Assembly (NCBI GenBank): GCA_020847895.1 | Contig: JADLBG010000642.1 | Location: 1-56,205 of the forward strand | Direction of reading: 5' to 3' | Length of the DNA stretch: 56,205 nt | Source: Bryobacterales bacterium | GTDB lineage: Bacteria; Acidobacteriota; Terriglobia; Bryobacterales; Bryobacteraceae | Shown here: positions 1 through 56,205 of the stretch, piece after piece | Layout of the letters: every line of letters begins with the position of its first letter | How positions within the stretch are numbered: the first letter of the stretch is position 1 | Notes under the pieces: model-generated | Seen by the model: the letters and a program-made list of their open reading frames with translations, nothing else | Databases searched by the model: none | Told to the model about the DNA's origin: nothing | Program-made: the position numbers and the translations under genes

Positions 1-1
1 C

Positions 2-400
<399 letters not shown>

Positions 401-408
401 CGCGCCCC

Positions 409-807
409 ATGGCCGCCACCTTCGAACTCGAGATCGCCACGCCGGAGCGCCTGCTTGTCAAAGAACTGGTGAGCGAGGCGCAAGTTCCCGCCGTGGGCGG
501 GGAGATCGGCGTGCTTCCCGGCCATGCGCCGCTGCTTTCCGAACTCGGCATCGGCGCGTTGAGCTATGTCGTGAATGGGGAACGGCACCATCTGGCCGTT
601 GCGGGCGGGGTGGTTGAAGTGCAGGCTGAGACGTGCCGGGTGCTCGCGATGGCCGCCGAAAAACCTTCGGAAATCGACTCCTCGCGCGCCAGGGCCGCCG
701 AGAAGCGCGCCATGGAACGGCTGGCGACCATGAAGGACAATCTCGACTATGCGCGGGCGCTCAATGCTTTCAACCGCGCGCAGGCGCGGTTGAAGGTTGC
801 CAAGTAA
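409..807 (+). CDS. atpC: F0F1 ATP synthase epsilon subunit
   Basis: 132 aa, starts 9 nt after atpD. Has the typical epsilon N-terminal beta-sandwich sequence (VPAVGGEIGVLPGHAPLLSEL) and a C-terminal helical hairpin. Confidence 0.9.
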   Translation: MAATFELEIATPERLLVKELVSEAQVPAVGGEIGVLPGHAPLLSELGIGALSYVVNGERHHLAVAGGVVEVQAETCRVLAMAAEKPSEIDSSRARAAEKRAMERLATMKDNLDYARALNAFNRAQARLKVAK

Positions 808-846
808 CAGTTCGACTCTCGGGAATTCTCCGGCGATAATGGCAAC

Positions 847-1569
847 ATGGTCTGCCGCGGCCCGGCACTTGTGCCGCTTCTGCCGTGGCTCGGGCTGGCA
901 ATTCCAGCCGCGAGCCAATCCGTTTCCAAGATCCAATCGGCCCCTGTGTATCAGGTCGTTTTTCTGAAGCGCCATCCGGCGCGCAAGCCGCTGAGTCAGG
1001 AGGAGGCCAACCGCATTCAATCTGCTCACATGGCGAATATCCATGCCATGGCCGGCCGCGGAGTGCTGGTCGCCGCGGGGCCTTTCGATGACACACCGCC
1101 GGTGATCAGCGGCGTTTTCTTTTTCACTACCTCTACGATGGAGGAGGCGCGCAAACTCGCGGAAGCCGACCCCACGGTTACCGAGCGCCGCAACACTGTG
1201 GAGGTGATGTCGTGGCGCGGACCGGCGGGCATCGGCGACGAGTACAGGCGGTTGCACAAGGAGAAGCCGGATACGCCGGAGGGAATGGGGGTGCATCCGT
1301 TTCTGATCCTGCGGCGCTCCGGCAAAAAGTTGGACTCCACGCTGATGGCGAAACACTTCGCGTATTGGGCAGGGCTCGGATCCCGTGGAAAGATCGTGGC
1401 GGCCGGGGCGGCGGAAGGGGATCCATCGGCGGCGGGGATTGTCATCTTCGATCGCATTCCGGATGCCGAGGCGGCCTCGCTCGCCGCGGCTGATCCCGCG
1501 GTCAGCGCCGGCCTGCTGACGGTGGAAGCGCATCGCTGGTGGTGCGCGGCGAACGTGTTTCCCCGCTAG
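847..1569 (+). CDS. secreted protein with two tandem YciI-like domains
   Basis: N-terminal signal-like segment. Two repeats resemble YciI-family sequences (VLVAAGPFDD...EADP and IVAAGAAEGD...AADPAV). Confidence 0.55.
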   Translation: MVCRGPALVPLLPWLGLAIPAASQSVSKIQSAPVYQVVFLKRHPARKPLSQEEANRIQSAHMANIHAMAGRGVLVAAGPFDDTPPVISGVFFFTTSTMEEARKLAEADPTVTERRNTVEVMSWRGPAGIGDEYRRLHKEKPDTPEGMGVHPFLILRRSGKKLDSTLMAKHFAYWAGLGSRGKIVAAGAAEGDPSAAGIVIFDRIPDAEAASLAAADPAVSAGLLTVEAHRWWCAANVFPR

Positions 1570-1681
1570 CGGGTCCGCTTGCCGGTTGGGCGCGGCGGGG
1601 CTTCGCCTTGCTCACGCCGATGAGATTGAGCGACAGCGCGGCGCGGATGGGCTTCTGATGCTTCGGCGGTGCTTATTGCGG

Positions 1682-2182
1682 TCATGCGGGCCATTCCGAC
1701 GGGAAGCATTCCGGACACTGCTGATCGACAAATCTGAGCCAATCGAGAAGGCCGGCGACGTCCGGCATGGGGTCTCCGCGTTCCGTCCGGCAGACAAACA
1801 TCACTTCGCCCCAGCGGTCGGTGATGAACACGGTGAGACGACGTTCCCCGCTGCCTCCGGGGGAGAACTGACGGCGGACTGCGCCACCCGGGTCCGCCAC
1901 AACGTCGAAGGGCCAGCGGAGCGACTCCGGGGAGGCTTCCGGCAGAACTGTTATGACGTGCCCATCATGGCGCTTGATGTCCGCATCCGCCGCCGCCATG
2001 GCCAGTGGAAGGCCATCACCTTCTTCGCCCGCGAGGATCACCACGAGGTTCTTCAGGCCCTTGAAGTCCGATAGCCGCTTCCGGATACCCCTGATGGTTA
2101 CGAACTCCACGTCCGGCAGGCAGAACCCGCGCTCAAATCCGTACCGCGGACCCTTTCCCCTGAGTTCTTTGGCAATATTCAT
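1682..2182 (-). CDS. thioredoxin-fold (peroxiredoxin-like) protein lacking the usual peroxidatic Cys, with a C-terminal CPEC motif
   Basis: Start moved to MNIAKEL. F-x-LPD...LVVIL...VFITDRWGEV pattern of the AhpC/TSA fold. Lies 28 nt downstream of the Rrf2 gene on the same strand. Confidence 0.5.
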   Translation of the reverse strand: MNIAKELRGKGPRYGFERGFCLPDVEFVTIRGIRKRLSDFKGLKNLVVILAGEEGDGLPLAMAAADADIKRHDGHVITVLPEASPESLRWPFDVVADPGGAVRRQFSPGGSGERRLTVFITDRWGEVMFVCRTERGDPMPDVAGLLDWLRFVDQQCPECFPSEWPA

Positions 2183-2210
2183 TCCACTCTCCGTTTCTTC
2201 AGGCCGGCTG

Positions 2211-2669
2211 TCAACTCGGCCTGGTCTCAATCATCTCGATGTTGAGCAGAGACTTCAGCCGGGTCCGGCTCTGCAGGAGGTCGGCAAGCGTATGGCTGTC
2301 GAGGACGTCGAGGAACGCCTCCACCGCTTTGCCCAGAATCAGTTGCAGCCGGCATGCGGGCATGATCACGCATTCGGAGGGGTGTTTGGGGTCAAAACAC
2401 TCGGTAACGGCAAAATCCGGCTCCATCTGCCGGACAACCTGCCCGAGGTTGATCTCTTCCGGAATGCCGGCCAGTTTCATTCCACCGCCCCGGCCGCGAA
2501 CGGTTTCGATGTAGCCCAGTTTGCCCAAATTGTGAATGATCTTCATCAGGTGATTCGCCGACAAGCCGTAGGTTTCGGAAAGCTCGCTGATGGTTGTCAG
2601 CCGCTCGCCGCGAAGGCCGAGGTACATCAGAACCCGAAGGCTGTAGTCGGTGTAGGCGGTGAGCTTCAT
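2211..2669 (-). CDS. Rrf2-family (NsrR/IscR-like) Fe-S transcriptional regulator
   Basis: MKLTAYTDYSLRVLMYL N-terminus, wHTH, and three clustered Cys (ECFDPKHPSECVIMPAC). Confidence 0.9.
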   Translation of the reverse strand: MKLTAYTDYSLRVLMYLGLRGERLTTISELSETYGLSANHLMKIIHNLGKLGYIETVRGRGGGMKLAGIPEEINLGQVVRQMEPDFAVTECFDPKHPSECVIMPACRLQLILGKAVEAFLDVLDSHTLADLLQSRTRLKSLLNIEMIETRPS

Positions 2670-2693
2670 GGGGAGATCTTACCTTGACATCAA

Positions 2694-2716
2694 AAGATGT
2701 ATTTCACATACTATTT
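2694..2716. promoter_or_regulatory. NsrR/Rrf2-type operator-like 11-1-11 imperfect inverted repeat overlapping a TTGACA box (2684-2689)
   Basis: AAGATGTATTT-C-ACATACTATTT. The second half matches the reverse complement of the first at 7/11 positions. Sits in the divergent region between the Rrf2 gene and the 2772 gene. Confidence 0.55.
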
Positions 2717-2771
2717 ATACAGGTTCCACGCCTGTTTGGCAAGAACGATCGGGACGAGACAGGAGTGTGAA

Positions 2772-4223
2772 ATGACCGGGGCCGGCAATGAAGAAATGTT
2801 CGCATGTGACTGGAGTATGCCGCGGCGGAGTTCACCACCGGCGCCGGCGCTCTCGCGGCTGTCCGCGGAGGGGGCCGGCAACTCGCATTTCGGCGGCGCT
2901 CTCTATTCGGATTTTCTTGCCCAGGGACTGAGCCATTTCTTTCCCGCCGCACGCCTCGAGGCGGATGGCCGCAGGGCTCTGGCCCGTGCCGACTTGTGGT
3001 GCGACTGCGAGGCCGAGCGGATCAAGCGGGATCAGGTCCTGCTCGATTGGCTGGGCAATGGCTATGCCCTGCGGCGCGCAAGGCGGCCTTTCACGGAAAG
3101 TGAAAGAAGACTCATCCGCGCGATTGGACGAGTGTTGACGGCGCGCTACCAGGCGCTCTTCAACCCCGATATCGCCGCGGAGAATTTCCATCTGTTCCAC
3201 GGCTTGCCCGAGGACAGGTACGTCTCGGCGTTTCTGGATCCCGCGCCATACGAAAATCTTGAAACCCTGGCCGGGCAGCAGGACCGCGTCGCCGATGCGA
3301 TTGAGGTGTTGCGATCCAGCGCCCTCACGACCCACGAGAATCGCCGTGTCTCGACGGGAGCGCTGCTGCTTGGAAGAAGTTCGCCCGAAGTGCCGGCCGG
3401 TGACGGACTCCGGTATTCGTCGGCGCTGACCTCGATCCGTTCTTTCTCCCGGCTTTGCGACGGGATCCATACCGTTGCCCTGGTAAACGCTAAAGGACGC
3501 TGGATCGATATTACCGACCTGGAAGAGTGGCCTGGGTCCGCGGGACAGGGTTCTCTTCCCCTGCCCAGCCCCTCCGCCTATAGGGCGCATTGCCGCGCAA
3601 CCCTCGGCAACGACAATCTTTGTCTGGCTTTGACGCCGAACGGCGAAATCAAAGCGTTCGCCGGGGGCGTTCAGGTTTTCTCGTTTCTGAACGGACGCTG
3701 GCACCTGACAGATTTCGAATGGAAATACCGGTGCTGGGCGGAAGCCGTTGGAAACGAGGAACTGGCGAAACTTGTCCTCCAGGTTGCGCTTGACCTAGCG
3801 GACTCCCGGCGCGGGGGGCTCTTTGCCATTCTTGATGACGCGGCCTCTGCCGGCAGACTCGTCTCGCCGGCGGACCTGCTGGTACAGGAAGAACGCGAAG
3901 CGCCTGGAGCGCAGCGCGCCGGTTCGAAGCGAGGCCTCTACTACCTGCTCAACGGCAAGCGAACGGCGAACCTCAGTCCTGCCGTCTTGAGACCGTTAGC
4001 CGCGATTGACGGCGGGGTTGTTTTTGACAGGGAGGGCAGGCTGCTGGCCATCGGAGCGATTTTGAAGCACAACGAAAACGAAGCGGCTCCCCGGGTTGCG
4101 CAAGGCGGCGGGAGGACCATGGCCGCCTTGGCAGCATCGCACTACGGCTGGGCGTTAAAGATCAGCGAGGACGGGATCATCAGCTTTTTCGAGAAAGGCA
4201 ACTGGGTCTGGGATGTCTCATAG
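2772..4223 (+). CDS. hypothetical protein with a C-terminal diadenylate-cyclase (DisA_N/DAC)-like domain carrying degenerate catalytic motifs
   Basis: Start set at ATG 2772, preceded by AGGAG; the upstream ATG 2697 lies inside the operator. The C-terminus GGLFAILDD...IDGGVVFDREGRLLAIGAIL...GGRTMAALAAS...ISEDGIISF aligns by eye to the DAC pattern GALIVI...DGAVI...GTRHRAA...VSEE.G.IS. Confidence 0.55.
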   Translation: MTGAGNEEMFACDWSMPRRSSPPAPALSRLSAEGAGNSHFGGALYSDFLAQGLSHFFPAARLEADGRRALARADLWCDCEAERIKRDQVLLDWLGNGYALRRARRPFTESERRLIRAIGRVLTARYQALFNPDIAAENFHLFHGLPEDRYVSAFLDPAPYENLETLAGQQDRVADAIEVLRSSALTTHENRRVSTGALLLGRSSPEVPAGDGLRYSSALTSIRSFSRLCDGIHTVALVNAKGRWIDITDLEEWPGSAGQGSLPLPSPSAYRAHCRATLGNDNLCLALTPNGEIKAFAGGVQVFSFLNGRWHLTDFEWKYRCWAEAVGNEELAKLVLQVALDLADSRRGGLFAILDDAASAGRLVSPADLLVQEEREAPGAQRAGSKRGLYYLLNGKRTANLSPAVLRPLAAIDGGVVFDREGRLLAIGAILKHNENEAAPRVAQGGGRTMAALAASHYGWALKISEDGIISFFEKGNWVWDVS

Positions 4224-5573
4224 CGTCCGCAGGAAGGCAATCAGATCCGTTACCTCCTGCTCCGACAGGCCGAGCTTCAGGTGGCGATCGTAGTGAGCGA
4301 CGACATCGCGTAACGTCGCAAACCGGCCATCGTGATAAAACCCTCCCTCCTGGCGCGCGGAGAGTCCTCCGAGCGGTGTTGTCCGGTAGCGCCCGTCAGG
4401 TGACCGTTGAGCCTGGAACGCATCGATCCCAATCTCTTCCGGGGTGTGCATATTCCAGCCAGGTTCCGTGTACAGGGGCGGGACATGACAACTGGAACAG
4501 CGTGCTTTGCCGTTGAAAAGCGCCTCTCCGCGGCGTGCGGCAAAATCGAAGGGAGACCTTTCGCCGCTGGGGGCGGGAATGGCGAGTTGGTACATCTGTA
4601 GCGCGGCAAGCTTCCCGGTAATAAGATCCTTCTCCGGCCGGCGGTTGCCAAATCCCGCCTTTGCCGCTATGGGAAAGCGAGAAGCATCGTTCAGGCGGGG
4701 GTCCCAGAACGTTCCGCTGCCGCCCATTTCCAGATTCGCCACAAGGGCATTCCAGTGGGAAACGCCGCCCCATCCGGTGTAGGTGTGCTGACTGACACCG
4801 GCCAAGCCGTAGGCGGCGGGGATGAGAACCGCGCCTGACTTTCCGTCGGGACGAAAGGCCTTGCCGTCCAAAATGAGGGAGGCATCGAACTTGCCGGGAC
4901 CCCAACTCAGCGCAACCCGCCTTACCGCCGGTTCATCCACACCGAGCAAGTCCGCCAGCGGCTTCACGGTGGGGGCGGAGGCGATGATCGCGCCCACGTT
5001 GAGCTGCCGCGCCGGCCACCCATCCAGTCTTCTGCCGATGTTGCCGGCCGGTATTGCGGAAGTCTCAAAGGACTTGTCGACGGTGGAGTGGCAAAGGGCG
5101 CATTGGATGCCGACTGAGCGCAGCTTGCCTTCCGTGTCGAAGAACCCTTTCACGCCGACGACCGCGTCCAACTTCAGTAAGGCGAGAGTGACGGCCGGGT
5201 CATCGAGATTGACGGCGCCGGCTTTCACGCGCGCGGCCAGATCCGACGGGAGGGCATCGGCATTCACCTTAAGGCCCAAAGACAAAGCCGCGCGGGGACT
5301 GATGCCGGGTCCTATGCCCCCGTTCGCGGCTCCGGCAATGGCTTCGTGCAGGCGGAGGGCCCCGCCCCAAAATGCTTCGCTGCCGAACGTATCGAACCGG
5401 AAGATTTGCCGTCCCTCCCGGACCAGAAGGGCAGCGTGATCGCGGATGTTTGCATCGGCTCCCTTCAGCAGCTCATCACGATCATCGTTCCCCGCGGGGA
5501 GCAGAACGCCCCCGGCTAGAACTAGAACCGCCGCGGCCAAAGCCGCGATTGAGAATCGCCATTTTCTGCGCAT
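4218..5573 (-). CDS. secreted di-haem c-type cytochrome (peroxidase-like)
   Basis: Start moved to MRRKWRFSIAALAAAVLVLAGG (signal peptide). Two CXXCH motifs (CALCH, CSSCH). Confidence 0.7.
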   Translation of the reverse strand: MRRKWRFSIAALAAAVLVLAGGVLLPAGNDDRDELLKGADANIRDHAALLVREGRQIFRFDTFGSEAFWGGALRLHEAIAGAANGGIGPGISPRAALSLGLKVNADALPSDLAARVKAGAVNLDDPAVTLALLKLDAVVGVKGFFDTEGKLRSVGIQCALCHSTVDKSFETSAIPAGNIGRRLDGWPARQLNVGAIIASAPTVKPLADLLGVDEPAVRRVALSWGPGKFDASLILDGKAFRPDGKSGAVLIPAAYGLAGVSQHTYTGWGGVSHWNALVANLEMGGSGTFWDPRLNDASRFPIAAKAGFGNRRPEKDLITGKLAALQMYQLAIPAPSGERSPFDFAARRGEALFNGKARCSSCHVPPLYTEPGWNMHTPEEIGIDAFQAQRSPDGRYRTTPLGGLSARQEGGFYHDGRFATLRDVVAHYDRHLKLGLSEQEVTDLIAFLRTL

Positions 5574-5584
5574 CGTGTGATCTC

Positions 5585-6022
5585 CTAGGCGCGGGCTCCG
5601 GCGGGGTGAGCGGCGGCTTCCACGGGTTTGGAAGCCGGCTCGCGCAGTTCTGTGATCCGGGCCAGCGTCCATGCGCCAACAGACATTGCGATGTCGCGCA
5701 CCGCCGTGTCGAGAAAGCCCGCCAGCAGCAGATTCGAGGCAACTGCCAGCAGCCACAAGGACGCGACATACGCTCCCAGCCTGGTCCAGCGGGTCATAAT
5801 GAGAATGCCCACAGCCATTTCAACGATGCCTACGGCATGCATCAGCGCTCCGGCTCCACCCGGCACAAGAGATGCGACCCAGGGGGAGACATACGACTCC
5901 CAGTTCGCCAGTAGATTGAAAAACTTATCGAGGCCGGCGGCCAGAGCGACCACGCCGTACGTCAGGCGGAGCGGCCACCAGATTCGATCGATCGCTGAAT
6001 TCGTCATGTGTGAAACCTCCAC
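5585..6022 (-). CDS. DoxX-family membrane protein
   Basis: About four hydrophobic helices, DoxX-like pattern. Alternative start at MTNS (6007). Confidence 0.65.
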   Translation of the reverse strand: MEVSHMTNSAIDRIWWPLRLTYGVVALAAGLDKFFNLLANWESYVSPWVASLVPGGAGALMHAVGIVEMAVGILIMTRWTRLGAYVASLWLLAVASNLLLAGFLDTAVRDIAMSVGAWTLARITELREPASKPVEAAAHPAGARA

Positions 6023-6102
6023 CCCAACGGAGTTCCGAGCGGCCCGTGATGTGACAGAATTCTTTTTGGGAACCTTTTGGCGCCATGCGACTCAGTTGAG
6101 GT

Positions 6103-6774
6103 ATGAGCGTGGATTTCATGAATGTGCCGGCGGAGGCTGCGTCCGCTTTGTCCGACGAACACATCGTAGCCCGAGTGCTGAGCGGCGAGGTCCCGCTTTT
6201 CGAGCTGCTTGTGCGGCGCCACAACCAGCGTCTCTATCGCGCCACGAAAGCGATTCTCAGGGACGAGGGCGAGGCCGAGGAGGCGATGCAGGAGGCGTAC
6301 GTCCGTGCATTCGTAAAGTTGGACCAGTTCGCCGGCGAGGCCAAGTTCTCGACATGGCTCACGAAGATCGCCGTGCACGAAGCGCTTGGGCGGCTTCGGC
6401 GCCGCAAACGCCAGGAGGAGATTCCAGACACGATGAAGAGCCATGACAACCCCGAGCGCGCCGCGCATGACGTGGAGGTTCGCGCGGCGATTGAAGACGC
6501 CGTGGAAAAGCTTTCGCCAATTTACCGCGCGGTGTTCGTCCTTCGGGAGGTGGAAGAACTTTCCGGTCCCGAGACGGCCGAATGCCTGGGCATCACGGAA
6601 GAGACGGTCAAGACCCGTCTGCATCGCGCCCGCGGGTTTCTGCGGCGAAGGCTCGAACGCATCATCGGGGGGTCACTAAGCCGGTCCTTCTCCTATGGTG
6701 AGCGGCGGTGCGATGCGATGACGGCCGCCGTCATGGCGCGGATTCAGATTCTATCCGTTGACCGAAGCCAATAG
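6103..6774 (+). CDS. ECF-type RNA polymerase sigma-70 factor with a short C-terminal extension
   Basis: Region 2 (LYRATKAILRDEGEAEEAMQEAYVRAF...FSTWLTKIAVHEAL) and region 4 (YRAVFVLREVEELSGPETAECLGITEETVKTRLHRAR). Confidence 0.9.
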   Translation: MSVDFMNVPAEAASALSDEHIVARVLSGEVPLFELLVRRHNQRLYRATKAILRDEGEAEEAMQEAYVRAFVKLDQFAGEAKFSTWLTKIAVHEALGRLRRRKRQEEIPDTMKSHDNPERAAHDVEVRAAIEDAVEKLSPIYRAVFVLREVEELSGPETAECLGITEETVKTRLHRARGFLRRRLERIIGGSLSRSFSYGERRCDAMTAAVMARIQILSVDRSQ

Positions 6775-6844
6775 CTGTTTTGCGATCCCCGTTTCTACTT
6801 CCCTCCAGTTCATTACTTCCGCGGTGCAATGGGCTTGACATACA

Positions 6845-6867
6845 AAGATGTATTTGTTATACATTTT
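6845..6867. promoter_or_regulatory. second NsrR/Rrf2-type operator-like repeat, same spacing to a TTGACA box (6835-6840), upstream of the ferredoxin gene
   Basis: AAGATGTATTT-G-TTATACATTTT (second half 8/11 versus the reverse complement). The block CTTGACATnnAAAGATGTATTT is identical to locus 2683-2704 at 20 of 22 positions. Confidence 0.55.
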
Positions 6868-6996
6868 TTAGGCATCGCCGCTTCACGCGAAGCATGTTGC
6901 GACGCTCCGGATGGAGAGCGGATTCCCACTGACCGGACGTGGCCGCGCGGTCTCTCTTAAGAACATCCACGCCGGCATGGAGATTAAGGAAAAATT

Positions 6997-7266
6997 ATGG
7001 CTTACGTTATTGCAGAACCTTGCATAGGGGTGAAAGACACGGCTTGTGTCGACGCCTGCCCGGTGGATTGCATACATCCGCGCAAGGACGAGGCGGACTT
7101 CGAATCGGCGACTCAGCTCTATATCGATCCACAGGAATGTATCGATTGCGGCGCGTGCGTTCCGGTGTGTCCGGTCTCAGCCATCTTTTCCATCGATGAT
7201 CTCCCGGAGAAGTGGGCTGCTTACGCGGAGATCAACGCGGAGCACTACCGGAAATGCGGACGGTAA
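6997..7266 (+). CDS. ferredoxin (FdxA-type, 3Fe-4S/4Fe-4S)
   Basis: MAYVIAEPCIGVKDTACVDACPVDCIH and CIDCGACVPVCPVSAI cluster motifs. Confidence 0.9.
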   Translation: MAYVIAEPCIGVKDTACVDACPVDCIHPRKDEADFESATQLYIDPQECIDCGACVPVCPVSAIFSIDDLPEKWAAYAEINAEHYRKCGR

Positions 7267-7387
7267 GGCACGGAGCCGGCGCCGACGGGCGGGCAGCGAC
7301 GCGCCCGGCAACCTGGCGCGGAGCCTCACTGGCGGTGTTGCGGTGTACGCCGTTACCCGAATTCGTCAAAGATGAGAACATCGGATT

Positions 7388-8014
7388 ATGAAGAAGGTAC
7401 AGATGGTCAGGCTGCCGGTGATTGCGGCTTTGCTGTTTAGTGGATTCTTTGGAACGCAACGAGCCGCCGCTCATTGCGATGGAATGGACGGGCCCGTCGT
7501 GAAGGCGGCTCGAGGAGCCCTGGAGGCGGGCGATGTTCGTATTGTCCTTGCCTGGGTTCAAAAAGATGACGAAGCCGCGGTCCGGGAGGCATTCACTCAA
7601 ACGCAAGCGGTCCGCAGGCTGAATTCCCAAGCACAGGAACTCGCGGACCGTTACTTCTATGAGACTGTAGTCCGAATTCACCGGGCCGGGGAGGGAGAAC
7701 CGTATACCGGTCTGAAGCCGGCCGGACGTGATCCGGGACTGGCGGTTGAATCCGCGGATAAAGCCATCGAGAGCGGCTCGGTCGACGGTCTGGTGAAACT
7801 GCTATCCGAAGCTGCCGCAAAGGGCGTACGGGAGCGATTCCAGCAGGTCCGGGCCCGGAAGGGTTTCGCCAGCGGCGACACGGACGCAGGGCGCGAGTAT
7901 GTCAAGGCGTACGTCGAGTTCATCCACTACGCCGAAGGGCTTCATGATGCCATTCAGCGCGGCGAGCAACATCCTGAGCGGTCCCATGATATGGGTAAGC
8001 ACGCGGCACACTAG
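7388..8014 (+). CDS. secreted hypothetical protein (HCDGMDGPVV motif, DUF6448-like from memory)
   Basis: Signal peptide MKKVQMVRLPVIAALLFSGFFGTQRAAA, then HCDGMDGPVV. Coding-like composition. Confidence 0.55.
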   Translation: MKKVQMVRLPVIAALLFSGFFGTQRAAAHCDGMDGPVVKAARGALEAGDVRIVLAWVQKDDEAAVREAFTQTQAVRRLNSQAQELADRYFYETVVRIHRAGEGEPYTGLKPAGRDPGLAVESADKAIESGSVDGLVKLLSEAAAKGVRERFQQVRARKGFASGDTDAGREYVKAYVEFIHYAEGLHDAIQRGEQHPERSHDMGKHAAH

Positions 8015-8436
8015 CCGGCGGTCAGGTGGGCGCCTTCGCGTTCCGCAATTGTCTCAACGGCGCGGACGATTCGTGCGTGGAGGTTGAGCAAGGGCTCGCG
8101 CACACCGGCCGGAAGTTCTCCCGCCATCCGCGCCATGATGCCGCGCACGAATATACCGGTGTGGCGGGTGTTACCAGAGACAACGACCGGCAGTGGAACC
8201 AGAAGCGCGGCGCCCTTATGAAAGACAACGGCCTCCAGTAGCAGCGCTGGCTCATCCACATAAAGGACAACGCAGGGCGCCAGGCCTGCACCGAGCTCCT
8301 GCTTGATACGCGTTGTGACGTCCAGTTCCGCCGCCACGCGCAGGCCCTGTTGGGACAGCACCCGCCGCACCATGCGAAGTGTGGCCTGATGCGACTCGGC
8401 CACACCGAACGTCACAAGCGATGATTCCGTGGTCAT
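8011..8436 (-). CDS. DUF302-like protein
   Basis: Start moved to MTTESS. The pattern ...LAPCVVLYVDEPALLLEAV...LLVPLPVVVSG resembles DUF302. Confidence 0.6.
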   Translation of the reverse strand: MTTESSLVTFGVAESHQATLRMVRRVLSQQGLRVAAELDVTTRIKQELGAGLAPCVVLYVDEPALLLEAVVFHKGAALLVPLPVVVSGNTRHTGIFVRGIMARMAGELPAGVREPLLNLHARIVRAVETIAEREGAHLTAG

Positions 8437-8684
8437 CTCGTGTTCTGCCACGCAGAACCGAGAGCAATCCTGAAGCCATACGTGTTCCGGGAGATTTGCG
8501 CGCCGCGGGGCGATACGAGGTGGTGAATGGATGGACCTAAGCGGCCACTTGTGTGCGTTTTCGGGCACCGTGAAAGGGCTTGGAAAGCGAAGTCTTGAGA
8601 ATCTTCCCACGGCCGGGTGGCACGCCAATTGCTCTTAGTTGTCCTTTGAAGCACATATCGTGCGATTTCACCGGGAGGGCTGAC

Positions 8685-9146
8685 ATGAGGGACCGAATAT
8701 ATATCACCGAGGCTGATTTCGAAAGACTGAGCCATCTCGTCGAAGGCCGCCGTTCGGAAAGAGGTCCCGACCCCGAGAATCTCGACACCCTGGAGCGGGA
8801 GTTGGACCGCGCCGACGTGGTCGAGGCGGAAGCGATGCCGCGCGACGTCGTGACTATGAACTCGGAGGTGCGTCTGAAGGATCTGGACTCGGGCGACATT
8901 AAGGTTTACAGGCTTGTATTTCCGTCGCAGACAGGGAAGGAGAACAGCATCTCGATCCTGGCGCCAATCGGGATCGCAATGCTCGGCTACCGCGTGGGCG
9001 CCATCATCGAATGGCGTGTGCCCAAGGGCATCAGGCGCCTCAAGGTCCTGGATGTTCTCTACCAACCGGAAGCCGCGGGAGTCCGCGGCAATCGGGGGCT
9101 TGCCGCCGGCCGCCGCCGGAAAGCTCCCGCCCGGCCGCTTCAGTGA
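8685..9146 (+). CDS. rnk: regulator of nucleoside diphosphate kinase (GreA/GreB-family C-terminal domain)
   Basis: Start moved to MRDRIY. DVVTMNSEVRLKDLDSGD...ISILAPIGIAMLGYRVG...LDVLYQPEAAG closely parallels E. coli Rnk. Confidence 0.85.
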   Translation: MRDRIYITEADFERLSHLVEGRRSERGPDPENLDTLERELDRADVVEAEAMPRDVVTMNSEVRLKDLDSGDIKVYRLVFPSQTGKENSISILAPIGIAMLGYRVGAIIEWRVPKGIRRLKVLDVLYQPEAAGVRGNRGLAAGRRRKAPARPLQ

Positions 9147-9405
9147 AGCGGAATTCCATCGTGGCCAGTTGCGCCGAGCGCGCCGCGGGTCTTCACTCGG
9201 GCATGGGAAACACTCGTCACTGGCGCGATTGACGCCGATTCGGGCATTTCCAGCGACTGATCCTCCGACATGCTCAAAGAGAACAGGCCGGCGGCGAGGC
9301 TGATGAGAAATGCCGCCGCCAGCAGAACCAATAGCCCGTAGTGGAGCATTCGATCCACGCAACTGGGCTTGTGCCGTGTACCGCAAGCCGTTGGGCATCC
9401 GGGCC

Positions 9406-9930
9406 TCAGGCATCGGAGCATGGCGCGCCTCCGCCGCCGAGGTCTTCGAACCGCTTCATCCACTGGTGCCAGGCGCTAGCGACCGTCCAGATTACCTCCG
9501 CTTCGCGCAGCGGCCGTATGACCGCATCGAAGCCCCCCAAGGCCGACACCTCGCCCAGCAGGCTCTTGTCGCTCCCAACGACGACAAACATCGGCGCATC
9601 TGGAGTTGCGTTCACTACGCCGAGCGCCTCCTGCCAAACGGCGTCCGGCAGAGCCTCCTCGCAAACAACCACCGCGGCTTTTTGATTTCCGAGGCACGCA
9701 CGCGCTTCCTCGAGATTCGCCGCGCGCCGGACGGTCCAGCCGAACTTTGTGAACAGCCCAGCGAGATAGACGGCCAGTGTCGGATTTGCGCCGACGCTGA
9801 GGACATCCGTCACAGCAGGGGGGCGCTGCGGGCGCGCTTCGCGGTGGTCCGCGTCAACTTCCATTGGAGATGGCAGCCGCGGGCAGGCGGCCGCAACAGA
9901 CAAAGTCTCTCTCGACAGATCGCGGGTCAT
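9406..9930 (-). CDS. stand-alone receiver-like (pseudo-receiver) domain protein
   Basis: CheY-like alternation of beta/alpha segments. Canonical positions are substituted: VLSVGAN instead of the DD pair, VVVCEEALPD instead of the phospho-Asp, IRPL instead of KP. Confidence 0.5.
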   Translation of the reverse strand: MTRDLSRETLSVAAACPRLPSPMEVDADHREARPQRPPAVTDVLSVGANPTLAVYLAGLFTKFGWTVRRAANLEEARACLGNQKAAVVVCEEALPDAVWQEALGVVNATPDAPMFVVVGSDKSLLGEVSALGGFDAVIRPLREAEVIWTVASAWHQWMKRFEDLGGGGAPCSDA

Positions 9931-10088
9931 GGATATCCTCCCTTTGGGTTGTCACCAGAGAGGAGCAATCCGATAGCCACAATGCGACACGCCGCAAGTG
10001 CGGGGTTGTGGTTTTCGCGTGAGGGACCGACTGTCCGAAAACTACCAGCCGCTGCCCGTTATGGCGCACGCCAAGTGTGGACACCACT

Positions 10089-10443
10089 CTACGGCTGGTT
10101 AGCTGACGCACGGGCAGCCCTGCCGGCTTGCCGAACGCCGAGCATCTTCGAGCGCTGAATTGTTCTCCCAATGCGATAGCTGAGCCGTTTGACGGCCCGG
10201 TTGACCGCCGGGAGCAAGTCATCACCAGTCTCGAGGATCAAGACCGGCCTGCTTCCCCTCAACTCCGCGGTTATCTGGCAGAGTTTGTCAACCCCGCCGC
10301 GAGGTCCGTTCACGTCAGCAATGAACGCTGATCAGCCCTATTCGTGAGCGATAGCGATCGACCGCGAACGCAACGCTGCGTTCCACCTGCTGCTGAAGTT
10401 CGTCGTTCCACGGAATGTTACGCGGCCGCACGGAAAACTTCAT
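10089..10443 (-). pseudogene. short HPF/RaiA-family ribosome-associated protein gene interrupted by a 1-nt frameshift near 10313-10320
   Basis: Frame A gives MKFSVRPRN...RSRIGLISVHC-stop (TGA 10315-10317). Frame B continues ADVNGPRGGVDKLCQITAELRGSRPVLILETGDDLLPAVNRAVKRL. Together they reproduce the family pattern ...V.VHL.D.NG.KGG.DKRC. Confidence 0.6.
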
Positions 10444-10549
10444 TCGTTGCTCCTCAGCTGCGTTTATGTCCACCGTGAGTGGGCAATTCTCTGGCCACGG
10501 GGCGAGCCGCCGGCAGCGCTTGACAGCGGCGCCGCGGTTTTTCAACAAT

Positions 10550-10565
10550 GTGAATATACAATCAC
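10550..10565. promoter_or_regulatory. putative TetR operator (GTGAAT-N4-AATCAC), immediately before the tetR start
   Basis: GTGAATATACAATCAC. It is one of three copies of the same 6-4-6 inverted motif. Confidence 0.5.
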
Positions 10566-10566
10566 A

Positions 10567-11160
10567 ATGAGCGAGAAGCTGAATACGGAGATCCGTCAGG
10601 ATCAGTTTGCGCAGGCTGCACTGGGGTTGGTCGCCGCTTATGGCTTGAAGGGCCTCAGCGTAGCTCGCGTCGCGCACCGGGTGGGTTTGGTGCCTTCGGC
10701 GGTCTACCGCCATTTCCGCAGTAAAGATCAATTGCTCGACGCCGTGCTCGATCTCATCCGCAAGAGGCTGACGCAAAACGTCCAGAAGGTTTCCGGGATC
10801 AAGGATTCGCTCGAAAGCCTGCGGCGTCTGTTACTGTTGCACGCACAACTGATCCGGGAAAACCAGGGGGTTCCGCGCATCATTTTTTCCGAGGAACTCT
10901 ACAGCGGCAACCCGCGGAGGAAGACGGCGGTGTACGAGATTATCCAGGGGTATCTGAAACGGGTAGCTGAGATCATCAAGCGCGGCCAGAACGACGGGCA
11001 GATCCGGCGCGATCTCGACGCCTCGACGCTTTCCATCATGTTTCTGGGCCTGGTGCAACCGGCCGCCGTCCTCTGGCAGTTGAGCGACGGCGGTATCGAC
11101 GTGACAAAGCACGTCGAAAGGGCCTGGCATATTTTCGCCGGGTGCATCCGCGCGAAGTAG
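10567..11160 (+). CDS. TetR/AcrR-family transcriptional repressor
   Basis: Start moved to MSEKLNTEIRQDQF. HTH GLKGLSVARVAHRVGLVPSAVYRHFRSKDQLL. Confidence 0.9.
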   Translation: MSEKLNTEIRQDQFAQAALGLVAAYGLKGLSVARVAHRVGLVPSAVYRHFRSKDQLLDAVLDLIRKRLTQNVQKVSGIKDSLESLRRLLLLHAQLIRENQGVPRIIFSEELYSGNPRRKTAVYEIIQGYLKRVAEIIKRGQNDGQIRRDLDASTLSIMFLGLVQPAAVLWQLSDGGIDVTKHVERAWHIFAGCIRAK

Positions 11161-11272
11161 GGGCGGTGGCAGGCGCGGAGGGCAGAGGGAGCCACTGCGT
11201 TCTCACCATTTCAGTTGCTCCGGAATGGGTGTGACCGCAGTCACCGAAAGGCCTGTCACCGTTTGTCATAAT

Positions 11273-11288
11273 GTGAATCAGTAATCAC
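11273..11288. promoter_or_regulatory. putative TetR operator copy 2
   Basis: GTGAATCAGTAATCAC, 140 nt upstream of the HlyD-family gene. Confidence 0.5.
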
Positions 11289-11392
11289 TATGGACCAAGA
11301 TGCATACTGCAAAGTGGAACCAGGAATCCGGCGCGAGCGACTGGTGAAGGAGGTCCTTCCGCTGGCAAGGCGGAAATTTTTTTGGCAAGAAA

Positions 11393-11408
11393 GTGAATTT
11401 ACATTCAC
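11393..11408. promoter_or_regulatory. putative TetR operator copy 3 (perfect 6-4-6 palindrome)
   Basis: GTGAATTTACATTCAC, 20 nt upstream of ATG 11428. Confidence 0.5.
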
Positions 11409-11427
11409 ATGCAAGCGAGGTAACGAG

Positions 11428-12624
11428 ATGAAAAACAAGAAAAAACTGCTCTTGCTGATTCCGCTGGCAGCGGCAGCCGGCGTCTTCAGCTACCGGATCA
11501 TCCAGAGCAGGTCAGCAAACGGCGCCGGCGCCATCCGCGTTTCCGGCAACATTGAGATCACCGATGTAGACGTGAGTTTCAAGGTTCCAGGACGCGTGGA
11601 AGCGCGGCCGGTTTCCGAAGGCGAAATCGTTCGCGCCGGCAGCCTTGTCGCGAAGCTCGATAGCGCCGAACTGATGCAGGATGTAGCGCTGCGTAGAGCG
11701 GAAGCGCGGGCAGCCGAAGCTGCGCTCGCCGCCCTGCAGGCCGGGTCCAGACCGGAGGAGATCGCCGAGGCGGGCGCCGCGGTGCGTAAGGCCCAGGCCT
11801 GGGTGGATGAACTGGCTAACGGGTCGCGCTCCGAAGACATCGCGGCGCAGCGCGCCAGGGTGGCGCGTGCGAAGGCCGAAGCCGAACGTTTGGAATCGGA
11901 ATACCGGCGGCAGAAGACGCTGCACGAACGCGATGTCATCTCGGCCCGCGAGTACGAAGCGGCCCAAACCGCGCTCGAAGTGGGGAAGGAGCGGCTGCGG
12001 GAAGACCAGGAGGGCTTGAAACTGCTGCTGGAAGGCCCGAGGAAGGAACAGATTGAGCAGGGCCGCGCCGCGCTCCACCAGGCGCAAGAGCGATACGCCC
12101 TCATCAAGAAGGGCCCGCGCGCCGAAGACATTGACCAGGCGCGCGCCCGGCTCGAGCAGGCCCGCCAGGCGCTGGCGATTGCGGGGACGCGTTTGAGCTA
12201 TGCAACGGTCGTGGCGCCGCTTGCCGGCGTGGTGCTTTCCGAGAACGTGGAGCCGGGAATGTACGTGGCTCCGGGGACGCCCGTCGTCACGGTCGGCGAT
12301 CTCGAGAACGTCTGGCTGCGGGCCTATATCAATGAGACTGACCTGGGCCGGGTCAAGGTAGGTCAGCCGGTGCGGCTGACTACCGACACCTACCCGGGCA
12401 AGCACTACGAGGGCCGCGTCTCCTTCATTGCCTCGCAGGCGGAGTTCACTCCGAAGAACGTCCAGACGGAGAAGGAGCGGGTGAAACTCGTTTATCGCGT
12501 CAAGGTTGATATTCGGAACCCGAATATGGAGTTGAAACCGGGCATGCCCGCCGACGCCGAGATCCAGGTGGCGGCGCGCACGGACGGCCAAGTGGAGGCG
12601 AGCGATGCACGTCATCAAAACTGA
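11428..12624 (+). CDS. HlyD-family periplasmic adaptor (membrane fusion protein)
   Basis: Start moved to MKNKKKLLLLIPL (GAGG upstream). Long coiled-coil Ala/Glu/Arg region flanked by barrel-sandwich segments. Confidence 0.9.
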   Translation: MKNKKKLLLLIPLAAAAGVFSYRIIQSRSANGAGAIRVSGNIEITDVDVSFKVPGRVEARPVSEGEIVRAGSLVAKLDSAELMQDVALRRAEARAAEAALAALQAGSRPEEIAEAGAAVRKAQAWVDELANGSRSEDIAAQRARVARAKAEAERLESEYRRQKTLHERDVISAREYEAAQTALEVGKERLREDQEGLKLLLEGPRKEQIEQGRAALHQAQERYALIKKGPRAEDIDQARARLEQARQALAIAGTRLSYATVVAPLAGVVLSENVEPGMYVAPGTPVVTVGDLENVWLRAYINETDLGRVKVGQPVRLTTDTYPGKHYEGRVSFIASQAEFTPKNVQTEKERVKLVYRVKVDIRNPNMELKPGMPADAEIQVAARTDGQVEASDARHQN

Positions 12625-13534
12625 ATCCCTGACCAGAACGTTTGGGAACTTCGCGGCGGTGGACAGCCTGACGCTGACAGTGGAGGAAGGCGAGATCTTC
12701 GGCCTGGTGGGACCGGACGGCGCCGGCAAGACCACCACCATGCGTCTGCTGACCTCGATTCTGGAGCCGACATCAGGCGGGGCCTGGGTGGCGGGACACC
12801 ACGTGGTGAAAGAGGCCGAGGCAGTGAAGGAGGAGATCGGCTACATGAGCCAGCGCTTCGGCCTGTACCCGGACCTCACGGTGATGGAGAACATCGAGTT
12901 CTACGCCGACATTTACGGCGTGCCGAAGAAGCTCCGGCCCGAGCGCATCGAGCGGCTGCTCGCCTTCAGCAACATGACGCCGTTCAAGAATCGCCAGGCC
13001 GGCCGGTTGTCAGGCGGCATGAAGCAAAAGCTGGGATTGGCGTGCGCCCTCATCCACACGCCCAAGGTCCTGTTTCTCGATGAGCCGACCAATGGCGTAG
13101 ACCCCGTTTCGAGGCGGGACTTCTGGCGCATCCTCTATCAACTGCTGCGCGACAAGGTCACGATCTTCGTCTCGACGGCATACCTGGACGAGGCCGAGCG
13201 GTCGAGCAGAATCGGGCTGATCCACAAAGGCCGGCTGCTGGCGGCCGGCACTCCCGGCGAGGTGAAGAAGCTGATGCGGGGATCGATTCTCGAAATCCGC
13301 TCGACCGAGCCGCGGAAGGCCGTGGCATTGTTGCAGACTCGATCCGCGGGAGCGGCCAGCCTTTTCGGGGACCGGATTCACCTGGTGACCCGTGAACCCG
13401 AGAAGGACGCCGAGGAGGCCGAACGCGCGCTCACGGCGGCGGGGCTGGCGGTGAAGGGCATCCGCGCAATCGAGCCGGCGCTCGAGGATGTCTTCGTGTC
13501 GGTTCTCGCCGGCGAGGGCAAGGAGGCGGCATGA
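12605..13534 (+). CDS. ABC transporter ATP-binding protein
   Basis: Walker A GPDGAGKTT, signature LSGGMKQKL, Walker B LFLDEPT. Confidence 0.95.
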   Translation: MHVIKTESLTRTFGNFAAVDSLTLTVEEGEIFGLVGPDGAGKTTTMRLLTSILEPTSGGAWVAGHHVVKEAEAVKEEIGYMSQRFGLYPDLTVMENIEFYADIYGVPKKLRPERIERLLAFSNMTPFKNRQAGRLSGGMKQKLGLACALIHTPKVLFLDEPTNGVDPVSRRDFWRILYQLLRDKVTIFVSTAYLDEAERSSRIGLIHKGRLLAAGTPGEVKKLMRGSILEIRSTEPRKAVALLQTRSAGAASLFGDRIHLVTREPEKDAEEAERALTAAGLAVKGIRAIEPALEDVFVSVLAGEGKEAA

Positions 13535-14505
13535 ACACGGACGGCATGGCCGTGGTGGTGAACAGTCTGGAGAAGCGTTTCGGCAGCTTCCTGGCAGTGG
13601 ACCGCGTCAGTTTTGAGGTGCCGAAAGGCCAGATCTTCGGCTTTCTCGGACCGAACGGCGCCGGCAAGTCCACCACCATCCGGATGCTTACGGGAATTCT
13701 GGCTCCCACCGGCGGCAGCGGCACGGTGTCAGGCTTCGATGTACGCACGCAGGCTGAGAAGATCAAGGCCAACATCGGCTACATGAGCCAGAAGTTCTCG
13801 TTGTACGAGGACCTCACCGTCGAAGAGAACATCGATTTTTACGCGGGCATCTACCGCATTCCACGGGAAAAACGGAAGGAACGCAAAGAGTGGGTGATCG
13901 AGATGGCGGGCCTCAAGGAGCACCGGCGCTCGCGCACGGCCATCCTCTCGGGCGGTTGGAAGCAGCGGCTGTCGCTGGGGTGCGCTATTCTCCACGAGCC
14001 GCCCATCATCTTCCTTGACGAACCCACGGCCGGCGTCGACCCGGTGAGCCGCCGCCAGTTCTGGGATTTGATTTACTCGCTCTCGAGCCGCGGCGTGACC
14101 ATTTTCGTCACCACGCACTACATGGACGAAGCGGAGTACTGCGACCGCATCGCGCTTATTTACCGCGGCGAACTGATCGCCATCGGCAGTCCTGAAGAAC
14201 TGAAGACGAAGCACATGCGGGATGACGTGCTGGAAGTGGCAAGCAGCCGCCCGCAGGACGCCATGATCGAACTCGAGGGGCTTTCGGGCGTCAAGGAAGC
14301 GGCGTTGTTCGGCAAGGGCCTGCACGTGGTGGGCGCGGCCGGCACGGCGGAACATCTCACGGAGGCAATCCGCCACCATCTTGAAGGCCGCGGCTTCACT
14401 GTCTCGCGCATCGAGAAGATCGTGCCCTCGCTCGAGGACGTCTTCGTCTCTCTGATTGAAGCGCGCGACCGCGTGGACAAAGCGCGGAGAGAGGTTCGCG
14501 TATGA
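13531..14505 (+). CDS. ABC transporter ATP-binding protein
   Basis: Walker A GPNGAGKST, signature LSGGWKQRL, Walker B IFLDEPT. 4-nt overlap with the upstream gene. Confidence 0.95.
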   Translation: MNTDGMAVVVNSLEKRFGSFLAVDRVSFEVPKGQIFGFLGPNGAGKSTTIRMLTGILAPTGGSGTVSGFDVRTQAEKIKANIGYMSQKFSLYEDLTVEENIDFYAGIYRIPREKRKERKEWVIEMAGLKEHRRSRTAILSGGWKQRLSLGCAILHEPPIIFLDEPTAGVDPVSRRQFWDLIYSLSSRGVTIFVTTHYMDEAEYCDRIALIYRGELIAIGSPEELKTKHMRDDVLEVASSRPQDAMIELEGLSGVKEAALFGKGLHVVGAAGTAEHLTEAIRHHLEGRGFTVSRIEKIVPSLEDVFVSLIEARDRVDKARREVRV

Positions 14506-15635
14506 AGCCGCTGCGACTTTGGGCCGTCGCCCGCAAGGAGTTCACACATATCCTTCGCGACCCGCGCAGCCTGGGCATGGCTATCGCAATCCCCATGCTG
14601 CTGCTGGTGCTGTTTGGCTATGCGCTGACGCTCGACGTGGACAATGTGCCGCTGGTCGTCTGGGATCAGAGCGAAACCCGGGCGAGCCGCGAACTGATCA
14701 GCCATTTTGAGGGTTCGCGCTATTTTTCTCTCAAGGGTTATGTCCGCAACTACGCGGAAGTCGAACGGGCCATCGACTCGGGCCAGGCGCTGATGGCCTT
14801 GATCATCCCGAATGATTTCGCGCGGCGAATCGAATCCGGACGCGCGGCCCCGCTGCAGTCCATCGTGGACGGCAGCGATTCGAACACGGCTACCATCGCC
14901 ATGGGCTACGCCGACGTGGTGACGTTTACCTACGCGCGGAACGCCTCCGTGAAGACAATGCAGCGCAGTGCCGGACGCATGGTTCCGCCTCCCCTCGACT
15001 TGCGGCCGCGCGTCTGGTTCAACGCCGAGATGGAGTCGAAGAACTACATCATCCCCGGCCTGATCGCCGTGATCATGATGGTGATCGCCGCGCTGCTCAC
15101 CTCATTGACAGTGGCGCGGGAGTGGGAAACCGGCGCCATGGAGCAACTCATCTCCACGCCGGTGAAACCCACCGAGTTGATTCTGGGCAAGCTGCTACCG
15201 TATTTCTCCGTCGGCATGCTCGACGTGCTGCTGGCGGTGCTGATGGGCGAGTATCTGTTCCGCGTTCCGCTGCGGGGGAATGCGGCGCTGCTGTTTGCCA
15301 TGGCCTCCGTTTTTTTGGCGGGCGCGCTGTCGCTGGGAATGGTGATCAGCATTGTGACCCGAAGCCAGTTGCTGGCCAGCCAACTGGCCATGGTGGTGAC
15401 GTTCCTGCCGTCGTTTCTGCTTTCCGGCTTCATGTACGCCATCGGCAACATGCCCCGGCCGATCCAGGTGATGACGCACGTGATCCCGGCGCGCTATTTC
15501 GTGGCGCTGCTCAAGGGGATTTACCTGAAGGGCGTGGGGCTGGAAGTGCTGGCGGCTGAGGCTGGCCTGCTGGCGCTGTTCGGGGTGGTGATGGTGACGC
15601 TTGCCAATGTGAAGTTCAAGAAGAGGTTGGTCTAG
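14502..15635 (+). CDS. ABC-2 type transporter permease
   Basis: N-terminal TM, large periplasmic loop, C-terminal multi-TM ABC-2 pattern (REWETGAMEQLISTP). Confidence 0.9.
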   Translation: MKPLRLWAVARKEFTHILRDPRSLGMAIAIPMLLLVLFGYALTLDVDNVPLVVWDQSETRASRELISHFEGSRYFSLKGYVRNYAEVERAIDSGQALMALIIPNDFARRIESGRAAPLQSIVDGSDSNTATIAMGYADVVTFTYARNASVKTMQRSAGRMVPPPLDLRPRVWFNAEMESKNYIIPGLIAVIMMVIAALLTSLTVAREWETGAMEQLISTPVKPTELILGKLLPYFSVGMLDVLLAVLMGEYLFRVPLRGNAALLFAMASVFLAGALSLGMVISIVTRSQLLASQLAMVVTFLPSFLLSGFMYAIGNMPRPIQVMTHVIPARYFVALLKGIYLKGVGLEVLAAEAGLLALFGVVMVTLANVKFKKRLV

Positions 15636-15637
15636 CC

Positions 15638-16768
15638 ATGCGAGAACGAATCAAGCACATGCTCATCAAGGAGTTCATCCAGATTTTTCGGGACCCGCGA
15701 ATGAAGGGTGTCATCTTCATGATGCCGGTGATCCAGCTATTTGTCTTCGGTTACGCCGTCACCACGGACGTGAAGAATATTCCGACGCTGGTCTACGACC
15801 TGGACAACAGCGCCGCCAGCCGGGAACTGGTGAGCCGTTTTCTCAAGTCGGGCTATTTCGATGTTATCGAGTATACGGAGCAGGATAGCAGGGTCCGCCA
15901 CCTGATGGACCGCGGCAAGGTGGGAGCCGTGCTTCGTATCAACAAGGGTTTCGAGAGCGACCTGCGTGGGGGAAAGACGGCCCAACTGCAACTCATCGTC
16001 GACGGTACGGATTCGAACACCGCGGGCATCGTGCTGAATTACAGTTCGAAGATCGCCGGGCAGTTTTCCAACAACGTGCTTGTGGAACGTTTGACACGAG
16101 CGGCTGGGCAATCCGCCGGCGCGAGCCGCGTGGAACTCGAAACACGCGCCTGGTTCAACGAAAACCTCGAGAGCCGGAACTTTTACGTCCCAGGCGTGAT
16201 CGCCATCATCGTCATGCTGATCACCCTGATGCTCACCAGCATGGCCGTTGTGCGGGAGAAAGAGATCGGCACCATGGAGCAGATCATGGTGACGCCGATC
16301 ACGTCAGCCGAATTCATTCTTGGTAAGACAGCGCCCTTTGCGCTGATCGGGTTTGCCGACGTCATTCTCATCACGGTGCTGGGCGTGTTCTGGTTCGGCG
16401 TGCCCATCCGCGGCAGCCTGCCGCTGCTGTTCGCCGCAACGGCGCTTTATCTGTTGACCACTTTGGCTATCGGCCTGTTCATCTCAACCGTCAGCCAGAC
16501 GCAGCAGCAGGCCATGATGAGCACCTTCTTCTTTTACTTCCCGGCAGTGCTGTTATCCGGCTTCATGTTCCCAATCGCCAACATGCCGGTTGTGGTGCAG
16601 TGGCTGACTTATCTCAATCCCCTGCGATACTTCCTGGTGATTATCCGGGGCGTTTTTCTCAAGGGCGTGGGGCCGGATGTGCTCTGGCCGCGGATTCTTG
16701 CGCTGGCGGTGATGGGAGGGGTGGCGTTGTGGCTGGCGGCAAGACGATTCAAGAAGACACTAGCCTGA
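15638..16768 (+). CDS. ABC-2 type transporter permease
   Basis: Paralogue of the preceding gene (REKEIGTMEQIMVTP). Confidence 0.9.
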   Translation: MRERIKHMLIKEFIQIFRDPRMKGVIFMMPVIQLFVFGYAVTTDVKNIPTLVYDLDNSAASRELVSRFLKSGYFDVIEYTEQDSRVRHLMDRGKVGAVLRINKGFESDLRGGKTAQLQLIVDGTDSNTAGIVLNYSSKIAGQFSNNVLVERLTRAAGQSAGASRVELETRAWFNENLESRNFYVPGVIAIIVMLITLMLTSMAVVREKEIGTMEQIMVTPITSAEFILGKTAPFALIGFADVILITVLGVFWFGVPIRGSLPLLFAATALYLLTTLAIGLFISTVSQTQQQAMMSTFFFYFPAVLLSGFMFPIANMPVVVQWLTYLNPLRYFLVIIRGVFLKGVGPDVLWPRILALAVMGGVALWLAARRFKKTLA

Positions 16769-16784
16769 TGGCGCGAGGAGACTT

Positions 16785-18110
16785 ATGTATCACTTTGCTT
16801 TTCGAGTTCCGGCTTGGACCTGGCCGCTCTTGATTCTGGCCGGCGCCGCTCAGGCGGCGGACCGCGTGCTGAGCCTGGAGGAGGCGGTCAAGATCGCGCT
16901 CGAGCAGAACCCGTTGACCCGGGTGGCCGGAGAAAACGCGGCCGGCGCGAAGGAGGCTGTGGGCGAGGCGCGGGCGTCCTATTACCCTGACCTGGCCCTC
17001 AGAGCGAGCTTCAACCGCTGGGAGCGGCATGCCTTCCTGCCGAGCGGGCTTGCACGACCCGGTATCCCCAGCACGATCGGACCCACCAACGACTGGTACA
17101 CCGGGGCCGCCACGCGCTACACGCTCTTCGATTTCGGCAGGCGGCGCGCGGAGGCGCGTGCCGCCCGGGCCCGGCTGGGCATAGCCCGGGAGGACGCCGG
17201 CCGTGTCCGGGAGGACATCGTCTTGTCGGTGCACCAGGCTTACTTCGGGCTTGCGGCATCACTCGAGATGGAAGGCGTCGCGCGCAAGGCGTTGACGCGG
17301 GCCGAGGACCACGTCAAAGTGGCCAGGTCGCGTAAGGAGGCGGGGGCCGTCCCGCAGGCGGATGTGGTGCGCGCGCAGGTCGAGGCGGCCGGCGCGCAAC
17401 TGGCCTTGGAGCACGCCCAGGGCATGGTGCGTGTCGCGGCGGGCAGCCTCAACACGGCGATGGGCGTTCCTGTCGAGGCGAGTGTCGAGGTCGATCGCAA
17501 TCCGCGGGAGATCATTCCGCCGGCAAGCATCGATTTGACCGAGGCTCTGGAGCGGGCCGTGAGCGCCCGGCCCGAACTGCGCGGCGCCCAGCAGCGGATC
17601 GAAGCCTCGCGCCGGGGTGTGGATGTGGTTCGAGGCGCTTACGGCCCCAAAGTGAAGGGCGAGGCGAGTTTGGGATGGCGCGATACGTCGTACTTTCCTC
17701 AGGACAAGGACTGGCTGGTGGGCGTCTCGGTCGAATTGCCCATCTTTACCGGCTTCTCTCGCAAGCACCGGTTGGCGCGAGCAAAATCGGAACTCTCCCG
17801 GGAAGAGGCCGATGCCCGGCGGTTGATGCAGGCAGTCCGGCAGGAGGTCTGGTCGGCCCACTCAAAGCTGCGCGAGACCTATGAGGCCACCGTTTCGACT
17901 GAAGCCCAGGTGCGGGACGCACGGGAGAGCCTCCGGTTGGCTTCCGAACGCTATCAGGCGGGCGCGGGCGTCATGACGGACCTCTTGGATTCCGAAGCGG
18001 CATTGGCCCACGCGGAGGCAGTCCGCGTGGCCGCGCTGTGGGATTACCAAGCTGCGCGTTCCACCTTCCAACGTTCGGTAGGCGAGTTGGCAACGAAATC
18101 TCAGCCGTGA
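16785..18110 (+). CDS. TolC-family outer membrane efflux protein
   Basis: Signal peptide. Duplicated alpha-helical/beta-barrel repeat pattern typical of OEP/TolC. Confidence 0.9.
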   Translation: MYHFAFRVPAWTWPLLILAGAAQAADRVLSLEEAVKIALEQNPLTRVAGENAAGAKEAVGEARASYYPDLALRASFNRWERHAFLPSGLARPGIPSTIGPTNDWYTGAATRYTLFDFGRRRAEARAARARLGIAREDAGRVREDIVLSVHQAYFGLAASLEMEGVARKALTRAEDHVKVARSRKEAGAVPQADVVRAQVEAAGAQLALEHAQGMVRVAAGSLNTAMGVPVEASVEVDRNPREIIPPASIDLTEALERAVSARPELRGAQQRIEASRRGVDVVRGAYGPKVKGEASLGWRDTSYFPQDKDWLVGVSVELPIFTGFSRKHRLARAKSELSREEADARRLMQAVRQEVWSAHSKLRETYEATVSTEAQVRDARESLRLASERYQAGAGVMTDLLDSEAALAHAEAVRVAALWDYQAARSTFQRSVGELATKSQP

Positions 18111-18152
18111 AAGGAGACCCGGCAACCGGCATCCGCGGCGCGCGGAATACGA

Positions 18153-19466
18153 GTGTCACGCGGTATGCCAAAATATCTTCAATCGATGGCGACGAAATAC
18201 CTATGGACGTTCAAAGCCCGGCTCCGCTCCCGTGCATTCGGATGGAGGGGTTCGCATCTCGCTTGCCGTCGTTTGAAAGAAGCTGTCACCGAGGTGAAGC
18301 AGGCCGGTAAGACGGATCCCGTTAGCGCCGGTGACGGTTTTGTGAGCCTGATGGAGAGAATCTGGCCGGCCTTTCAAGACGTCGATACCTCGTCCGGCGC
18401 ACTTGGCGGCGCGGTCTATTGGGCACAGGAGGAGTTGCTGCCCCTCGCAATCTCGGCCCCAGCGGACCGAAAAACGCGGGACAAGTGGTTGGACCGCCTC
18501 TGGCAGGCCATCGAGGATGACGGCGTCCATTACCTTTCCCTGGTCGGAGAACGGTGGGGCGAATTATGCGGTTCCCGCGAAGTTGCTTCTTGCTGGGCGG
18601 ACCGGTTCATTGGATTGGTTCGCGCCGACTGGTCTGATCCCCAGTCCCGCAACTACGTTCGCGGAACCACCGTCTGTCTGTCCAGTTTGCTGGCGGCGGG
18701 CTGCCATGAGGAACTACTCGAGTTGCTGGCGCTTCAGCGATATCCAAATTGGCACGATCGCAAGTTCGGTCTACAGGCGTTGCTGTCCGAAGGCCGCCCG
18801 GAGCAAGCGCTCCAGTATGCGGAAGCCTCGCGCGGCCTGAATCAACCGCGCGCCGCTATCGATGCCGCGTGTGAGAACATCCTGCTCGATCTCGGCCGGG
18901 TGGATGAGGCGTACGAGAAGTATGCGTTGACGGCAAATCGCGCATCCACGGGCCTCGCCACCTTCCGGGCGATCAGCAGGAGGTACCCCGGCCGCGATCC
19001 GAAGACGATTCTTGCGGATTTGGCCACATGGAGCGGCGAGCCCGGCCTCTGGTTTGCCGCGGCAAAAGCCGCCGGCTTCCTCGATCTCGCCCTGGAGTTT
19101 GCAAAGACGGGCCGCACCGATCCGCGCACGCTCACCCGCGCATCGCGTGACTTTCTCAAGAAGGATGCACGGTTCAGTCTCGAGGTGGGCAGGCTCGCAA
19201 TTGAGCGAATCCTCGAGGGGTACGGTTACGAACTGACCGGCATGGACCTCATCGAAGCCCATGAACATTTCATGGCTGCCGCGCAGGCTCTCGGCGTCTC
19301 TTCCCAGGCCCGCACCGAAGTGCTCGCCATGGCGGCGAAGCATCCCGGCGAGGCAAGCGATATTCTTATCCGCCGGCTCCCGGCGGATTCACCGGCGCAA
19401 GAAGCTCCGTGGAAAGCAGCAACTCTAACGAGGCAGGCGCCGGCAAAGCGAGGCGCCAGGCGCTGA
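18153..19466 (+). CDS. hypothetical alpha-helical repeat protein
   Basis: 437-aa ORF with coding-like composition. No motif recognised. Ends 10-37 nt before the ATPase gene, same strand. Confidence 0.55.
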   Translation: MSRGMPKYLQSMATKYLWTFKARLRSRAFGWRGSHLACRRLKEAVTEVKQAGKTDPVSAGDGFVSLMERIWPAFQDVDTSSGALGGAVYWAQEELLPLAISAPADRKTRDKWLDRLWQAIEDDGVHYLSLVGERWGELCGSREVASCWADRFIGLVRADWSDPQSRNYVRGTTVCLSSLLAAGCHEELLELLALQRYPNWHDRKFGLQALLSEGRPEQALQYAEASRGLNQPRAAIDAACENILLDLGRVDEAYEKYALTANRASTGLATFRAISRRYPGRDPKTILADLATWSGEPGLWFAAAKAAGFLDLALEFAKTGRTDPRTLTRASRDFLKKDARFSLEVGRLAIERILEGYGYELTGMDLIEAHEHFMAAAQALGVSSQARTEVLAMAAKHPGEASDILIRRLPADSPAQEAPWKAATLTRQAPAKRGARR

Positions 19467-19475
19467 GCGGCGGGG

Positions 19476-20882
19476 GTGGCCTCGATTGGCGGTGGAGGTG
19501 CAGTGCTCACCAAATTGTGCATACAGAACTTCAAGGCCTGGAGCGATACAAAAACCATCAGGCTTGCGCCGTTGACGGTCTTTTTCGGCGGCAACAGCGC
19601 CGGCAAGACGAGCCTGCTGCAATTCCTTCTCATGCTCCGCCAGACCGCGGAGTCCACGGATCGCCGCCGTGTTCTGCATCCCGGCGATCGCAATACACCG
19701 GTGGAGTTGGGGACTTATCGGGATTTGGTTTATGATCACGACCTGGGGCGCAAGATCCGGTTCGCGGTGGAATGGCTCTTGCCCGAACCGCTGGTGATCC
19801 GGAACCCCGTGACGCGAGCGAGCGTGGCTGGGAAGAGAATCCAGTTCAGCGCCGAAATCGCATCCGACCGTAAAGGCGGGCGGCAGTCCGTCACCTTCTT
19901 CCGTTACGACTTTGAAAACGATGGCCAAGGGATTCAGGTCACAATGAAAGCAGCCGGGAGCGGTCCCTCGGTCGAGTACGAGTTGTCCGCCGGCAATTAC
20001 AAACTCGCGCGAAATCGGGGACGCGCCTGGAAACTGCCGGAACCGGTCCGTTTCTACGGATTCCCGGACGAAGTGGCTGCCTACTATCGGAACGCCGTCT
20101 TCACCAGCGATTTGGCGCTGGCGTTGGAACGGCAATTGAAGCGAATTCAATACCTGGGGCCGCTCAGAACCTACCCGGAACGTTCCTACGTCTGGTCGGG
20201 GGAGGTTCCGGAACACGTCGGATGGCGTGGGGAAAGGGCGGTGGAAGCAATGCTGGCAGCGGCGTCCCGTAAGATCAGCGCCGGTTACCGGCAGCGCGCG
20301 AAACCCTTCCAGGCGGTGGTCGCACGATGGCTCCAGGATCTCGGGTTGCTCGATGGGTTCCAGGTCAAGGCAATCGCCGCACACCGCAAGGAATTCGAGG
20401 TGCTGGTTCGAACTCCCAAATCGAAGCAGACCGTAAATCTGACGGATGTCGGATTCGGAGTGTCCCAAATCCTGCCTGTTGTGGTGCAATGCTTCCACGC
20501 TGCCCCGGATACCACTATCCTGCTGGAACAACCGGAGATCCATTTGCATGCGAGCGTGCAGACCGCGCTTGCCGATTTGTTTATCGAGGCGGTGCGGTCC
20601 CGGGAGGATGGGGCGGACCGATCCATTCAGGTAATCGTCGAGAGCCATTCCGAACACTTTCTACGGAGATTGCAGCGGCGCGTTGCGGAGGGAGCCATCC
20701 AGCCAGACCAGGTTGCTCTGTATTTCTGTGAGTCCGGCGAGAACGGAGCGGAGCTTCACCCGCTCGAGGTGAATCTTTACGGCGAGATTCAGAACTGGCC
20801 GGACGGGTTCTTCGGCGACGAGTTGGGTGAACTGGCGGCGAGAATGGATGCTGCCGCCAGGCGCGAGGCGGTTCGGGAATGA
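19476..20882 (+). CDS. ABC/SMC-like AAA ATPase (AAA_15/21 type with DUF3696-like C-terminus)
   Basis: LTKLCIQNFKAW...FFGGNSAGKTSLLQ (Walker A), ILLEQPEIHLHA (Walker B), ESHSEHFLRRLQ, C-terminal NWPDGFFGDE. Alternative GTG start at 19503. Confidence 0.85.
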   Translation: MASIGGGGAVLTKLCIQNFKAWSDTKTIRLAPLTVFFGGNSAGKTSLLQFLLMLRQTAESTDRRRVLHPGDRNTPVELGTYRDLVYDHDLGRKIRFAVEWLLPEPLVIRNPVTRASVAGKRIQFSAEIASDRKGGRQSVTFFRYDFENDGQGIQVTMKAAGSGPSVEYELSAGNYKLARNRGRAWKLPEPVRFYGFPDEVAAYYRNAVFTSDLALALERQLKRIQYLGPLRTYPERSYVWSGEVPEHVGWRGERAVEAMLAAASRKISAGYRQRAKPFQAVVARWLQDLGLLDGFQVKAIAAHRKEFEVLVRTPKSKQTVNLTDVGFGVSQILPVVVQCFHAAPDTTILLEQPEIHLHASVQTALADLFIEAVRSREDGADRSIQVIVESHSEHFLRRLQRRVAEGAIQPDQVALYFCESGENGAELHPLEVNLYGEIQNWPDGFFGDELGELAARMDAAARREAVRE

Positions 20883-21421
20883 GTAGGAAGGCGCCGCGGC
20901 GCGCCTCGAGCCGAACCAATCTGCGCGTAGTGGACACGAACGTGGTGATCATCGCGAACCGCCGGGATGGCGGATCGAGAATATGCGCAAACGCGTGTTC
21001 CCAAGCTCTGCGAAAGATAGCGAAGACCGGGAGGCTCGCCCTGGACTCCGGCCTGGAGATTTTCGGGGAGTACAAAAAGTACTGCTCGTTTAGCGGACAA
21101 CCCGGCGTTGGAGATGCGTTCTTCAAGTGGGTGCATGATAACCTGTGGCGGACGGAAAAGGTCGTCCGCGTAAAAATCAATCGTCACGGGGAGCGGGGTT
21201 ATGTGGAGTTCCCTGATCTCACGGACCTCGCCGCCTTCGACCCGTCTGACCGCAAGTTTGTGGCGGTAGCCGCCAGGCATTCAGAACACCCTCCCATTCT
21301 CCAGGCTGCCGACAGCAAATGGTGGGGCTTCCGAGAGGCTCTTTTCGAAGCCGGAATTTTCGTCGAGTTCCTTTGCCCCGATGAAATCGAATCCATTTAC
21401 CTTGGAAAAAAGAAGGATTGA
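20879..21421 (+). CDS. PIN-like nuclease-domain protein
   Basis: VVDTNVVIIANR N-terminal acidic motif and FDPSDRKFVAVA distal acidic motif. The ATGA start/stop overlap with the ATPase gene indicates coupling. Confidence 0.6.
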   Translation: MSRKAPRRASSRTNLRVVDTNVVIIANRRDGGSRICANACSQALRKIAKTGRLALDSGLEIFGEYKKYCSFSGQPGVGDAFFKWVHDNLWRTEKVVRVKINRHGERGYVEFPDLTDLAAFDPSDRKFVAVAARHSEHPPILQAADSKWWGFREALFEAGIFVEFLCPDEIESIYLGKKKD

Positions 21422-22114
21422 ATGGCGAGGATCTTACACAAGTTTCCGCGCACACCGCACCTGGCATGGCTGGGTCCGGGTCTCCCGCGGGACGACAAGG
21501 TGCTCTCTCCGGAGGAACGCGCCCTGTTTCTGGAAGGCGGCCTGGTCATTGAGGAAAAGGCGGATGGCGCAAATATCGGGATTGGCTTTGATGACACGGC
21601 GGAGCCTGTTGTCTGGAACCGCGGCACCGTGCTGTGCGCGGGCGCTCACCCTCAGTTTCAGGCGTTCTGGCCATGGCTGGCGCAACGCCGGAACGCATTA
21701 TGGGAGGCGATGCAGGGGAATCTCATTCTGTTTGGAGAATGGTGTTTCGCCGTTCACTCCGTGCACTATGACCGCCTGCCTGATTACTTTCTCGCCATCG
21801 ACGTGTATGACAGGCAAGCCGGGAGGTTCTGGATTTCGCGCCGCAGAGATGACTGGACAGCACGGGTGGGGGTTGCTGCCGTGCCGGTGCTGGCAAGAGG
21901 CCGGTTCGGACTGGATGACCTCAAGCGCCTCCTCAACTCCACAGCCTCCCGGCTCGGCTCGGAGCCGATTGAGGGAATCTATCTGCGCCGCGAAGAAGAA
22001 CCCTGGTTGTTGAAGCGCGCCAAGTTGGTGCGGCCTGAATTCACCCAATCCATCGAGAAACATTGGACGGGCCGGCAGATGGAAAAGAATACGGTTCTCC
22101 CATCGCCATGCTGA
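21422..22114 (+). CDS. ATP-dependent RNA ligase-family nucleotidyltransferase
   Basis: KFPRTPHL lead. Motif I EEKADGAN (KxDGxN), motif III LILFGEW, IIIa FLAIDVYD, IV EGIYLR, V LKRAKLVRPEF. The ATG directly abuts the upstream TGA. Confidence 0.8.
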   Translation: MARILHKFPRTPHLAWLGPGLPRDDKVLSPEERALFLEGGLVIEEKADGANIGIGFDDTAEPVVWNRGTVLCAGAHPQFQAFWPWLAQRRNALWEAMQGNLILFGEWCFAVHSVHYDRLPDYFLAIDVYDRQAGRFWISRRRDDWTARVGVAAVPVLARGRFGLDDLKRLLNSTASRLGSEPIEGIYLRREEEPWLLKRAKLVRPEFTQSIEKHWTGRQMEKNTVLPSPC

Positions 22115-22130
22115 TCCGTGCTCAGCAGTC

Positions 22131-22813
22131 GTGGGCGCGGTTGCGTCACTGGGAGTCTGGACGGTGACCACACCGCCCCTGGAGCCGAACATTTGTGGGT
22201 ATTCGTTCTCTTTGGACGGCACCACCTTCCAGGGCCCAGCATATCCCATGTCAGAGCCGGGATTCAAGGCTGGCGGACAGAGTCTGGCTCGCGTACCGGG
22301 GCCAGTCAGTTGAGAGCCGGGTGGTGTGCCACGGGGTACGGTCACACGTAACTTCTACAAGTCGGCCGTGGCCGGCGATGATCGTGATTATTACGTCTAC
22401 ATGCCTCCCGGCTACGACCCACGCGACCGGACCACCTATCCCGTTCTCCATCTCCTTCACGGGTACGGCCAGGACTCGGCCTCATGGATCGCTGCCGGAA
22501 CGCCAGCGTGATCCTGGACAATCTCATCGCGCAGGGCGAGGCCGAGCCAATGATCATGGCCAACCCACTGGGCTACGGCGCTCCGGAGATGATAAAGGCA
22601 TTGACTACAGGCCGTGGGGGCGGTCGCGAAATGATGGAAAAGAACATCCAGTTCTTCGCCCAGGCGCTGTACGCCGGCCTGGACCGCTTCGCCTGGCTTG
22701 CTTCCTTTGCAGGAGCCTTCATGATGTGGTCCGATGCGTGGTGGTCGCTGCCATCCGGCTCCACTTCTTCTGAACGGTCGACGATCTTCACAGATCTCCA
22801 AGCTGATACATGA
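22131..22813 (+). pseudogene. decayed putative esterase (esterase D/enterochelin-esterase-like) gene
   Basis: Three ORF pieces: an N-terminal Ig-like piece, YYVYMPPGYDPRDRTTYPVLHLLHGYGQDSASW, then NLIAQGEAEPMIMANP. They are separated by an in-frame stop (22311-22313) and a frameshift (about 22484-22511). No Ser-nucleophile region follows. Confidence 0.55.
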
Positions 22814-22872
22814 CGATCTTCACCGGAACCGAAAATGCCGTCCAACATGCCGCCGACGGCGCATAGCGCCAC

Positions 22873-23446
22873 GTGGCCTGCATGGAGGGGAGTCAGTGGG
22901 CGCCCGAGCGAATGAACCTGTGGGTTCTCGACGAACGCCTCGTGTACCACCACTACCTCGCGTCGGATCTCGCCCTCAAAAAGATGACGGACGCCGTCAC
23001 CGTCGCGAGTACGGACCGGCCAGACCTCATCATCTTCCACGCTCCGAGCGCGTTCGTCGAATCAGCACCACCATTCAACAGCGTCACGATAATCGAATTC
23101 AAACGACCCGTCCCGGACGACTACAACGGCGACGACAACCCCATCAGCCAGGTGTACGCGTACATCGAGAGGATCAGAGACGGCAAAGCCAAGGACCGAA
23201 ACGGCCGACCCATCACCATCCCCGATCGGACGCCATTCTTCGCATACATCGTGTGCGACCTCACACCAACCTGTAAGCGACAGGCGAAAGCGGCAGGATT
23301 CCGCCAAACGGCAGACGCCGCCGGCTACTTCGGGTACAACGACAACTACGGGGTCTACGTCGACATCGTCCCGTTCGAAAAAACTCCTCGGAGACGACAA
23401 GAAAAGGAACGCGATCCTCTTCGACAAGCTCGGACTCACACCCTAA
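22873..23446 (+). pseudogene. N-terminally truncated, frameshifted remnant of a PD-(D/E)xK-type nuclease-domain protein
   Basis: RPDLIIF...VTIIEFKRP motif. The natural-looking C-terminus FEKLLGDDKKRNAILFDKLGLTP-stop needs one fewer A in the A6 run at 23378-23383. Confidence 0.5.
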
Positions 23447-23538
23447 GACCTAAGAAACCGCGAATGGAGTCCCACGGAGTCACCAGCCGCAAAGAAGCGG
23501 ACGCGATTGCGCCTAACGCGCACAAACTGAAGGGGTTA

Positions 23539-23585
<47 letters not shown>

Positions 23586-23682
23586 TAAACGCCGTTTGTA
23601 AACAAAAGACTTATGCGTCCAAGGCGTTGATTCTTGGCCACGTAACTCACTGATTCCTCGTGCTCGGTTTTCGCCGCCGTCC

Positions 23683-23706
23683 TTAATGGAGTAAATGGAG
23701 TAACGG
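23683..23706. repeat. tandem 9-mer motif TTA-ATGGAGTAA-ATGGAGTAA-CGG (candidate integrase arm-type site)
   Basis: Near-identical copy at 41545-41568 and a diverged copy at 41758-41780. Two of the three lie about 97 nt inside an att repeat. Confidence 0.45.
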
Positions 23707-23785
23707 CGGTTCCCCATTTTGCGCTTCCCATCCTGACGGCATAATCGCGCCGCTTCCCCAGCGGCAGCCGTGAGGAAACCCCAAC

Positions 23786-23968
23786 GTGAAACAGAAGAGG
23801 ATTCGTGCGCCCAAGCGCGGGACGCCGAGCGCCACCACGCAGAAGATTATCGATCACCTGCTGCGCCTGGCCGATCCTGACGGCCGGCATGACCCGGAGG
23901 TCGAGACCACCATGCTCGTCATGATGCGGGTTCAGCGGCGGACCATCCGCGAGGTGGTGAAGCCGTGA
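23786..23968 (+). CDS. small hypothetical protein upstream of the primase gene
   Basis: 60-aa ORF. Its stop overlaps the primase GTG start. No motif recognised. Confidence 0.3.
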   Translation: MKQKRIRAPKRGTPSATTQKIIDHLLRLADPDGRHDPEVETTMLVMMRVQRRTIREVVKP

Positions 23969-26346
23969 GTATGGTCGCGTCGTCTAACGGCGATCTTACC
24001 GCGTCGGAGATCTCCACTTACTACGCAGCCAGGCTGCCGCGGCTGAATCAGCGAGGGCGGGAGTGGCGTTGTTCCTGCCCTATCCACGACGGCAAGGACG
24101 AGAACTTCGCGGTGAACGCCGAGACGGGCCTGTGGTGCTGCCATAGCCAGTGCGGGCGCGGCGGTTCGGTCCATGACCTGGAGATGGCGCTGACCAACGC
24201 CGATTTCCGGACCGCCGCGCGGGAGGTCAGGCGCATTGTCGGCCGCCCCGATCTTCATCCGGGCGAATCGGAACCGCCGCTGAAGTGGGGACTGCTCGGG
24301 TGGCAGCACCAGTATCTGCGCGAGCGCATCGAGAAAGTCGAGTCCGAGAAGGGCTGGAAGCAGAACGCGATCTATCCGTACTTCGAGGCGGCCGGCAAGT
24401 TCTCGTACGTGAAGGTCCGGTTCATCGATAAGCAGAACGACAAGACGTTCCGGCAGTATGCCCTGTCGTCCAACGGCGGCTGGATCTCGCGGAATCAGGC
24501 AGGCAAGGTTCCGATCCTGTATCGGCTGGATAGGTTGGCTGCGGCAGAGGAAGTCTTCCTCGTGAACGGGGAGAAGGCGGCCGACCGCGGTGCCGCCGAT
24601 CTCGGCATCGTGACCACGTGCGCGCCCGACGGCGAGGGCAAGTGGTCCGGCGAATACACCAAGCCGCTAATCGGTAAGGTCGTCCGGGTCATCGTTGACC
24701 ACGATGAGAAAGGTGAGAAGCACGGCCAAGTCGTCAGCAAGGCAGTTGCGGCGCATGTGCGAGAGGTGAAGATCATCCGCCTGCCCGGTCTGCCGCCCAA
24801 GGGCGATCTGTGGGACTGGATTGAGGCCGGCGGCACGCGCGAGCAGTTGCACGCCATCGTGGAGCGGACCGCCGCGTATGAGGCCCCGCCCCCCACGCCC
24901 GCCGATCGAGAACCCGCCGTGTCGAAGCCCACGGTCGCGGCCGCTCCCGTCGTCGCGGACGACACGAGCAGCCTGCTCAAGCAGTTGCGGAACGATACCG
25001 GCAACGCCGAGCGCCTGATCCTGAAGTTCGGTAACCGCCTCCGCTTCTGCCCGGCGTTCCGCAAATGGCTCGTGTGGGATGATCGCCGCTGGGCCGTGGA
25101 CGACCGGGGTGCCGCCCGCCGCCTGGCAAAGCAGACGATGCTGGCGTATCTGGCGGAAGCCACGGACGTCGACGACAAGGACAACATGTCGTTCGCGTAC
25201 TCGTCCCTTGACGCCCGCCGAATTGCCAACATGCTCACGATGGCGGAATGCGAACTGGTGGTGACGCCCGACCAACTCGACACGCACCCGTTCCTGCTGA
25301 ATTTCCTGAACGGCACCCTCGACCTCCGCAATGGTGAACTGGCACCGCACAACCCGGACCAGTTGATTACCAAGCTGGTGCACTACAACTACAGCCCGGA
25401 GGTCGGGTGCCCGCTGTTCCTGAGCGTGATCGCCCGGATGATGGGCAACCACCCGGACGCGTCCGAACCGGACCTCGACCGTGCCGAACGCATGGTGGGT
25501 TATCTTCAGCGGGCACTCGGGTATTCGCTGACCGGCACCACGGAGGAGAAGGCCGTGTTCGTGCCGTTCGGGACCGGCAATAACGGCAAAACCACCCTGC
25601 TCTCGACATTCCTCCACCTGCTGGACGAGTACTCCGTGTTGCTCCAGGTGGACACGCTTATGGCACGGCAGGAGAGCAACAACACGCAGGCGGATTTGGC
25701 TGACCTGCGCGGCGCGAGGTTCGTGATGACGTCCGAGACGGAGGAGGGCCAGCGTCTCTCGCAGGGCAAACTGAAGCGCATCACGCAGGGCATGGGGAAG
25801 ATCAAGGCCACCCGGAAATACGAGAACCCGATCGAGTTCCTCGAGACCCACAAGTTGTGGATGGACACGAACTCCAAGCCGATGATCCGCGCAGCGGACG
25901 ACCAGGCCACCTTCAACCGCCTGCACCCGATCCCATTCACCGTCACCATCCCGCCCGAAGAAATCGACAAGAGCCTCCCGCGGAAACTGCTCGCGGAAGC
26001 CGAAGGTATCCTGGCTTGGGCCGTCGAGGGCGCGAAGGTTTGGCGGCAGTACGGCCTCGGGAAACCGCCGGAGGTGGTCGCTGCCAACGACGACTGGAGG
26101 TCCGAAAACGACCAACTCGGTCGTTTTATCGAGGAGTGCTGTGTGGTCGCGGACTCGTTCAGCGGGAGGGCCCGTCCGCTCTATGAATGCTACCGACAGT
26201 GGGCCGAGGGCGCGGGCGAGAACGCCATCACCGAGACGCTGTTCGGCAGGCGCTTGAAGGATAAGGGCTTCGCGAAAGAGCATCGCCGGTACGGCACGGT
26301 CTACAGCGGGATCGCCCTCCGCGCAGAGGAAAGCGGCGCGGCCTAA
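23965..26346 (+). CDS. phage/plasmid primase-helicase (CHC2 zinc finger + TOPRIM + D5/P4-family SF3 helicase)
   Basis: CSCPIHDGKDENF...CCHSQCGRGG zinc finger. TOPRIM-like VFLVNGEKAAD...IVDHDEKGEKH. Walker A FGTGNNGKTT within a P4-family C-terminal domain. Confidence 0.9.
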   Translation: MSMVASSNGDLTASEISTYYAARLPRLNQRGREWRCSCPIHDGKDENFAVNAETGLWCCHSQCGRGGSVHDLEMALTNADFRTAAREVRRIVGRPDLHPGESEPPLKWGLLGWQHQYLRERIEKVESEKGWKQNAIYPYFEAAGKFSYVKVRFIDKQNDKTFRQYALSSNGGWISRNQAGKVPILYRLDRLAAAEEVFLVNGEKAADRGAADLGIVTTCAPDGEGKWSGEYTKPLIGKVVRVIVDHDEKGEKHGQVVSKAVAAHVREVKIIRLPGLPPKGDLWDWIEAGGTREQLHAIVERTAAYEAPPPTPADREPAVSKPTVAAAPVVADDTSSLLKQLRNDTGNAERLILKFGNRLRFCPAFRKWLVWDDRRWAVDDRGAARRLAKQTMLAYLAEATDVDDKDNMSFAYSSLDARRIANMLTMAECELVVTPDQLDTHPFLLNFLNGTLDLRNGELAPHNPDQLITKLVHYNYSPEVGCPLFLSVIARMMGNHPDASEPDLDRAERMVGYLQRALGYSLTGTTEEKAVFVPFGTGNNGKTTLLSTFLHLLDEYSVLLQVDTLMARQESNNTQADLADLRGARFVMTSETEEGQRLSQGKLKRITQGMGKIKATRKYENPIEFLETHKLWMDTNSKPMIRAADDQATFNRLHPIPFTVTIPPEEIDKSLPRKLLAEAEGILAWAVEGAKVWRQYGLGKPPEVVAANDDWRSENDQLGRFIEECCVVADSFSGRARPLYECYRQWAEGAGENAITETLFGRRLKDKGFAKEHRRYGTVYSGIALRAEESGAA

Positions 26347-26352
26347 AATCCC

Positions 26353-26474
26353 GTGACGGGTTCAAAGCGTGACGGCTTGTGATGGCTTTTTTTCAAAACA
26401 ATCTTCACCCCGCGCGTATAAGGACCCTTTTTGAGAAAAACCCCTCACAAGCCGTCACATCGCAAACCCGTCAC
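26353..26474. repeat. nested inverted repeats around an AT-rich core; candidate replication origin of the element
   Basis: GTGACGGG (26353-60) and GTGACGGCTTGTGA (26369-82) are mirrored by TCACAAGCCGTCAC (26445-58) and CCCGTCAC (26467-74). The centre contains CTTTTTTTCAAAACAATCTTC. Confidence 0.4.
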
Positions 26475-26588
26475 AAGCCGGGACCGGTGGCGTCGGGACC
26501 CTTTTCGCGAGCCGCGCCGCGGGTAAAAGGATGGCACGCTCGGCGCAGCGGCAGCGCCGAAAAAGAGGTTGATGGGTTGATTCGGCGG

Positions 26589-26990
26589 TTACGGGGCGTG
26601 AGAGATCAGCGTCAAGCCCGTCACACCGAGGTAGTCGTTCCGGTTGTTGGTGAGCAGCGGCGCGTCGTGCAGCAGCGCGGTGGCGGCGATCCAGGCATCG
26701 GCGCTCTCGATCCTGCGGCCGCCAGCTTGCGACGACACCATCACCTCGGCCCACTTTCGGCAGAGATCCGGACTCGACGGCACCACCGTGAACCGTTGCA
26801 TGAATGTGCGCAGCATCTGAATCCGCTGGTCTCCCCACCGGTATTGAAGCACCCATCGCTCGATCTCTGCGACGGTCATAAACGATATGAGGATGATGCG
26901 GCCAGCCAGTTCCGCATCGTAGCGGGAGCCGAAAGGATGGTTCTTGAAGACGTAGGAAACGACGTCGGTATCGGCGACGACGTTGTTCAT
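26589..26990 (-). CDS. vapC: type II toxin VapC (PIN domain)
   Basis: VVADTDVVSYVFKN...ADAWIAATALLHDAPLLTNNRNDY. 4-nt overlap with the upstream antitoxin gene. Confidence 0.9.
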   Translation of the reverse strand: MNNVVADTDVVSYVFKNHPFGSRYDAELAGRIILISFMTVAEIERWVLQYRWGDQRIQMLRTFMQRFTVVPSSPDLCRKWAEVMVSSQAGGRRIESADAWIAATALLHDAPLLTNNRNDYLGVTGLTLISHAP

Positions 26991-27226
26991 GCGGACGGGT
27001 CAGTCCGCTTGTGGCCGCGCCATTCGCGGATCGTCGCCACGAACTCTTCCACGGATTCTTCTTCCGGCCAGAAATCGCCGTGGAGCACGGACACGTCGGT
27101 GATGGGCCCCGTGCCCTGTTCTGCCATCAGTTGTTCGATGGAAGGGTGTCCCGAGGCAGCATAAGGCACGGTTGCCGGGCGGTTGTCCGGCTCACCTTCC
27201 CGGTGCTGGCGGTTCACTTGGGCCAC
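26987..27226 (-). CDS. type II antitoxin partner of VapC
   Basis: 79 aa, overlaps vapC. C-terminal DFWPEEESVEEFVATIREWR resembles antitoxins of this class. Confidence 0.65.
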   Translation of the reverse strand: MAQVNRQHREGEPDNRPATVPYAASGHPSIEQLMAEQGTGPITDVSVLHGDFWPEEESVEEFVATIREWRGHKRTDPSA

Positions 27227-27269
27227 AGTATCACCTCGTCATTCGAATTATACCAGCGAGACTTGACCC

Positions 27270-27746
27270 ATGACTGAAAACCCCATCCTGATGACCCAGG
27301 CGCAGTACGCGCGGCACCGAAACAAGAGCCCGCAGTACATCGGCAAGTTGTACAAGGCGGGCGTCCTGGTCATGCGCGGGCGCCTGGTGGACGTCACCGC
27401 GACCGACGCCGTGCTGGACGACAAGCCCGCCGAGAAGGCCGCGCCCGAGGGCCAGCAGCCGCCGACCAGTTACGCCCAGGCGAAGCTGGCCGACATGGTG
27501 TTCCGGGCGAAACTGCGCCGCCTGGAATTCGAGACCCGGCAGGGTAAATTGATCGAAACCGCCATCGTGAAGGAGCGGTGGGCGGCGATCCTGGTCGTGC
27601 TCAAGGAGCGCATCCTGGCCGTGCCCGACAAACTGGCGCCGGAAGTAACCGCGTTTACCGACGAGCGCCAGGTCCGCGATGCCCTGAAGCGCGAGATGCA
27701 CGCCCTCCTGAAGGCGGTCCACTCCGACATCCAATATGCGCGTTGA
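27270..27746 (+). CDS. putative terminase small subunit (Nu1-like HTH)
   Basis: N-terminal HTH-like MTQAQYARHRNKSPQYIGKLYKAGVL. Sits immediately before, and overlaps, the terminase large subunit gene. Confidence 0.55.
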   Translation: MTENPILMTQAQYARHRNKSPQYIGKLYKAGVLVMRGRLVDVTATDAVLDDKPAEKAAPEGQQPPTSYAQAKLADMVFRAKLRRLEFETRQGKLIETAIVKERWAAILVVLKERILAVPDKLAPEVTAFTDERQVRDALKREMHALLKAVHSDIQYAR

Positions 27747-29544
27747 AGAAATTCAGATGCTCGTGGCGGACGTGGTCCTGCCGCCGCCCGACATCACTGT
27801 CTCGGAGTGGGCAGACGAGAACCGCCGCCTGAGTTCCGAATCCGCGGCCGAACGCGGCGAGTGGCGCACCGACCGGGCACCGTACCAGCGGGCGATCATG
27901 GACGCCTTGAGTCCGAACCACCCGTGCGAGCAGGTGGTGCTGATGAGTGGAGCGCAGTTAGGCAAGACCAGCATCCTGGAGAACTTCGTCGGCTACATCA
28001 TCGACCTGGATCCCGGCCCGGTCTTGCTGGTGCAGCCGCGCGATGCCGATTGCGAGGCGTTCTCCAAGGACCGCCTGGCGCCCATGCTGCGGGATTGCGG
28101 CACCCTGCGCGGCAAGATCGCCGACGCCCGCAGCCGCGATTCGAACAACACGATCCTGCATAAGAAGTTCACCGGCGGCAGCATCACCATGTCCGCGGCA
28201 AGTTCACCGGCCGGACTCGCCATGCGAAGCATCCGGTACTGCCTGCTGGACGAGGTGGACCGCTATCCCGCGAGTGCCGGCAGCGAAGGTGATCCGGTGA
28301 ACCTCGCCATCACCCGGACGGCGAACTTCTGGAATCGCAAGATCGTCCTGTGCTCGACGCCCACCGTGAAGGGCGCATCCCGCATCGAGTCGGCCTGGCT
28401 GGAATCGAACCAGCAGATGTACTGGGTGCCGTGCCCGCTGTGCGGCATGCATCAAGTGCTTCGTTGGATCAACGTCGAGTGGCCGGAAGGCGATCCGGAC
28501 AAGGCGCAGTACCGCTGCGAGCATTGCGGCCAGATGATCGGCGACCACCAGAAGCCGTGGATGCTGAAGCACGGCGAGTGGCGAGCCGCGAGGCCTTCCA
28601 GCGGGATTGCCGGTTTCTGGATCAGCAGCCTGTATTCGCCTTGGAGAAACTTCCGATCAATCGCGCGGAAGTTCATCGCAGACCAGAAATCGCCCGAAAC
28701 TCTTCGCGAGTTCGTAAACACGGTGCTCGCGGAGGCGTGGGACGATGAGGCGCAGACTACCGTAGACATCTTGGAACTGCTGGCCCGTCGCGAGCATTAC
28801 CGCGCGCCCGTTCCGGCTGGCGCTGCCGTACTCAGCTGCGGTGTGGACGTCCAGGCCGACCGGCTCGAGATGGAACTGGTCGGCTGGGGCCGCGGCGAGG
28901 AATCGTGGAGCATCGAGTACCGTGTGTTTCCAGGCGACCCTACAGGTGCGGCGCTATGGGCTGAGTTGGACGAGTATCTCCAGCGCCAACGTCGTCACGA
29001 GAACGGCATCATCCTGCCGATCGCGTGCTGCATCGACAGCGGCTACGAATCCCAAGCCGTCTACGACTTCTGCCGCACTCGGTATCACCGGCGCGTGTTC
29101 GCCGTGAAAGGACAAGGCGGCCCCCATCCGGTGTGGCCCAAGAAGCCGACCGCGAAGAACATCCGCGGCGAGCGTCCCTGGATCGTCGGAACCGATTCGG
29201 CGAAGGCGACAATTATGGGCCGTCTCCGGAACGCCCAGCCTGGCACGCCCGGCTATTCGCATTTTCCTGCCGACCGCCAACAGCCATACTTCGAACAACT
29301 GCTCGGCGAGGCGCTCGCAACCACGTACAGCAAAGGCCAGCCGATCCGCGAGTGGCGTCCGAAGAAAGGTGTCCGGCACGAGGCGCTCGACGCGCGTGTC
29401 TACGCGTACGCAGCGCTACGGGCACTCGTTTCCATGGGGCTGCTCCTGGACGCGGAGGCCGACCGGATCGCGGCCCAGTGCGCCCCTGTTGGCCAACAAC
29501 GCCAAGCGACGCGAGTCAGCCGCAGCGCGTGGATGGCGGGCTAA
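27736..29544 (+). CDS. terminase large subunit, GpA (lambda) family
   Basis: VSEWADENRRLS...PYQRAIMDALSP, Walker A-like MSGAQLGKTS, zinc-ribbon CPLCG...CEHCG, C-terminal nuclease region. Confidence 0.9.
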   Translation: MRVEEIQMLVADVVLPPPDITVSEWADENRRLSSESAAERGEWRTDRAPYQRAIMDALSPNHPCEQVVLMSGAQLGKTSILENFVGYIIDLDPGPVLLVQPRDADCEAFSKDRLAPMLRDCGTLRGKIADARSRDSNNTILHKKFTGGSITMSAASSPAGLAMRSIRYCLLDEVDRYPASAGSEGDPVNLAITRTANFWNRKIVLCSTPTVKGASRIESAWLESNQQMYWVPCPLCGMHQVLRWINVEWPEGDPDKAQYRCEHCGQMIGDHQKPWMLKHGEWRAARPSSGIAGFWISSLYSPWRNFRSIARKFIADQKSPETLREFVNTVLAEAWDDEAQTTVDILELLARREHYRAPVPAGAAVLSCGVDVQADRLEMELVGWGRGEESWSIEYRVFPGDPTGAALWAELDEYLQRQRRHENGIILPIACCIDSGYESQAVYDFCRTRYHRRVFAVKGQGGPHPVWPKKPTAKNIRGERPWIVGTDSAKATIMGRLRNAQPGTPGYSHFPADRQQPYFEQLLGEALATTYSKGQPIREWRPKKGVRHEALDARVYAYAALRALVSMGLLLDAEADRIAAQCAPVGQQRQATRVSRSAWMAG

Positions 29545-29579
29545 GCGCACTTCGACGCCGCTCATCCTATGGCACGCGC

Positions 29580-30443
29580 TTACCTACCTGGCTCAATGCT
29601 TGTCCCGTTCAAACTGCGCAGGAACGCGATAAGAGCTTGCTTTTCGACAGCAGTAAGGCGCAGCGGACGAATCTCAGCATCGAGCCCTGGACTATGATTA
29701 CCGCCGCGATCGTAATACTCGATCACCTCTTCCAGTGTTGCGAGACTGCCGTCATGCATGTAGGGCACAGTGCGGGCGATCTCACGGAGCGTCGGCGTCT
29801 TGAAGTTACCCTGACCTGCCCCGGCGTCAGTGAACCGGCCGTCGCGCCAGGCGACGCCCGTGTTGTGTAAACGCTCATCGGTGAAATTGGGGCCGACATG
29901 GCACGCGCTGCAGTTGGCTTTGCCGCGGAACAGTTTAAGTCCGGCTTGCTGTTCGGCGGTGAGTGCGCCGCGGTCGCCGTTGATGTAGCGGTCGAAGGGC
30001 GAATCGCCGGCGAGGATGGATCGGACGAAGCTCGACAACGCGCGAGCGATTTGGTCGGGCGCTAGCCCTATGCGCGCCGCGGCTTCGGCGAGCAGCAGAT
30101 CCATTTCGTTGGGGTCTTCGATAGGTTTCAGTACTTGCTCTTCGAGCGATGCGGATCGCCCGTCCCAGAAGAAGAGTCGGCCATAGGCGCGATTGATCAG
30201 CGCGGGCGAATTCCGGCGCCCGATGCGACCGAAAACACCGATCGCGATTGCGCGACCGTCCGAGAAGGCGCGCTCGGGATGATGGCAGGAAGAGCAGGAG
30301 GTGGAGCCGTCGCGGGAAAGGCGGCTGTCGAAGAATAACCGCCGCCCTTGCTCGATCTTCTCGGCGGTGAGTGGGTTGTCCTCCGGGACCGGAAGGTAGA
30401 GGTCCAGTCCCAGAGGAATTGTGATAGCCAGTAGCAGCAGCAT
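29580..30443 (-). CDS. di-haem cytochrome c peroxidase (CCP/MauG family)
   Basis: CSSCHHPERAFSDG and CSACHVGPNFTDE haem motifs; PYMHDGSLATLEEVIEYY. TAATG coupling to the upstream gene. Confidence 0.9.
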   Translation of the reverse strand: MLLLLAITIPLGLDLYLPVPEDNPLTAEKIEQGRRLFFDSRLSRDGSTSCSSCHHPERAFSDGRAIAIGVFGRIGRRNSPALINRAYGRLFFWDGRSASLEEQVLKPIEDPNEMDLLLAEAAARIGLAPDQIARALSSFVRSILAGDSPFDRYINGDRGALTAEQQAGLKLFRGKANCSACHVGPNFTDERLHNTGVAWRDGRFTDAGAGQGNFKTPTLREIARTVPYMHDGSLATLEEVIEYYDRGGNHSPGLDAEIRPLRLTAVEKQALIAFLRSLNGTSIEPGR

Positions 30444-32551
30444 TACTTGCTCGCTTTGAGCGTAGGTAGAAAATTCTCCAGCACCCAGATTTCAGGGGGC
30501 TTCTGTGGCCCGCTTATCTCGAAGGCGATTTGCTGCCCATCGGGATGTAAGCGGATTTGCGGAATTCTCCTTCCGATTCCCAGATCTAGATCGAGCTTGC
30601 GTTGCTTGCCGTCGAGGGAAACCAACCATGTCTCGCTTTGCCTGCCCGCGGGCGAAGACTTCCTAAGCAGTACGGAGCGGCTATCCGGCGTCCAGCCGGC
30701 GACGCCGACCAGTTGGCCGGTGAAACCCGTGAGGTTGGTCGGCTCATCGACGCGCATTAGTTCTCTAGGCTCGCCACCTGACACCGGGATCATTACTGCT
30801 GCCGCGGACTTCGTTGACTCATCCGTAATCCCAGCAGCGATATTACGACCGTCCGGCGACAAACGGACGGAGCCGATGAACCGGTTTAGGAACAGTTCTT
30901 TTTCATGTCCGGACGCCAGATCCCGTTCGACCACCGCAGTTTCGCGGGCGCCAGGAGGGTGACTGCGATAGTACAGTTTCTTTCCGTCGGGTGAGGATGC
31001 TAAATGGTGCGGCCCATCGTTCCCCTCCCTTGGCACAATGACCGTAGTCTGTCCAGTTTGGGCATCGACCCGGAAGATTCCGTGCCGACCCTTGGCATCT
31101 AACCCACCGACCAACAAGGACCGGCCGTCCGGCGCCCATACAAGCCCTTGAAAGAAAACGAAACTTGGTGACGGCGTCAGTTCGCGAATCTGGCCCGTTT
31201 CGACCGAACGAATCCCGAGAACGAAGTACCGCGATCCAACAGTACCGCGAAGCGAGGCATATGCGAGGTACCTCCCGTCCGGTGACCAATCGGGAGATTC
31301 GTTGGCTCCAACAAAGGTCTGTATTGGCGCAACTGGTTTTGATAGAAACTTGCCGGCCGTGAAATCGAAGCTGGCGACACGGATCTCCGGACCGCCTCCG
31401 GAATTCCATATGGCGGAGTAGAGGGCGCCAGAAGTTGTCACACCCATGAATTCATGCCGCCCAATCTCAGGCTTCAGTAGTTCGGGCGTTCCCTGGGGTC
31501 TTCCGTCGAAAGCCAGGGCCCAAAGGCCCGTAGTACCACTGCGATCGCTGGCAAAAAGCAATCGCTTCCCATCCGGCGACCAGCCGACAAGTACATCCTG
31601 ACTCGGATGAACTACGGCTGGGATTTCCCCGCTACCGTCGACCGCCAGAAGGAATATGTCTCGCTGCTCTGTGGTATCACTGGCAGGAAGATCAAAGGCC
31701 AAGTATCTTCCATCCGACGAGAAGAAGACCCTGGTTGGTCCGCGCCAGTCTACAGATTTCAGGACTCGCAGTGAACCATCCTGAATGGCAATCAACCCGA
31801 TTTGTGTACTGCGGTCCCTTCGGTGTAACTGGACAGCCACCCATTTGCCATCGGGAGACCAATCGTCCGGAGAAATATAACTCACATCCTCGTTGTCGAA
31901 CAACCGCCGGAATTCCGGGATGCCCGCACCCTGCACTCCAACGATACGAAGTTCGTAGCGATTCTTACCGTTGAGCCATGCGTACGCCAGTTGTTTGCCA
32001 TCTCGGGAGAAAGCCGACCCCTCTGCAAATTCGTCCCTACTCGCCGTGTTGGTAAGGCGGCGATCGGCGCCGGTGGCAAGATCGTGCACGAACAGGTCGC
32101 CATTCTCATCCCAATTCACGTACGGGACCAAGCGGCCATCCCGTGAAACTGCGCCATATATACCTCGACGGGCAGGCGCTGTCCAAACCTGCCGCGCGGC
32201 CATGCCGTTAGGATGTCCCGCGGCCTCACTACGGCCCAACCGCACGCGAGCCGTCGCCACTGCTTCCTTTTGGTCTGCGTATTCCCGGACCACTCGTTCA
32301 TAGACCTTACGCGACTCGGCGTTGCCCAACTTCTGATAGCACTCCGCCATGTGCACCAGCGCGGTCGCCGCCACACTACGGTCCGTCTTCGCATACTTTG
32401 CGGCAATCTCGCCGTACTGTTTGATCGCCGTCTTCAAGTCGCCGTTCACCAGTTCGGCGTTCATCGCCGCCTTAAGCTGGCGCTCGGCTTCATTGCTCTG
32501 TGCCCCGGCCGCGAGAATCGCGGCCAATGTTCCAATCAGGATTGACTTCAT
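30443..32551 (-). CDS. secreted TPR + PD40/TolB-like beta-propeller repeat protein
   Basis: Signal peptide, N-terminal TPR-like helices, then at least 9 SPDG/SRDG-type PD40 repeats (SPDGKWVA, SSDGRYLAF, SPDGKRLLF and others). Confidence 0.85.
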   Translation of the reverse strand: MKSILIGTLAAILAAGAQSNEAERQLKAAMNAELVNGDLKTAIKQYGEIAAKYAKTDRSVAATALVHMAECYQKLGNAESRKVYERVVREYADQKEAVATARVRLGRSEAAGHPNGMAARQVWTAPARRGIYGAVSRDGRLVPYVNWDENGDLFVHDLATGADRRLTNTASRDEFAEGSAFSRDGKQLAYAWLNGKNRYELRIVGVQGAGIPEFRRLFDNEDVSYISPDDWSPDGKWVAVQLHRRDRSTQIGLIAIQDGSLRVLKSVDWRGPTRVFFSSDGRYLAFDLPASDTTEQRDIFLLAVDGSGEIPAVVHPSQDVLVGWSPDGKRLLFASDRSGTTGLWALAFDGRPQGTPELLKPEIGRHEFMGVTTSGALYSAIWNSGGGPEIRVASFDFTAGKFLSKPVAPIQTFVGANESPDWSPDGRYLAYASLRGTVGSRYFVLGIRSVETGQIRELTPSPSFVFFQGLVWAPDGRSLLVGGLDAKGRHGIFRVDAQTGQTTVIVPREGNDGPHHLASSPDGKKLYYRSHPPGARETAVVERDLASGHEKELFLNRFIGSVRLSPDGRNIAAGITDESTKSAAAVMIPVSGGEPRELMRVDEPTNLTGFTGQLVGVAGWTPDSRSVLLRKSSPAGRQSETWLVSLDGKQRKLDLDLGIGRRIPQIRLHPDGQQIAFEISGPQKPPEIWVLENFLPTLKASK

Positions 32552-32609
32552 CGCATCACCTCCAGCGTCAAGACTAGACGCCGGATTTCAGAAACGCTCC
32601 ATGAAACCG

Positions 32610-33308
32610 TCATGATTGCGTCACGGCGTCGGGGTCGAACCGGTACCCAATCCCCCGCACGCTCCTCAAATACCGCGGCGTCTCCGGCGATGGCTCGATC
32701 TTCTTCCGCAGGTTCGTAATCTGGTTATCCACAACGCGCTCCGTTATGGCGGTCTCCTTGCCCCACACTTCATCGATCAGCACGCGCCGCGTCAGCACAC
32801 GGCCCGCGCGCCGCGCCATCAGCCCCAGAAGTTTGAACTCCAGCGGAGTGGTGGGGACCACTCTTCCCGCGCGGCGCAGCTCTCCACGGCTGAAGTCCAC
32901 TTCGCAATCGCCGAAATTGATCGTCGTCGGTTCGCCCGATTCCCGTGTCGTCCGCCGCAATAATGCCCGAATGCGCGCGCGAAGCTCCTTGGGGCTATAG
33001 GGCTTCGTCATGTAGTCGTCGGCCCCGAGATCGAGTCCAAGCACTTTTTCAGTTTCTGCCGTACGTGCGGTCAACAGCAGGATCATAGACGCGATGCCAG
33101 TGCGGCGCAGTTCGCGGCACACGTCGAAGCCGTCTTTCTTCGGCAGCATCACATCCAGCACAATCAAGTCGAAGGCCGCCTCGCGCGCGCGTTTCGTCGC
33201 CGACTCGCCATCCCGCACCACCTCCACGTCATGACCTTCCAGACGCAGATCGTCCTCGAGCGCGATCGCGATCGCCACATCGTCTTCAACAATCAGAATC
33301 CTGGGCAT
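32610..33308 (-). CDS. OmpR-family response regulator
   Basis: ILIVEDD...DLIVLDVMLP...LLLTA receiver plus winged-helix (VRGIGYRF). Confidence 0.95.
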   Translation of the reverse strand: MPRILIVEDDVAIAIALEDDLRLEGHDVEVVRDGESATKRAREAAFDLIVLDVMLPKKDGFDVCRELRRTGIASMILLLTARTAETEKVLGLDLGADDYMTKPYSPKELRARIRALLRRTTRESGEPTTINFGDCEVDFSRGELRRAGRVVPTTPLEFKLLGLMARRAGRVLTRRVLIDEVWGKETAITERVVDNQITNLRKKIEPSPETPRYLRSVRGIGYRFDPDAVTQS

Positions 33309-35083
33309 GGGAGAACCAGAGTAAAAGTGCTGCCATGACCTGGCGCGCTATCCAGCCGCACCGAGCCGCCGTGCGCCTCGACGATCCGCTTCACCAGAGC
33401 CAGGCCTATGCCGACGCCGCGCACACCCGCCTGCTTCGCGTCTGCACCGCGCACGAATTTCTGAAAGATACGTTCCCGATCGCCAAGCGGGATGCCGGCA
33501 CCCTCATCTTCCACTGCCAACAGAATCGTGGTGCCTTGGCGCCGCGCATCCACGCGGATCGGGCTGCCCGCTGGCGAGTACTTGGCGGCATTCTCCAGCA
33601 GGTTCCATAGCGCGCGCGATAGGGCCTCGCGGTCCGCTTGGATTGGCGGAAGACCCTCCTCTACTTGGCACGACACCACGCGATCCCGTGCTTCCGGCGT
33701 GCGCCGGAACTCCTCCACGAGGCCCTGAACGAATTGGGTGGTGTCGGCGCGTTCCAGATGCCACGCGTAGGCCCCCACTTCAATGCGGCCAAAGCTCAGC
33801 AGGCTTTCCACCATCCGATGCAGCCTCTCGGTCTCGTTCGCCAGCAGCTCGTAGTATTGCGTCTTGCGTTCCTCGCTGGTGATGCTGCCCGACACCAACA
33901 GGTCGGTCAGGTGGCGCATGGAGGTCAGCGGCGTTCGGAACTCGTGGGAGACCGCGGAGACGAAATCGGATTGCCGCCGCGCCAGCAGGATCTCGCGCGT
34001 CGTCGCGCGATACAGTCCATACCCGGCGGCCAGCATTGCCAGAAACGCCAACGCCAACCCGCTGACCAGAACCACGCGACCGCCTCCGCGCTCCGGTGCC
34101 AGCGAGGCCACTCTCACGATAAATGGCAGGCGGGTTTCACCGGGAGTGAGGGACACCGCTCCCGGACGCGATTCGCCGAAGATCGGCTGGCCATCGGTGT
34201 CGTAGAGAGCGAGGGCCAGTTGCTGGTTGACCCACAATGGGCGAAGGGATGCCTCAAATTCCCCCACGGCTGCTATCCACGCCGTCGGGTTATGCGGCCC
34301 CCCATCCCAGACAGCCAGCACGGCCGCATCTGCCTCGCGGAGAATGCGCCGGCCCCGCGGTGCGAGCTGACCGCCGTTCCAGGCGCGCCTTAGCTCGATC
34401 GCCGCTTCCACGCGCGCGATTGCGTTACGGGATGGCGGCCCCGCGCCCCAGCCCCGTACCATCTCACGATAGAGATCAAACGTCGCTCGGTCGATCGGCC
34501 AGCGACTCGAGTCGAGAGCCTGCGCCAGCTTGACAGCTTCGGTTCGCAGCCCTTCAACATCGCGCGCCTCCTCCAGAACTCGACAGCGTCCTTGCCAGCC
34601 CACGAGACCCGCTGGTTGTCCGCCTACGGTTGCGGAGCCGAGTTGCTCCAGGCTCGAGTAGACCTGAAGCGCTCCCGGCCGGTCCCCGAGCTGACGCAGC
34701 ACGCGGCCCAGCCGCACCAGGGCGGCGGCGCGAACCGGCGGCTTCGGCGATTTAGCCAGGCCTCGATAGGCGGCCGCAGCACCATTCAGATCGCGGCGTT
34801 GATATTCCGCCGCTTCCGCCTCCGCGAACAGAGAGCCAGACGCTTCTTCTTCGGACACCGGAGCCAGCGCAATGCCCCTACCTTTGCCGAGTTGGTCTTC
34901 GATTTCCTGCAACTTCCGCTCGATCTCCAGCGCCAGACGACCGGCACTAACCTCGAGAGCTTCCCGGCGCCGCTGGCGCTCCACGTCGCGATCCTGTTGG
35001 ACGATGCGCATTGCCAGCCAGCTCAGCCCGCCGATGGGAATCACCGTCGCCACCGCGAGCAGGAGAGGGATCTTCTGCGTCAT
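33293..35083 (-). CDS. sensor histidine kinase (HisKA + HATPase_c) with a large periplasmic domain
   Basis: H-box FVSAVSHEFRTPL, N-box NLLENAAKYS, G-boxes DEGAGIP / GVGIGLALV. Two TM segments. Confidence 0.9.
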   Translation of the reverse strand: MTQKIPLLLAVATVIPIGGLSWLAMRIVQQDRDVERQRRREALEVSAGRLALEIERKLQEIEDQLGKGRGIALAPVSEEEASGSLFAEAEAAEYQRRDLNGAAAAYRGLAKSPKPPVRAAALVRLGRVLRQLGDRPGALQVYSSLEQLGSATVGGQPAGLVGWQGRCRVLEEARDVEGLRTEAVKLAQALDSSRWPIDRATFDLYREMVRGWGAGPPSRNAIARVEAAIELRRAWNGGQLAPRGRRILREADAAVLAVWDGGPHNPTAWIAAVGEFEASLRPLWVNQQLALALYDTDGQPIFGESRPGAVSLTPGETRLPFIVRVASLAPERGGGRVVLVSGLALAFLAMLAAGYGLYRATTREILLARRQSDFVSAVSHEFRTPLTSMRHLTDLLVSGSITSEERKTQYYELLANETERLHRMVESLLSFGRIEVGAYAWHLERADTTQFVQGLVEEFRRTPEARDRVVSCQVEEGLPPIQADREALSRALWNLLENAAKYSPAGSPIRVDARRQGTTILLAVEDEGAGIPLGDRERIFQKFVRGADAKQAGVRGVGIGLALVKRIVEAHGGSVRLDSAPGHGSTFTLVLPCPGF

Positions 35084-35214
35084 CTCTTTAATTCTAAAAG
35101 CGCTGGTCCATCACTGGGTCATGGCCGTGTCACGAAATCGTCACGACAAAGTTCTTCCGGCTGGCACCGGACCGATCCCAGTTCGTCGTCAAGAAGAGGG
35201 GGTTGACGCTGGAT

Positions 35215-35240
35215 TATCAAGTAGCATATGCTACTTGATA
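35215..35240. promoter_or_regulatory. perfect 26-bp palindrome (candidate operator) between the HK gene and the HTH gene
   Basis: TATCAAGTAGCATATGCTACTTGATA reads identically on both strands. A TTGACG box at 35203-35208 lies just upstream. Confidence 0.6.
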
Positions 35241-35256
35241 TGACGAAAGGCCCGAC

Positions 35257-35805
35257 ATGGTGATCGACCAGAACAATCCTCAGTTCGTGAATTCCGACGT
35301 CATGCGCGCCACTGGCCTCACCATGGCGACCATCCAGACGTGGGTCAACCGGGGCCTCATCACGCCGGCGTCGGAGAAGAATCCTGGCCACGGGCAGCGG
35401 CGGTTCTACTCGTTGAAGAACATCATCTGGCTCACCGTCATGGCCCGCGTTACGGAGTGGGGCTTGCCCGTGTCGCTGGCCGCCGAGATCGCCGACGGCT
35501 TCGAAAGGATGTTTCAGGCGGACGTGCTGGACACGGCGAAGTGGCTCATGAACGAGCGCACGGGCGAGTTCCCGGAGTACGAGTCCTTTTGGGTGGCTAT
35601 CGGAAAAGACAAAGACGGCAAGTTCTATACGACGCAGCGGCCGTGGACAATCCGCAAGAAGGACGGCACTGCAGAGCAGAAGGCAAAGATGCGGGCGCAC
35701 AAGGGCGAGACCATCATGTTGATCATCGACCTCATGGGTGTGATCCACCCAGTTCTGCTCGAAGTGGAGCGCCTGCTTCAGGATCAGTCCGCTCAGTCGG
35801 AGTAA
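35257..35805 (+). CDS. MerR-like HTH protein
   Basis: N-terminus VMRATGLTMATIQTWVNRGLITP resembles a MerR-type HTH. The remainder is unrecognised. Confidence 0.45.
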   Translation: MVIDQNNPQFVNSDVMRATGLTMATIQTWVNRGLITPASEKNPGHGQRRFYSLKNIIWLTVMARVTEWGLPVSLAAEIADGFERMFQADVLDTAKWLMNERTGEFPEYESFWVAIGKDKDGKFYTTQRPWTIRKKDGTAEQKAKMRAHKGETIMLIIDLMGVIHPVLLEVERLLQDQSAQSE

Positions 35806-35855
35806 GCCCAAGTCCCGCGGGCAAAGCCGGGCCCACCCACAGGAGAAGTGTGTCC

Positions 35856-36230
35856 ATGCAATTCACCGGAGAACAACTGGAGAGCATTCTGCGGAAGCAG
35901 GTGGGCGCGGTCGAAGTCGTGGACTTCTCGGGACGGGTGCGTCTATCCGTTTCAGGAGCCGAAGTCGCAACCAGGATCATCCTCACCGGCTATGTCGGCG
36001 TCGGTAACCACAGCCGTATCCGGTACGTGAAGCCCGAAGGCGTCCGCTACCGGCCCGAGGAGTTCGCCTCGAAGCGCCAGGTGGAGGCTGATTTCCGCGA
36101 TGCTGCAGAAGTCCCGCGCGACGCCCAGATGAACCCTGTCGCCAAGGGCGCCAAGACCTGGCACCCGCAGCCGGCGCGTTCGAAGACCGGCCATGGCGGT
36201 TCGGTGGTCACGGTCTTCGTCAAGAGGTGA
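35856..36230 (+). CDS. hypothetical protein upstream of the portal gene
   Basis: ATG 35856 preceded by AGGAG. It is the 3' part of the long 35340 ORF; the upstream part overlaps the previous gene. Confidence 0.45.
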   Translation: MQFTGEQLESILRKQVGAVEVVDFSGRVRLSVSGAEVATRIILTGYVGVGNHSRIRYVKPEGVRYRPEEFASKRQVEADFRDAAEVPRDAQMNPVAKGAKTWHPQPARSKTGHGGSVVTVFVKR

Positions 36231-36236
36231 ATTGCG

Positions 36237-37649
36237 ATGCTGAACTGGTTGTTCAAATCCCGCTCGGCTGAGCGGAAGGAGATGGTGCGCTCGGGTGGCG
36301 AACTGGTCCGGGATCGGCGGAATATCGGGCTGTGGAACGATCCCATGCCCGACTATAGCCGTGTCGTTCCGAATCCGACGATCCGGAATCGCGCCCGGTA
36401 TCTGGCGGCCAACAGTCCTGTGGCCGCGCGAGCTGTCCAGGCGTTCGTGGATAACGTGGTGGGGCCCGGGATCACGCTGCTACCGAAGATCACGGACGCG
36501 GCTTTGAAGTCGGAGTTGCTCACAGTATGGAATGGCTGGACCGACTTGGCCGACCTCGATGGGCTGCTTAACTTCTACGGGCTTCAGGCACTGGCCGCCA
36601 GGATGATGTTCATCGACGGGGAGGTGTTCGTTCGGTATACGACGGACGCCGATGGCTCACTCCGCCTGCAATTGCTTCCCGCCGAGTTCATCGACACCAC
36701 GGTAAATATGGAGAACGTGATCGCGGGCGTCGAGTTCGATTCGGCTGGCCGGCGCGCCGCCTTCTACGTCTACGAATGGCATCCCGGCAACCTCCTCCGG
36801 CTGCCGAGGAGCACCCGCGTTCCCACTACGCAAATTGCGCAGATCTTCCGCCCGCTGCTCCCTGGGCAAGTACATGGAGTTTCAGCGTTGCTTCCAATCA
36901 TGCAGAAGTTGAACGACCTGGATCAGTTCGACCGCGCGACTCTGGTGAAGCAAAAGACGGGCGCTTTGCTGACCGGCTTCATCACTACGCCAAACGAGAA
37001 CCCGTTGGGAGCGGCACAGGCAGACGATGGTGCATGGACCGCCAGCCTGGAGCCGGGCACGATCCAACGCTTGTCGCCTGGCGAATCGCTGGAGTTTTCA
37101 GATCCGCCCGAGACGGGCGGGTACTCCGAGTACGCGAAAACGCAGTTGCGGCTGATCGCCAGCGGCCTTGGGTTGCCCTACAACATCTTGAGCGGCGACC
37201 TGTCGGATACGAGCTACTCATCCGCGCGCGTGGGTTTGATCGAATTCCGAAAGTACATCGACGCCGTGCAGTGGCAGTTCGTGCATGTGCTTTGCCGTCC
37301 GCTGTTTCAACGGTGGATCGAGATGGAAGTGGTGCGCGGCACGCTGCCGTTGCCGGAGAACGGCGTGCAGCAGTACATGCGCAACGTCTCGTGGGCGCCA
37401 CCGGCGATGCAGATGACCGATCCCCAGCGCGAAGTAGACGCCATGGTACGGGCCATCCGCGCAGGTTTGATGTCGAGGGAGATGGCAGTCGCTTCGTTGG
37501 GGTACGACCTGACGGAGGTGGACGCGCAGATCGCGTCCGGCAATGCCGCCACCGACGCCGCTGGGATCGTGTTGGACTCCGACCCGCGCCGGGTCACGCA
37601 GCAAGGCAACCGGCTGCCATCTGAGGAAATTTCTCAGATACCCGGTTAG
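36237..37649 (+). CDS. phage portal protein (lambda family)
   Basis: Size and N-terminal pattern RYLAANSPVAARAVQAFVDNVVGPGI... are typical of lambda-type portals. Position is upstream of the protease-capsid gene. Confidence 0.8.
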   Translation: MLNWLFKSRSAERKEMVRSGGELVRDRRNIGLWNDPMPDYSRVVPNPTIRNRARYLAANSPVAARAVQAFVDNVVGPGITLLPKITDAALKSELLTVWNGWTDLADLDGLLNFYGLQALAARMMFIDGEVFVRYTTDADGSLRLQLLPAEFIDTTVNMENVIAGVEFDSAGRRAAFYVYEWHPGNLLRLPRSTRVPTTQIAQIFRPLLPGQVHGVSALLPIMQKLNDLDQFDRATLVKQKTGALLTGFITTPNENPLGAAQADDGAWTASLEPGTIQRLSPGESLEFSDPPETGGYSEYAKTQLRLIASGLGLPYNILSGDLSDTSYSSARVGLIEFRKYIDAVQWQFVHVLCRPLFQRWIEMEVVRGTLPLPENGVQQYMRNVSWAPPAMQMTDPQREVDAMVRAIRAGLMSREMAVASLGYDLTEVDAQIASGNAATDAAGIVLDSDPRRVTQQGNRLPSEEISQIPG

Positions 37650-37755
37650 CTCGACTTGGGAAGTTCCCAAGTGACTATGGAAATTCCAGAGTGGGGGATT
37701 CCCCAGTCAAACCGCCCCGCCCGCACCGGCGGGGCTTCGCATTTTAAGGAGGTAC

Positions 37756-39501
37756 ATGAACGAATTCAAAATTCGCAGTGCAGCACTGGAGCCGTCCACC
37801 TTCGACGCGGAGAACCGCACCGTGTCGGTGGTGTTCGCCTCGAACGCGCCCGTCCGCAGGACGGATCTCGACGGCGCTTACCAGGAGCGGCTCGACATGA
37901 CGCAGGCCGCCGTGGATCTCTCGGAATTAATCGGCGGCCCCGTCCTCAACTCCCACAACCGTTCCGACGTGAACGCTGTGTTGGGCGTGGTGGAGTCCGC
38001 CCAGGTTGACGGCGAACGCGGCACCGCCACTATCCGCTTCAGCGAACGCGCCACGGCGGTGATGAATGACGTGCGCCAGGGCATCCTGCGCAAGCTGTCG
38101 GTGGGCTACGTGATCAACCAGCGCCGCGCCGAGAAGGATTCCACCAAGGGCATGCGCACGATTACCGCGACCCGCTGGACCCCGAAAGAAATCTCCTTCG
38201 TCGCCATCCCCGCGGACTCGGCGGCGAAGGTCAGAGGAGAAATGATGGACCACACCAACGAGAACGAAATCCGGGTGATCGCCCAGATCGCCGGCCTCCA
38301 GGCCGACGACATGATCGCCCGCAACCTGACCCTGGACCAGGCGCGCGCCGAAGCGTTCGAAGCCATAAAGCGCCGCTCCGGTTCTCCGATCCGTACGGCG
38401 CAGCCGATCTCGCTCGCCGCGGGCTACGACGACCCGGTATTCCTGCGCACCGCCATGGCGGACGCCATCTACACGAGGATTAACCCGGTGCACAAGCCCG
38501 GCGATGCGGCCCGGCCCTTCGTCGGGCGCAGCATGGTGCGGTTGGCGGAAGAGGTGCTGCGGTTGCGCGGCATCGAAATCATCGGCCTGTCCGACGGGGC
38601 GATTGTGGACCGCGCCCTCCACAGCACGAGCGATTTCCCCCTGCTGCTCGGCGACGTAGCGAACATGGTGCTGCAGGAGCAGATGTCCGCCGCGCCCGCA
38701 GCGATCAAACAGATCTGTCGCCAGACCACGATCCCGGACTTCCGCAACCGTTACTCGATCCAGTTGGGGCAGGCGCCCACGCTGATGAAGGTGAACGAGA
38801 ACGGCGAGTTCAAATCCGGCACCATCGCCGAAGGCCGCGAGTCGTACAAGCTGGACACCTACGGCCGGATCTTCGGCGTCAATCGGCAGGCCATCGTTAA
38901 CGACAACCTCTCGGCGTTCTCCGACATCGGCCGGTTGTTCGCTTCCGCCTCCGCGCAGTTTGAGGCGCAGTTCCTCGTGGACCTGATCACCGGCAACAAC
39001 GGCGTCGGGCCCGTCATGTCGGACAACAAGAAGTTGTTCGACGCCGCGCACAGCAACCTCGCTGCGAGCGGCGGCGCCATCTCCGACACCACGCTGGCTG
39101 CCGCGCGCCTGGCTCTCCGGTCGCAGAAGGGGCTGGACGGCAAGACCCCGCTCGACATCGCGGCCAAGTTCCTGGTGGTGCCCGCCGCCCTGGAAAGCAC
39201 CGCCGAGAAGTACCTCGCCAGCATCTACCCGGCGCAGGCCGCGAACGTAAACCCGTTCGCCGGCAAGTTGACCCTGGTCGTTGATCCGCGGCTCGACGCC
39301 AAGTCGGCCACCCGCTGGTACGTCGCCGCCGATCCCGTTTTGTTCCCGAGCATCGAGTACGCCTACCTCGCCGGTAACGAAGGCGTGCAGGTCGAGACGC
39401 GGGCCGGCTTCGAAGTTGACGGCGTGCAGATCCGTGCCCGTCTCGACTTCGGCGCGGGTGCCCTCGACTTCCGTGGCGTGTATGCCAACCCCGGAGCGTA
39501 G
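37756..39501 (+). CDS. prohead protease - major capsid protein fusion
   Basis: The N-terminal about 150 aa resemble HK97/U35-type prohead proteases. The C-terminal about 300 aa resemble Mu gpT-like major head proteins (SYKLDTYGRIFGVNRQAIVNDNLSAF). Confidence 0.7.
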   Translation: MNEFKIRSAALEPSTFDAENRTVSVVFASNAPVRRTDLDGAYQERLDMTQAAVDLSELIGGPVLNSHNRSDVNAVLGVVESAQVDGERGTATIRFSERATAVMNDVRQGILRKLSVGYVINQRRAEKDSTKGMRTITATRWTPKEISFVAIPADSAAKVRGEMMDHTNENEIRVIAQIAGLQADDMIARNLTLDQARAEAFEAIKRRSGSPIRTAQPISLAAGYDDPVFLRTAMADAIYTRINPVHKPGDAARPFVGRSMVRLAEEVLRLRGIEIIGLSDGAIVDRALHSTSDFPLLLGDVANMVLQEQMSAAPAAIKQICRQTTIPDFRNRYSIQLGQAPTLMKVNENGEFKSGTIAEGRESYKLDTYGRIFGVNRQAIVNDNLSAFSDIGRLFASASAQFEAQFLVDLITGNNGVGPVMSDNKKLFDAAHSNLAASGGAISDTTLAAARLALRSQKGLDGKTPLDIAAKFLVVPAALESTAEKYLASIYPAQAANVNPFAGKLTLVVDPRLDAKSATRWYVAADPVLFPSIEYAYLAGNEGVQVETRAGFEVDGVQIRARLDFGAGALDFRGVYANPGA

Positions 39502-39503
39502 CC

Positions 39504-39722
39504 ATGGCGCTCACGCTCATAGAGTTGCAGGGCATGCGTGATGCGCTGGTGACAGCGATCGGCAGCGGCACGATGCACATCCAGTTCGAGGGCCGCTCTA
39601 TTACGTACCGCAGCGTGGTGGAGATGCAGGCGGCCCTCACCACCATCAACAAGGAAATCGAGATGGCGGGCGGCGGCAGCACGTCGCCCCGCCAGATTGT
39701 CATCACACCGAAAGGAATCTGA
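39504..39722 (+). CDS. gpW-like head-tail joining/head completion protein
   Basis: 72 aa. The LIELQGMRDALVTAIGSG...ITYRSVVEMQAAL pattern resembles lambda gpW. Confidence 0.45.
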   Translation: MALTLIELQGMRDALVTAIGSGTMHIQFEGRSITYRSVVEMQAALTTINKEIEMAGGGSTSPRQIVITPKGI

Positions 39723-39726
39723 ACAG

Positions 39727-40077
39727 ATGAAGAACTTCGTGCAGGAAGGGAATACGATTACCGTCGCGGCGCCCGCCGACGTCACCAGCGGGCAGTTGGT
39801 CGTGGTCGGCTCTATTGTGGGCGTGGCGGCGTTTGATGCCGCGACCGGTGCCGACGTGGAGGTTACGTTGGAGGGTGTGTTCGAACTCCCCAAGGTCACC
39901 ACCGACGTGATCGCGCAGGGCGACCAGCTCTACTGGGACTCCGGCCAGGCGAAGCTCACGAAGACGGCGGGCACCGGCAGCAAGCCCATGGTGGGCGTGG
40001 CCACGGCCGCGGCCGGTAACGGCGTCACCACCGTCAACTGCCGGTTGATGCCCACCGGCCAGACTGGTCCCGCGTAG
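39727..40077 (+). CDS. DUF2190-type head decoration protein
   Basis: Start moved to MKNFVQEGN. ...VTSGQLVVVGSIVGVAAFDAATGADVEV...GVFELPK is characteristic of this family. Confidence 0.7.
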   Translation: MKNFVQEGNTITVAAPADVTSGQLVVVGSIVGVAAFDAATGADVEVTLEGVFELPKVTTDVIAQGDQLYWDSGQAKLTKTAGTGSKPMVGVATAAAGNGVTTVNCRLMPTGQTGPA

Positions 40078-40103
40078 ACCCATATCATCAAGATCTTTCC
40101 ATT

Positions 40104-40340
40104 TTGGCCAGAACACTTCGAGGGGACATGATCGACACGAAAGACCTGACGCCGGTGATGACGCTGAAGCAGGCCGCCGCCTACTTGCAGATCTCGAAGG
40201 CGCACCTGTCCAACGTGATTAACGGCAAGGTCGAAGACGTGCCGCCGCTCCGCTGCTTCCGGGTCGGGCGGCGCATCCTGATCAGGCGCGAATGGGTCGA
40301 GGAGTGGATGGAATCCGCCAACCTGGAGGCGATCCGGTAA
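40104..40340 (+). CDS. excisionase/AlpA-like HTH DNA-binding protein
   Basis: LKQAAAYLQISKAHLSNVING...FRVGRRILIRREWVEEW. Sits immediately upstream of the integrase gene. Confidence 0.6.
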   Translation: MARTLRGDMIDTKDLTPVMTLKQAAAYLQISKAHLSNVINGKVEDVPPLRCFRVGRRILIRREWVEEWMESANLEAIR

Positions 40341-40399
40341 TGGTAGTATTCGGGTCGTGCCAAGAGTTAACGCCTTCGACGCAGGAAAGAGGCAAGAAA

Positions 40400-41548
40400 G
40401 TGCGTCGAAAGCGTTTCCAGAAGGGCAGCCTGCAGCCGCGCAAACATGGGCGGCATCGCGTGTGGGTTGCCTCCTGGTGGGAAGACGGCAGCCGCCGGTC
40501 CAAGGTGCTCGGGTTGTGCTCGAAGATGACGAAGGGAGAGGCGGAGTCCGCAATGGCGACGATTCTCCAGCCGATCAACGAGGGCACGTCACGCGGGCCC
40601 AGGCCGGTGTACACGTTCGAGCAGTTCACGAAGGATGTGTACCTGCCGTTTTGCCGCCGCAGTTGGAAGGAATCAACCGCAGGTACGTCGGAGCAGATCG
40701 TCCAGAAGCATCTCGTCCCCGAGTTCGGGCAGGATTTGCTCCACACCATTCGCAGGGATCAATTGCAGGATTTCCTCGACCGGAAGGCCACGGAGTTGTC
40801 GTTCAGCGTGGTGGCCCATCTGCGGTGGTTCCTCAACGGCATCTTCAAATTGGCGTTATCGGACTCCATCATTTCGGGGAATCCGGCGGCCGAGTTGAAG
40901 GTCCCGAAGAAGTGCCAGCCCGGACGTGCGATGCGTCCGCTCACAGAAGAGGAGGTAAACACGTACCTGGAGGCGTTCGGCCTCCGGGAGAAGTTGATCG
41001 CAAGGCTCGCGATCTTCGAAGGCATGCGGCCGGGCGAGATCCTGGCCCTCCGATGGAAGTCGGTGGACGGCGAGATCATCCGGGTGGAGGAACGCGTCTA
41101 CAAGCGGAAGTTCAACACGCCGAAGAACGGCAAGACCCGCGAAGGCGCGATCTCCGACGGCACACTCGAGCTGTTGAGGCAGTGGGCCGATCTGGCGCAG
41201 GACCCGAGTCCGGATGGATTCTTGTTTCCGTCCGAGAAGGTCACGACGCCCATTTCACTCGACAACATCTGGCGGCGGAACATGTGTCCGGTGCTGGAGA
41301 AGATCGGGATGGAGTGGGCCACCTTTCAGGTGTTGCGCAAGACCAACGCCAGCCTGTCGAAGAAGGCGGGTGTCGATCCCAAGGTCGCCTCGGACCAGAG
41401 GGGCCACGGACTCGGCGTCAGCCTGGAGGTCTACACCAGCTCCGACCTGGAGCAGAAACGAGCCGCACTTCGGGCCCTCGAAGCCGCCGTACGGCGGAAG
41501 AGGAAGCCCAAACAGAAACAGCCGTCAGAATTGGCGAAGTCGGCTTAA
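40400..41548 (+). CDS. tyrosine-type site-specific integrase
   Basis: GTG 40400 (AGGAAAGAGG upstream) gives VRRKRFQKGSL. Catalytic-domain signatures are GMRPGEILALRW, LRKT, RGHGL...LEVYT. Confidence 0.9.
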   Translation: MRRKRFQKGSLQPRKHGRHRVWVASWWEDGSRRSKVLGLCSKMTKGEAESAMATILQPINEGTSRGPRPVYTFEQFTKDVYLPFCRRSWKESTAGTSEQIVQKHLVPEFGQDLLHTIRRDQLQDFLDRKATELSFSVVAHLRWFLNGIFKLALSDSIISGNPAAELKVPKKCQPGRAMRPLTEEEVNTYLEAFGLREKLIARLAIFEGMRPGEILALRWKSVDGEIIRVEERVYKRKFNTPKNGKTREGAISDGTLELLRQWADLAQDPSPDGFLFPSEKVTTPISLDNIWRRNMCPVLEKIGMEWATFQVLRKTNASLSKKAGVDPKVASDQRGHGLGVSLEVYTSSDLEQKRAALRALEAAVRRKRKPKQKQPSELAKSA

Positions 41549-41568
41549 TGGAGTAAACGGAGTAACGA
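41545..41568. repeat. tandem 9-mer motif copy 2 (TTA-ATGGAGTAA-ACGGAGTAA-CGA)
   Basis: Overlaps the integrase stop codon, 45 nt from att repeat B. Confidence 0.45.
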
Positions 41569-41613
41569 GGGGTCGGTGGGTTATCCCAAATTGGCTGTAA
41601 GTGCTAGAAAAGA

Positions 41614-41660
<47 letters not shown>

Positions 41661-41757
41661 CGACTGTGGATTGAAAATACAATCTTTACGCGTCTACGGT
41701 GTCAATGAATGGCGATAGAAAACACCCTGTTTTCATAAGCCTGCTTCAGACGCTCCG

Positions 41758-41780
41758 TTAATGGAGCAGTTTTGGAGCAG
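41758..41780. repeat. diverged tandem motif copy 3 (TTA-ATGGAGCAG-TT-TTGGAGCAG)
   Basis: Lies 97 nt inside att repeat B, the same offset as copy 1 relative to repeat A. Confidence 0.35.
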
Positions 41781-41902
41781 CTGATCAAACGCGGGCCGTG
41801 ATCTGCGACTGCCAACCTAACGAGCTTTAAGCTAGGCCGACTCCACTCGGTTTCGCCGGGCCGGACCGGGCGGCTTTTCAGCTGACAGCAACCTCAGTTG
41901 GT

Positions 41903-43255
41903 CTACGGTACCCTCGAAAAGCCGTATTCATAAACCCTGCCCGATGCTGTGATGATTTCAATATCCTCCAGAGCCGAGATCGATCCCGATGCGAGTTCCA
42001 GGGCCACACCACCGTGGAGCCGACGAAGTAACTCCGAGATCCCCAATACGCCAGCAATCAAACCGACAAACGGCACGCCAACAGTCCGTGAAGCCAGTTG
42101 CGTGATACCGCATCTGTCCAGACCAGGGAGTCTCGATGGTGTATAAGCGGGCGTGTCAGGCAGGTCTGCCGGATTGGCTGCCGACCACAGCTTTTCGGCG
42201 CGCAATGAACCAGGGAAAGTGTGGAGCGAAAAGTTCTTGAAGCTCTGTGGCCCAGATCCAAGCCCTGTTTCCACAATCAAACCAAACCCTGCCTGTTCTA
42301 GAGATGCGCGAGCTAACGCGTTGTCTACGCCGCAGAGCGCTACCGCTGGGTCATGTGGGCCGCGTCGTGACCAGGTCCCAAAAGGCTTCTCGTCCAAGAT
42401 CGTCCGAAACCCTCGCCGCTCGGACCATTTGGCCATAGCTCGTGCTTTCTTCTTGCCAACAATGTCGGGTGACGTCAGGACCGAGGTGCTGTCGTTCGCC
42501 ACCGCAACACGGTCGTGATCCTGCAGTACCAGTGTTAACTCCCGCGCGCCCCGATACGGGAGTGCGCCAAGAATCCATAGGTAGGCTTGTCCGAGGTTAC
42601 CCAGACCGATCAGCCAAAGAGCATTCGGGAGTAATTCGATTTTCGGCTCGCTTGGATCATCAAACAGCCAGTCGTTTCCGGGCTGCCAGAGGGACATGCC
42701 GGAAGATCGTCTACCGGCCAGGGCATGATCTCCAGAATGATAGAGAAACGCCTCAGCGGCGCAGGCGCAGGCGGCCAACACAGGGGCCAGCCCGGCAGCA
42801 TTTCGTTCCTCAAGCCTTTGCTCCTCGCGGATTGGAGTTACCCCGCCCCGCCAACCACTCCAAGTAAGCCTCCATCCCGTCTTTGAATTCTCCGTGACGG
42901 TCCCGATGCAGGCTACCGGGAACCCCTCACTTATCTCCGAGCAGCGCCCGCCAAGTTGACTGACCGCCTCCCCGAGAGTGTCCGCTTCCGCGACCGGAAT
43001 CATAAGTGGCGTGTCCAGGGAGCCCTCGACCGTGACTCCTCCGAGAAGGGTTCTACGGGTCACATTCACCAGCGTCAGCAAAGCAAGTTGATGGTCCCGT
43101 GATGTCCTCACTTCATCACCAACTCGAATCGAGAGACCATACTGTCGCAACATCCCTACGGCCTCTTGATGGCTCGTCGCTCGACCAGTATCCATAAAAT
43201 ACTTAGCTGTTCGATGGAGAGTGTCAGGTGTGACGCTAGCCCCAGAATCCAACAT
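41903..43255 (-). CDS. bilD: E1-like (ThiF/UBA-type) ubiquitin-activating enzyme homologue
   Basis: Rossmann motif LIGLGNLGQAYLW within a ThiF-like region. Last gene of the Ubl-E2-JAB-E1 operon; overlaps the JAB gene by 20 nt. Confidence 0.75.
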   Translation of the reverse strand: MLDSGASVTPDTLHRTAKYFMDTGRATSHQEAVGMLRQYGLSIRVGDEVRTSRDHQLALLTLVNVTRRTLLGGVTVEGSLDTPLMIPVAEADTLGEAVSQLGGRCSEISEGFPVACIGTVTENSKTGWRLTWSGWRGGVTPIREEQRLEERNAAGLAPVLAACACAAEAFLYHSGDHALAGRRSSGMSLWQPGNDWLFDDPSEPKIELLPNALWLIGLGNLGQAYLWILGALPYRGARELTLVLQDHDRVAVANDSTSVLTSPDIVGKKKARAMAKWSERRGFRTILDEKPFGTWSRRGPHDPAVALCGVDNALARASLEQAGFGLIVETGLGSGPQSFKNFSLHTFPGSLRAEKLWSAANPADLPDTPAYTPSRLPGLDRCGITQLASRTVGVPFVGLIAGVLGISELLRRLHGGVALELASGSISALEDIEIITASGRVYEYGFSRVP

Positions 43256-43757
43256 AAAAATACCTCCTCGTTAGCGGACCACTGAAATTGATCCACTCGT
43301 GACCACCGCGATATTCATAGATGCCAAGGCCGTTGTCCTCTGTCGGGAAACGGGCAAAATTCGGAACGATGATCGCAACGTGCCCAGGTGTCGCCACCAT
43401 GGGATTAGTACGATCGGAATAACTCTGAACTGCTGCCCCAGGATGAGTGTGAATGTCGGCAACAACAGAGAGTCCCCGTTCTCGACATATCTTCCAAAGC
43501 TTCGCAAAGGCGTCTCCATGGAGGATACATACGCCGGAGTTATAGGCACTCGGATCTAAGTCGTCGTAGAAGACCCTCTCAGTAATTTCGAGTCGCTGAG
43601 ATCTTTTCTTGCCAAGCAAGAACGCCCCAGCCTCGTGCCACCATTCACCCCGTTGCTGAAGTTCGTTCAGGAGCTGGAACCAGAACGACTTGGAACAGCT
43701 TATTCGATGTTCACGCGCAAGCAGCGCCCGTATAGTCGCTCGAATTGAGGAGATCAT
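43236..43757 (-). CDS. bilC: JAB/MPN (JAMM) metallopeptidase
   Basis: EAGAFLLG upstream Glu and the JAMM motif [17 protein letters not shown] (HxH-x7-S-xx-D). Confidence 0.85.
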
Positions 43758-44196
43758 AGATTTGCTCCAAGTAAGAAATCAGCCCTCGTGAAACATCCCA
43801 GAGCCTCCCTGGATGCTCGTGGTTCCAGTTGCTGTGCCCTTCAATCGCCATGCGATCACATGGCAGATAGAGGCACTGTGCTCCCTTCCACTCAGGCCGA
43901 AATATGGAGGGAATGATCGTCTTGCCCTTTGGCCAGCGGTGCGGTGGCAGTGGACGGTCCGTAGTGAGGTCCCAAGGCTGAGCTGTTGCCGCCATTTGGC
44001 GATATCCCGTGCACTCGAATCGCAATCCTACCTCGCGGACCGATTGGCCCCGCTCAGCCGTTGAGACTGCGATGACCACGTAAGGCCAGATCGTCCTGAC
44101 CAAACGCCAGCGACCTTCGATTTCGCCGAGCCTGAACTGGGGTGATTTCAAGTCTTCGGCAAGGAGTATTGAATCGGGCGAGGCCACACTCTGCAT
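43711..44196 (-). CDS. bilB: E2-like ubiquitin-conjugating enzyme homologue
   Basis: Start set at MQSVASPD (TGAtATG junction with the Ubl gene). Candidate catalytic Cys in LYLPCDR, preceded by a proline-rich loop. Position is between the Ubl and JAB genes. Confidence 0.55.
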
Positions 44197-44197
44197 A

Positions 44198-44689
44198 TCA
44201 GCCCTCAACTCGCTTTTCAGGAACCAAGTCGAAACAAACATCGCAGCCGCAGTTCCTAAGGAGCGTGCTCAGCGGGGTGTCGCTCGATGGCCTTTCCTTC
44301 GAGTCACAGACCTGAAGAATGTGTTCCGGAGCATCCTTGGAGTCGATGTGAAACTCTCTGGTCGCCCATTGCTTGATTGTTCGGACTCTCGTTCCTGGAG
44401 CGAACTTGCGCTCAGCCGTTTTCTCCAAGTAGTGCACTCGAACTTCGATCCGTTTGCAGTGATTTAGATGAATCCTGCACCCGTGTTTCAAGCCTTTATG
44501 TTCCTCTTCGCAGTCCTTCATGACCTCGTTATCTTCTTCATCAATGAAGATCCGCAGATTCTCGTCATCGAGAAGACCAGTGGTCAGGAGGGCAGCATAG
44601 AGGGCCGCTCCAGTGCGTCCGGCAGGAAGCGGTAGCTCGACGATTCGGGCATCTCGTCCGATGTGAACGAAAATAAATTCGGTGGGCAT
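44198..44689 (-). CDS. bilA: tandem beta-grasp ubiquitin-like protein ending in a free C-terminal Gly
   Basis: 163 aa (ISG15-like size). Two beta-grasp-sized halves. The sequence ends ...LVPEKRVEG-stop. Confidence 0.6.
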
Positions 44690-44794
44690 TGAACTCTCCT
44701 TGTGAACTTGCGCCCAAAACGGCGCTCTACTTGGTTCAACCGGGAGAGTCTGAAAACCGGAAATCGCAGAAGGACGATTTCAGTGCCGAGCTGG

Positions 44795-47700
44795 TTAAGC
44801 TCCTTCGCTGGAAGGGTTGTGAGCAGGACAGATGAAGAAGAATGGACATCGCGGGCATTCGCGATCGCTCCGCACAGGATGGAATCGGCCCTCGCGTATC
44901 CCTGTGATAGCTTCACCAAGCTTGCCGGTTTCGTTTGCGAGCTTCTTGGCGGACGCAGTCGAATCGCGGCGATCCCTAGTCAGGAGGGACACGTGGTGGA
45001 ACTCAACCTTGCGCCCCGGGTACTTCCTCTGGACAGCTTCTTGAATGGCAAAATATCGGAGCTTCCCCGATTCATCCTTGGCGAGGCTGGTCAGTTTCAG
45101 CCTATGAACCTCGATGGCAGTTGATAGCTGTCCGACATGGTCTGCCCGGCATGTCACGATGACATCGGTGCCCTGCACTGTCACCGTGAGCTCCAGGTCC
45201 AATGGGAGGGCTGTTCCGGTAATCAAGTCCGAAGCGTTTTCAGCTATCCGTTCAGCCGCTGCTCGGTAAATCTCCTCCATTGGATGACCAATCAAACGTC
45301 GATTCGCCCAATCGCCTTCAAGCTGCTTTGCCCGCCCGGCATCACGATCTGCTTTTGAAGGTGTCGATTGCATCCACGTAATCGTCCCCCGAATCGTACG
45401 ATGGAGATCCAGATAGGGTGTAGTCCTTCCTCCGCCATCAAGGTTTACGACGGCCTCATAGTAAAACCGCCGAGGACAGCTTAAGTAGGTTTCAAGTTCC
45501 GCGACTGACCACTTGTCTCGCTCGCTTGGTGGCCGAAAACGAACGCTTTCAGGCTCAGAGAGCCGGGACTTCGTCCAGTTCGGCTGGCCGTCCGGGGGCC
45601 TCGAAAGGTGATTTCCGATCTGGACCAAAAAGTCTGACGGTCCAACGCTCTTCCACGCACCTCCGCCGTAGGCCACTGCTCGCGAAAGATGCAGTTCGTT
45701 CATCGCCCGCGAGATCGCAACGAAGAAGAGACTCTCCTCCTCTGCCGCCCTCGACATCAGGGCATCTTCGTCTACGAGACCAGGAGGGAGGGTGTTCGGG
45801 TCTTCCCGGTTGTAGGGAAAATGGCGAGCGCTCAGCCAGGGTATGTGCACAATCGGAAACTGAAGCCCTTTGCTCGCATGTACCGTCATCATTCGCACAG
45901 CATCCAACCCAGCGGCTGCCGCCGGAAGCTGTCGCAGTTGCTTCTCCTCGTCTAGGATCTCCAAACGCCGGATGTGTTCGAGGAGGGCCTTCTTAGGGTC
46001 CTGCTTGTGTCCACTACGGAACGCAAATGCGAACTGCAAAAGCTGGTAGATGGCCAGTCGTTTTTGCTGACCTCCGACTGATCTGTCTTCGAAAATCTCC
46101 TTGAGAAAGGATTCATCTCGGAACATGAATCGGAGCAGAAAAGCGTGCGCCCGTGTCGCAAAACTAACCGGCCCCAAGTCTGACTTGAGGCGCTCTAGAC
46201 TAACCCTGGCTGAGGTCGAGATTGGCACTTCATCCAGCCTCCCGAGCGCAGCCAGCATGGTCACGTCATTCGTTCTCCGCCATTCACTCAACGCCTGAAG
46301 ATCCTCGATGGCGATCCGGTACTGGGGAAGCTGCGTAATGCGAAACATCCCAAGTCCCTGCTTCTCCGAGACGACTGACAGGAGCGAGAGAACTTCGCGA
46401 ATCTCGGCACGTTCGAAGAAGTCGCCAAAGTACAGACACGGTATCCCACTACTTTCGAGGTGCCTCGCAAGACGAACGAGGGAGCCGTGCGATCTGGCAA
46501 GAATCGTATGCCTTCCATAGCTGCCACCACGCTCTACGTCCGCCCGAATCTTCGCTGCAACGCCTTCGCACTCCGCCTCGACCGTACTAGCGATGTCGAG
46601 TTCCACGCTGCCGATAGACTCACCCCGCTGAGCTTCGAGTTTCACAGCTGAACCCAGCACCCGTGTAGTCATCGAACGTTCGAAGGTCTGAAAGGTGCGT
46701 ACGATGCGACCACCCGACCTGTAGTTCACACCGAGATCAGTCCCACTCGCTCCAGGGAAGTCGTCGGCGAAACGAGCCATGTTGAGCGGCGATCCGCCCC
46801 GAAACCGATAAATCGCCTGCTTAACATCGCCTACTACCCATGGACCCATACCTGGCTCAACCAAATCACGGAGGAAGAAGCCGCTGGCTCGATTCATGTC
46901 CTGGTACTCATCCACCAAAACATGCTTACGCTCCGCACGGACAAGGGCTCGTACATCAGGCTTTGCCCTCAGCAGTTCCACCGGGCGGGCGATGAGATCG
47001 CCGAAATCGACGAGCCCTTTGGCGTGCTTCGCGGCCTCGTAGACCTTGAATGCGCGTGCTACCTCAATCGCAGCTCGCCGGTCTGTTTCATCATCAATAC
47101 GAGTTGCGGCCTCATGATATTGCTCCGGCGTCACGAGTTCATCTTTTGCCCGCGATATCAACGCGAAGACGGTTCGCAGCTTTGCGACTGGTTCATAGAG
47201 GTCTAGATAGTGATCGAGTCCAATCTGGCCAGCAAGTTGCTCCAAAAGATCAAGCGAGCTGCTACGGTCAATGAGTCTCGGTTCGGGAAGCTCAATCTCA
47301 CTACCGTGCTTTCGCAACAGCTCAAGTCCAAACGCATGAAATGTCCCCACCCAGATACCAGCGGCCTTTTCCCGAAGCTCGGCCCGAATGCGCTTCGCCA
47401 AATCCTGAGCCGCAAAATTAGAGAACGTGAGAACAAGAATGGCACTCGGGTCCTCGCCATTCTGGATCAGCCATTTCACCCGACCGACTAGCGTGCGAGT
47501 CTTGCCCGTGCCGGGACCGGCTCCGACCCTAAATGGTACTCGCCCAGCCGTGATCGCTTTTACCTGAGTCGGATCAGGCTCAGGCTCTGGCTCCGAGCTT
47601 CTCGCTTCAACAGGTTCTTCAGGAAGGAGGAGAGCATCTGCGAGTTGTTGCAGAACGAGGTCGAGCGGCACCCCTACCACTCCCGCAATCTCCTCTGCAT

Positions 47701-48166
47701 TGAAGCTGCCACCCGAACTCAGCGCCCGAAGTTTTTCCCGAGGGAGAAGAAATTCTCTCGCGTACAAGTTTGCTTGGGCTTCGGCCCGTTCCTTGGGGCT
47801 ATAGGCATCAGATTCACCAACGAGTGACATCTCCGGTTCGGCTGGAGTGCCAAGGTCCAAATCGGACGAATCGCACTTGATCAGAACTTCGTCGAGCCAG
47901 AAGTGCGCATACTCATGCGCCACGTGAAATGCTGCTAACCGAGGATCGGTGACATTCGAATACAGGATCTTTTTCAGTTCGCGATCTAGCGCAGCCTCTG
48001 CGCCGTCAAGAAGCGCGTCACTAGCAGCACAGGCTTCACTTACGATCCCAGTCGTCTGGGCAGCGGCCATCAACAGTTCGCTCGCCGGCACGATTGCCGT
48101 GGCATCCGCACACAGCGAATAGTGCCTTAAGCGTGCCTGCTCTCGAACCTCTGCCCAGATGCTCAT
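44795..48166 (-). CDS. fusion protein: ImmA/IrrE-type metallopeptidase + UvrD/Rep SF1 helicase + C-terminal Cas4/AddB-like PD-(D/E)xK nuclease with a Cys cluster
   Basis: HEYAHFWL (HExxH) and AQANLYAREFLLP. Walker A GAGPGTGKT, DEYQD, VNYRSG, TVHASKGLQFP. C-terminus has YLSCPRRFYY ... CPRCPFFFICP. Confidence 0.85.
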   Translation of the reverse strand: MSIWAEVREQARLRHYSLCADATAIVPASELLMAAAQTTGIVSEACAASDALLDGAEAALDRELKKILYSNVTDPRLAAFHVAHEYAHFWLDEVLIKCDSSDLDLGTPAEPEMSLVGESDAYSPKERAEAQANLYAREFLLPREKLRALSSGGSFNAEEIAGVVGVPLDLVLQQLADALLLPEEPVEARSSEPEPEPDPTQVKAITAGRVPFRVGAGPGTGKTRTLVGRVKWLIQNGEDPSAILVLTFSNFAAQDLAKRIRAELREKAAGIWVGTFHAFGLELLRKHGSEIELPEPRLIDRSSSLDLLEQLAGQIGLDHYLDLYEPVAKLRTVFALISRAKDELVTPEQYHEAATRIDDETDRRAAIEVARAFKVYEAAKHAKGLVDFGDLIARPVELLRAKPDVRALVRAERKHVLVDEYQDMNRASGFFLRDLVEPGMGPWVVGDVKQAIYRFRGGSPLNMARFADDFPGASGTDLGVNYRSGGRIVRTFQTFERSMTTRVLGSAVKLEAQRGESIGSVELDIASTVEAECEGVAAKIRADVERGGSYGRHTILARSHGSLVRLARHLESSGIPCLYFGDFFERAEIREVLSLLSVVSEKQGLGMFRITQLPQYRIAIEDLQALSEWRRTNDVTMLAALGRLDEVPISTSARVSLERLKSDLGPVSFATRAHAFLLRFMFRDESFLKEIFEDRSVGGQQKRLAIYQLLQFAFAFRSGHKQDPKKALLEHIRRLEILDEEKQLRQLPAAAAGLDAVRMMTVHASKGLQFPIVHIPWLSARHFPYNREDPNTLPPGLVDEDALMSRAAEEESLFFVAISRAMNELHLSRAVAYGGGAWKSVGPSDFLVQIGNHLSRPPDGQPNWTKSRLSEPESVRFRPPSERDKWSVAELETYLSCPRRFYYEAVVNLDGGGRTTPYLDLHRTIRGTITWMQSTPSKADRDAGRAKQLEGDWANRRLIGHPMEEIYRAAAERIAENASDLITGTALPLDLELTVTVQGTDVIVTCRADHVGQLSTAIEVHRLKLTSLAKDESGKLRYFAIQEAVQRKYPGRKVEFHHVSLLTRDRRDSTASAKKLANETGKLGEAITGIREGRFHPVRSDRECPRCPFFFICPAHNPSSEGA

Positions 48167-48792
48167 TTGCTACTCCGCTTTTCATTCTCGACAATCCTAA
48201 TCCAGTAAGCCTTATCTTCATCTGAAAGCGTAGAGTTCCGAACGGCATCCAAGAAAGTTTCGGTGGTGGGCAACGGCCTCTGTTTTGCCTTGAATTGTGC
48301 GGCTGCATTACGTAGCGGCGGACCACCAGCTATCATGCTGCGAACTGCTTCTGCGGGAGCCTCAAGCTGCTCTCCCAGCACTTCGAAGAGATGGCCAGGC
48401 AACTCAGTTAGCCTTCTCAAATCAAGCTTCTTCACGAACTTCAAATCGAGTCGGACGTTGGCGGCCATCTTTTCGGCACTTATTCCGACTGCGGCGATTG
48501 CTTTCAGCAAGGTCCTCGCAGTGTCCCTCTTGGTAGGCTGAGGATTCTTTTCCCGTCGGTGTAGGATGTCGAGCGCGTGACTGACCGCAAGATTGGATAA
48601 ACGTTCAGCATCAATCTCCGGTTCCTCTAACCGTTCCGCCTGAATTGCCCACTGCGCAAAGAACTCCGACAGCTCCTGCTTGAATTGCGGATACTGTTCA
48701 ATCCAACGTGTCAACGCACGGTAGTTCGGCTCTGATTCCTCCAGCATGAGGGAATCTAGGATGTAATCAAAATCAACTGGCTGAGTATTCAT
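48163..48792 (-). CDS. hypothetical protein, possible HTH partner
   Basis: 209 aa. ATGA overlaps at both ends. The central LLKAIAAVGISAEKMAANVRLDLKFVKKL segment is HTH-like. Confidence 0.4.
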   Translation of the reverse strand: MNTQPVDFDYILDSLMLEESEPNYRALTRWIEQYPQFKQELSEFFAQWAIQAERLEEPEIDAERLSNLAVSHALDILHRREKNPQPTKRDTARTLLKAIAAVGISAEKMAANVRLDLKFVKKLDLRRLTELPGHLFEVLGEQLEAPAEAVRSMIAGGPPLRNAAAQFKAKQRPLPTTETFLDAVRNSTLSDEDKAYWIRIVENEKRSSK

Positions 48793-49628
48793 AGCTGCAC
48801 CCCAAGCGCTGTTCGTATGCTTTCAAGCCCTTTCATGATCCAATTTCTAATCTGGCGCGGTGAGACACCAAATCTCGTAGCTAGAGTCGGAACGTCGGCG
48901 TTCTCCGACTCGATAGGCCAGTCATGTCCATAGCGAAGCAGCAAGGCTTCAAAATGGCGGGGATCCTTTACGGCTGCGCGAGCCTTGTCGAGCATCTCCC
49001 GGCGGCTCGCCAAACTATCCAAGCGAAGCAACTCTTCAAGACCATTCAGCCTCAGGTCGGGAAGGTCGGACTCTTGCGTCGTAACACCGGTCGATAGGGA
49101 GACAGGCCGCAGGCGTTGAGCCTTCGCGACGAGTTTGATCGTCCTGCGTTTCACCGCTTCTGAAAACGCAACTTCTAGAAAATCACTCCCAAGCGAAGGC
49201 TGCTCCGCGAGGACAAATTCGATAATGTCCCGCTGAATCGTCTCTATGATTCTGTCCGCTTCGACCTGGCTGAAACCTCTCGCCCAACGAAGAACAACGG
49301 ACTGGACTCTCTTGCTTAACTCGAAGATCAGGTCCCCAGCCGTGTTACGGTCGTACCGCGCGACATACCGGATGAGATGGATAAGTACTTCGGCTGGAAG
49401 ATCCTTCTTCGCTTCCTGAACCCATCGCGTAGGATCGTCGCGGAATACGGATGCGATCCGCTCCTCAATATCTCGCCGCCTCACGTACACCTTGCCGTTC
49501 GGACGGAGGACCGTTAGCGGCGGAACATGGTACGCCCTGGCGGCACCGGGTGATGTCGGCAATAGGCTCATACTCTTTTCAACCGGCGGCCAGCCAATTC
49601 CGGAAGTCTTTCGTAAAGAAATTTTCAA
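48789..49628 (-). CDS. sigma-70/ECF-like factor homologue
   Basis: Region-4-like PTLATRFGVSPRQIRNWIMKGLESIR and a region-2-like helical block. Alternative start at MSLLPTS. Confidence 0.45.
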   Translation of the reverse strand: MKISLRKTSGIGWPPVEKSMSLLPTSPGAARAYHVPPLTVLRPNGKVYVRRRDIEERIASVFRDDPTRWVQEAKKDLPAEVLIHLIRYVARYDRNTAGDLIFELSKRVQSVVLRWARGFSQVEADRIIETIQRDIIEFVLAEQPSLGSDFLEVAFSEAVKRRTIKLVAKAQRLRPVSLSTGVTTQESDLPDLRLNGLEELLRLDSLASRREMLDKARAAVKDPRHFEALLLRYGHDWPIESENADVPTLATRFGVSPRQIRNWIMKGLESIRTALGVQL

Positions 49629-49767
49629 TCGAACGTTTCAGAAGACGCAAATGGCTTCCTTCCAATAGGTTAGCTCCGAGCGGATTCTGCCACTACTCTC
49701 CCGCCGGTGGCAGCGAAACAGGCACGACGCGAAAAGGGGGCAACGCTGCCGCAACCCATATGGGTAT

Positions 49768-49783
49768 TTACCCACATACCCAC
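49768..49783. repeat. iteron TTACCCACATACCCAC (copy 1 of 3 perfect copies)
   Basis: Identical 16-mers at 51269-51284 and 51548-51563. The adjacent palindrome is ACCCATATGGGT. Confidence 0.7.
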
Positions 49784-49800
49784 ATGGGGAGACATGCTTG

Positions 49801-50280
49801 CTACTTCACTCTGCGCGGCGCGTTTCCATTGATGTCGAACGCACGGAAGATGAGCTGGCCCACTTGGGCTTCGTACTCGCGGAACGCCTCTACATCTCCA
49901 TTCGAAGGTCGCTCAAGCCCAGCAAGTTTTTGTGCTGCTCGGAGAAATTCCGTCTTCTGCGCGAGGGCGGCAAGGAGGAGCCCTCGGTTGAAGATGCTGA
50001 ACTGAATATTGTGCCCGACGATGTCCGCTATGTCGCGAAGCATGTCGGTGATCTCCCGTTTCTCGTCGTATTCGAGGAGAGTCTTCAGATGGGCTAGCTT
50101 CTTTTTCCGGCTATCAATCGGACGCTTCACAGGTGGAATTGGAAGCTCCGTTACAGGGAGACTCGGTTGAGGCCTCTCCACGGGAGGTGGCTCTGGAAAG
50201 CGGGTTATTGCACCGCGCTGAAGGGTGCTCGTGAGATCAACCTTCGAAACTGCGTTCGAACGAAAACTTGGTTTTGACAT
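49801..50280 (-). CDS. hypothetical protein downstream of parA (possible centromere-binding partner)
   Basis: Lies 12 nt downstream of parA on the same strand. Pro-rich N-terminus, helical C-terminus. Assigned by position only. Confidence 0.35.
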   Translation of the reverse strand: MSKPSFRSNAVSKVDLTSTLQRGAITRFPEPPPVERPQPSLPVTELPIPPVKRPIDSRKKKLAHLKTLLEYDEKREITDMLRDIADIVGHNIQFSIFNRGLLLAALAQKTEFLRAAQKLAGLERPSNGDVEAFREYEAQVGQLIFRAFDINGNAPRRVK

Positions 50281-50291
50281 ACTCCCCTCCC

Positions 50292-51206
50292 CTACTCGTT
50301 CGCCGCACGTTTCTGTTCATCTGCTTGGCCGCGCGTCATGCCGAAGAGCGATTCGAAGTTCTTCAGCCGAGTCTCGATTTCCTCAGCCAGTGCTTCATAC
50401 TCGGCACAGGCGCGTGAATTCGCGCGATAGTCGAAAATGGTCTGCGCCGCGTACGGTGCCTCTTCTATCGCGATCGTCTTGCTGATGTGGTTTTGAAATC
50501 CGAGCTTGACCGTCTTCTTGTTTTCGAGAGTCGCCCGGAACTCTTCGTCTACAAACTGGACGATGTCCTTTGAGAGTCTCGTCCGGACATCAACCTCAGT
50601 GAGCACCACTCCTAAGAGCCGTCCCTCCGCACCAAATTGTTTCACTTGTAGAAGATCCTGAACCGCATCCGAAAGGGAGTCCATCGCGGTCTTCCCAGGA
50701 CGCGCTGTGAGGATGAACCAGGGGACGGTGTTGTAGGCGATAACGGTGGGTGTGGTCAGATTCGGCGCAGTGTCGACGAACACGTAATCGAAGGATGAGC
50801 GAAGGTCGGCAAGCGCTCGGGCAAAATTCTTTTCCGGTCGGATACTCGGACGCTGCGCAATGACTTGATCCAGGCTCTCAAGGCTTCGGCTCGCCGGTAT
50901 TATGGCAAATCGCTCGGGGAGATGAACGACAGCCTCGGTGCCGTTCAACAGGGTCTGGAACTCGGCCTTTATAATGCACTCACTGGCCTCGGCCTCTCCC
51001 GTGAAGATGTCGAACGTGGAGCGGAATGCTTCCTCAGGAACGGAGAACGTACGAGTCAGGCCGCGGTTGTTATCAACGTCGACAAGGCAAACCGACCTGC
51101 CCTTTCGCGCGAGGGCGGCGGCGACGTTGATCGTCGTGGTCGTTTTCCCGACACCCCCTTTTTGGTTCCCGAAGGCGATGAGCCTTCCGAGTGCTGGTCT
51201 GGCCAT
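50292..51206 (-). CDS. parA: ParA/Soj-family partition ATPase
   Basis: Deviant Walker A GNQKGGVGKTTT. DVDNNRGLT; VFVDTAPN. Confidence 0.9.
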   Translation of the reverse strand: MARPALGRLIAFGNQKGGVGKTTTTINVAAALARKGRSVCLVDVDNNRGLTRTFSVPEEAFRSTFDIFTGEAEASECIIKAEFQTLLNGTEAVVHLPERFAIIPASRSLESLDQVIAQRPSIRPEKNFARALADLRSSFDYVFVDTAPNLTTPTVIAYNTVPWFILTARPGKTAMDSLSDAVQDLLQVKQFGAEGRLLGVVLTEVDVRTRLSKDIVQFVDEEFRATLENKKTVKLGFQNHISKTIAIEEAPYAAQTIFDYRANSRACAEYEALAEEIETRLKNFESLFGMTRGQADEQKRAANE

Positions 51207-51244
51207 GATCTAAATCCTGAATGCTCGACGACCGGCGAGAGTAT

Positions 51245-51590
51245 GCGCCCAGATGGGTTCATACCAACTTACCCACATACCCACCGTCGTTCGCCGGAGG
51301 ATGAGAGAACCGCGGAACTCTCGCAACGGGGAATCTTCTGAAGGCCAGGAGAACGTGGCATTTGACCCATATACCCATCTGGGTATCGAACCATGTGGGC
51401 AACACTTGCCGAAAGTCACCGCGATTCACTTTGCCCATGTGGGTTTGTGGGTACTATCCCTTCTTCCCTCTTACCCACTTTCCTTCCAGGGAGACCTCGC
51501 GCAGCGATGCAACCGTTCGTGAGCACTGGCTTGTCCTATATACCCTGTTACCCACATACCCACTGGCCCACCATCCCATATACCCATCAG
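51245..51590. repeat. iteron-rich non-coding region between parA and the Rep-like gene
   Basis: Perfect TTACCCACATACCCAC at 51269 and 51548. Variants: ACCCATATACCCATCTGGGTAT (51365-51386), inverted CCCATGTGGGTTTGTGGGTA (51434-51453), TTACCCAC (51471), CCCATATACCCAT (about 51574). Confidence 0.7.
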
Positions 51591-51715
51591 CAAATTATTG
51601 ATTGCGGGACCTAAGACCGTACGGAACAACGAGTTTTAAGTGCGTTAAATCCTTGTACGCACAACCGAAACCAAGGAGGAAGGAAAGGCAGAACACCAAA
51701 ATCTGGGCACAAAAA

Positions 51716-51735
51716 AACCAGCCTGCAAGCTGGTT
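51716..51735 (-). terminator. hairpin followed by a U-tract on the minus strand
   Basis: AACCAGC-CTGCAA-GCTGGTT preceded on the plus strand by an A7 run (51711-51717). Read on the minus strand this is a stem-loop plus U-run. Confidence 0.4.
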
Positions 51736-51894
51736 CGTTTGTGGTGGGCACCGACAGCGGCCACTCTTTCAAGACTGTGAACAGGTCAAAGAGTACAGCC
51801 GCCATCCTCGTCCGTCAATCGCGTTTTTCAGCGCGAGCGTATTTTTGCGTCCTCTCGTCGGGATTCTGCCTCCAGGAATGGAGGAATAGGGGAA

Positions 51895-53154
51895 GTGCAT
51901 CTTCAAGACGGTTACAAACTGATTCGAGCCGAGCAGCTCGCCGGGGCGGTTGCGGCCTTCAGCAAACGAAAGATCTCTTTTCGGTCATTTCGGGCTTACG
52001 TCGCCTGCCTGGAGCTTCTTGCGATTAGAGAAGCCGCAGACCGCTCAGCCACGGTGCGCGGCAGGAACCGGCAACGCCTATTCCGCCGAGCTGAGGTCGA
52101 AGCGCTTCTTCGTCTACCGGAGGGCATGTCCGTCTCGCGGGAACTCTCGTCGCTCACCAAGGCCGAACTCCTTCGATTCAGCGACACCGGAATTGAACTG
52201 GGGACTGGCACACTCGAAAACTTTGACCTCGCTTCGCTGATCGGGAGTAGGGGAGGTAAGCGCCTCATCCCGGTGCCCCGCCAGGTACTCCGTTTCCTTG
52301 CGAGCTGCACCCGTCCAGCACTCGCGAAAACAATCGTTGCCTACCTTCTCCGCGGACTATCCCTAGACCGCTCCGGCCAAATGCGCAGCGCCGGAACGGT
52401 TAAGATCTCCTGGATATGCAAGACCTGCCGGATATCTGAGCGGGCAGCGCGATCAGCCCGTGCCGCACTCATTCAACTCGGCTGGATTACAAAAGACACG
52501 GGCTCATTTCAGCGGAAGCTCAATCGCGATGGTGCATACTTCGTCATCAACGCATCCTGGAGGCGCGTCGCGAATCAATCTGCACCCCGAGAGCCCGAAA
52601 AATGCACCCAATCTGCACCCCCAAGAGAAAAACAAGAAACTCCTTACGGATCTAAAAACCAGAAATCCGCTTTCGCGGCGTCTGGTGTTCGAACGGAACG
52701 TTCAAGGCCCGCAACTCTTCGCGACATTCAGCCGGAGGACCTCAAAAAACCTGAACGCTTGGAAAAGCTCTACCGGGAGGCCGTCAGTGCTGGCTGGATT
52801 GAGCACAGCGAGGCCAGCGTTCGGAACTTCGTATGTGCCGCCCTTCGCGCAACGCGCACCGGCGGAAGGGTAGGAGCCATTTTCGTCGGAATTGTTCGCA
52901 AACGTCTCTGGCACCACATCAGCCACGAACAGGAAGATAGGGCTCTCGCCGTCCTCCGGCAGTATCAGAGCCAGCACCTTGGCGGGTTCGCACCAGGGGC
53001 CGGTCGGACGCTTTCCGATTTCGATCCTGTCCAGAGTCTGGTCTCGACTGCTCTTGAGAAATCACACCAGGCCACTCTGGACAGAACCTTAAAAACCGAA
53101 GCTGAGCGCCGTCGAGAACTACAGCGCCAGGCTAACGTGACCTTTCGCCGGTAA
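51895..53154 (+). CDS. putative replication initiator-like winged-helix protein
   Basis: GTG start. wHTH-like ISERAARSARAALIQLGWITKD. Sits next to the iterons and parA. No firm family match. Confidence 0.35.
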   Translation: MHLQDGYKLIRAEQLAGAVAAFSKRKISFRSFRAYVACLELLAIREAADRSATVRGRNRQRLFRRAEVEALLRLPEGMSVSRELSSLTKAELLRFSDTGIELGTGTLENFDLASLIGSRGGKRLIPVPRQVLRFLASCTRPALAKTIVAYLLRGLSLDRSGQMRSAGTVKISWICKTCRISERAARSARAALIQLGWITKDTGSFQRKLNRDGAYFVINASWRRVANQSAPREPEKCTQSAPPREKQETPYGSKNQKSAFAASGVRTERSRPATLRDIQPEDLKKPERLEKLYREAVSAGWIEHSEASVRNFVCAALRATRTGGRVGAIFVGIVRKRLWHHISHEQEDRALAVLRQYQSQHLGGFAPGAGRTLSDFDPVQSLVSTALEKSHQATLDRTLKTEAERRRELQRQANVTFRR

Positions 53155-53273
53155 GCACTTGAAGTTGATCCAAATTTACTCGCAGGCCAATCTCGCCACT
53201 ACCCATTGCGGCGAGATTGAAGGTGTCACCCTATACTTCAACGCATTTCGTTGTAGATTGAATCGATAGTCCG

Positions 53274-54599
53274 ATGGCCAAAGATCTAGATCCGAAGAAC
53301 ACCGTCCCCGAGCTGCAAGTCGAGCGTAAGGCGACCGATATTTTCGTTGGAAACAAAGTTTTTCCCGAGGCTTCAGCCGTCTTCACATCGAGATCTCAGA
53401 CTCTAACCGAAGTTTTGAAGACGGCATGTATCGTCCTGGATACCAATGCTCTTCTCGTCCCATATGGCATCGGAGCACAAACGCTGGCGCAAGTTGAGGC
53501 CACCTACAAAGGTTTGTTGAATGAGAAGCGTCTCGTGATACCGGCGCAAGTGGCACGGGAGTTTGCTCGAAACCGCGTTACGAAGCTCTCGGAGCTTCAT
53601 CAACGGCTGTCCCGTCGACGGTCGCAATTGCAACCGTTTCAACAAGGGAATTATCCGCTGCTGGAGGCCGTACCGGAATACGAGAACCTCAGGGAAACTG
53701 AAGATCAACTTGACGCTTTGATCTCGAAGTACCGCCAACAGTTGGGTTCTGTGATCGACCATTTGGCAGCGTGGGAGTGGAATGATCCCGTCAGCGTTCT
53801 CTACAACCGGCTCTTTCCCGCTGAGGCTGTATTCGATACGTCGAAGCCCCTGGAAGACATTCGTCAGGAACATGTTCGACGATTCAGCAGTAAGATTCCA
53901 CCGGGTTATAAAGATAACGCTAAAGACGACGAAGGAATTGGCGACCTCCTGATTTGGATGACGATCCTTGAGGTAGGATCGCATCGAAAAACGAGTGTCA
54001 TTTTCGTTTCAGGTGAGGAGAAATCTGACTGGTGGCATCGAAGCGAAAACCAGCATCTCTACCCCAGATATGAACTTGTTGATGAATTTCGCCGGGCGTC
54101 TACCGGACATTCATTCCACATCATCAAGTTTTCTCGATTGCTGGAACTGTTCGGTGCTAGCACTACGGTAGTTGCGGAGATACGGAAGGAAGAAGAAATT
54201 GCTTCACCAGAAATCCCGTTGACGCGGCACAGCGCAGCGCACTTGCGCTCCATCGAAGCAGAACGTGCCGTAGCGTCTTGGCTGATGCAACTAGGTTTCG
54301 AGGTCTCACCGGCCACAAGTCCCTATCGATATGATTACGTCGTAGAAGGTAACGGGACAGTGTTTGCAGTAGACGTAATGTCCATACGCAACCCCTTGGT
54401 TCTCCAACAACGTTTTAAGGAACTAAGCCGAAGACAGCGAGAGGCGTCGGACCTTCCTCTTACCGTAGTTGCAGTTGGCGAGTCGGTGGACGACGTGCAT
54501 CGAGCTGAAACAGTTTGGTCTAAATTAGATCCACCGTTTCGACTATGCGCTGGTATTCTTACAGCTTCAGGCAGCTTCACCGCGCTGCGGCCGCTCTAA
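53274..54599 (+). CDS. PIN-like (DUF4935-type) domain protein with an extra C-terminal domain (possibly endonuclease-like)
   Basis: CIVLDTNALLVPYG...LVIPAQVAREFARNR...GIGDLLIWMTILE...VIFVSGEEKSDWW. The C-terminal about 120 aa (ERAVASWLMQLGFEV...YDYVVEG...FAVDVMS) is only weakly PD-(D/E)xK-like. Confidence 0.6.
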   Translation: MAKDLDPKNTVPELQVERKATDIFVGNKVFPEASAVFTSRSQTLTEVLKTACIVLDTNALLVPYGIGAQTLAQVEATYKGLLNEKRLVIPAQVAREFARNRVTKLSELHQRLSRRRSQLQPFQQGNYPLLEAVPEYENLRETEDQLDALISKYRQQLGSVIDHLAAWEWNDPVSVLYNRLFPAEAVFDTSKPLEDIRQEHVRRFSSKIPPGYKDNAKDDEGIGDLLIWMTILEVGSHRKTSVIFVSGEEKSDWWHRSENQHLYPRYELVDEFRRASTGHSFHIIKFSRLLELFGASTTVVAEIRKEEEIASPEIPLTRHSAAHLRSIEAERAVASWLMQLGFEVSPATSPYRYDYVVEGNGTVFAVDVMSIRNPLVLQQRFKELSRRQREASDLPLTVVAVGESVDDVHRAETVWSKLDPPFRLCAGILTASGSFTALRPL

Positions 54600-55277
54600 C
54601 GGGTTTGAGTCACCTGTACGAGTCGGTATTTTTCTCGCCGCTTCTATTTCTCCAGGCGCCACCAATTCGAATGGTCTGACCACGCGGCGTCGGACCCGAA
54701 TGCAGGACGAAGGGAGTTGCTCGAAGCTCGCGAGTGTCCTTCTGCGGTTCACTTCTCTCAGGACTCCGAAGAGCTGACTCCGCACTGGCGCATAAGGCTC
54801 GAAAGGCAATCGCCGGAACTGCTCTTCGAGCCACTCCTTCTGGCGGTGAATTGAAACATCCGAGAGGTAGGCCTTCAGTTCGCGATATTTCCGCTCTGCA
54901 ATCCGCACATGCGGATGGCCCGCGCGGTAGCTGATGGCATAGCCGCCGAATTTGATCGGCACTTCGCGGGCATCTCTTATGAATTCCCGTTCCTCTTCGA
55001 AGAACGAGTGACGGCCCGCCGTCGCGAGTAGGATGAAGTGGTGCTTGAAGCGGAGATATTGAATGTTCGCGAGTCCCGCGGCTTTCCGCCGCGCCCTTGT
55101 CGCTTTGCCAATCCCGAGGCCGTACTTCTCGATGAGCTTCGCATCGACAAGCAGCGGATCTTTCTTCTCAGGGATCTGCCCAGTGACGTAGAACCAGTAT
55201 CCGTGCCCGACATAGGCCACGGCGAGTTGCTGGACGAATCCGGCGACGGTCGTCGCCTCACAGCGATACTGCATCAC
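54567..55277 (-). CDS. conserved-looking hypothetical protein
   Basis: 236-aa ORF with coding-like composition (GYWFYVTGQIPEKKDP...). No motif recognised. Confidence 0.45.
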   Translation of the reverse strand: MMQYRCEATTVAGFVQQLAVAYVGHGYWFYVTGQIPEKKDPLLVDAKLIEKYGLGIGKATRARRKAAGLANIQYLRFKHHFILLATAGRHSFFEEEREFIRDAREVPIKFGGYAISYRAGHPHVRIAERKYRELKAYLSDVSIHRQKEWLEEQFRRLPFEPYAPVRSQLFGVLREVNRRRTLASFEQLPSSCIRVRRRVVRPFELVAPGEIEAARKIPTRTGDSNPLERPQRGEAA

Positions 55278-56205
55278 TCCTCACGCCCTTCCGCTATCAG
55301 CGGAGTGGGGGATTGTTTAGCGGCCAATCCCCCGAAGCCTCAATCCTTCTTTCCGCATATGCTGGCACTCGCGATGAACTTCATTCATCGCCGGATGACA
55401 ACACACGCGCTGGCAACCTCATTGCCCGCGCAACTCGCTTTTCCAAACCTTCGAAAAGCTCGCTATCAAAGAAGGCACGCGCATCGGAGCAGTGGTGCTC
55501 GCTCATGCTTCGCAAGCACCGCTCACACACCGATCCAGCGGCGAGGCCGCTAGCTCGCACGGAGCAGAAGCGCCTGCGGCGCTCTAGTTTCTTTAATAGT
55601 GGTTCCTCAAAGTATGGAGGTTCCGCTTGCGGAACCTCGCCACTTTTCGAGCTTCTCAGTTCCTCCTTTCGATCCTTTCGAAAAAACAAATACGAGCTGC
55701 ACGAGCGGCCTTGCCGCTCGTTGCCATTTGAAGCCCGCTCGCCAGAGCGAGCCTCAAATGACCACGTTCGTCCCTTCCCAGGGACGCATCACTGACAACC
55801 AGTAATGGACATTATCGATGTCCGGTTCTCCCCGTCCGTTCTTTCGTCGTCCCTCTTGATCGCTCGGTGCCACCCGAGCGAGGGAACGAGTCTGCCACTG
55901 CCTTGCAGCAGCCTCGCACGCGATCCCTTAAAAGACGGGACTGCGACTCCTACTTGAACGACTCTCCCAGTCCTCTGCGTTTCAATCACCTCGTTACCAA
56001 CGAGGCACCGCCGAACCACCGGCGGCTGCAAAGGACCTTCCCGGATTAGTGATGGTGTCTGCCGTGTCGTTGACGTTGCTAGCCCAAGTTCGTCACGGGG
56101 CGGTCGATTTTGACGATTTTGAGACTCCGGACAGGAGCAACTGCCGTGTTTGCAATCATGGCTTCTGAAAAACGCGATGTAGTGTAGACCTACCCTCTTG
56201 TGCCC

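Follow-up and report, generated by a model that had tools for sequence, protein, structure and literature searches.

A probable HEC-03-type defence cassette with a dedicated RNA ligase in a Bryobacterales bacterium

Genes and junctions

In a Bryobacterales bacterium, genes for an ABC-type ATPase, a PIN-domain nuclease and an RNA ligase lie directly behind one another, which raises the question of whether they form one defence system and what a ligase would do beside a nuclease. The window that was analysed is the whole stretch of positions 1 to 56,205 on the forward strand of contig JADLBG010000642.1 (assembly GCA_020847895.1). The following features were located, with the evidence in brackets.

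18153-19466, + strand: 437-aa protein without family match (ORF; no match in Pfam, PADLOC or NCBIfam)
19476-20882, + strand: ABC-type ATPase with C-terminal DUF3696 helix, 468 aa (Pfam, PADLOC)
19494-19498, + strand: Shine-Dalgarno-like GGAGG, 4 nt 5' of the in-frame GTG at 19503 (sequence read directly)
20879-21421, + strand: divergent PIN-domain nuclease, 180 aa (PADLOC, AF2, Foldseek, residue conservation)
20879-20882, + strand: ATGA overlap of ATPase stop and PIN start, translational coupling (sequence)
21419-21424, + strand: TGA-ATG abutment of PIN stop and ligase start (sequence)
21422-22114, + strand: minimal ATP-dependent RNA ligase, nucleotidyltransferase domain only, 230 aa (Pfam, conservation, AF2, Foldseek)

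All open reading frames and motifs reported in an initial annotation of this DNA were recovered, and both junctions that it described are real. The four-nucleotide overlap between the ATPase and PIN genes is also found in most related loci. At the PIN/ligase junction, the abutment seen here is replaced by a 4-nt overlap in most other loci. GTG 19503, rather than the codon at 19476, is the probable start of the ATPase, based on the GGAGG preceding this codon and on the match to the MLTxLxLxNFK start of the homologues. With this start, the gap to the 437-aa gene is 36 nt, in line with the upper figure of the initial annotation.

The ATPase and the PIN nuclease

The ATPase carries FFGGNSAGKT and LLEQPEIHLH, its Walker B region reading EQPE and not DEPE, and matched the Pfam families AAA_15 (2.5e-24), AAA_21 (3.3e-19) and DUF3696 (2.6e-13). 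Residues G43 and K44 and the stretch E351, Q352, P353 and E354 are at least 95% conserved among 73 orthologues. The PIN protein contains VVDTNVVI and FDPSDRKFVAVA. Its acidic residues D19, E64, D121/D124 and D145 are conserved across the 80 orthologues compared, and the D-E-D-D tetrad, whose absence the initial annotation had considered damaging to its proposal, is kept; C36/C40/H134/C166 form a further conserved set. With the AF2 model (pLDDT 93.6), the top Foldseek matches were VapC 7vwo, PRORP/HARP, SMG6 and the MARF1 NYN domain. The best match is a VapC, but a VapB-like antitoxin is missing here and control would lie with the ABC ATPase. The ATPase is presumed to be the sensor and scaffold of the cassette, and the PIN nuclease its effector.

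The suggestion that the pair is an antiphage module of an ATPase plus a nuclease was borne out by matches to both PADLOC models of HEC-03: PDLC04148 for the ATPase (E = 1.3e-130, residues 11-464) and PDLC04147 for the PIN protein (E = 9e-34). HEC-03 (Hma-embedded candidate 03) is a two-gene system (Payne et al., bioRxiv 10.1101/2024.01.29.577857) and PADLOC defines it by these two models. The tested HEC-03, from P. cichorii, consists of two genes and no ligase; it reduced plaquing and gave phage defence in E. coli, both genes being required, and was toxic when induced (bioRxiv 10.1101/2024.01.29.577857). Its mechanism was still called undescribed as late as September 2026. Both systems pair an ABC ATPase that ends in DUF3696 with a small PIN; the proteins are homologous (38% identity for the PIN), and gene order and overlap are the same. 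They differ in gene number: there are two in P. cichorii and in PADLOC's definition, whereas a dedicated, co-evolving RNA ligase is the third gene here and in most sampled relatives. The trio had been put forward as an unrecognised system, but its ATPase-PIN pair is the named candidate system HEC-03. The new element is the conserved RNA ligase, of which no mention as an HEC-03 component was found in the searchable literature. The locus very probably encodes a defence cassette of the HEC-03 type that has its own dedicated ligase.

The ATPase also resembles NsnB of Menshen, or NsnABC (PADLOC NsnB model, 4.9e-62): both are ABC ATPases ending in DUF3696, and both have a degenerate Walker B (EN in NsnB, EQ here). 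For the NsnB-NsnC pair, the prediction is that two DUF3696 helices clamp the PIN-fold domain of the partner. The Menshen sensor NsnA (ParB-DUF262) is absent from this cassette, however, and NsnC joins an inactive PIN to a separate nuclease, whereas the PIN studied here retains its D-E-D-D residues and lacks a toxin domain at its C terminus. PARIS (AriA/AriB) and P2 OLD likewise couple an ABC ATPase sensor to a nuclease, in their case metal-dependent and cutting tRNA, but their effector is a Toprim domain instead of a PIN, and no ligase is associated with either.

A minimal RNA ligase

The third protein carries KADGAN, FGEW, EGIYLR and LKRAKLV and matched Pfam RNA_ligase (PF09414, 4e-26). Residues K46, D48, G49, N51, R67, E106, F123, D127, E184, G185, R189, R199 and K201 are at least 95% conserved in 61 orthologues, and the catalytic motifs are intact in all three proteins of the cassette. 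Foldseek comparison of the AF2 model (pLDDT 91.4) ranked Rnl3, Rnl5 and Rnl2 first, followed by Trl1 and Rnl1, with DNA ligases last; viral RNA ligases were also among the matches. The protein falls with the RNA ligases. A place among DNA ligases or capping enzymes of housekeeping function, which the initial annotation had considered damaging to its proposal, was not found. Judged by these conserved nucleotidyltransferase motifs and fold matches, the ligase is probably active and of the RNA type.

Rnl3 (Pab1020, MthRnl), Rnl5 (Naegleria NgrRnl, Deinococcus DraRnl) and Rnl2 (T4) have the same nucleotidyltransferase fold as this ligase, together with motifs I, Ia, III, IIIa, IV and V, at an identity of only 15-24% in structural alignments. 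With 230 aa against 317-389 aa for the Rnl targets, the ligase is without the C-domain of Rnl2, the N-terminal domain of Rnl5 and the N-terminal, dimerisation and C-terminal domains of Rnl3. None of the accessory RNA-binding domains of these three families is present, so whether it prefers RNA or DNA, and nicks or free ends, is not readable from sequence.

The isolated N-terminal domain of T4 Rnl2 self-adenylylates, but it depends on the C-terminal domain to pass the adenylate efficiently to the 5' end of an RNA. The bare nucleotidyltransferase domain found here is comparable, and the protein might not ligate in vivo but mark 5'-phosphate RNA ends as an adenylyltransferase, sense ATP or RNA ends, or act as a structural regulatory subunit. 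If the PIN produced 5'-OH ends, the ligase would have to serve some purpose different from resealing. Motifs IV and V and the residues of the later ligation steps are, however, as well conserved as the motif I lysine, and to our knowledge there is no precedent for such a role in the superfamily. This explanation is very unlikely.

Co-inheritance of the three genes

The frequency of the ligase was counted within 80 related genomic loci, the best-scoring of 534. In 66 of these 80, spread over many phyla, the ligase directly follows the PIN gene. Seen from the ligase side, a PIN-family ORF lies directly upstream and ends at most 150 nt from the ligase start in 63 of 66 metagenomic loci, a set which includes a second, deeply divergent ATPase/PIN clade. 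Myxobacterial ligase homologues belong to the same ATPase-PIN-ligase trio. The pairwise identities of the three proteins correlate (r = 0.83-0.85; Mantel 0/999): ATPase, PIN and ligase co-evolve. The search for neighbourhood conservation proposed earlier thus found the three genes conserved together in other genomes. With hundreds to thousands of homologues per protein and a gene order recurring across many phyla (dozens), the arrangement is far beyond chance. Ligase relatives at about 32% identity no longer adjoin ATPase-PIN genes, by which the trio ligase is recognised as a dedicated clade.

Loci without a ligase occur at five or more scattered places of the ATPase tree, a rough neighbour-joining tree without support values, and their PIN active sites are unchanged. 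This scatter, which includes the tested Pseudomonas HEC-03, suggests that the ligase is ancestral yet dispensable.

Genomic context

The 437-aa helical protein encoded upstream had been considered a possible member of the unit. It has 3279 homologues, the best 120 listed being 69-96% identical, and in other genomes their genes have unrelated neighbours. The gene is absent from 78 of the 80 cassette loci and present only in L001 and L002, both close relatives of the sequenced stretch. The protein was therefore rejected as a system component; it is a conserved acidobacterial gene product outside the system. The reading frames, the coupling and the antiphage module of the initial annotation stand, while the unnamed status and this membership do not.

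The surroundings of the trio are of the defence type. At least 19 loci carry the complete trio within a BREX operon, in the order PglX-[trio]-(BrxH)-PglZ-BrxA, and these copies are chromosomal. The trio is also found on Aeromonas plasmids, including a conjugative one on which it stands between AbiE, Hok and GASH genes. The cassette locus, L001 and L002 share a block at the nucleotide level with differing flanks. This block, the copies on conjugative and mobilisable plasmids beside Hok/Gef and AbiE and the toxicity of induced HEC-03 are compatible with a cassette that serves mobile elements primarily as toxin and antidote, for addiction or stress dormancy, and in which ATPase and ligase would be two layers of antidote to the PIN toxin, stabilising plasmids or islands. 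That role is quite improbable, given that the homologous pair directly gave phage protection in plaque assays, that chromosomal BREX operons harbour the cassette and that no PIN relatives were found in the viral contigs searched.

PIN-like domains include DNA flap nucleases. This fact and the frequent location inside BREX, which is directed at DNA, leave room for a ligase with a separate substrate, which would reseal host RNAs, RNA-DNA or DNA nicks where phage nucleases or a neighbouring system, BREX for example, had done damage, or would seal nicks after the PIN had acted on DNA flaps. The tie of the ligase specifically to the PIN gene, whatever the wider neighbourhood, its RNA ligase structural neighbours and its status as a dedicated clade all argue against this, and it is quite unlikely.

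Proposed mechanism

The best explanation, held with about even confidence, is that the cassette represents the HEC-03 family in a version of three genes, with a damage-reversing ligase. The ABC ATPase would hold the small PIN, presumably through its DUF3696 tail as a relative of NsnB, and detect an infection cue. The activated PIN would then cleave some conserved RNA of the cell, with tRNA or rRNA as the likeliest target, and translation would stop. The co-translated minimal ligase would reseal the breaks made by the PIN. As a safety device, it may erase low-level cuts of a leaky nuclease and so prevent autoimmunity, allow recovery after the trigger is gone, or both. An accessory role of this kind is consistent with the repeated loss of the ligase beside an intact ATPase-PIN pair and with the working, ligase-less HEC-03 of P. 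cichorii.

Reversal of nuclease damage to the translation apparatus by an RNA ligase is known from T4 Pnkp/Rnl1, which repairs PrrC-cleaved tRNA-Lys, and from the bacterial RtcAB and Pnkp/Hen1 operons. In T4, however, it is the attacker that brings the ligase, against a nuclease of the host, whereas both are encoded here in one host operon, and the cassette has no end-healing kinase, phosphatase or cyclase. A conceptual parallel is DarG of DarTG, an antitoxin that undoes the lesion instead of binding the toxin, though the antidote here would work on RNA breaks.

The ends left by the PIN matter for this repair. The metal-dependent OLD and AriB nucleases produce 5'-P/3'-OH ends, directly joinable by RNA ligases; where OLD has made just one nick, T4 Rnl1 or Rnl2 closes it with no need for end healing. 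For VapC-family PIN toxins, one laboratory (Woychik) described products with 5'-OH ends. If this PIN made such ends, an ATP-dependent ligase alone could not rejoin them, and neither a kinase nor a phosphatase is encoded in the cassette. Constitutive co-expression of an antidote could, moreover, blunt the defence. The repair role of the ligase is put at an even chance at best, perhaps slightly below.

OLD cuts twice for the very purpose of keeping ligases from repairing the damage. Acting in vitro on the products of double cleavage by OLD, T4 ligases generated an aberrant, shortened tRNA and closed the excised piece into a circle. By analogy, the PIN might cut an RNA twice and the ligase join the outer ends into a shortened or circularised dead-end RNA, for instance a tRNA short of part of its anticodon arm, making the damage permanent and phage repair useless. 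The tight 4-nt PIN/ligase coupling suggests stoichiometric co-production, and a ligase with no RNA-binding domain of its own may rely on the PIN/ATPase complex. An essential effector subunit ought not to be dispensable, however, and the ligase has been lost repeatedly from loci whose ATPase and PIN are intact, with unchanged active sites, while the tested two-gene system protects without it; this alternative is unlikely. Should the ligase instead repair the breaks made by the PIN, the cassette would be a phage defence able to mend its own RNA damage.

Organization of the cassette

Four ORFs lying on one strand of the window span 18153-22114, the first (18153-19466) encoding a 437-aa protein and the other three the cassette:

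19476-20882, ABC ATPase of 468 aa (Pfam AAA_15 2.5e-24, AAA_21 3.3e-19, DUF3696 2.6e-13)
20879-21421, PIN-like protein of 180 aa (no Pfam match)
21422-22114, RNA ligase of 230 aa (Pfam RNA_ligase PF09414, 4e-26)

The adjacent ATPase and PIN genes share a 4-nt overlap (20879-20882). This ATGA overlap, the TGA/ATG abutment between PIN and ligase genes and all protein motifs listed in the initial annotation were found again in the window sequence. GTG 19503, downstream of a GGAGG motif, is the most likely start of the ATPase. The base composition of the cassette was not distinct from that of neighbouring genes, a scan for promoters and terminators gave nothing above shuffled controls, and an Rfam search of 17900-24100 returned no significant match.

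Relation to HEC-03 and other named systems

The trio had initially not been recognised as a named defence system; its first two genes match HEC-03. PADLOC model PDLC04148 matched the ATPase with an E-value of 1.3e-130 (434 bits, residues 11-464 of 468) and PDLC04147 matched the PIN protein (E 9e-34, residues 17-169); no PADLOC model matched the ligase. HEC-03, reported by Payne et al. (10.1101/2024.01.29.577857) among their 'Hma-embedded candidates', combines an ABC ATPase with a VapC-like PIN protein. The system tested was a two-gene pair from Pseudomonas cichorii, the only one for which phage protection was demonstrated: plaquing was reduced, both genes were needed and the construct was toxic with IPTG (10.1101/2024.01.29.577857). 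The window PIN protein is 38% identical to that of P. cichorii. The ATPase-PIN pair of the window thus belongs to a validated defence family, the mechanism of which was still called undescribed in a September 2026 preprint. The component names are inverted between sources: the HEC-03A model of PADLOC-DB matches the PIN protein and HEC-03B the ATPase, whereas HEC-03A is the ATPase and HEC-03B the PIN protein in the preprint of Payne et al.

While HEC-03 is defined by two genes, the window cassette adds a third. Since this ligase gene follows the pair and is co-conserved with it, the cassette was filed as a variant, and the trio is the three-gene, ligase-bearing form of HEC-03. No account of the trio was found in the searchable literature.

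Menshen (NsnABC) was the second nearest PADLOC family for the ATPase. The likeness lies in an NsnB-type ATPase (NsnB 4.9e-62) with a DUF3696 tail; the ParB-DUF262 sensor NsnA is absent, with no PADLOC or Pfam match in the 437-aa protein or the downstream ORF. NsnC joins an inactive PIN domain to a nuclease at the C-terminus, whereas the window PIN protein keeps D19, E64, D124 and D145 and stops after the PIN fold. From PARIS (AriA/AriB), the cassette differs by the absence of the Toprim/DUF4435 effector AriB, and the ATPase shows only partial AriA-like matches (Pfam, PADLOC). The cassette might also be read as an addiction module, to which the toxicity of the P. cichorii construct is relevant; unlike in VapBC, no VapB antitoxin adjoins the window PIN gene, the upstream gene being that of the ABC ATPase.

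Occurrence of the ligase with the pair

A genome scan with the PIN alignment yielded 534 relatives, the best 80 loci of which were kept; a Bryobacterales MAG showed about 99% identity to the window. In essentially all of these 80 loci the PIN gene was immediately preceded by the ATPase gene, and in 66 it was followed by a ligase gene; among the other 14, three break off too early to show whether a ligase is present. Ligases in these loci were 38-64% identical to that of the window, and for the close relatives L001 and L002 the figure was 89-95%. The junctions between ATPase and PIN and between PIN and ligase were 4-nt overlaps in most loci. Carriers were found in the Acidobacteriota, Chlorobi, Gamma-, Zeta- and Deltaproteobacteria, Planctomycetota, Myxococcota, Nitrospirales, Chloroflexota, Firmicutes, Spirochaetia and one candidate-phylum bacterium.

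A second scan used the ligase alignment and gave more than 556 metagenomic ligase loci. Among the 66 metagenome loci with enough upstream sequence, 63 had a PIN-family ORF ending at most 150 nt before the ligase start, and two myxobacterial ligase homologues stood in the same ATPase-PIN-ligase trio. Co-conservation of the genes, named in the initial annotation as a check, held from both the PIN and the ligase side. Ligase relatives at about 32% identity no longer adjoined ATPase and PIN genes. Three metagenome loci (L093, L106 and L119) contained close ligase homologues without an upstream ATPase or PIN gene; the ligase was preceded instead by ORFs of 396 and 179 aa, by one of 862 aa and by the gene of a 147-aa protein that has a retropepsin-like DTGA motif, which may be alternative partners.

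A second, deeply divergent clade of the trio made up 15 of the 63 metagenome loci (L090, L098, L114, L121, L127, L135, L141-L143, L149, L155, L158 and L163 belong to it). The ATPases of this clade are 31-41% identical to that of the window and the ligases still 47-56%, while the PIN protein was missed by tblastn and recovered by hhalign (probability 96%, E 3.5e-9). Some of these PIN proteins fell below the PADLOC HEC-03 PIN model, with no match for L141 and 7e-8 for L127. As the best-conserved gene of the second clade, the ligase is a possible marker for finding such systems. Most sampled members of the family carry a dedicated and catalytically intact RNA ligase.

Co-evolution and probable loss of the ligase

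Pairwise identities of ligase, PIN and ATPase were correlated over 54 loci (r = 0.83-0.85, Mantel 0/999), with similar mean divergences of 0.60, 0.63 and 0.66, respectively. In a neighbour-joining tree of the ATPase, calculated without support values, the ligase was present in both deep clades, and the ligase-less loci were spread over at least five places:

Place 1, the tested P. cichorii system with L059 and L080
Place 2, L005-L009, close acidobacterial relatives of the window's clade
Places 3-5, L060; L071; L044 with L039

Neither the active-site residues of the PIN protein nor the length of its C-terminal tail and helix differed between loci with and without a ligase. The simplest reading is that the ligase is ancestral, yet dispensable for the core function, and the ligase-bearing form is probably the ancestral form of HEC-03. 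Among the alternative readings, this dispensability speaks most strongly against an essential effector role of the ligase, as in a cut-and-rejoin effector.

Genes downstream of ligase-less pairs included DUF2071, a Schlafen/AlbA_2 protein, a TOTE system and aminotransferases. A replacement third gene was rejected, these downstream genes being unrelated, and an abutting ORF in L008 was likewise rejected as a degraded ligase. Directly after the ligase-less pair, L071 encodes a TOTE-system AEP primase-helicase (7467-9887, PF22548, 1.5e-102) and L017 the Schlafen/AlbA_2 protein (1035-2879). The position of these conflict genes fits a defence-island setting.

Characteristics of the three proteins

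The Walker B motif of the ATPase is EQPE (residues 351-354, window 20526-20537) where the usual form is DEPE. EQPE was at least 95% conserved across 73 ATPase orthologues and is present in the tested P. cichorii protein as well. ABC ATPases carry the catalytic glutamate where EQPE has glutamine. A natural glutamine at this position suggests that the protein works as an ATP-binding switch. NsnB of Menshen has a comparable 'EN' in its Walker B; in that system, the PIN-fold domain of NsnC is predicted to be clamped between two DUF3696 helices.

The PIN protein did not match any Pfam PIN model and a profile search of PDB sequences found nothing for it. Its AF2 model (pLDDT 93.6) gave VapC 7vwo, PRORP/HARP, SMG6 and the MARF1 NYN domain as best Foldseek matches, all of them weak (E at least 0.014); the match to 7vwo, weak as well, had an E-value of 0.014, a probability of 0.99 and a TM-score of 0.48-0.57. 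The structural assignment of a PIN fold by Payne et al. (10.1101/2024.01.29.577857) agrees with this result. Lack of the acidic tetrad had been named as evidence against the initial interpretation, and the tetrad is there: D19, E64, D121/D124 and D145 were at least 95% conserved in 80 sequences. In the model, strand 1 ends with D19, E64 belongs to the helix that follows strand 2, D121/D124 mark the beginning of a helix and D145 comes after strand 140-142, so that D-E-D-D occupy the canonical points of the fold. Residues C36, C40, H134 and C166 were equally at least 95% conserved in the 80 sequences, with or without a ligase, and could form a metal (zinc) site.

In the ligase, motif I (K46, D48, G49, N51), R67, E106 (III), F123 and D127 (IIIa), E184, G185 and R189 (IV), and R199 and K201 (V) were all at least 95% conserved in 61 orthologues, and PF09414 scored 92.6 bits against a cut-off of 27. 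Matches in a PDB sequence search were weak. With the AF2 model (pLDDT 91.4), the best Foldseek matches were Rnl3 (Pab1020), Rnl5 (Naegleria) and Rnl2 (T4), then Trl1 and Rnl1. RNA or tRNA ligases occupied PDB ranks 1-34 (E 1e-8 to 3e-5) and DNA ligases appeared from rank 35; a viral structure library returned RNA ligases as well. The fold is thus nearer to RNA ligases than to the DNA ligases or capping enzymes with which it might have grouped. The protein is a bare, single nucleotidyltransferase domain of 230 aa, lacking the C-domain of Rnl2, the N-terminal domain of Rnl5 and the N-terminal and dimerisation domains of Rnl3; these Foldseek targets are 317-389 aa long and target-normalised TM-scores were 0.3-0.45. 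A non-ligating role is an alternative reading of this bare domain, to be set beside the conserved motifs I, III, IIIa, IV and V.

The nearest viral structural match of the ligase was BFVD A0A3G4ZM97 of Terrestrivirus sp. (TM 0.88, 33% identity over 229 columns), the match covering a single domain of an uncharacterised giant-virus protein as large as 859 aa. A phage origin of the cassette was rejected, as no PIN relatives were found in viral contigs and phage ligases were at most 30% identical.

Genomic context

The whole trio is located inside a BREX operon in at least 19 of the 80 loci, with all genes on one strand and in the order PglX, [ATPase-PIN-ligase], (BrxH), PglZ, BrxA. HEC-03 itself had been identified by such 'guilt by embedding', which here extends to the ligase. 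Upon clustering of flanking ORFs, BREX components were the sole conserved neighbours, and only some of the loci had them. The trio also occurs on Aeromonas plasmids; the one examined is conjugative and carries it between AbiE, Hok/Gef and a GASH system. The cassette combines a dedicated, intact and co-inherited RNA ligase with a defence-island context.

The 437-aa protein, considered in the initial annotation as a possible further member, was rejected as a fourth component: it has no family match (Pfam, PADLOC, NCBIfam) and is absent from 78 of the 80 loci. Its 3279 homologues (the best 120 listed being 69-96% identical) have unrelated neighbours elsewhere, and it is a conserved chromosomal gene which the cassette adjoins in this lineage. 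The window shares with two related MAGs a nucleotide block that extends from the start of this gene to the end of the ligase; the flanks differ.

Between ligase and the first tRNA fragment (22118-23601), short ORFs in differing frames contain esterase-like pieces, e.g. YYVYMPPGYDPRDRTTYPVLHLLHGYGQDSASW, which from their frames are probably a frameshifted pseudogene. A 242-aa ORF (22873-23601) without family match reaches into the tRNA fragment. This tRNA 3'-end fragment, about 1.4 kb past the ligase, bounds what looks like an integrated prophage-like element, and a second, direct copy closes it; phage-type genes lie in the roughly 18 kb in between:

23538-23638 and 41613-41713, minus strand, two direct tRNA 3'-end fragment copies (...GCGGGTTCGAGTCCCGT[T/C]TCCCGCTCCA; 101 nt, 77% identity)
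23965-26346, D5-type primase
27736-29544, terminase
36237-37649, portal
37756-39501, capsid/protease
40292-41548, integrase

The region looks like a prophage-like element integrated at a tRNA site; ARAGORN found no intact tRNA anywhere in the window. The middle of the element (29580-35083) is unusual in holding host-like genes, for a cytochrome c peroxidase, a PD40 protein and a two-component system. In L002, the stretch right after the ligase (4886-5191) matches window 26830-27132 at 69%, the end of an ORF (26379-27164) that in the window lies 4.7 kb further on, within the element. Region 22118-26830 has thus been either inserted in the window or deleted in L002.

Right of the second fragment, 41900-56205 has a GC content of 0.52-0.59 versus about 0.62, and could represent another integrated element or else a defence island. 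It encodes:

44795-48166, 1123-aa fusion of IrrE-like peptidase, UvrD helicase and PD-(D/E)xK nuclease
50292-51206, ParA-like ATPase
53274-54599, 441-aa PIN_8/PIN_12 protein

Proposed mechanism and implications

In the mechanism we propose, the ATPase would sense infection and control the PIN protein, which would cut a conserved RNA; the ligase would reseal the breaks and so buffer leaky activity or permit recovery. OLD of P2 and AriB are ABC-ATPase-linked, metal-dependent tRNases leaving 5'-P/3'-OH products, and T4 Rnl1 or Rnl2 leaves a single OLD nick 'seamlessly repaired'; this end chemistry and repair are counted as support for resealing. VapC products have been reported with 5'-OH ends and the cassette encodes no end-healing enzyme, both of which count against it. 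Alternatively, the ligase could act on another substrate than the RNA cut by its PIN partner.

It is possible, though we hold it only tentatively, that the family is a widespread immune module with its own RNA-repair enzyme, in which translation arrest by the PIN protein is reversible and self-healing rather than cell suicide. The ligase would then do for the host what the T4 repair pathway does for the phage, filtering noise that might lead to autoimmunity and resetting the cell when an infection has failed.

For HEC-03, an experimentally validated defence lacking a known mechanism, the ligase leads to a model that can be tested in concrete terms, with an RNA target, ligatable ends and built-in reversal. 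Testing is straightforward with culturable carriers of the trio (Aeromonas plasmids, Corallococcus and Chondromyces chromosomes). Tractable sources include Corallococcus coralloides and the Aeromonas veronii plasmid NZ_AP022291.1, on which the trio is WP_182936410, WP_182936411 and WP_182936412. For annotation, the PADLOC models cover two genes only and miss some of the second-clade PIN proteins, whose loci can still be recognised by the ligase. What RNA ligases are known for in this field is helping phages to counter host defence. A nuclease system of the host with its own ligase would change views of abortive and reversible immunity and of autoimmunity control.

Follow-up and report, generated by a model that had tools for sequence, protein, structure and literature searches.

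Organization of the bilABCD locus and its surroundings

The window, by which we mean the whole 56,205-nucleotide stretch of DNA analysed, carries four tightly packed genes on the minus strand, encoding a ubiquitin-like protein (Ubl), an E2, a JAMM peptidase and an E1, in that order. The first, bilA (44198–44689), encodes a 163-aa protein built of two beta-grasp domains in tandem; its translation ends ...KRVEG-stop, leaving a free C-terminal Gly163. It is followed by bilB (43711–44196), which specifies a 161-aa E2-like conjugating enzyme whose candidate catalytic residue is Cys113 (161-aa numbering) in the motif LYLPCDR. An alternative bilB start at 44241 would give 176 aa; the protein is 161 aa long in nearly all homologues. 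The 173-aa product of bilC (43236–43757) is a JAB/JAMM metallopeptidase, a putative deconjugase, with E42, H103, H105, S112 and D115 and with its JAMM motif starting at residue 103. The last gene, bilD (41903–43255), encodes a 450-aa E1-like adenylating enzyme, in which the motif GLGNLGQ starts at residue 217 (Gly-rich loop G217-L-G219-N-L-G222) and Cys382 is the candidate catalytic residue. An earlier, sequence-only reading of this DNA had described the same open reading frames, gene order, terminal Gly and three enzyme motifs, and each was found exactly as described. Its junctions were also borne out: bilA meets bilB at TGAtATG, bilB overlaps bilC by 47 nt, and bilC overlaps bilD by 20 nt. 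About 71 of 80 related genome loci have the same bilA-bilB-bilC-bilD order, among them those of Collimonas and Caulobacter, genera with validated Bil systems.

A 46-nt att copy (41614–41659, minus strand) is separated from the stop codon of bilD by 244 nt. The same 46 nt recur with one mismatch at 23539–23584 on the minus strand, and no repeat of this kind is expected by chance. The two copies enclose a phage-like element (23585–41613) that contains an integrase gene (40292–41548). We take the att core to be the 3′ part of tRNA-Gly(CCC), running from the anticodon loop (TT-CCC-AA) to the 3′ CCA. ARAGORN and Rfam detected no intact tRNA gene in the window and Rfam at a permissive threshold scored only the T-arm of the core, so this assignment follows from the sequence as read and from comparison with E. 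coli glyU.

The operon had been placed at the edge of an integrated element beside a tRNA-derived att site. The att site is real, as its 46-nt duplicate attests, but the operon lies outside the integrase-bearing element, beyond the second att copy. The DNA around bilABCD is lower in GC. From the orientation of the tRNA, bilABCD probably occupies the distal end of a second, tandem, lower-GC island, whose tRNA-proximal end would fall beyond the window. The att core was missing from all 80 related genome loci, and the insertion site is thus not conserved. A search of IMG/VR viral contigs returned no BilD relative, only generic UvrD helicases (at most about 30% identity) and one contig-end fragment, and so gave no sign of a phage-borne Bil system.

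Assignment of the four proteins to Type I Bil

All four products matched the PADLOC Bil models. The BilB (E = 2e-61) and BilC (E = 2.8e-65) matches ran from end to end, the BilA match (E = 3.5e-46) covered profile positions 6–162 of 162, and the BilD match (E = 7e-160) covered positions 5–448 of 453. As sequence similarities, these matches are far beyond chance. Among Pfam families, PF27055 (BilA_UBL_2) is named on an identical copy of the bilA product, and the bilB product matched DUF7665/BilB-like (E = 3.5e-58), with BilB-like also named on an identical copy. The bilC product matched Prok-JAB, and BilD gave a weak ThiF match (E = 0.0012) that falls below the curated cut-off. No NCBIfam model matched any of the four proteins. 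In phmmer searches of the PDB, BilC matched the DUB BilC of Ensifer aridi (8tyx_B, E = 5.4e-11). BilA, BilB and BilD had no PDB sequence match, the Ensifer Type II chains included, and a comparison of folds was therefore needed.

The AF2 model of BilA (pLDDT 90.9) consisted of two beta-grasp units, predicted as tandem ubiquitin-like domains. Its top 50 PDB matches were linear di-ubiquitin, ISG15, FAT10 and OASL tandem Ubl structures, each aligned over about 155–170 columns, with linear di-ubiquitin and ISG15 as the best. BilB was predicted to adopt a UBC-like fold (pLDDT 84.8), for which the nearest solved structures were 8tz0_C and 8tyz_C (bacterial E2 BilB), followed by UbcH7, Ubc12 and UbcH8. 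Both folds are those that the earlier reading had expected.

The residues expected to matter for catalysis were also kept among homologues. The terminal Gly was found in 69 of 71 BilA homologues (ending ...R[VI]EG-stop), and in the other two, 2 and 8 further residues follow the Gly. Conservation was at least 97% for BilB C113 and H121 (69 sequences) and for BilC E42, H103, H105, S112 and D115 (72 sequences). BilC E42 and D115 align to E33 and D106 of Ensifer BilC 8tyx, the residues mutated in the solved protein (Chambers 2023/2024; PDB 8tyx). BilD C382 and the glycine loop (G217, G219, G222) did not vary among 25 sequences, and in a set of 75 their conservation was at least 97%. The Type I BilABCD of Collimonas sp. 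OK412 (Millman 2022; Hor 2023/2024) has the same gene order, a 163-aa two-domain BilA and a JAMM peptidase. BilA G163, BilB C113, BilD G219 and BilD C382 correspond to Collimonas G163, C113, G219 and C385, the last being the only one of these at a different position (382 here, 385 there). In Collimonas, mutation of BilA G163 or BilB C113, BilD G219A and BilD C385A each abolished defence (Millman 2022; Hor 2023/2024). Identity to a Collimonas relative ranged from about 48% (BilA) to about 54% (BilD), and the host here is a member of the Acidobacteriota (its best genome match, at 71%, being to Bryobacterales), not of the Proteobacteria.

The full-length PADLOC matches, the conserved residues and the predicted folds together argue for membership in the Type I BilABCD family. 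The four genes very probably constitute an intact Type I BilABCD (bacterial ISG15-like) antiphage system, so that the composition, order, motifs and family proposed from the letters alone all hold. Judged by sequence, the window's BilABCD is a further Type I member of an already known family and not a new system: one more Type I Bil, in an under-sampled phylum. Its activity and phenotype we infer by homology.

It is very improbable that the four genes belong to another Ubl family, namely Type II Bil (CEHH/6C), Bub (6E/DUF6527) or Cap2/Cap3 of Type II CBASS, although these share E1, E2, JAB and Ubl parts. The Type II BilABCD of Ensifer aridi TW10 (CEHH/6C; Chambers 2023/2024; PDB 8tyx, 8tyz, 8tz0) has the same four roles in the same order, its BilC is homologous to the window's (8tyx, E = 5e-11), and the solved fold nearest to the window's BilB is a Type II BilB. 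Against this, BilC was the only one of the four proteins to match the Ensifer PDB chains by sequence, and the PADLOC Bil models gave the best full-length matches. In Type II systems BilA usually comprises a single beta-grasp domain, and BilC often has to trim residues beyond its Gly, whereas the 163-aa BilA of the window has two domains and a free terminal Gly, which is the Type I architecture. Bub (Ye et al. 2024 preprint) is likewise a Ubl and E1/E2 conjugation operon, and on plasmids it follows the same three genes that we describe below. Bub, however, proceeds through oxyester intermediates on Tyr and Ser and relies on a serine protease of the DUF6527 family. In the window the E1 and E2 bear conserved cysteines (C382, C113), the peptidase is of the JAMM type and no DUF6527 Pfam match was found, and Bub was ruled out on these grounds. 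The CBASS accessory genes Cap2/Cap3 were rejected as well, the E1 and E2 of the window being separate proteins and no CD-NTase family appearing among the neighbouring ORFs scanned against Pfam.

A sulfur-carrier (MoaD/ThiS-type) biosynthesis cluster, with the E1 as a MoeB/ThiF-like adenylyltransferase, is hardly credible: the weak ThiF match on BilD and the annotation of homologues as 'ThiF family adenylyltransferase' in public records would fit it, but a UBC-like E2 and a JAMM peptidase stand beside the E1, the Ubl is a double ubiquitin fold with its best matches in ISG15 and di-ubiquitin, and the neighbours in 61 of 62 relatives are the sigma/HTH/helicase genes described below, never MoaE, ThiG or rhodanese genes.

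The steps of Type I Bil action can be assigned by homology to the Collimonas and Ensifer work. BilD (E1) would adenylate Gly163 of BilA and then hold BilA as a thioester on Cys382. BilA would be handed from there to Cys113 of BilB (E2), which would join it to lysine residues on a structural protein of the phage. For the coliphages that have been studied the target is the central tail fibre, and the resulting virions are tailless or poorly infective. BilC, the JAMM peptidase, may strip or edit BilA conjugates; it would have no C-terminal trimming to do, because BilA already ends in Gly. The predicted system resembles eukaryotic ISG15/UBA7/UBE2L6 in its two-domain Ubl with a C-terminal Gly, in the E1-to-E2 thioester relay and in its antiviral role (here by homology). 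It differs in sequence (about 12–15% identity), in having no E3 and in having a JAMM deconjugase instead of a USP18-type cysteine protease.

The upstream trio and a shared promoter-like motif

Three further genes, hereafter the trio, precede bilABCD on the minus strand. The sigma-like gene (48789–49571) encodes a 260-aa divergent ECF-sigma-like protein. Its true start is the ATG at 49571 and not the TTG at 49628, in agreement with a 260-aa gene call on an independent contig. The second gene (48163–48792) has 4-nt overlaps with both neighbours and specifies a protein of 209 aa in whose middle there is a weak helix-turn-helix (HTH) signal of the XRE type. Both proteins were conserved in 64 loci. 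Across regions 2 and 4, the sigma-like family profile matched SigE/RpoE structures at E = 0.03; family members matched Sigma70_r4_2 and Sigma70_r4 at 2e-6, hhalign to E. coli RpoE gave E = 4e-4 over 176 columns, and one homologue is annotated 'RNA polymerase subunit sigma-24'. For the 209-aa family, 4 of 14 members matched HTH_31 or HTH_3 at about 1e-3, the family profile matched 434 repressor at E = 0.03, and the window's own protein had no Pfam match. The sigma-like and XRE-like assignments are thus statistically weak (E from 0.03 to 4e-4; hhalign probability 35% and 4.5%).

The third gene (44795–48166) encodes a 1123-aa fusion of an M78 (ImmA/IrrE-type) peptidase, a UvrD-type SF1 helicase and a Cas4/AddB-like PD-(D/E)XK nuclease, with Pfam matches to Peptidase_M78, UvrD-helicase, UvrD_C and PDDEXK_1. 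It carries HEYAH at 84, GPGTGKT at 217, DEYQD at 419 and four Cys (897, 1104, 1107, 1113). All residues of the peptidase, helicase and nuclease motifs were invariant in 17 homologues. The best PADLOC matches of the fusion protein were GajB-type UvrD helicases.

The full trio was linked to bilABCD in 61 of 62 evaluable genomes or loci, from Acidobacteriota, Planctomycetota and Alpha-, Beta- and Gammaproteobacteria, a close homologue of the fusion gene flanking bilABCD in the same proportion of loci (61/62). It stayed linked even where it was shifted to the other side and strand (loci L047, L056, L057 and L065–067). Plasmids of Acinetobacter, Klebsiella, Agrobacterium and Leptolyngbya carry this trio too, there in front of Type II Bub operons. 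The association in the direction from helicase to Bil was sampled in plasmids only, and there the helicase family occurred in 67 records and BilD in 28. Wherever an inspected plasmid copy of the trio lacked a Type I BilD match, what came after it was a different Ubl operon, of Bub or Bil-like type, or an insertion-sequence disruption, and none stood alone. In the Bil and Bub literature, as far as it was accessible, we found no description of the trio.

A bipartite promoter-like motif was found upstream of both operons. The bilA copy, TTCCGGTTTT-N12-GGTTGAAC, lies at 44734–44762 (minus strand), and an element 65–78 nt upstream of the bilA ATG is conserved across loci. The second copy, TTCCGGAATT-N12-GGTTGAAAA (49576–49605, minus strand), stops 5 nt short of the sigma-like gene's ATG, and loci L001 and L007 show the same layout. 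Of the 71 matches to the motif regexes in 2.35 Mb, 64 were upstream of bilA or the sigma-like gene; because the regexes were written after viewing the bilA upstream regions, the bilA counts are partly circular, and the matches at the sigma-like gene are independent. The motif type was identical at the bilA and sigma-like sites in 16 of 16 loci. The second half was of the GGTTGAAC type in loci whose sigma-like protein is BLAST-detectable from that of the window, and CATCGCT in the rest. A consensus scan of 41500–50400 for sigma-70 promoters and intrinsic terminators returned fewer sites than shuffled sequences did. As read from its sequence, the bipartite motif is of a non-sigma-70 type and is common to the starts of bilA and the sigma-like gene. 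The bilA leader also contains a GC-rich hairpin (GCGCC-GTTTTG-GGCGC, 44710–44725, minus strand); most of 70 loci have a leader hairpin, its stem sequence varying from locus to locus (mean z = −2.2 relative to shuffles).

A regulatory reading of the trio

Seven genes rather than four probably make up the functional unit, with bilABCD as its downstream half, and we infer that the trio is a DNA-sensing regulator of bilABCD. The sigma-like protein would drive its own operon and bilABCD from the common bipartite motif. The fusion protein would sense phage or damaged DNA, and its M78 peptidase would cleave the 209-aa HTH-like partner, thereby freeing the sigma-like protein, a release step analogous to those of ImmA/ImmR, IrrE/DdrO and CapP/CapH. 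We give about even chances to a seven-gene unit with such a sigma-driven, peptidase-released switch for bilABCD.

The CapH+CapP, ImmR/ImmA and DdrO/IrrE (PprI) pairs likewise place an M78 metallopeptidase gene beside an HTH gene upstream of an immune operon. Of the features that mark CapH+CapP-type pairs, the trio has an invariant M78 HExxH but a weak HTH signal. It differs from all three pairs in that a single polypeptide joins its peptidase to a UvrD helicase and a Cas4-like nuclease, it has a sigma-like third partner and its genes are co-directional, not divergent. A stand-alone HTH and ImmA/IrrE pair occupies the same upstream position in the validated Bil system of Paraburkholderia caffeinilytica. 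When the fusion and 209-aa families were compared with these proteins by hhalign, only core-motif likeness was found, and for the peptidase it was confined to the HExxH core.

The trio could instead be an independent helicase-nuclease module for defence or DNA repair, with AddA/RecB- or Gabija-like logic, co-inherited through synergy with Ubl operons, which we consider rather unlikely. Several observations speak for it. The four Bil genes expressed from pBAD (arabinose-inducible) suffice for defence in E. coli, and the trio should therefore be dispensable for the conjugation chemistry. The catalytic motifs of the fusion, including the Fe-S cysteines, are invariant, its best PADLOC matches are GajB-type, and its family is in more plasmid records than BilD. 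A 1123-aa helicase-nuclease with every catalytic residue conserved would also be an expensive component if it did no more than regulate, and it could act as an effector. Set against these are the plasmid trios, none of which stood alone on inspection, the sigma-like nature of the first gene, the matching motif variants before both operons, and the P. caffeinilytica HTH and M78 pair, which sits at the same position without a helicase.

Work on Bil has relied on the four genes driven by an arabinose-inducible promoter. If the trio is a regulator, its linkage, the shared motif and its reuse before Bub provide a concrete, testable hypothesis for the missing input step of Bil, the switch-on during infection, and suggest that the published four-gene definition of Bil is incomplete. 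A wider version, held more tentatively than the seven-gene switch, is that the trio switches on Type I Bil operons, and many Type II Bub operons as well, through DNA sensing, proteolytic sigma release and a shared, co-varying promoter. The trio would then be the fourth regulator family of these systems, after CapW, CapH+CapP and CapK+CapS. About 15% of Type II Bil operons carry divergent CapH/CapP genes, not the trio.

The four-gene operon and its assignment to Type I Bil

The sequence-only reading proposed a Bil-type Ubl-E2-JAB-E1 operon. All four minus-strand genes are present, at 44198-44689 (bilA, 163 aa, C-terminal end RVEG-stop), 43711-44196 (bilB, 161 aa), 43236-43757 (bilC, 173 aa) and 41903-43255 (bilD, 450 aa). 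The junctions it described (TGAtATG, a 47-nt overlap and a 20-nt overlap) and all of its quoted motifs were also located. A ribosome-binding site, AAGGAGAG, lies ahead of bilA. bilB could also be read as a 176-aa ORF, but 161 aa is the length of nearly all homologues. Database product P0017 (264 aa, from the window's contig) is 100% identical to part of BilD; bilD was apparently annotated in shortened form at the source, although its 450-aa ORF is unbroken.

The PADLOC models for BilA, BilB, BilC and BilD matched the window proteins end to end (E 3.5e-46, 2e-61, 2.8e-65 and 7e-160, respectively). Pfam assigned DUF7665 to BilB, Prok-JAB to BilC and, below threshold, ThiF to BilD, and an identical copy assembled elsewhere carries the newer Pfam names BilA_UBL_2 and BilB-like; none of the four proteins has an NCBIfam model. 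A BilD alignment scan of one genome per species provided a set of 80 loci for synteny, with the best matches in Bryobacterales (Acidobacteriota) MAGs at ~71% identity. The bilA-bilB-bilC-bilD order was retained in ~71 of the 80 loci, the remainder being interrupted by contig ends. Collimonas and Caulobacter, the genera with validated systems, were both represented. No BilD relatives were found in IMG/VR viral contigs.

In Collimonas, the substitutions BilA G163A/L, BilB C113A, BilD G219A and BilD C385A each abolish defence (Millman et al.; Hor et al.), and a BilC active-site substitution impairs it. The window counterparts BilA G163, BilB C113, BilD G219 and BilD C382 are all present and conserved at 97% or more across 69-75 homologues. 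Thus both the terminal Gly and the candidate catalytic Cys singled out in the sequence-only reading are kept among homologues. The Gly is terminal in 69 of 71 BilA homologues; the other two have short overhangs, which are already in the literature. BilC aligned at E 5.4e-11 with 8tyx, the solved BilC of Ensifer aridi; E42 and D115 of the window protein match E33 and D106, residues mutated in the Ensifer aridi protein.

The predicted BilA structure (pLDDT 90.9) has two beta-grasp units, and its best PDB matches over the whole length were linear di-ubiquitin, ISG15, FAT10 and the OASL tandem Ubl. For the BilB model (pLDDT 84.8) the three best matches were E2 chains of a bacterial E1-E2-Ubl complex (8tz0, 8tyz), followed by UbcH7, Ubc12, UBE2W and UbcH8. 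Both folds are those anticipated from the sequence. With full-length family matches, synteny, residues and folds in agreement, this is a known system that had been correctly identified, and the operon is one more member of it.

The sequences indicate Type I Bil. Type II Bil is disfavoured because BilA is a two-domain 163-aa protein with a free Gly, and because BilA, BilB and BilD gave no sequence match to the Ensifer chains. Bub is ruled out by the cysteines in the E1 and E2 and by the lack of DUF6527. An E2 and a JAMM peptidase, together with an ISG15-like fold and the gene context seen in relatives, rule out sulfur-carrier biosynthesis.

Membership, ORF intactness, residue conservation and folds are thus established for the window's Bil; we infer its activity and target from homology with characterised systems. 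BilD would adenylate BilA Gly163 and then hold it as a thioester on Cys382. BilA would pass to BilB Cys113, and BilB would join it to lysines of a phage structural protein, with BilC responsible for deconjugation. In the coliphages studied, the conjugation target is the central tail fibre, and the particles are tailless or non-infective.

Three upstream genes and a shared promoter-like motif

The bil operon in itself is of modest interest; the conserved seven-gene architecture and a shared motif are the part to pursue. Upstream of bilA, on the minus strand, lie genes for a 260-aa protein (48789-49571; the TTG start given by an ORF lister at 49628 is too far upstream), a 209-aa protein (48163-48792) and a 1123-aa fusion (44795-48166) in which Pfam identified M78 (ImmA/IrrE) peptidase, UvrD helicase and PD-(D/E)XK nuclease domains, the last with four cysteines. 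These genes overlap each other by 4 nt and are separated from bilA by 105 nt. Of the 80 loci, 64 contain the complete set by iterative search. The evaluable loci, those with bilA and no less than 4.9 kb upstream, number 62; in 61 of these the trio is full and in one there is a remnant. In six loci the trio was on the other side and on the opposite strand, still linked to bil.

The HExxH, Walker A and DEYQD motifs and the four Cys of the fusion were invariant in 17 diverse homologues, and its nuclease is Cas4-like. The 260-aa family resembles ECF sigma factors: its profile aligned with SigE/RpoE structures across regions 2 and 4 (E 0.03), members matched Sigma70_r4 models (2e-6), and hhalign against E. 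coli RpoE gave E 4e-4 across 176 columns. A homologue is labelled sigma-24 in one public record. The 209-aa family gave a weak XRE-type HTH signal.

A bipartite element that differs from the sigma-70 consensus is located ~65-78 nt upstream of the bilA ATG in most loci, and its usual form is TTCCG(G/C)TTTT-N12-CATCGCT. The variant TTCCGG...-N-GGTTGAAC occurs in the window and in the few loci where BLAST from the window's sigma-like protein detects a counterpart. The second half of the motif varies together with the clade to which the sigma-like protein belongs. The element is also found upstream of the sigma-like gene. Across 2.35 Mb, regexes gave 71 matches, of which 31 precede bilA and 33 precede the sigma-like gene; the latter are independent evidence since the regexes were built from bilA upstream regions. 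All 16 loci matched twice had the same variant at both places. In the window the copies occupy 44762-44734 and 49605-49576 (both minus strand), and since the second ends 5 nt short of the ATG, the sigma-like transcript is suggested to be leaderless. At 49755-49788, in the gap separating the sigma-like gene from a 159-aa ORF, is a long imperfect, operator-like palindrome, CCCATGTGGGTATGTGGGTAAATACCCATATGGG.

The bilA leader has a GC-rich hairpin (44710-44725) between the motif and the ribosome-binding site. Across the leaders of 70 loci, most have a hairpin (mean z = -2.2 against shuffles) and its stem sequences vary; in many an outer stem forms between a pyrimidine tract and the Shine-Dalgarno sequence. 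The hairpin may act as an RNA element or may be an operator palindrome.

We favour, at about an even chance, the trio as a sensor-regulator of Bil: on sensing phage or damaged DNA, the fusion protein would cleave its HTH-like partner, and cleavage would free the sigma-like protein to transcribe the trio operon and bilABCD. The main rival, possible though distinctly less probable, is an independent helicase-nuclease defence co-inherited with Ubl operons. In 67 plasmid records the helicase family matched over 80% or more of the query, and BilD was found in 28. Of six helicase-bearing plasmids inspected, chosen for having no Type I BilD hit, four carried the trio directly upstream of a Type II Bub operon (multiubiquitin, ThiF, DUF6527): Acinetobacter lwoffii pNL1 (L162), K. 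pneumoniae pKP19-2581 (L163, a conjugative clinical plasmid), A. tumefaciens (L165) and Leptolyngbya (L166). A Bil-like four-gene set followed the trio in one, and an insertion sequence in the other.

One of the experimentally validated Bil systems, that of Paraburkholderia caffeinilytica, instead has a stand-alone HTH regulator and an ImmA/IrrE peptidase in the trio's position (plasmid p1, locus L161, 6267-7317), directly upstream and co-directional. Regulators named in the accessible Bil and Bub papers are CapW, CapH with CapP, and CapK with CapS, and these papers never mention a helicase. Searches of the accessible literature, which takes in only part of the subscription papers, found no description of the trio, though an earlier one may exist.

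Attachment sites and the neighbouring element

The sequence-only reading placed the operon at the edge of an integrated element beside a tRNA-derived att site. The att site is real, but the operon lies outside the integrase-bearing element, 244 nt past att copy 2 (41614-41659, minus strand). This 46-nt sequence, which we take to be a tRNA-Gly(CCC) 3' fragment by comparison with E. coli glyU, comprises in order the anticodon loop (TT-CCC-AA), 3' anticodon stem, variable loop, T-arm and acceptor end with CCA; Rfam scored the T-arm alone. Copy 1 (23539-23584, minus strand) repeats it in the same direction with one mismatch. No tRNA 5' half adjoins either copy, and the window has no intact tRNA.

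Between the copies lies an 18-kb phage-like element (23585-41613) with genes for a D5-type primase (23965-26346), a large terminase (27736-29544), a lambda-type portal (36237-37649), a prohead-protease/capsid fusion (37756-39501) and, at the right end, an integrase (40292-41548). It is small for a complete phage, and it contains a histidine kinase gene (33293-35083, minus strand).

When an element displaces a tRNA 3' fragment, the fragment ends up on the downstream side of that element, as judged by tRNA orientation. The DNA above 41660 should therefore itself be an inserted island with its tRNA-proximal end past 56205. A GC drop from ~0.62 to ~0.55 at this point and a weak likeness between the sequences just past the two att copies both fit a second island. 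Two direct att copies without an intact tRNA in the window imply tandem islands at one tRNA gene, the intact gene presumably lying past 56205.

A near-identical 22-nt string, TTAATGGAGTAAA[T/C]GGAGTAAC, occurs at 23684-23705 and at 41545-41566. The first place is ~100 nt from copy 1 towards higher coordinates and the second ~50 nt from copy 2 towards lower ones; both are possible arm sites for the integrase. Island-type genes in the window encode a ParA/MinD-like ATPase (50292-51206), a PIN_8-domain protein (53274-54599) and an AAA_15/DUF3696 ATPase (19476-20882), the last of a kind met in defence loci.

Follow-up and report, generated by a model that had tools for sequence, protein, structure and literature searches.

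The window, a 56,205-nt stretch of a contig from a Bryobacterales bacterium (JADLBG010000642.1), carries on its minus strand three consecutive genes, here called A, B and C, whose open reading frames were verified at 48789-49628, 48163-48792 and 44795-48166. An earlier note on this DNA had described them as joined by ATGA stop/start overlaps, and these can indeed be read in the sequence at 48789-48792 (A/B) and 48163-48166 (B/C); its figure of 105 nt between the end of gene C and the ubiquitin-like (Ubl) gene that follows was likewise verified. This Ubl gene opens a complete BilABCD operon on the same strand, consisting of bilA (44198..44689; ubiquitin-like protein with the C-terminus ...VEG; PADLOC BilA, E 3.5e-46), the E2-like bilB (43711..44241; PADLOC BilB, E 2e-61; DUF7665, Pfam PF24702, E 3.5e-58), the JAB deubiquitinase-like bilC (43236..43757; PADLOC BilC, E 2.8e-65; Pfam Prok-JAB) and the E1-like, ThiF-family bilD (41903..43255; PADLOC BilD, E 7e-160). 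The locus lies within a low-GC island, adjoins a prophage-like region and has a PIN_8 gene nearby.

The start of gene A had been placed at TTG 49628, giving 279 aa. Homologues share the N-terminus MSLLP, and a conserved promoter-like motif falls inside this longer reading, so the start is most likely ATG 49571, which yields a protein of 260 aa (48789..49571). The AlphaFold model of A (pLDDT 85) was compared with the PDB by Foldseek, and ranks 1-23 were all sigma factors, mostly of the ECF type, with a probability of up to 0.99 and E 0.016; they include sigmaE/RseA (1or7), SigH and AlgU. In keeping with the sigma-like character proposed for this protein, Sigma70_r4 was detected in 11 of 40 homologues (best E 2e-7), and a sigma fold is also indicated for the divergent clade. 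Support from sequence comparison stays under curated thresholds: the match of A to TIGR02937 is weak (16 bits, under the cut-off of 42.9), a profile search of the PDB returned no significant match, and an hhalign comparison with sigmaE was not significant.

Gene B (48163..48792, minus strand) encodes a 209-aa protein that belongs to no Pfam family, and for which we found neither a recognised anti-sigma domain nor a Pfam HTH match. Its model (pLDDT 72) begins with a conserved helical domain rich in aromatic residues, continues with an XRE-like HTH core at about residues 95-155 and ends in a C-terminal helical tail; these parts are connected by disordered linkers, which are of low confidence at 79-92 and 157-173. 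The HTH is visible solely through Foldseek, where the top matches are for the most part XRE-family HTH proteins, the best being ClgR, C.BclI, SinR and DdrO (probability about 1, E 0.045), which agrees with the HTH-like label first given to this protein. The family is sizeable, with 1108 representatives at E<=1e-3 among 1.84 billion proteins, and in related loci the gene B homologue sits directly upstream of the gene C fusion. We regard B as a candidate inhibitor of A and a candidate substrate of the peptidase described below.

Gene C had been read as a 1123-aa fusion of an ImmA-type peptidase, a UvrD helicase and a RecB/Cas4-type nuclease, and Pfam recovers every one of these domains. The N-terminal domain (residues 1-185; 47612..48166, minus strand) is a CapP/IrrE-like M78 zinc peptidase (PF06114, residues 64-175, 31.8 bits against a cut-off of 22), followed by a complete SF1A motor of the UvrD/PcrA type (residues 199-850; 45617..47572; UvrD-helicase PF00580, E 9e-58; UvrD_C PF13361, E 2e-28) and by an AdnA/AddB/Cas4-like RecB-fold domain (residues 885-1114; 44825..45514; PDDEXK_1 PF12705, E 1e-9). 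The peptidase identity is further borne out by a profile of this domain, for which the closest PDB matches are CapP (7t5t, E 1.5e-4) and then IrrE. H84/E85/H88 and E129 are present, HExxH and E129 are invariant in 67/67 members, and the HEYAH and EAQANLYAREFLLP motifs are equally fixed in these 67 family members. The CapP alignment spans HExxH, the E..AQA.LFA..LLP motif and CapP Cys113; the aligned cysteine occurs in 31 of the 67 members, all within the main Bil-linked clade, making C98 of gene C a candidate cysteine switch. In the motor, Walker A (GPGTGKT), DEYQD and the residues of the later helicase motifs are invariant or nearly so in the 67 sequences.

The nuclease assignment of the earlier description also calls for a correction. 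The 4-Cys cluster of Fe-S type, C897...C1104-x2-C1107-x5-C1113, is invariant (67/67). At the (D/E)xK site, however, the acidic position is R in 50 of the 67 members and never D or E, and at the lysine position 38 members have R and 14 have K. In a weak profile match (E 0.04-0.09) this arginine aligns to the Asp of AdnA VVVDLKTGK, a motif that in one deposited entry appears in its Ala version, VVVALKTGK. With R-x-K/R replacing (D/E)xK across the family the nuclease is probably inactive, and we predict that the RecB-like domain binds DNA and DNA ends without cutting.

These features bear on whether the three genes act alone, as a helicase-nuclease under its own sigma/HTH control that serves in defence or against plasmids and is next to Bil only through sharing a defence island. 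Gene C does match the PADLOC models of GajB, which is UvrD-type, at E 2e-56, and the low-GC island, adjoining prophage-like region and close PIN_8 gene would suit such a role; the GajB matches, however, are limited to the generic helicase part, no GajA is present and the nuclease motif is lost family-wide. In the neighbourhood survey, profile HMMs of A and B match the two ORFs directly upstream of the fusion in all 18 of 18 plasmid and genome loci, and homologues of both genes are found ahead of the fusion in 64 of the 78 related loci whose upstream sequence is long enough. Weighing further against a stand-alone role, a Ubl operon lies directly downstream of the fusion in 56 of 61 assessable loci (30 Bil and 26 Bub), in fixed position and orientation and within about 40-140 nt; the remaining loci include one hybrid and one interrupted by IS66. 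The linkage recurs in Alpha- and Gammaproteobacteria, Chloroflexi, Verrucomicrobia and planctomycete-like metagenome contigs, and is far beyond chance. As few swaps appear in a neighbour-joining tree, where the Bub-linked clade is nested in Bil-linked lineages, part of the co-occurrence reflects shared descent. Given that the cassette is almost never found without a Ubl operon and that its nuclease motif is degenerate, a stand-alone role, one of two put forward in the earlier note, seems to us very improbable.

The other role put forward there, a sensor or regulator of the Bil operon, is favoured by the Ubl operon's placement directly downstream and by a promoter-like motif shared between the two operons. 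The bipartite pattern TTCCGG-N14-CGGTTGAA has exactly two matches in the window, against 0.00 expected, one before gene A (P_A, 49578..49605, minus strand) and one within the 105 nt that separate gene C from bilA (P_ubl, 44735..44762, minus strand), 45 nt before the bilA ATG. P_A ends 6 nt before the gene A ATG, implying a near-leaderless mRNA, and its position (-34 from the start) is equal in the closest homologous loci (L089, L093, L094, L096 and L098). Across related loci the strict pattern finds a site in the gap between gene C and the Ubl operon in 48 of 72 (24/72 have no match) and a second site, before or inside gene A, in 52 of 68; over the 2.53 Mb scanned, the pattern occurs just 57 times at other places. 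The two sites of a locus also resemble each other, sharing the -35 variant in 40 of 41 pairs and the spacer length in 37 of 41, and in the Bub-linked clade, where the second site lies within gene A, synonymous codons are frozen there. Directly after the -10-like element of P_ubl a leader stem-loop, GCGCC-GTTTTG-GGCGC, can be read from the sequence (44710..44725, minus strand). Most related loci have a predicted stem-loop at this position. Of the 46 unique leaders scored, 29 have z < -1.5, while the window's own 55-nt leader scores only -0.1; in several Bub-linked loci the outer stem pairs with the ribosome-binding site.

The motif could instead be an operator, with A as an HTH activator or repressor; transcription of the Bil genes would then arise by read-through, or start at a housekeeping promoter under the influence of A or B. 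The sub-threshold sigma assignments of A would allow this, as would the lack of a predicted intrinsic terminator in the C-bilA gap, which makes read-through possible. Against it, the motif has no symmetry, lies on the coding strand in every case and shows a -35/-10-like geometry, with a 14-17 nt spacer and start codons 35-120 nt further on; the same gap contains no predicted sigma-70-type promoter, and the fold search of A returns sigma factors, not one-domain HTH regulators. We therefore consider an operator quite unlikely.

We think it somewhat probable that A-B-C is a dedicated transcriptional switch for the downstream Bil operon. From the gene linkage, domain content, conserved catalytic residues and paired motif we infer the following steps. 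A would act as an ECF-type alternative sigma factor recognising, in this clade, -35 TTCCGG and -10 CGGTTG before its own operon and before bilA. Through ATGA coupling B would be made in fixed proportion to A and would silence it, either as an anti-sigma factor that sequesters it or by binding the promoters through its XRE-like HTH. C would be the sensor, in which the UvrD-type motor and the degenerate 4-Cys RecB-like domain engage abnormal DNA, for instance free ends or single strands arising from damage or from phage or plasmid entry. Such engagement would release the cysteine-switched, CapP-like M78 peptidase domain to cut B within a disordered linker, and the freed A would set off a surge in the expression of A-B-C and BilABCD.

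C, itself regulated by A and B, might also work with the Ubl machinery beyond switching it on, for example as a platform or sensor on DNA that guides Ubl conjugation, or as a conjugation target. The cassette is nearly exclusive to two types of Ubl operon, Bil and Bub (56/61), whereas CapH/CapP, CapW and CapK/CapS serve many systems, which could mean a partnership at the protein level, and the helicase motifs are all invariant, indicating a motor under strong selection. Yet the shared promoter motif already accounts for the linkage, and seen from the Bil side the fusion occurs on only about 9 of 37 BilD-bearing plasmids, about 28 of 37 having no cassette. In the Millman preprint, E. coli gains protection from cloned Bil systems of four genes driven by an inducible promoter; C therefore does not belong to the core components. 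Presence at about 9/37 plasmid loci points to an accessory, as are the known regulators CapH and CapP, which accompany 25 of 162 Bil operons (Chambers preprint). A protein-level partnership is thus rather unlikely in our estimation.

As a proposed switch, the cassette combines traits of several known systems. It comes closest to CapH and CapP, a CBASS-associated HTH repressor and ssDNA-activated M78 peptidase that occur with Bil and Bub operons too: CapP is the nearest solved relative of the gene C peptidase, with the same zinc ligands and a cysteine aligned to its switch, and in both cases an M78 peptidase has as its partner a small HTH-fold protein encoded next to it, upstream of Bil or Bub. 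The gene C peptidase is, however, fused to a full UvrD helicase and a 4-Cys RecB-like domain where CapP has linker and GAF domains, a third, sigma-like gene is always present, and B carries an additional conserved domain at its N-terminus and, unlike CapH, no Pfam HTH match. The cassette is also co-directional with the operon it would regulate, whereas capH/capP at Bil operons were described as divergent. An HExxH M78 peptidase with an XRE-type partner is likewise found in IrrE/DdrO of Deinococcus and ImmA/ImmR of ICEBs1 and prophages, where cleavage linked to DNA damage inactivates the regulator (IrrE is the second-best PDB match of the gene C peptidase, and DdrO is among the fold matches of B); these pairs relieve repression with neither a dedicated sigma factor nor a helicase fusion, and they govern repair genes or the excision of elements rather than Ubl-conjugation operons.

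With ECF sigma/anti-sigma pairs such as sigmaE-RseA the cassette shares a two-domain sigma fold (as modelled), translational coupling of the sigma gene to a small partner and a copy of the target promoter before its own operon, the layout of positive autoregulation. It differs in that its presumed protease is a cytoplasmic one, linked to DNA, whose gene is part of the operon itself, in that B carries no recognised anti-sigma domain and in that A is too diverged for curated sigma models. ECF sigma promoters typically follow a GGAAC/CGT pattern, from which the cassette consensus (-35 TTCCGG, -10 CGATT(A/G)) departs. Gene C recalls AdnAB, AddAB and RecBCD in placing an SF1 UvrD-like motor before a RecB-fold with the four-cysteine cluster of AddB, AdnA and Cas4, AdnA being the best PDB match of its C-terminal domain; unlike them it is a single polypeptide with no partner subunit, has an N-terminal peptidase and R-x-K/R in place of (D/E)xK, and sits in a mobile island, not a housekeeping repair locus. 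Finally, the DNA-damage-responsive regulators of Bil, Bub and CBASS, CapW/BrxR (a WYL repressor) and CapK with CapS (a GHKL kinase and a STAS-wHTH repressor), occupy the same slot immediately upstream of Bil or Bub, but their proteins are unrelated and they work by de-repression with no sigma factor, whereas the cassette has the sigma-like A.

The locus had not been recognised as a named system, and neither the literature searched nor PADLOC, which holds no model for gene A or B, contains a description of it. A-B-C is a previously undescribed cassette that occurs widely and nearly always directly upstream of Ubl-conjugation operons, which it most likely switches on upon sensing abnormal DNA.

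The cassette consists of three minus-strand genes: gene A, sigma-like (ORF at 48789-49628 in its longer reading from a TTG), gene B (48163-48792, 209 aa) and gene C (44795-48166, 1123 aa). The ATGA stop/start overlaps that the earlier note had described between them are genuine, and can be read directly in the A/B and B/C junctions (...CTATGAAT... and ...AAATGAGC..., respectively). Gene A most likely starts at the ATG at 49571, giving a predicted product of 260 aa, because homologues begin with MSLLP... at this point and because a conserved promoter-like element lies inside the TTG reading. From the stop codon of C to the start of bilA there are 105 nt, the distance first reported, and PADLOC identified the next four same-strand genes as BilA, BilB, BilC and BilD (E-values of 4e-46, 2e-61, 3e-65 and 7e-160, in the order A-B-C-D), so that the neighboring operon is of the Bil type as had been thought. 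The suspicion that the cassette belongs to no named system also held, as PADLOC has no model for A or B and no description was found in the literature searched.

All three parts ascribed to C on first reading were recovered with Pfam: an M78 peptidase (PF06114, residues 64-175, 31.8 bits against a cut-off of 22), a UvrD helicase (UvrD-helicase, AAA_19 and UvrD_C, residues 199-850, E 9e-58) and a PDDEXK-type domain (PDDEXK_1, residues 885-1114, E 1e-9). The HExxH peptidase is further borne out by a profile of residues 1-200, whose best match in the PDB was CapP (7t5t, E 1.5e-4), followed by IrrE; CapP was reached by the profile only, as a single-sequence PDB search with the N-terminal 200 aa returned nothing. 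The alignment with CapP spans the HExxH and the E-AQA-LFA-LLP segment, which holds the third zinc ligand, Glu129 (Lau et al.), and H84, E85, H88 and E129 of C are invariant in all 67 non-identical family members. Cys98 of the window protein aligns with Cys113 of CapP, which Lau et al. identified as the 'cysteine switch', a residue capping the zinc while the enzyme is inactive. This cysteine occurs in 31 of the 67 sequences, which cover the entire main Bil-linked clade, and is absent from the clade linked to Bub, the second type of ubiquitin-like (Ubl) operon found in related loci. The helicase motif residues that we checked are invariant or nearly so across the 67 members, and the ATPase motifs are intact. 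The many PADLOC matches of C to GajB and DRT models reflect the generic UvrD core only; Gabija itself was rejected since the GajB models match just the helicase part of C and no GajA-like protein is found among its neighbors.

The third domain had been called a RecB/Cas4-type nuclease with a cysteine cluster, and of this the cluster stands: C897, C1104, C1107 and C1113, which flank the RecB fold, are invariant (67/67), whereas the canonical (D/E)xK is absent. In 50 of the 67 sequences Arg (R1022) takes its acidic position, which neither Asp nor Glu ever occupies, and at the Lys position there are 38 sequences with Arg and 14 with Lys. Motif III thus reads R-x-K/R, and the upstream Asp (D1009) is kept in only 47. 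The best but weak profile match of this domain was to mycobacterial AdnA (E 0.04-0.09), in which VVVDLKTGK has its Asp opposite the family Arg; one deposited AdnA entry reads VVVALKTGK at this site, and is taken to be a nuclease-dead variant. As the canonical catalytic motif is missing, we read the domain, from an alignment that is weak over the motif, as a putative Fe-S-type DNA-binding module with no active nuclease.

For comparison we collected 98 related loci, comprising 7 annotated plasmids, 11 genomes and 80 metagenome contigs. A genome-contig scan with the full-length C alignment gave true fusions at only 11 of 80 loci, the rest being ordinary UvrD genes, because the patterns chosen were helicase motifs; the metagenome contigs were therefore sought with the N-terminal peptidase domain alone as query. 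The neighborhood survey proposed earlier revealed that the three-gene linkage is conserved. HMMs of A and B matched the two ORFs directly upstream of C, in the order A-B-C on one strand, at all 18 plasmid and genome loci, and both were matched at 64 of the 78 loci whose upstream sequence extends for 1.7 kb or more. Loci lacking these matches belong mostly to divergent clades, one of which keeps a Sigma70_r4_2 protein upstream.

Downstream, 61 loci extend at least 1.5 kb beyond C. Thirty of these carry BilABCD, 26 a Bub-type operon (Multi_ubiq, ThiF and DUF6527, with Prok-E2_E and JAB optional), one a hybrid, one an IS66 insertion with a Bub gene further on, and three no Ubl operon, these last belonging to a divergent clade with other partner genes. 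In the window and all related loci examined the cassette is co-directional with the Ubl operon and upstream of it, and in view of the fixed position and spacing we rejected a chance co-occurrence within defence islands. A neighbor-joining tree of C places the Bub-linked proteins in a single clade nested among Bil-linked lineages, with one Bil-linked exception inside it; swaps have therefore been rare and the association is in part shared descent. The earlier alternative of a stand-alone defence, with C as its helicase-nuclease, we regard as unlikely given the degenerate nuclease active site and the fixed downstream partner.

Ubl operons, on the other hand, do not need the cassette: of 37 plasmids that encode a BilD homologue, only about 9 list the fusion beside it. 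In published surveys the same upstream slot is taken by CapH+CapP in 25 of the 162 Bil and 168 of the 544 Bub operons, and in the latter also by CapW (43/544) or CapK+CapS (59/544). The cassette itself hardly ever occurs apart from a Ubl operon, and such a distribution is what one would expect if it were an accessory control module dedicated to these operons.

A divergent clade of M78-UvrD-4Cys fusions (loci L128, L129, L134 and L145 in our collection, and also L122 and L158) has no Ubl operon. In this clade a 360-386-aa ORF of unknown family replaces A and B, a 345-aa ORF with a weak TauD-like match is divergently transcribed, and the sensor protein apparently serves something other than a Ubl operon. 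Separately, SbcCD-like pairs (an SbcD-like/DNA-repair exonuclease and a large AAA/SMC-family ATPase gene) lie beside the cassette and Ubl operon at three loci (L002, 1952-6165; L006, 1786-5963; L007, 15286-19091), and may represent a further recurrent neighbor; at L014 an ORF pair of similar size (426 and 1168 aa; 16398-21121) occupies the same position.

A bipartite, promoter-like element emerged when the short stretches separating C from the Ubl gene were aligned. In the window the form TTCCGG-N14-CGGTTGAA has exactly two matches in 56,205 bases with both strands searched (0.00 expected from 100 shuffles), and both are on the minus strand: P_ubl (44735-44762), 45 nt before bilA, and P_A (49578-49605), which ends 6 nt before the ATG of A. 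With the strict pattern T[TA]CCG[GA]-N14-17-[CG]G[AG]T[TC][AG], 48 of 72 related loci have a match in the C-to-Ubl gap, and 52 of 68 have a second site either upstream of A (22 loci) or inside A, about 212 nt before B (34 loci); elsewhere there were 57 matches in 2.53 million scanned positions. Of 41 unique pairs of sites from one locus, 40 agree in their -35 variant (TT or TA), 37 in spacer length and 28 in the -10 variant.

In the Bub-linked clade (L003-L005, L007, L010-L014, L016, L017 and L110-L165) the second copy lies inside A and is locked to the codon frame. The peptide over this embedded site is (Y/F)R-x5-AI, and in every Bub-clade sequence inspected, from several bacterial groups, its codons are frozen as TAC/TTC, CGG/CGA, GCG and ATT, a freezing of synonymous codons that indicates selection on the DNA itself. 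The embedded site looks like an internal promoter for B-C, set within the gene of the very factor that would read it.

In the leader that follows P_ubl, a stem-loop of varying sequence is predicted directly after the -10-like element in most related loci (44710-44725 in the window). In several Bub-linked loci its outer stem pairs with the ribosome-binding site (e.g. CCTTAGAG...CTCTAAGG), a hint that translation may be controlled or the mRNA stabilized there. The window's own leader folds no better than shuffled sequence (z -0.1).

Protein A was modelled from a 40-sequence alignment (pLDDT 85) as two helical domains joined by a disordered linker. In a Foldseek search of the PDB ranks 1 to 23 were all sigma factors, mostly ECF-type, and included sigmaE-RseA, SigH holoenzymes, AlgU-MucA and RpoE-NepR; probabilities reached 0.99 with an E-value of only 0.016, as is expected for a flexible two-domain protein. 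Sigma70_r4 was matched at E ≤ 0.01 by 11 of 40 homologues (best 2e-7), the counterpart of A in a divergent clade matches Sigma70_r4_2 (E 4e-12), and deposited annotations of A homologues read sigma-24 or sigma-factor-like. Sequence models gave less: weak HTH or sigma-region-4 hints at most from Pfam and PADLOC, only sub-threshold helicase and sigma matches from NCBIfam (TIGR02937 on A, 16 bits against a cut-off of 42.9), no significant match of the A profile among PDB sequences, and a collinear, non-significant hhalign comparison of the A alignment with E. coli sigmaE.

The bipartite element is asymmetric, strand-specific and placed 35-120 nt ahead of start codons, and neither a sigma-70-type promoter nor an intrinsic terminator was predicted around it. 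Its simplest reading is that A is a specialized sigma factor with a pair of promoters in each locus, the first serving all or part of the cassette and the second the Ubl operon. A dimeric operator was rejected because of the asymmetry and strand specificity, and an operator in place of a promoter fits less well with the geometry of the motif and the fold data for A.

The model of protein B (pLDDT 72) has a well-predicted helical N-terminal domain with many invariant aromatic residues, low-confidence linkers at 79-92 and 157-173, and a C-terminal helical tail after the second linker. The best Foldseek matches of the helical core were mostly HTH proteins of the XRE family (probability about 1, E 0.045), among them ClgR, C.BclI, SinR, lambda cI and DdrO. 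No family or sequence match was obtained in Pfam, PADLOC or the PDB, and no anti-sigma fold or family was recovered by Pfam, Foldseek or a PDB profile search. Its profile nevertheless matched 1108 representatives at E ≤ 1e-3 among 1.84 billion cluster representatives (50% clustering), and the full-length proteins among the 150 matches listed are mostly about 200-230 aa; B thus belongs to a sizeable family without a name, and by this count alone the cassette is common. Gene B adjoins C and is translationally coupled to A.

How might these parts work together? CapP is held inactive by its cysteine-switch loop until ssDNA binding opens it, whereupon it cleaves the HTH repressor CapH (Lau et al.), and IrrE/DdrO and ImmA/ImmR follow the same principle. 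By analogy, A would be the sigma factor for P_A and P_ubl. Being autoregulated, it would require an inhibitor, and for this role there is no candidate other than B, which is coupled to A, has an XRE-like core as do other M78 substrates, and possesses an extra conserved domain that could hold A. B might act on A itself, in the manner of an anti-sigma factor, or repress from the DNA. Engagement of DNA ends or single strands by the motor and Fe-S domain of C would open the peptidase, which would then cut B in a linker, and A would be free to drive the Bil genes. We judge it probable that transcription of the Ubl operon is under the control of the cassette; the entire chain from DNA engagement through B cleavage to A-driven Bil expression has odds only a little better than even. 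The narrow association of the cassette with Ubl operons might also be explained by a partnership of C with the Ubl machinery at the protein level, an idea that we think improbable, given that four-gene Bil systems defend alone and that C is missing at most Bil loci.

The cassette and Bil operon lie in a low-GC stretch (0.55 versus 0.63, with a drop around 41000). Just beyond bilD are a prohead-protease/capsid fusion ORF (37756-39501) and a tyrosine integrase (40292-41548), and together with the fall in GC there these place the unit either on the margin of a prophage-like region or in an island of its own. A tRNA scan found no tRNA genes in the window, and a scan of IMG/VR found no relatives. 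On the other side of the cassette, 8-nt-phased TACCCACA / TGTGGGTA repeats (49755-49785 and 51248-51581) flank two minus-strand genes at 49801-50280 and 50292-51206, a parA-like ATPase gene and a 159-aa ORF without a family; this arrangement resembles a partition locus whose iterons are centromere-like, and suggests that the island derives from a plasmid or integrative element. The same low-GC stretch encodes a protein of 441 aa with a PIN_8 domain (E 9e-39; 53274-54599, plus strand), which could be a further defence or toxin gene.

Conjugative rhizobial plasmids carry homologous units, as do many plasmids of Acinetobacter, clinical isolates among them. The IncHI5-type plasmid pKP19-2581 of Klebsiella pneumoniae (L004) carries the cassette with a Bub operon beside a Tn7-like element. 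Among 5,426 complete genomes a single E. coli chromosome has the unit, between IS copies, that of strain CP61_Sichuan (L168; NZ_CP053730.1, 1335701-1342605), where cassette and Bub operon are flanked by IS1 and IS4. In the records of both L168 and L004 gene A is annotated as 162 aa only, shorter than the ORF matching the A family, which has 260 aa.

In its protease logic the cassette comes closest to CapH+CapP, IrrE/DdrO and ImmA/ImmR, in its output to ECF sigma/anti-sigma pairs, and in the motor and Fe-S domain of C to AdnAB/AddAB. It would work like CapP-type, ECF sigma and AdnAB-type systems and is a member of none of them, since defining features of each are missing. [quoted passage not shown] CapH/CapP at Bil loci is divergent from the operon that it regulates and shares a promoter region with it, in contrast to the co-directional cassette. 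As with ECF sigma pairs, the same motif precedes the cassette's own genes and its putative target operon, but no anti-sigma domain was recognized in B. With AddAB, AdnAB and RecB, C shares an SF1 UvrD-like motor and the four-Cys cluster, yet it lacks both the (D/E)xK and a partner subunit.

The texts of the Bil, Bub, CapH/CapP and CapK/CapS papers that we searched contain no description of a helicase- or sigma-containing cassette, nor did wider full-text searches, which covered a minority of subscription journals, bring one to light. There is about an even chance that the cassette represents a fourth, mechanistically distinct class of regulator for bacterial Ubl immune operons and the first to be sigma-based, in which a CapP-like, cysteine-switched peptidase would form part of a helicase generating or following its own DNA signal, and a private sigma factor would be controlled through proteolysis of its coupled inhibitor. 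That the cassette is tied almost only to Bil and Bub may also mean that the DNA event which the helicase reports is specific to whatever Ubl conjugation defends against.

Bil systems have been characterized from inducible promoters and not from their native ones, and the biological role of Bub operons is still unknown. A conserved, dedicated switch with a predicted promoter offers a handle on when Ubl operons are used and which signal they answer, and its presence on clinical Acinetobacter and Klebsiella plasmids and on one E. coli chromosome makes it experimentally accessible. If true, our proposal would bring a sigma-based, helicase-coupled addition to the ImmA/IrrE/CapP theme, and would suggest how a DNA motor can gate a protease.
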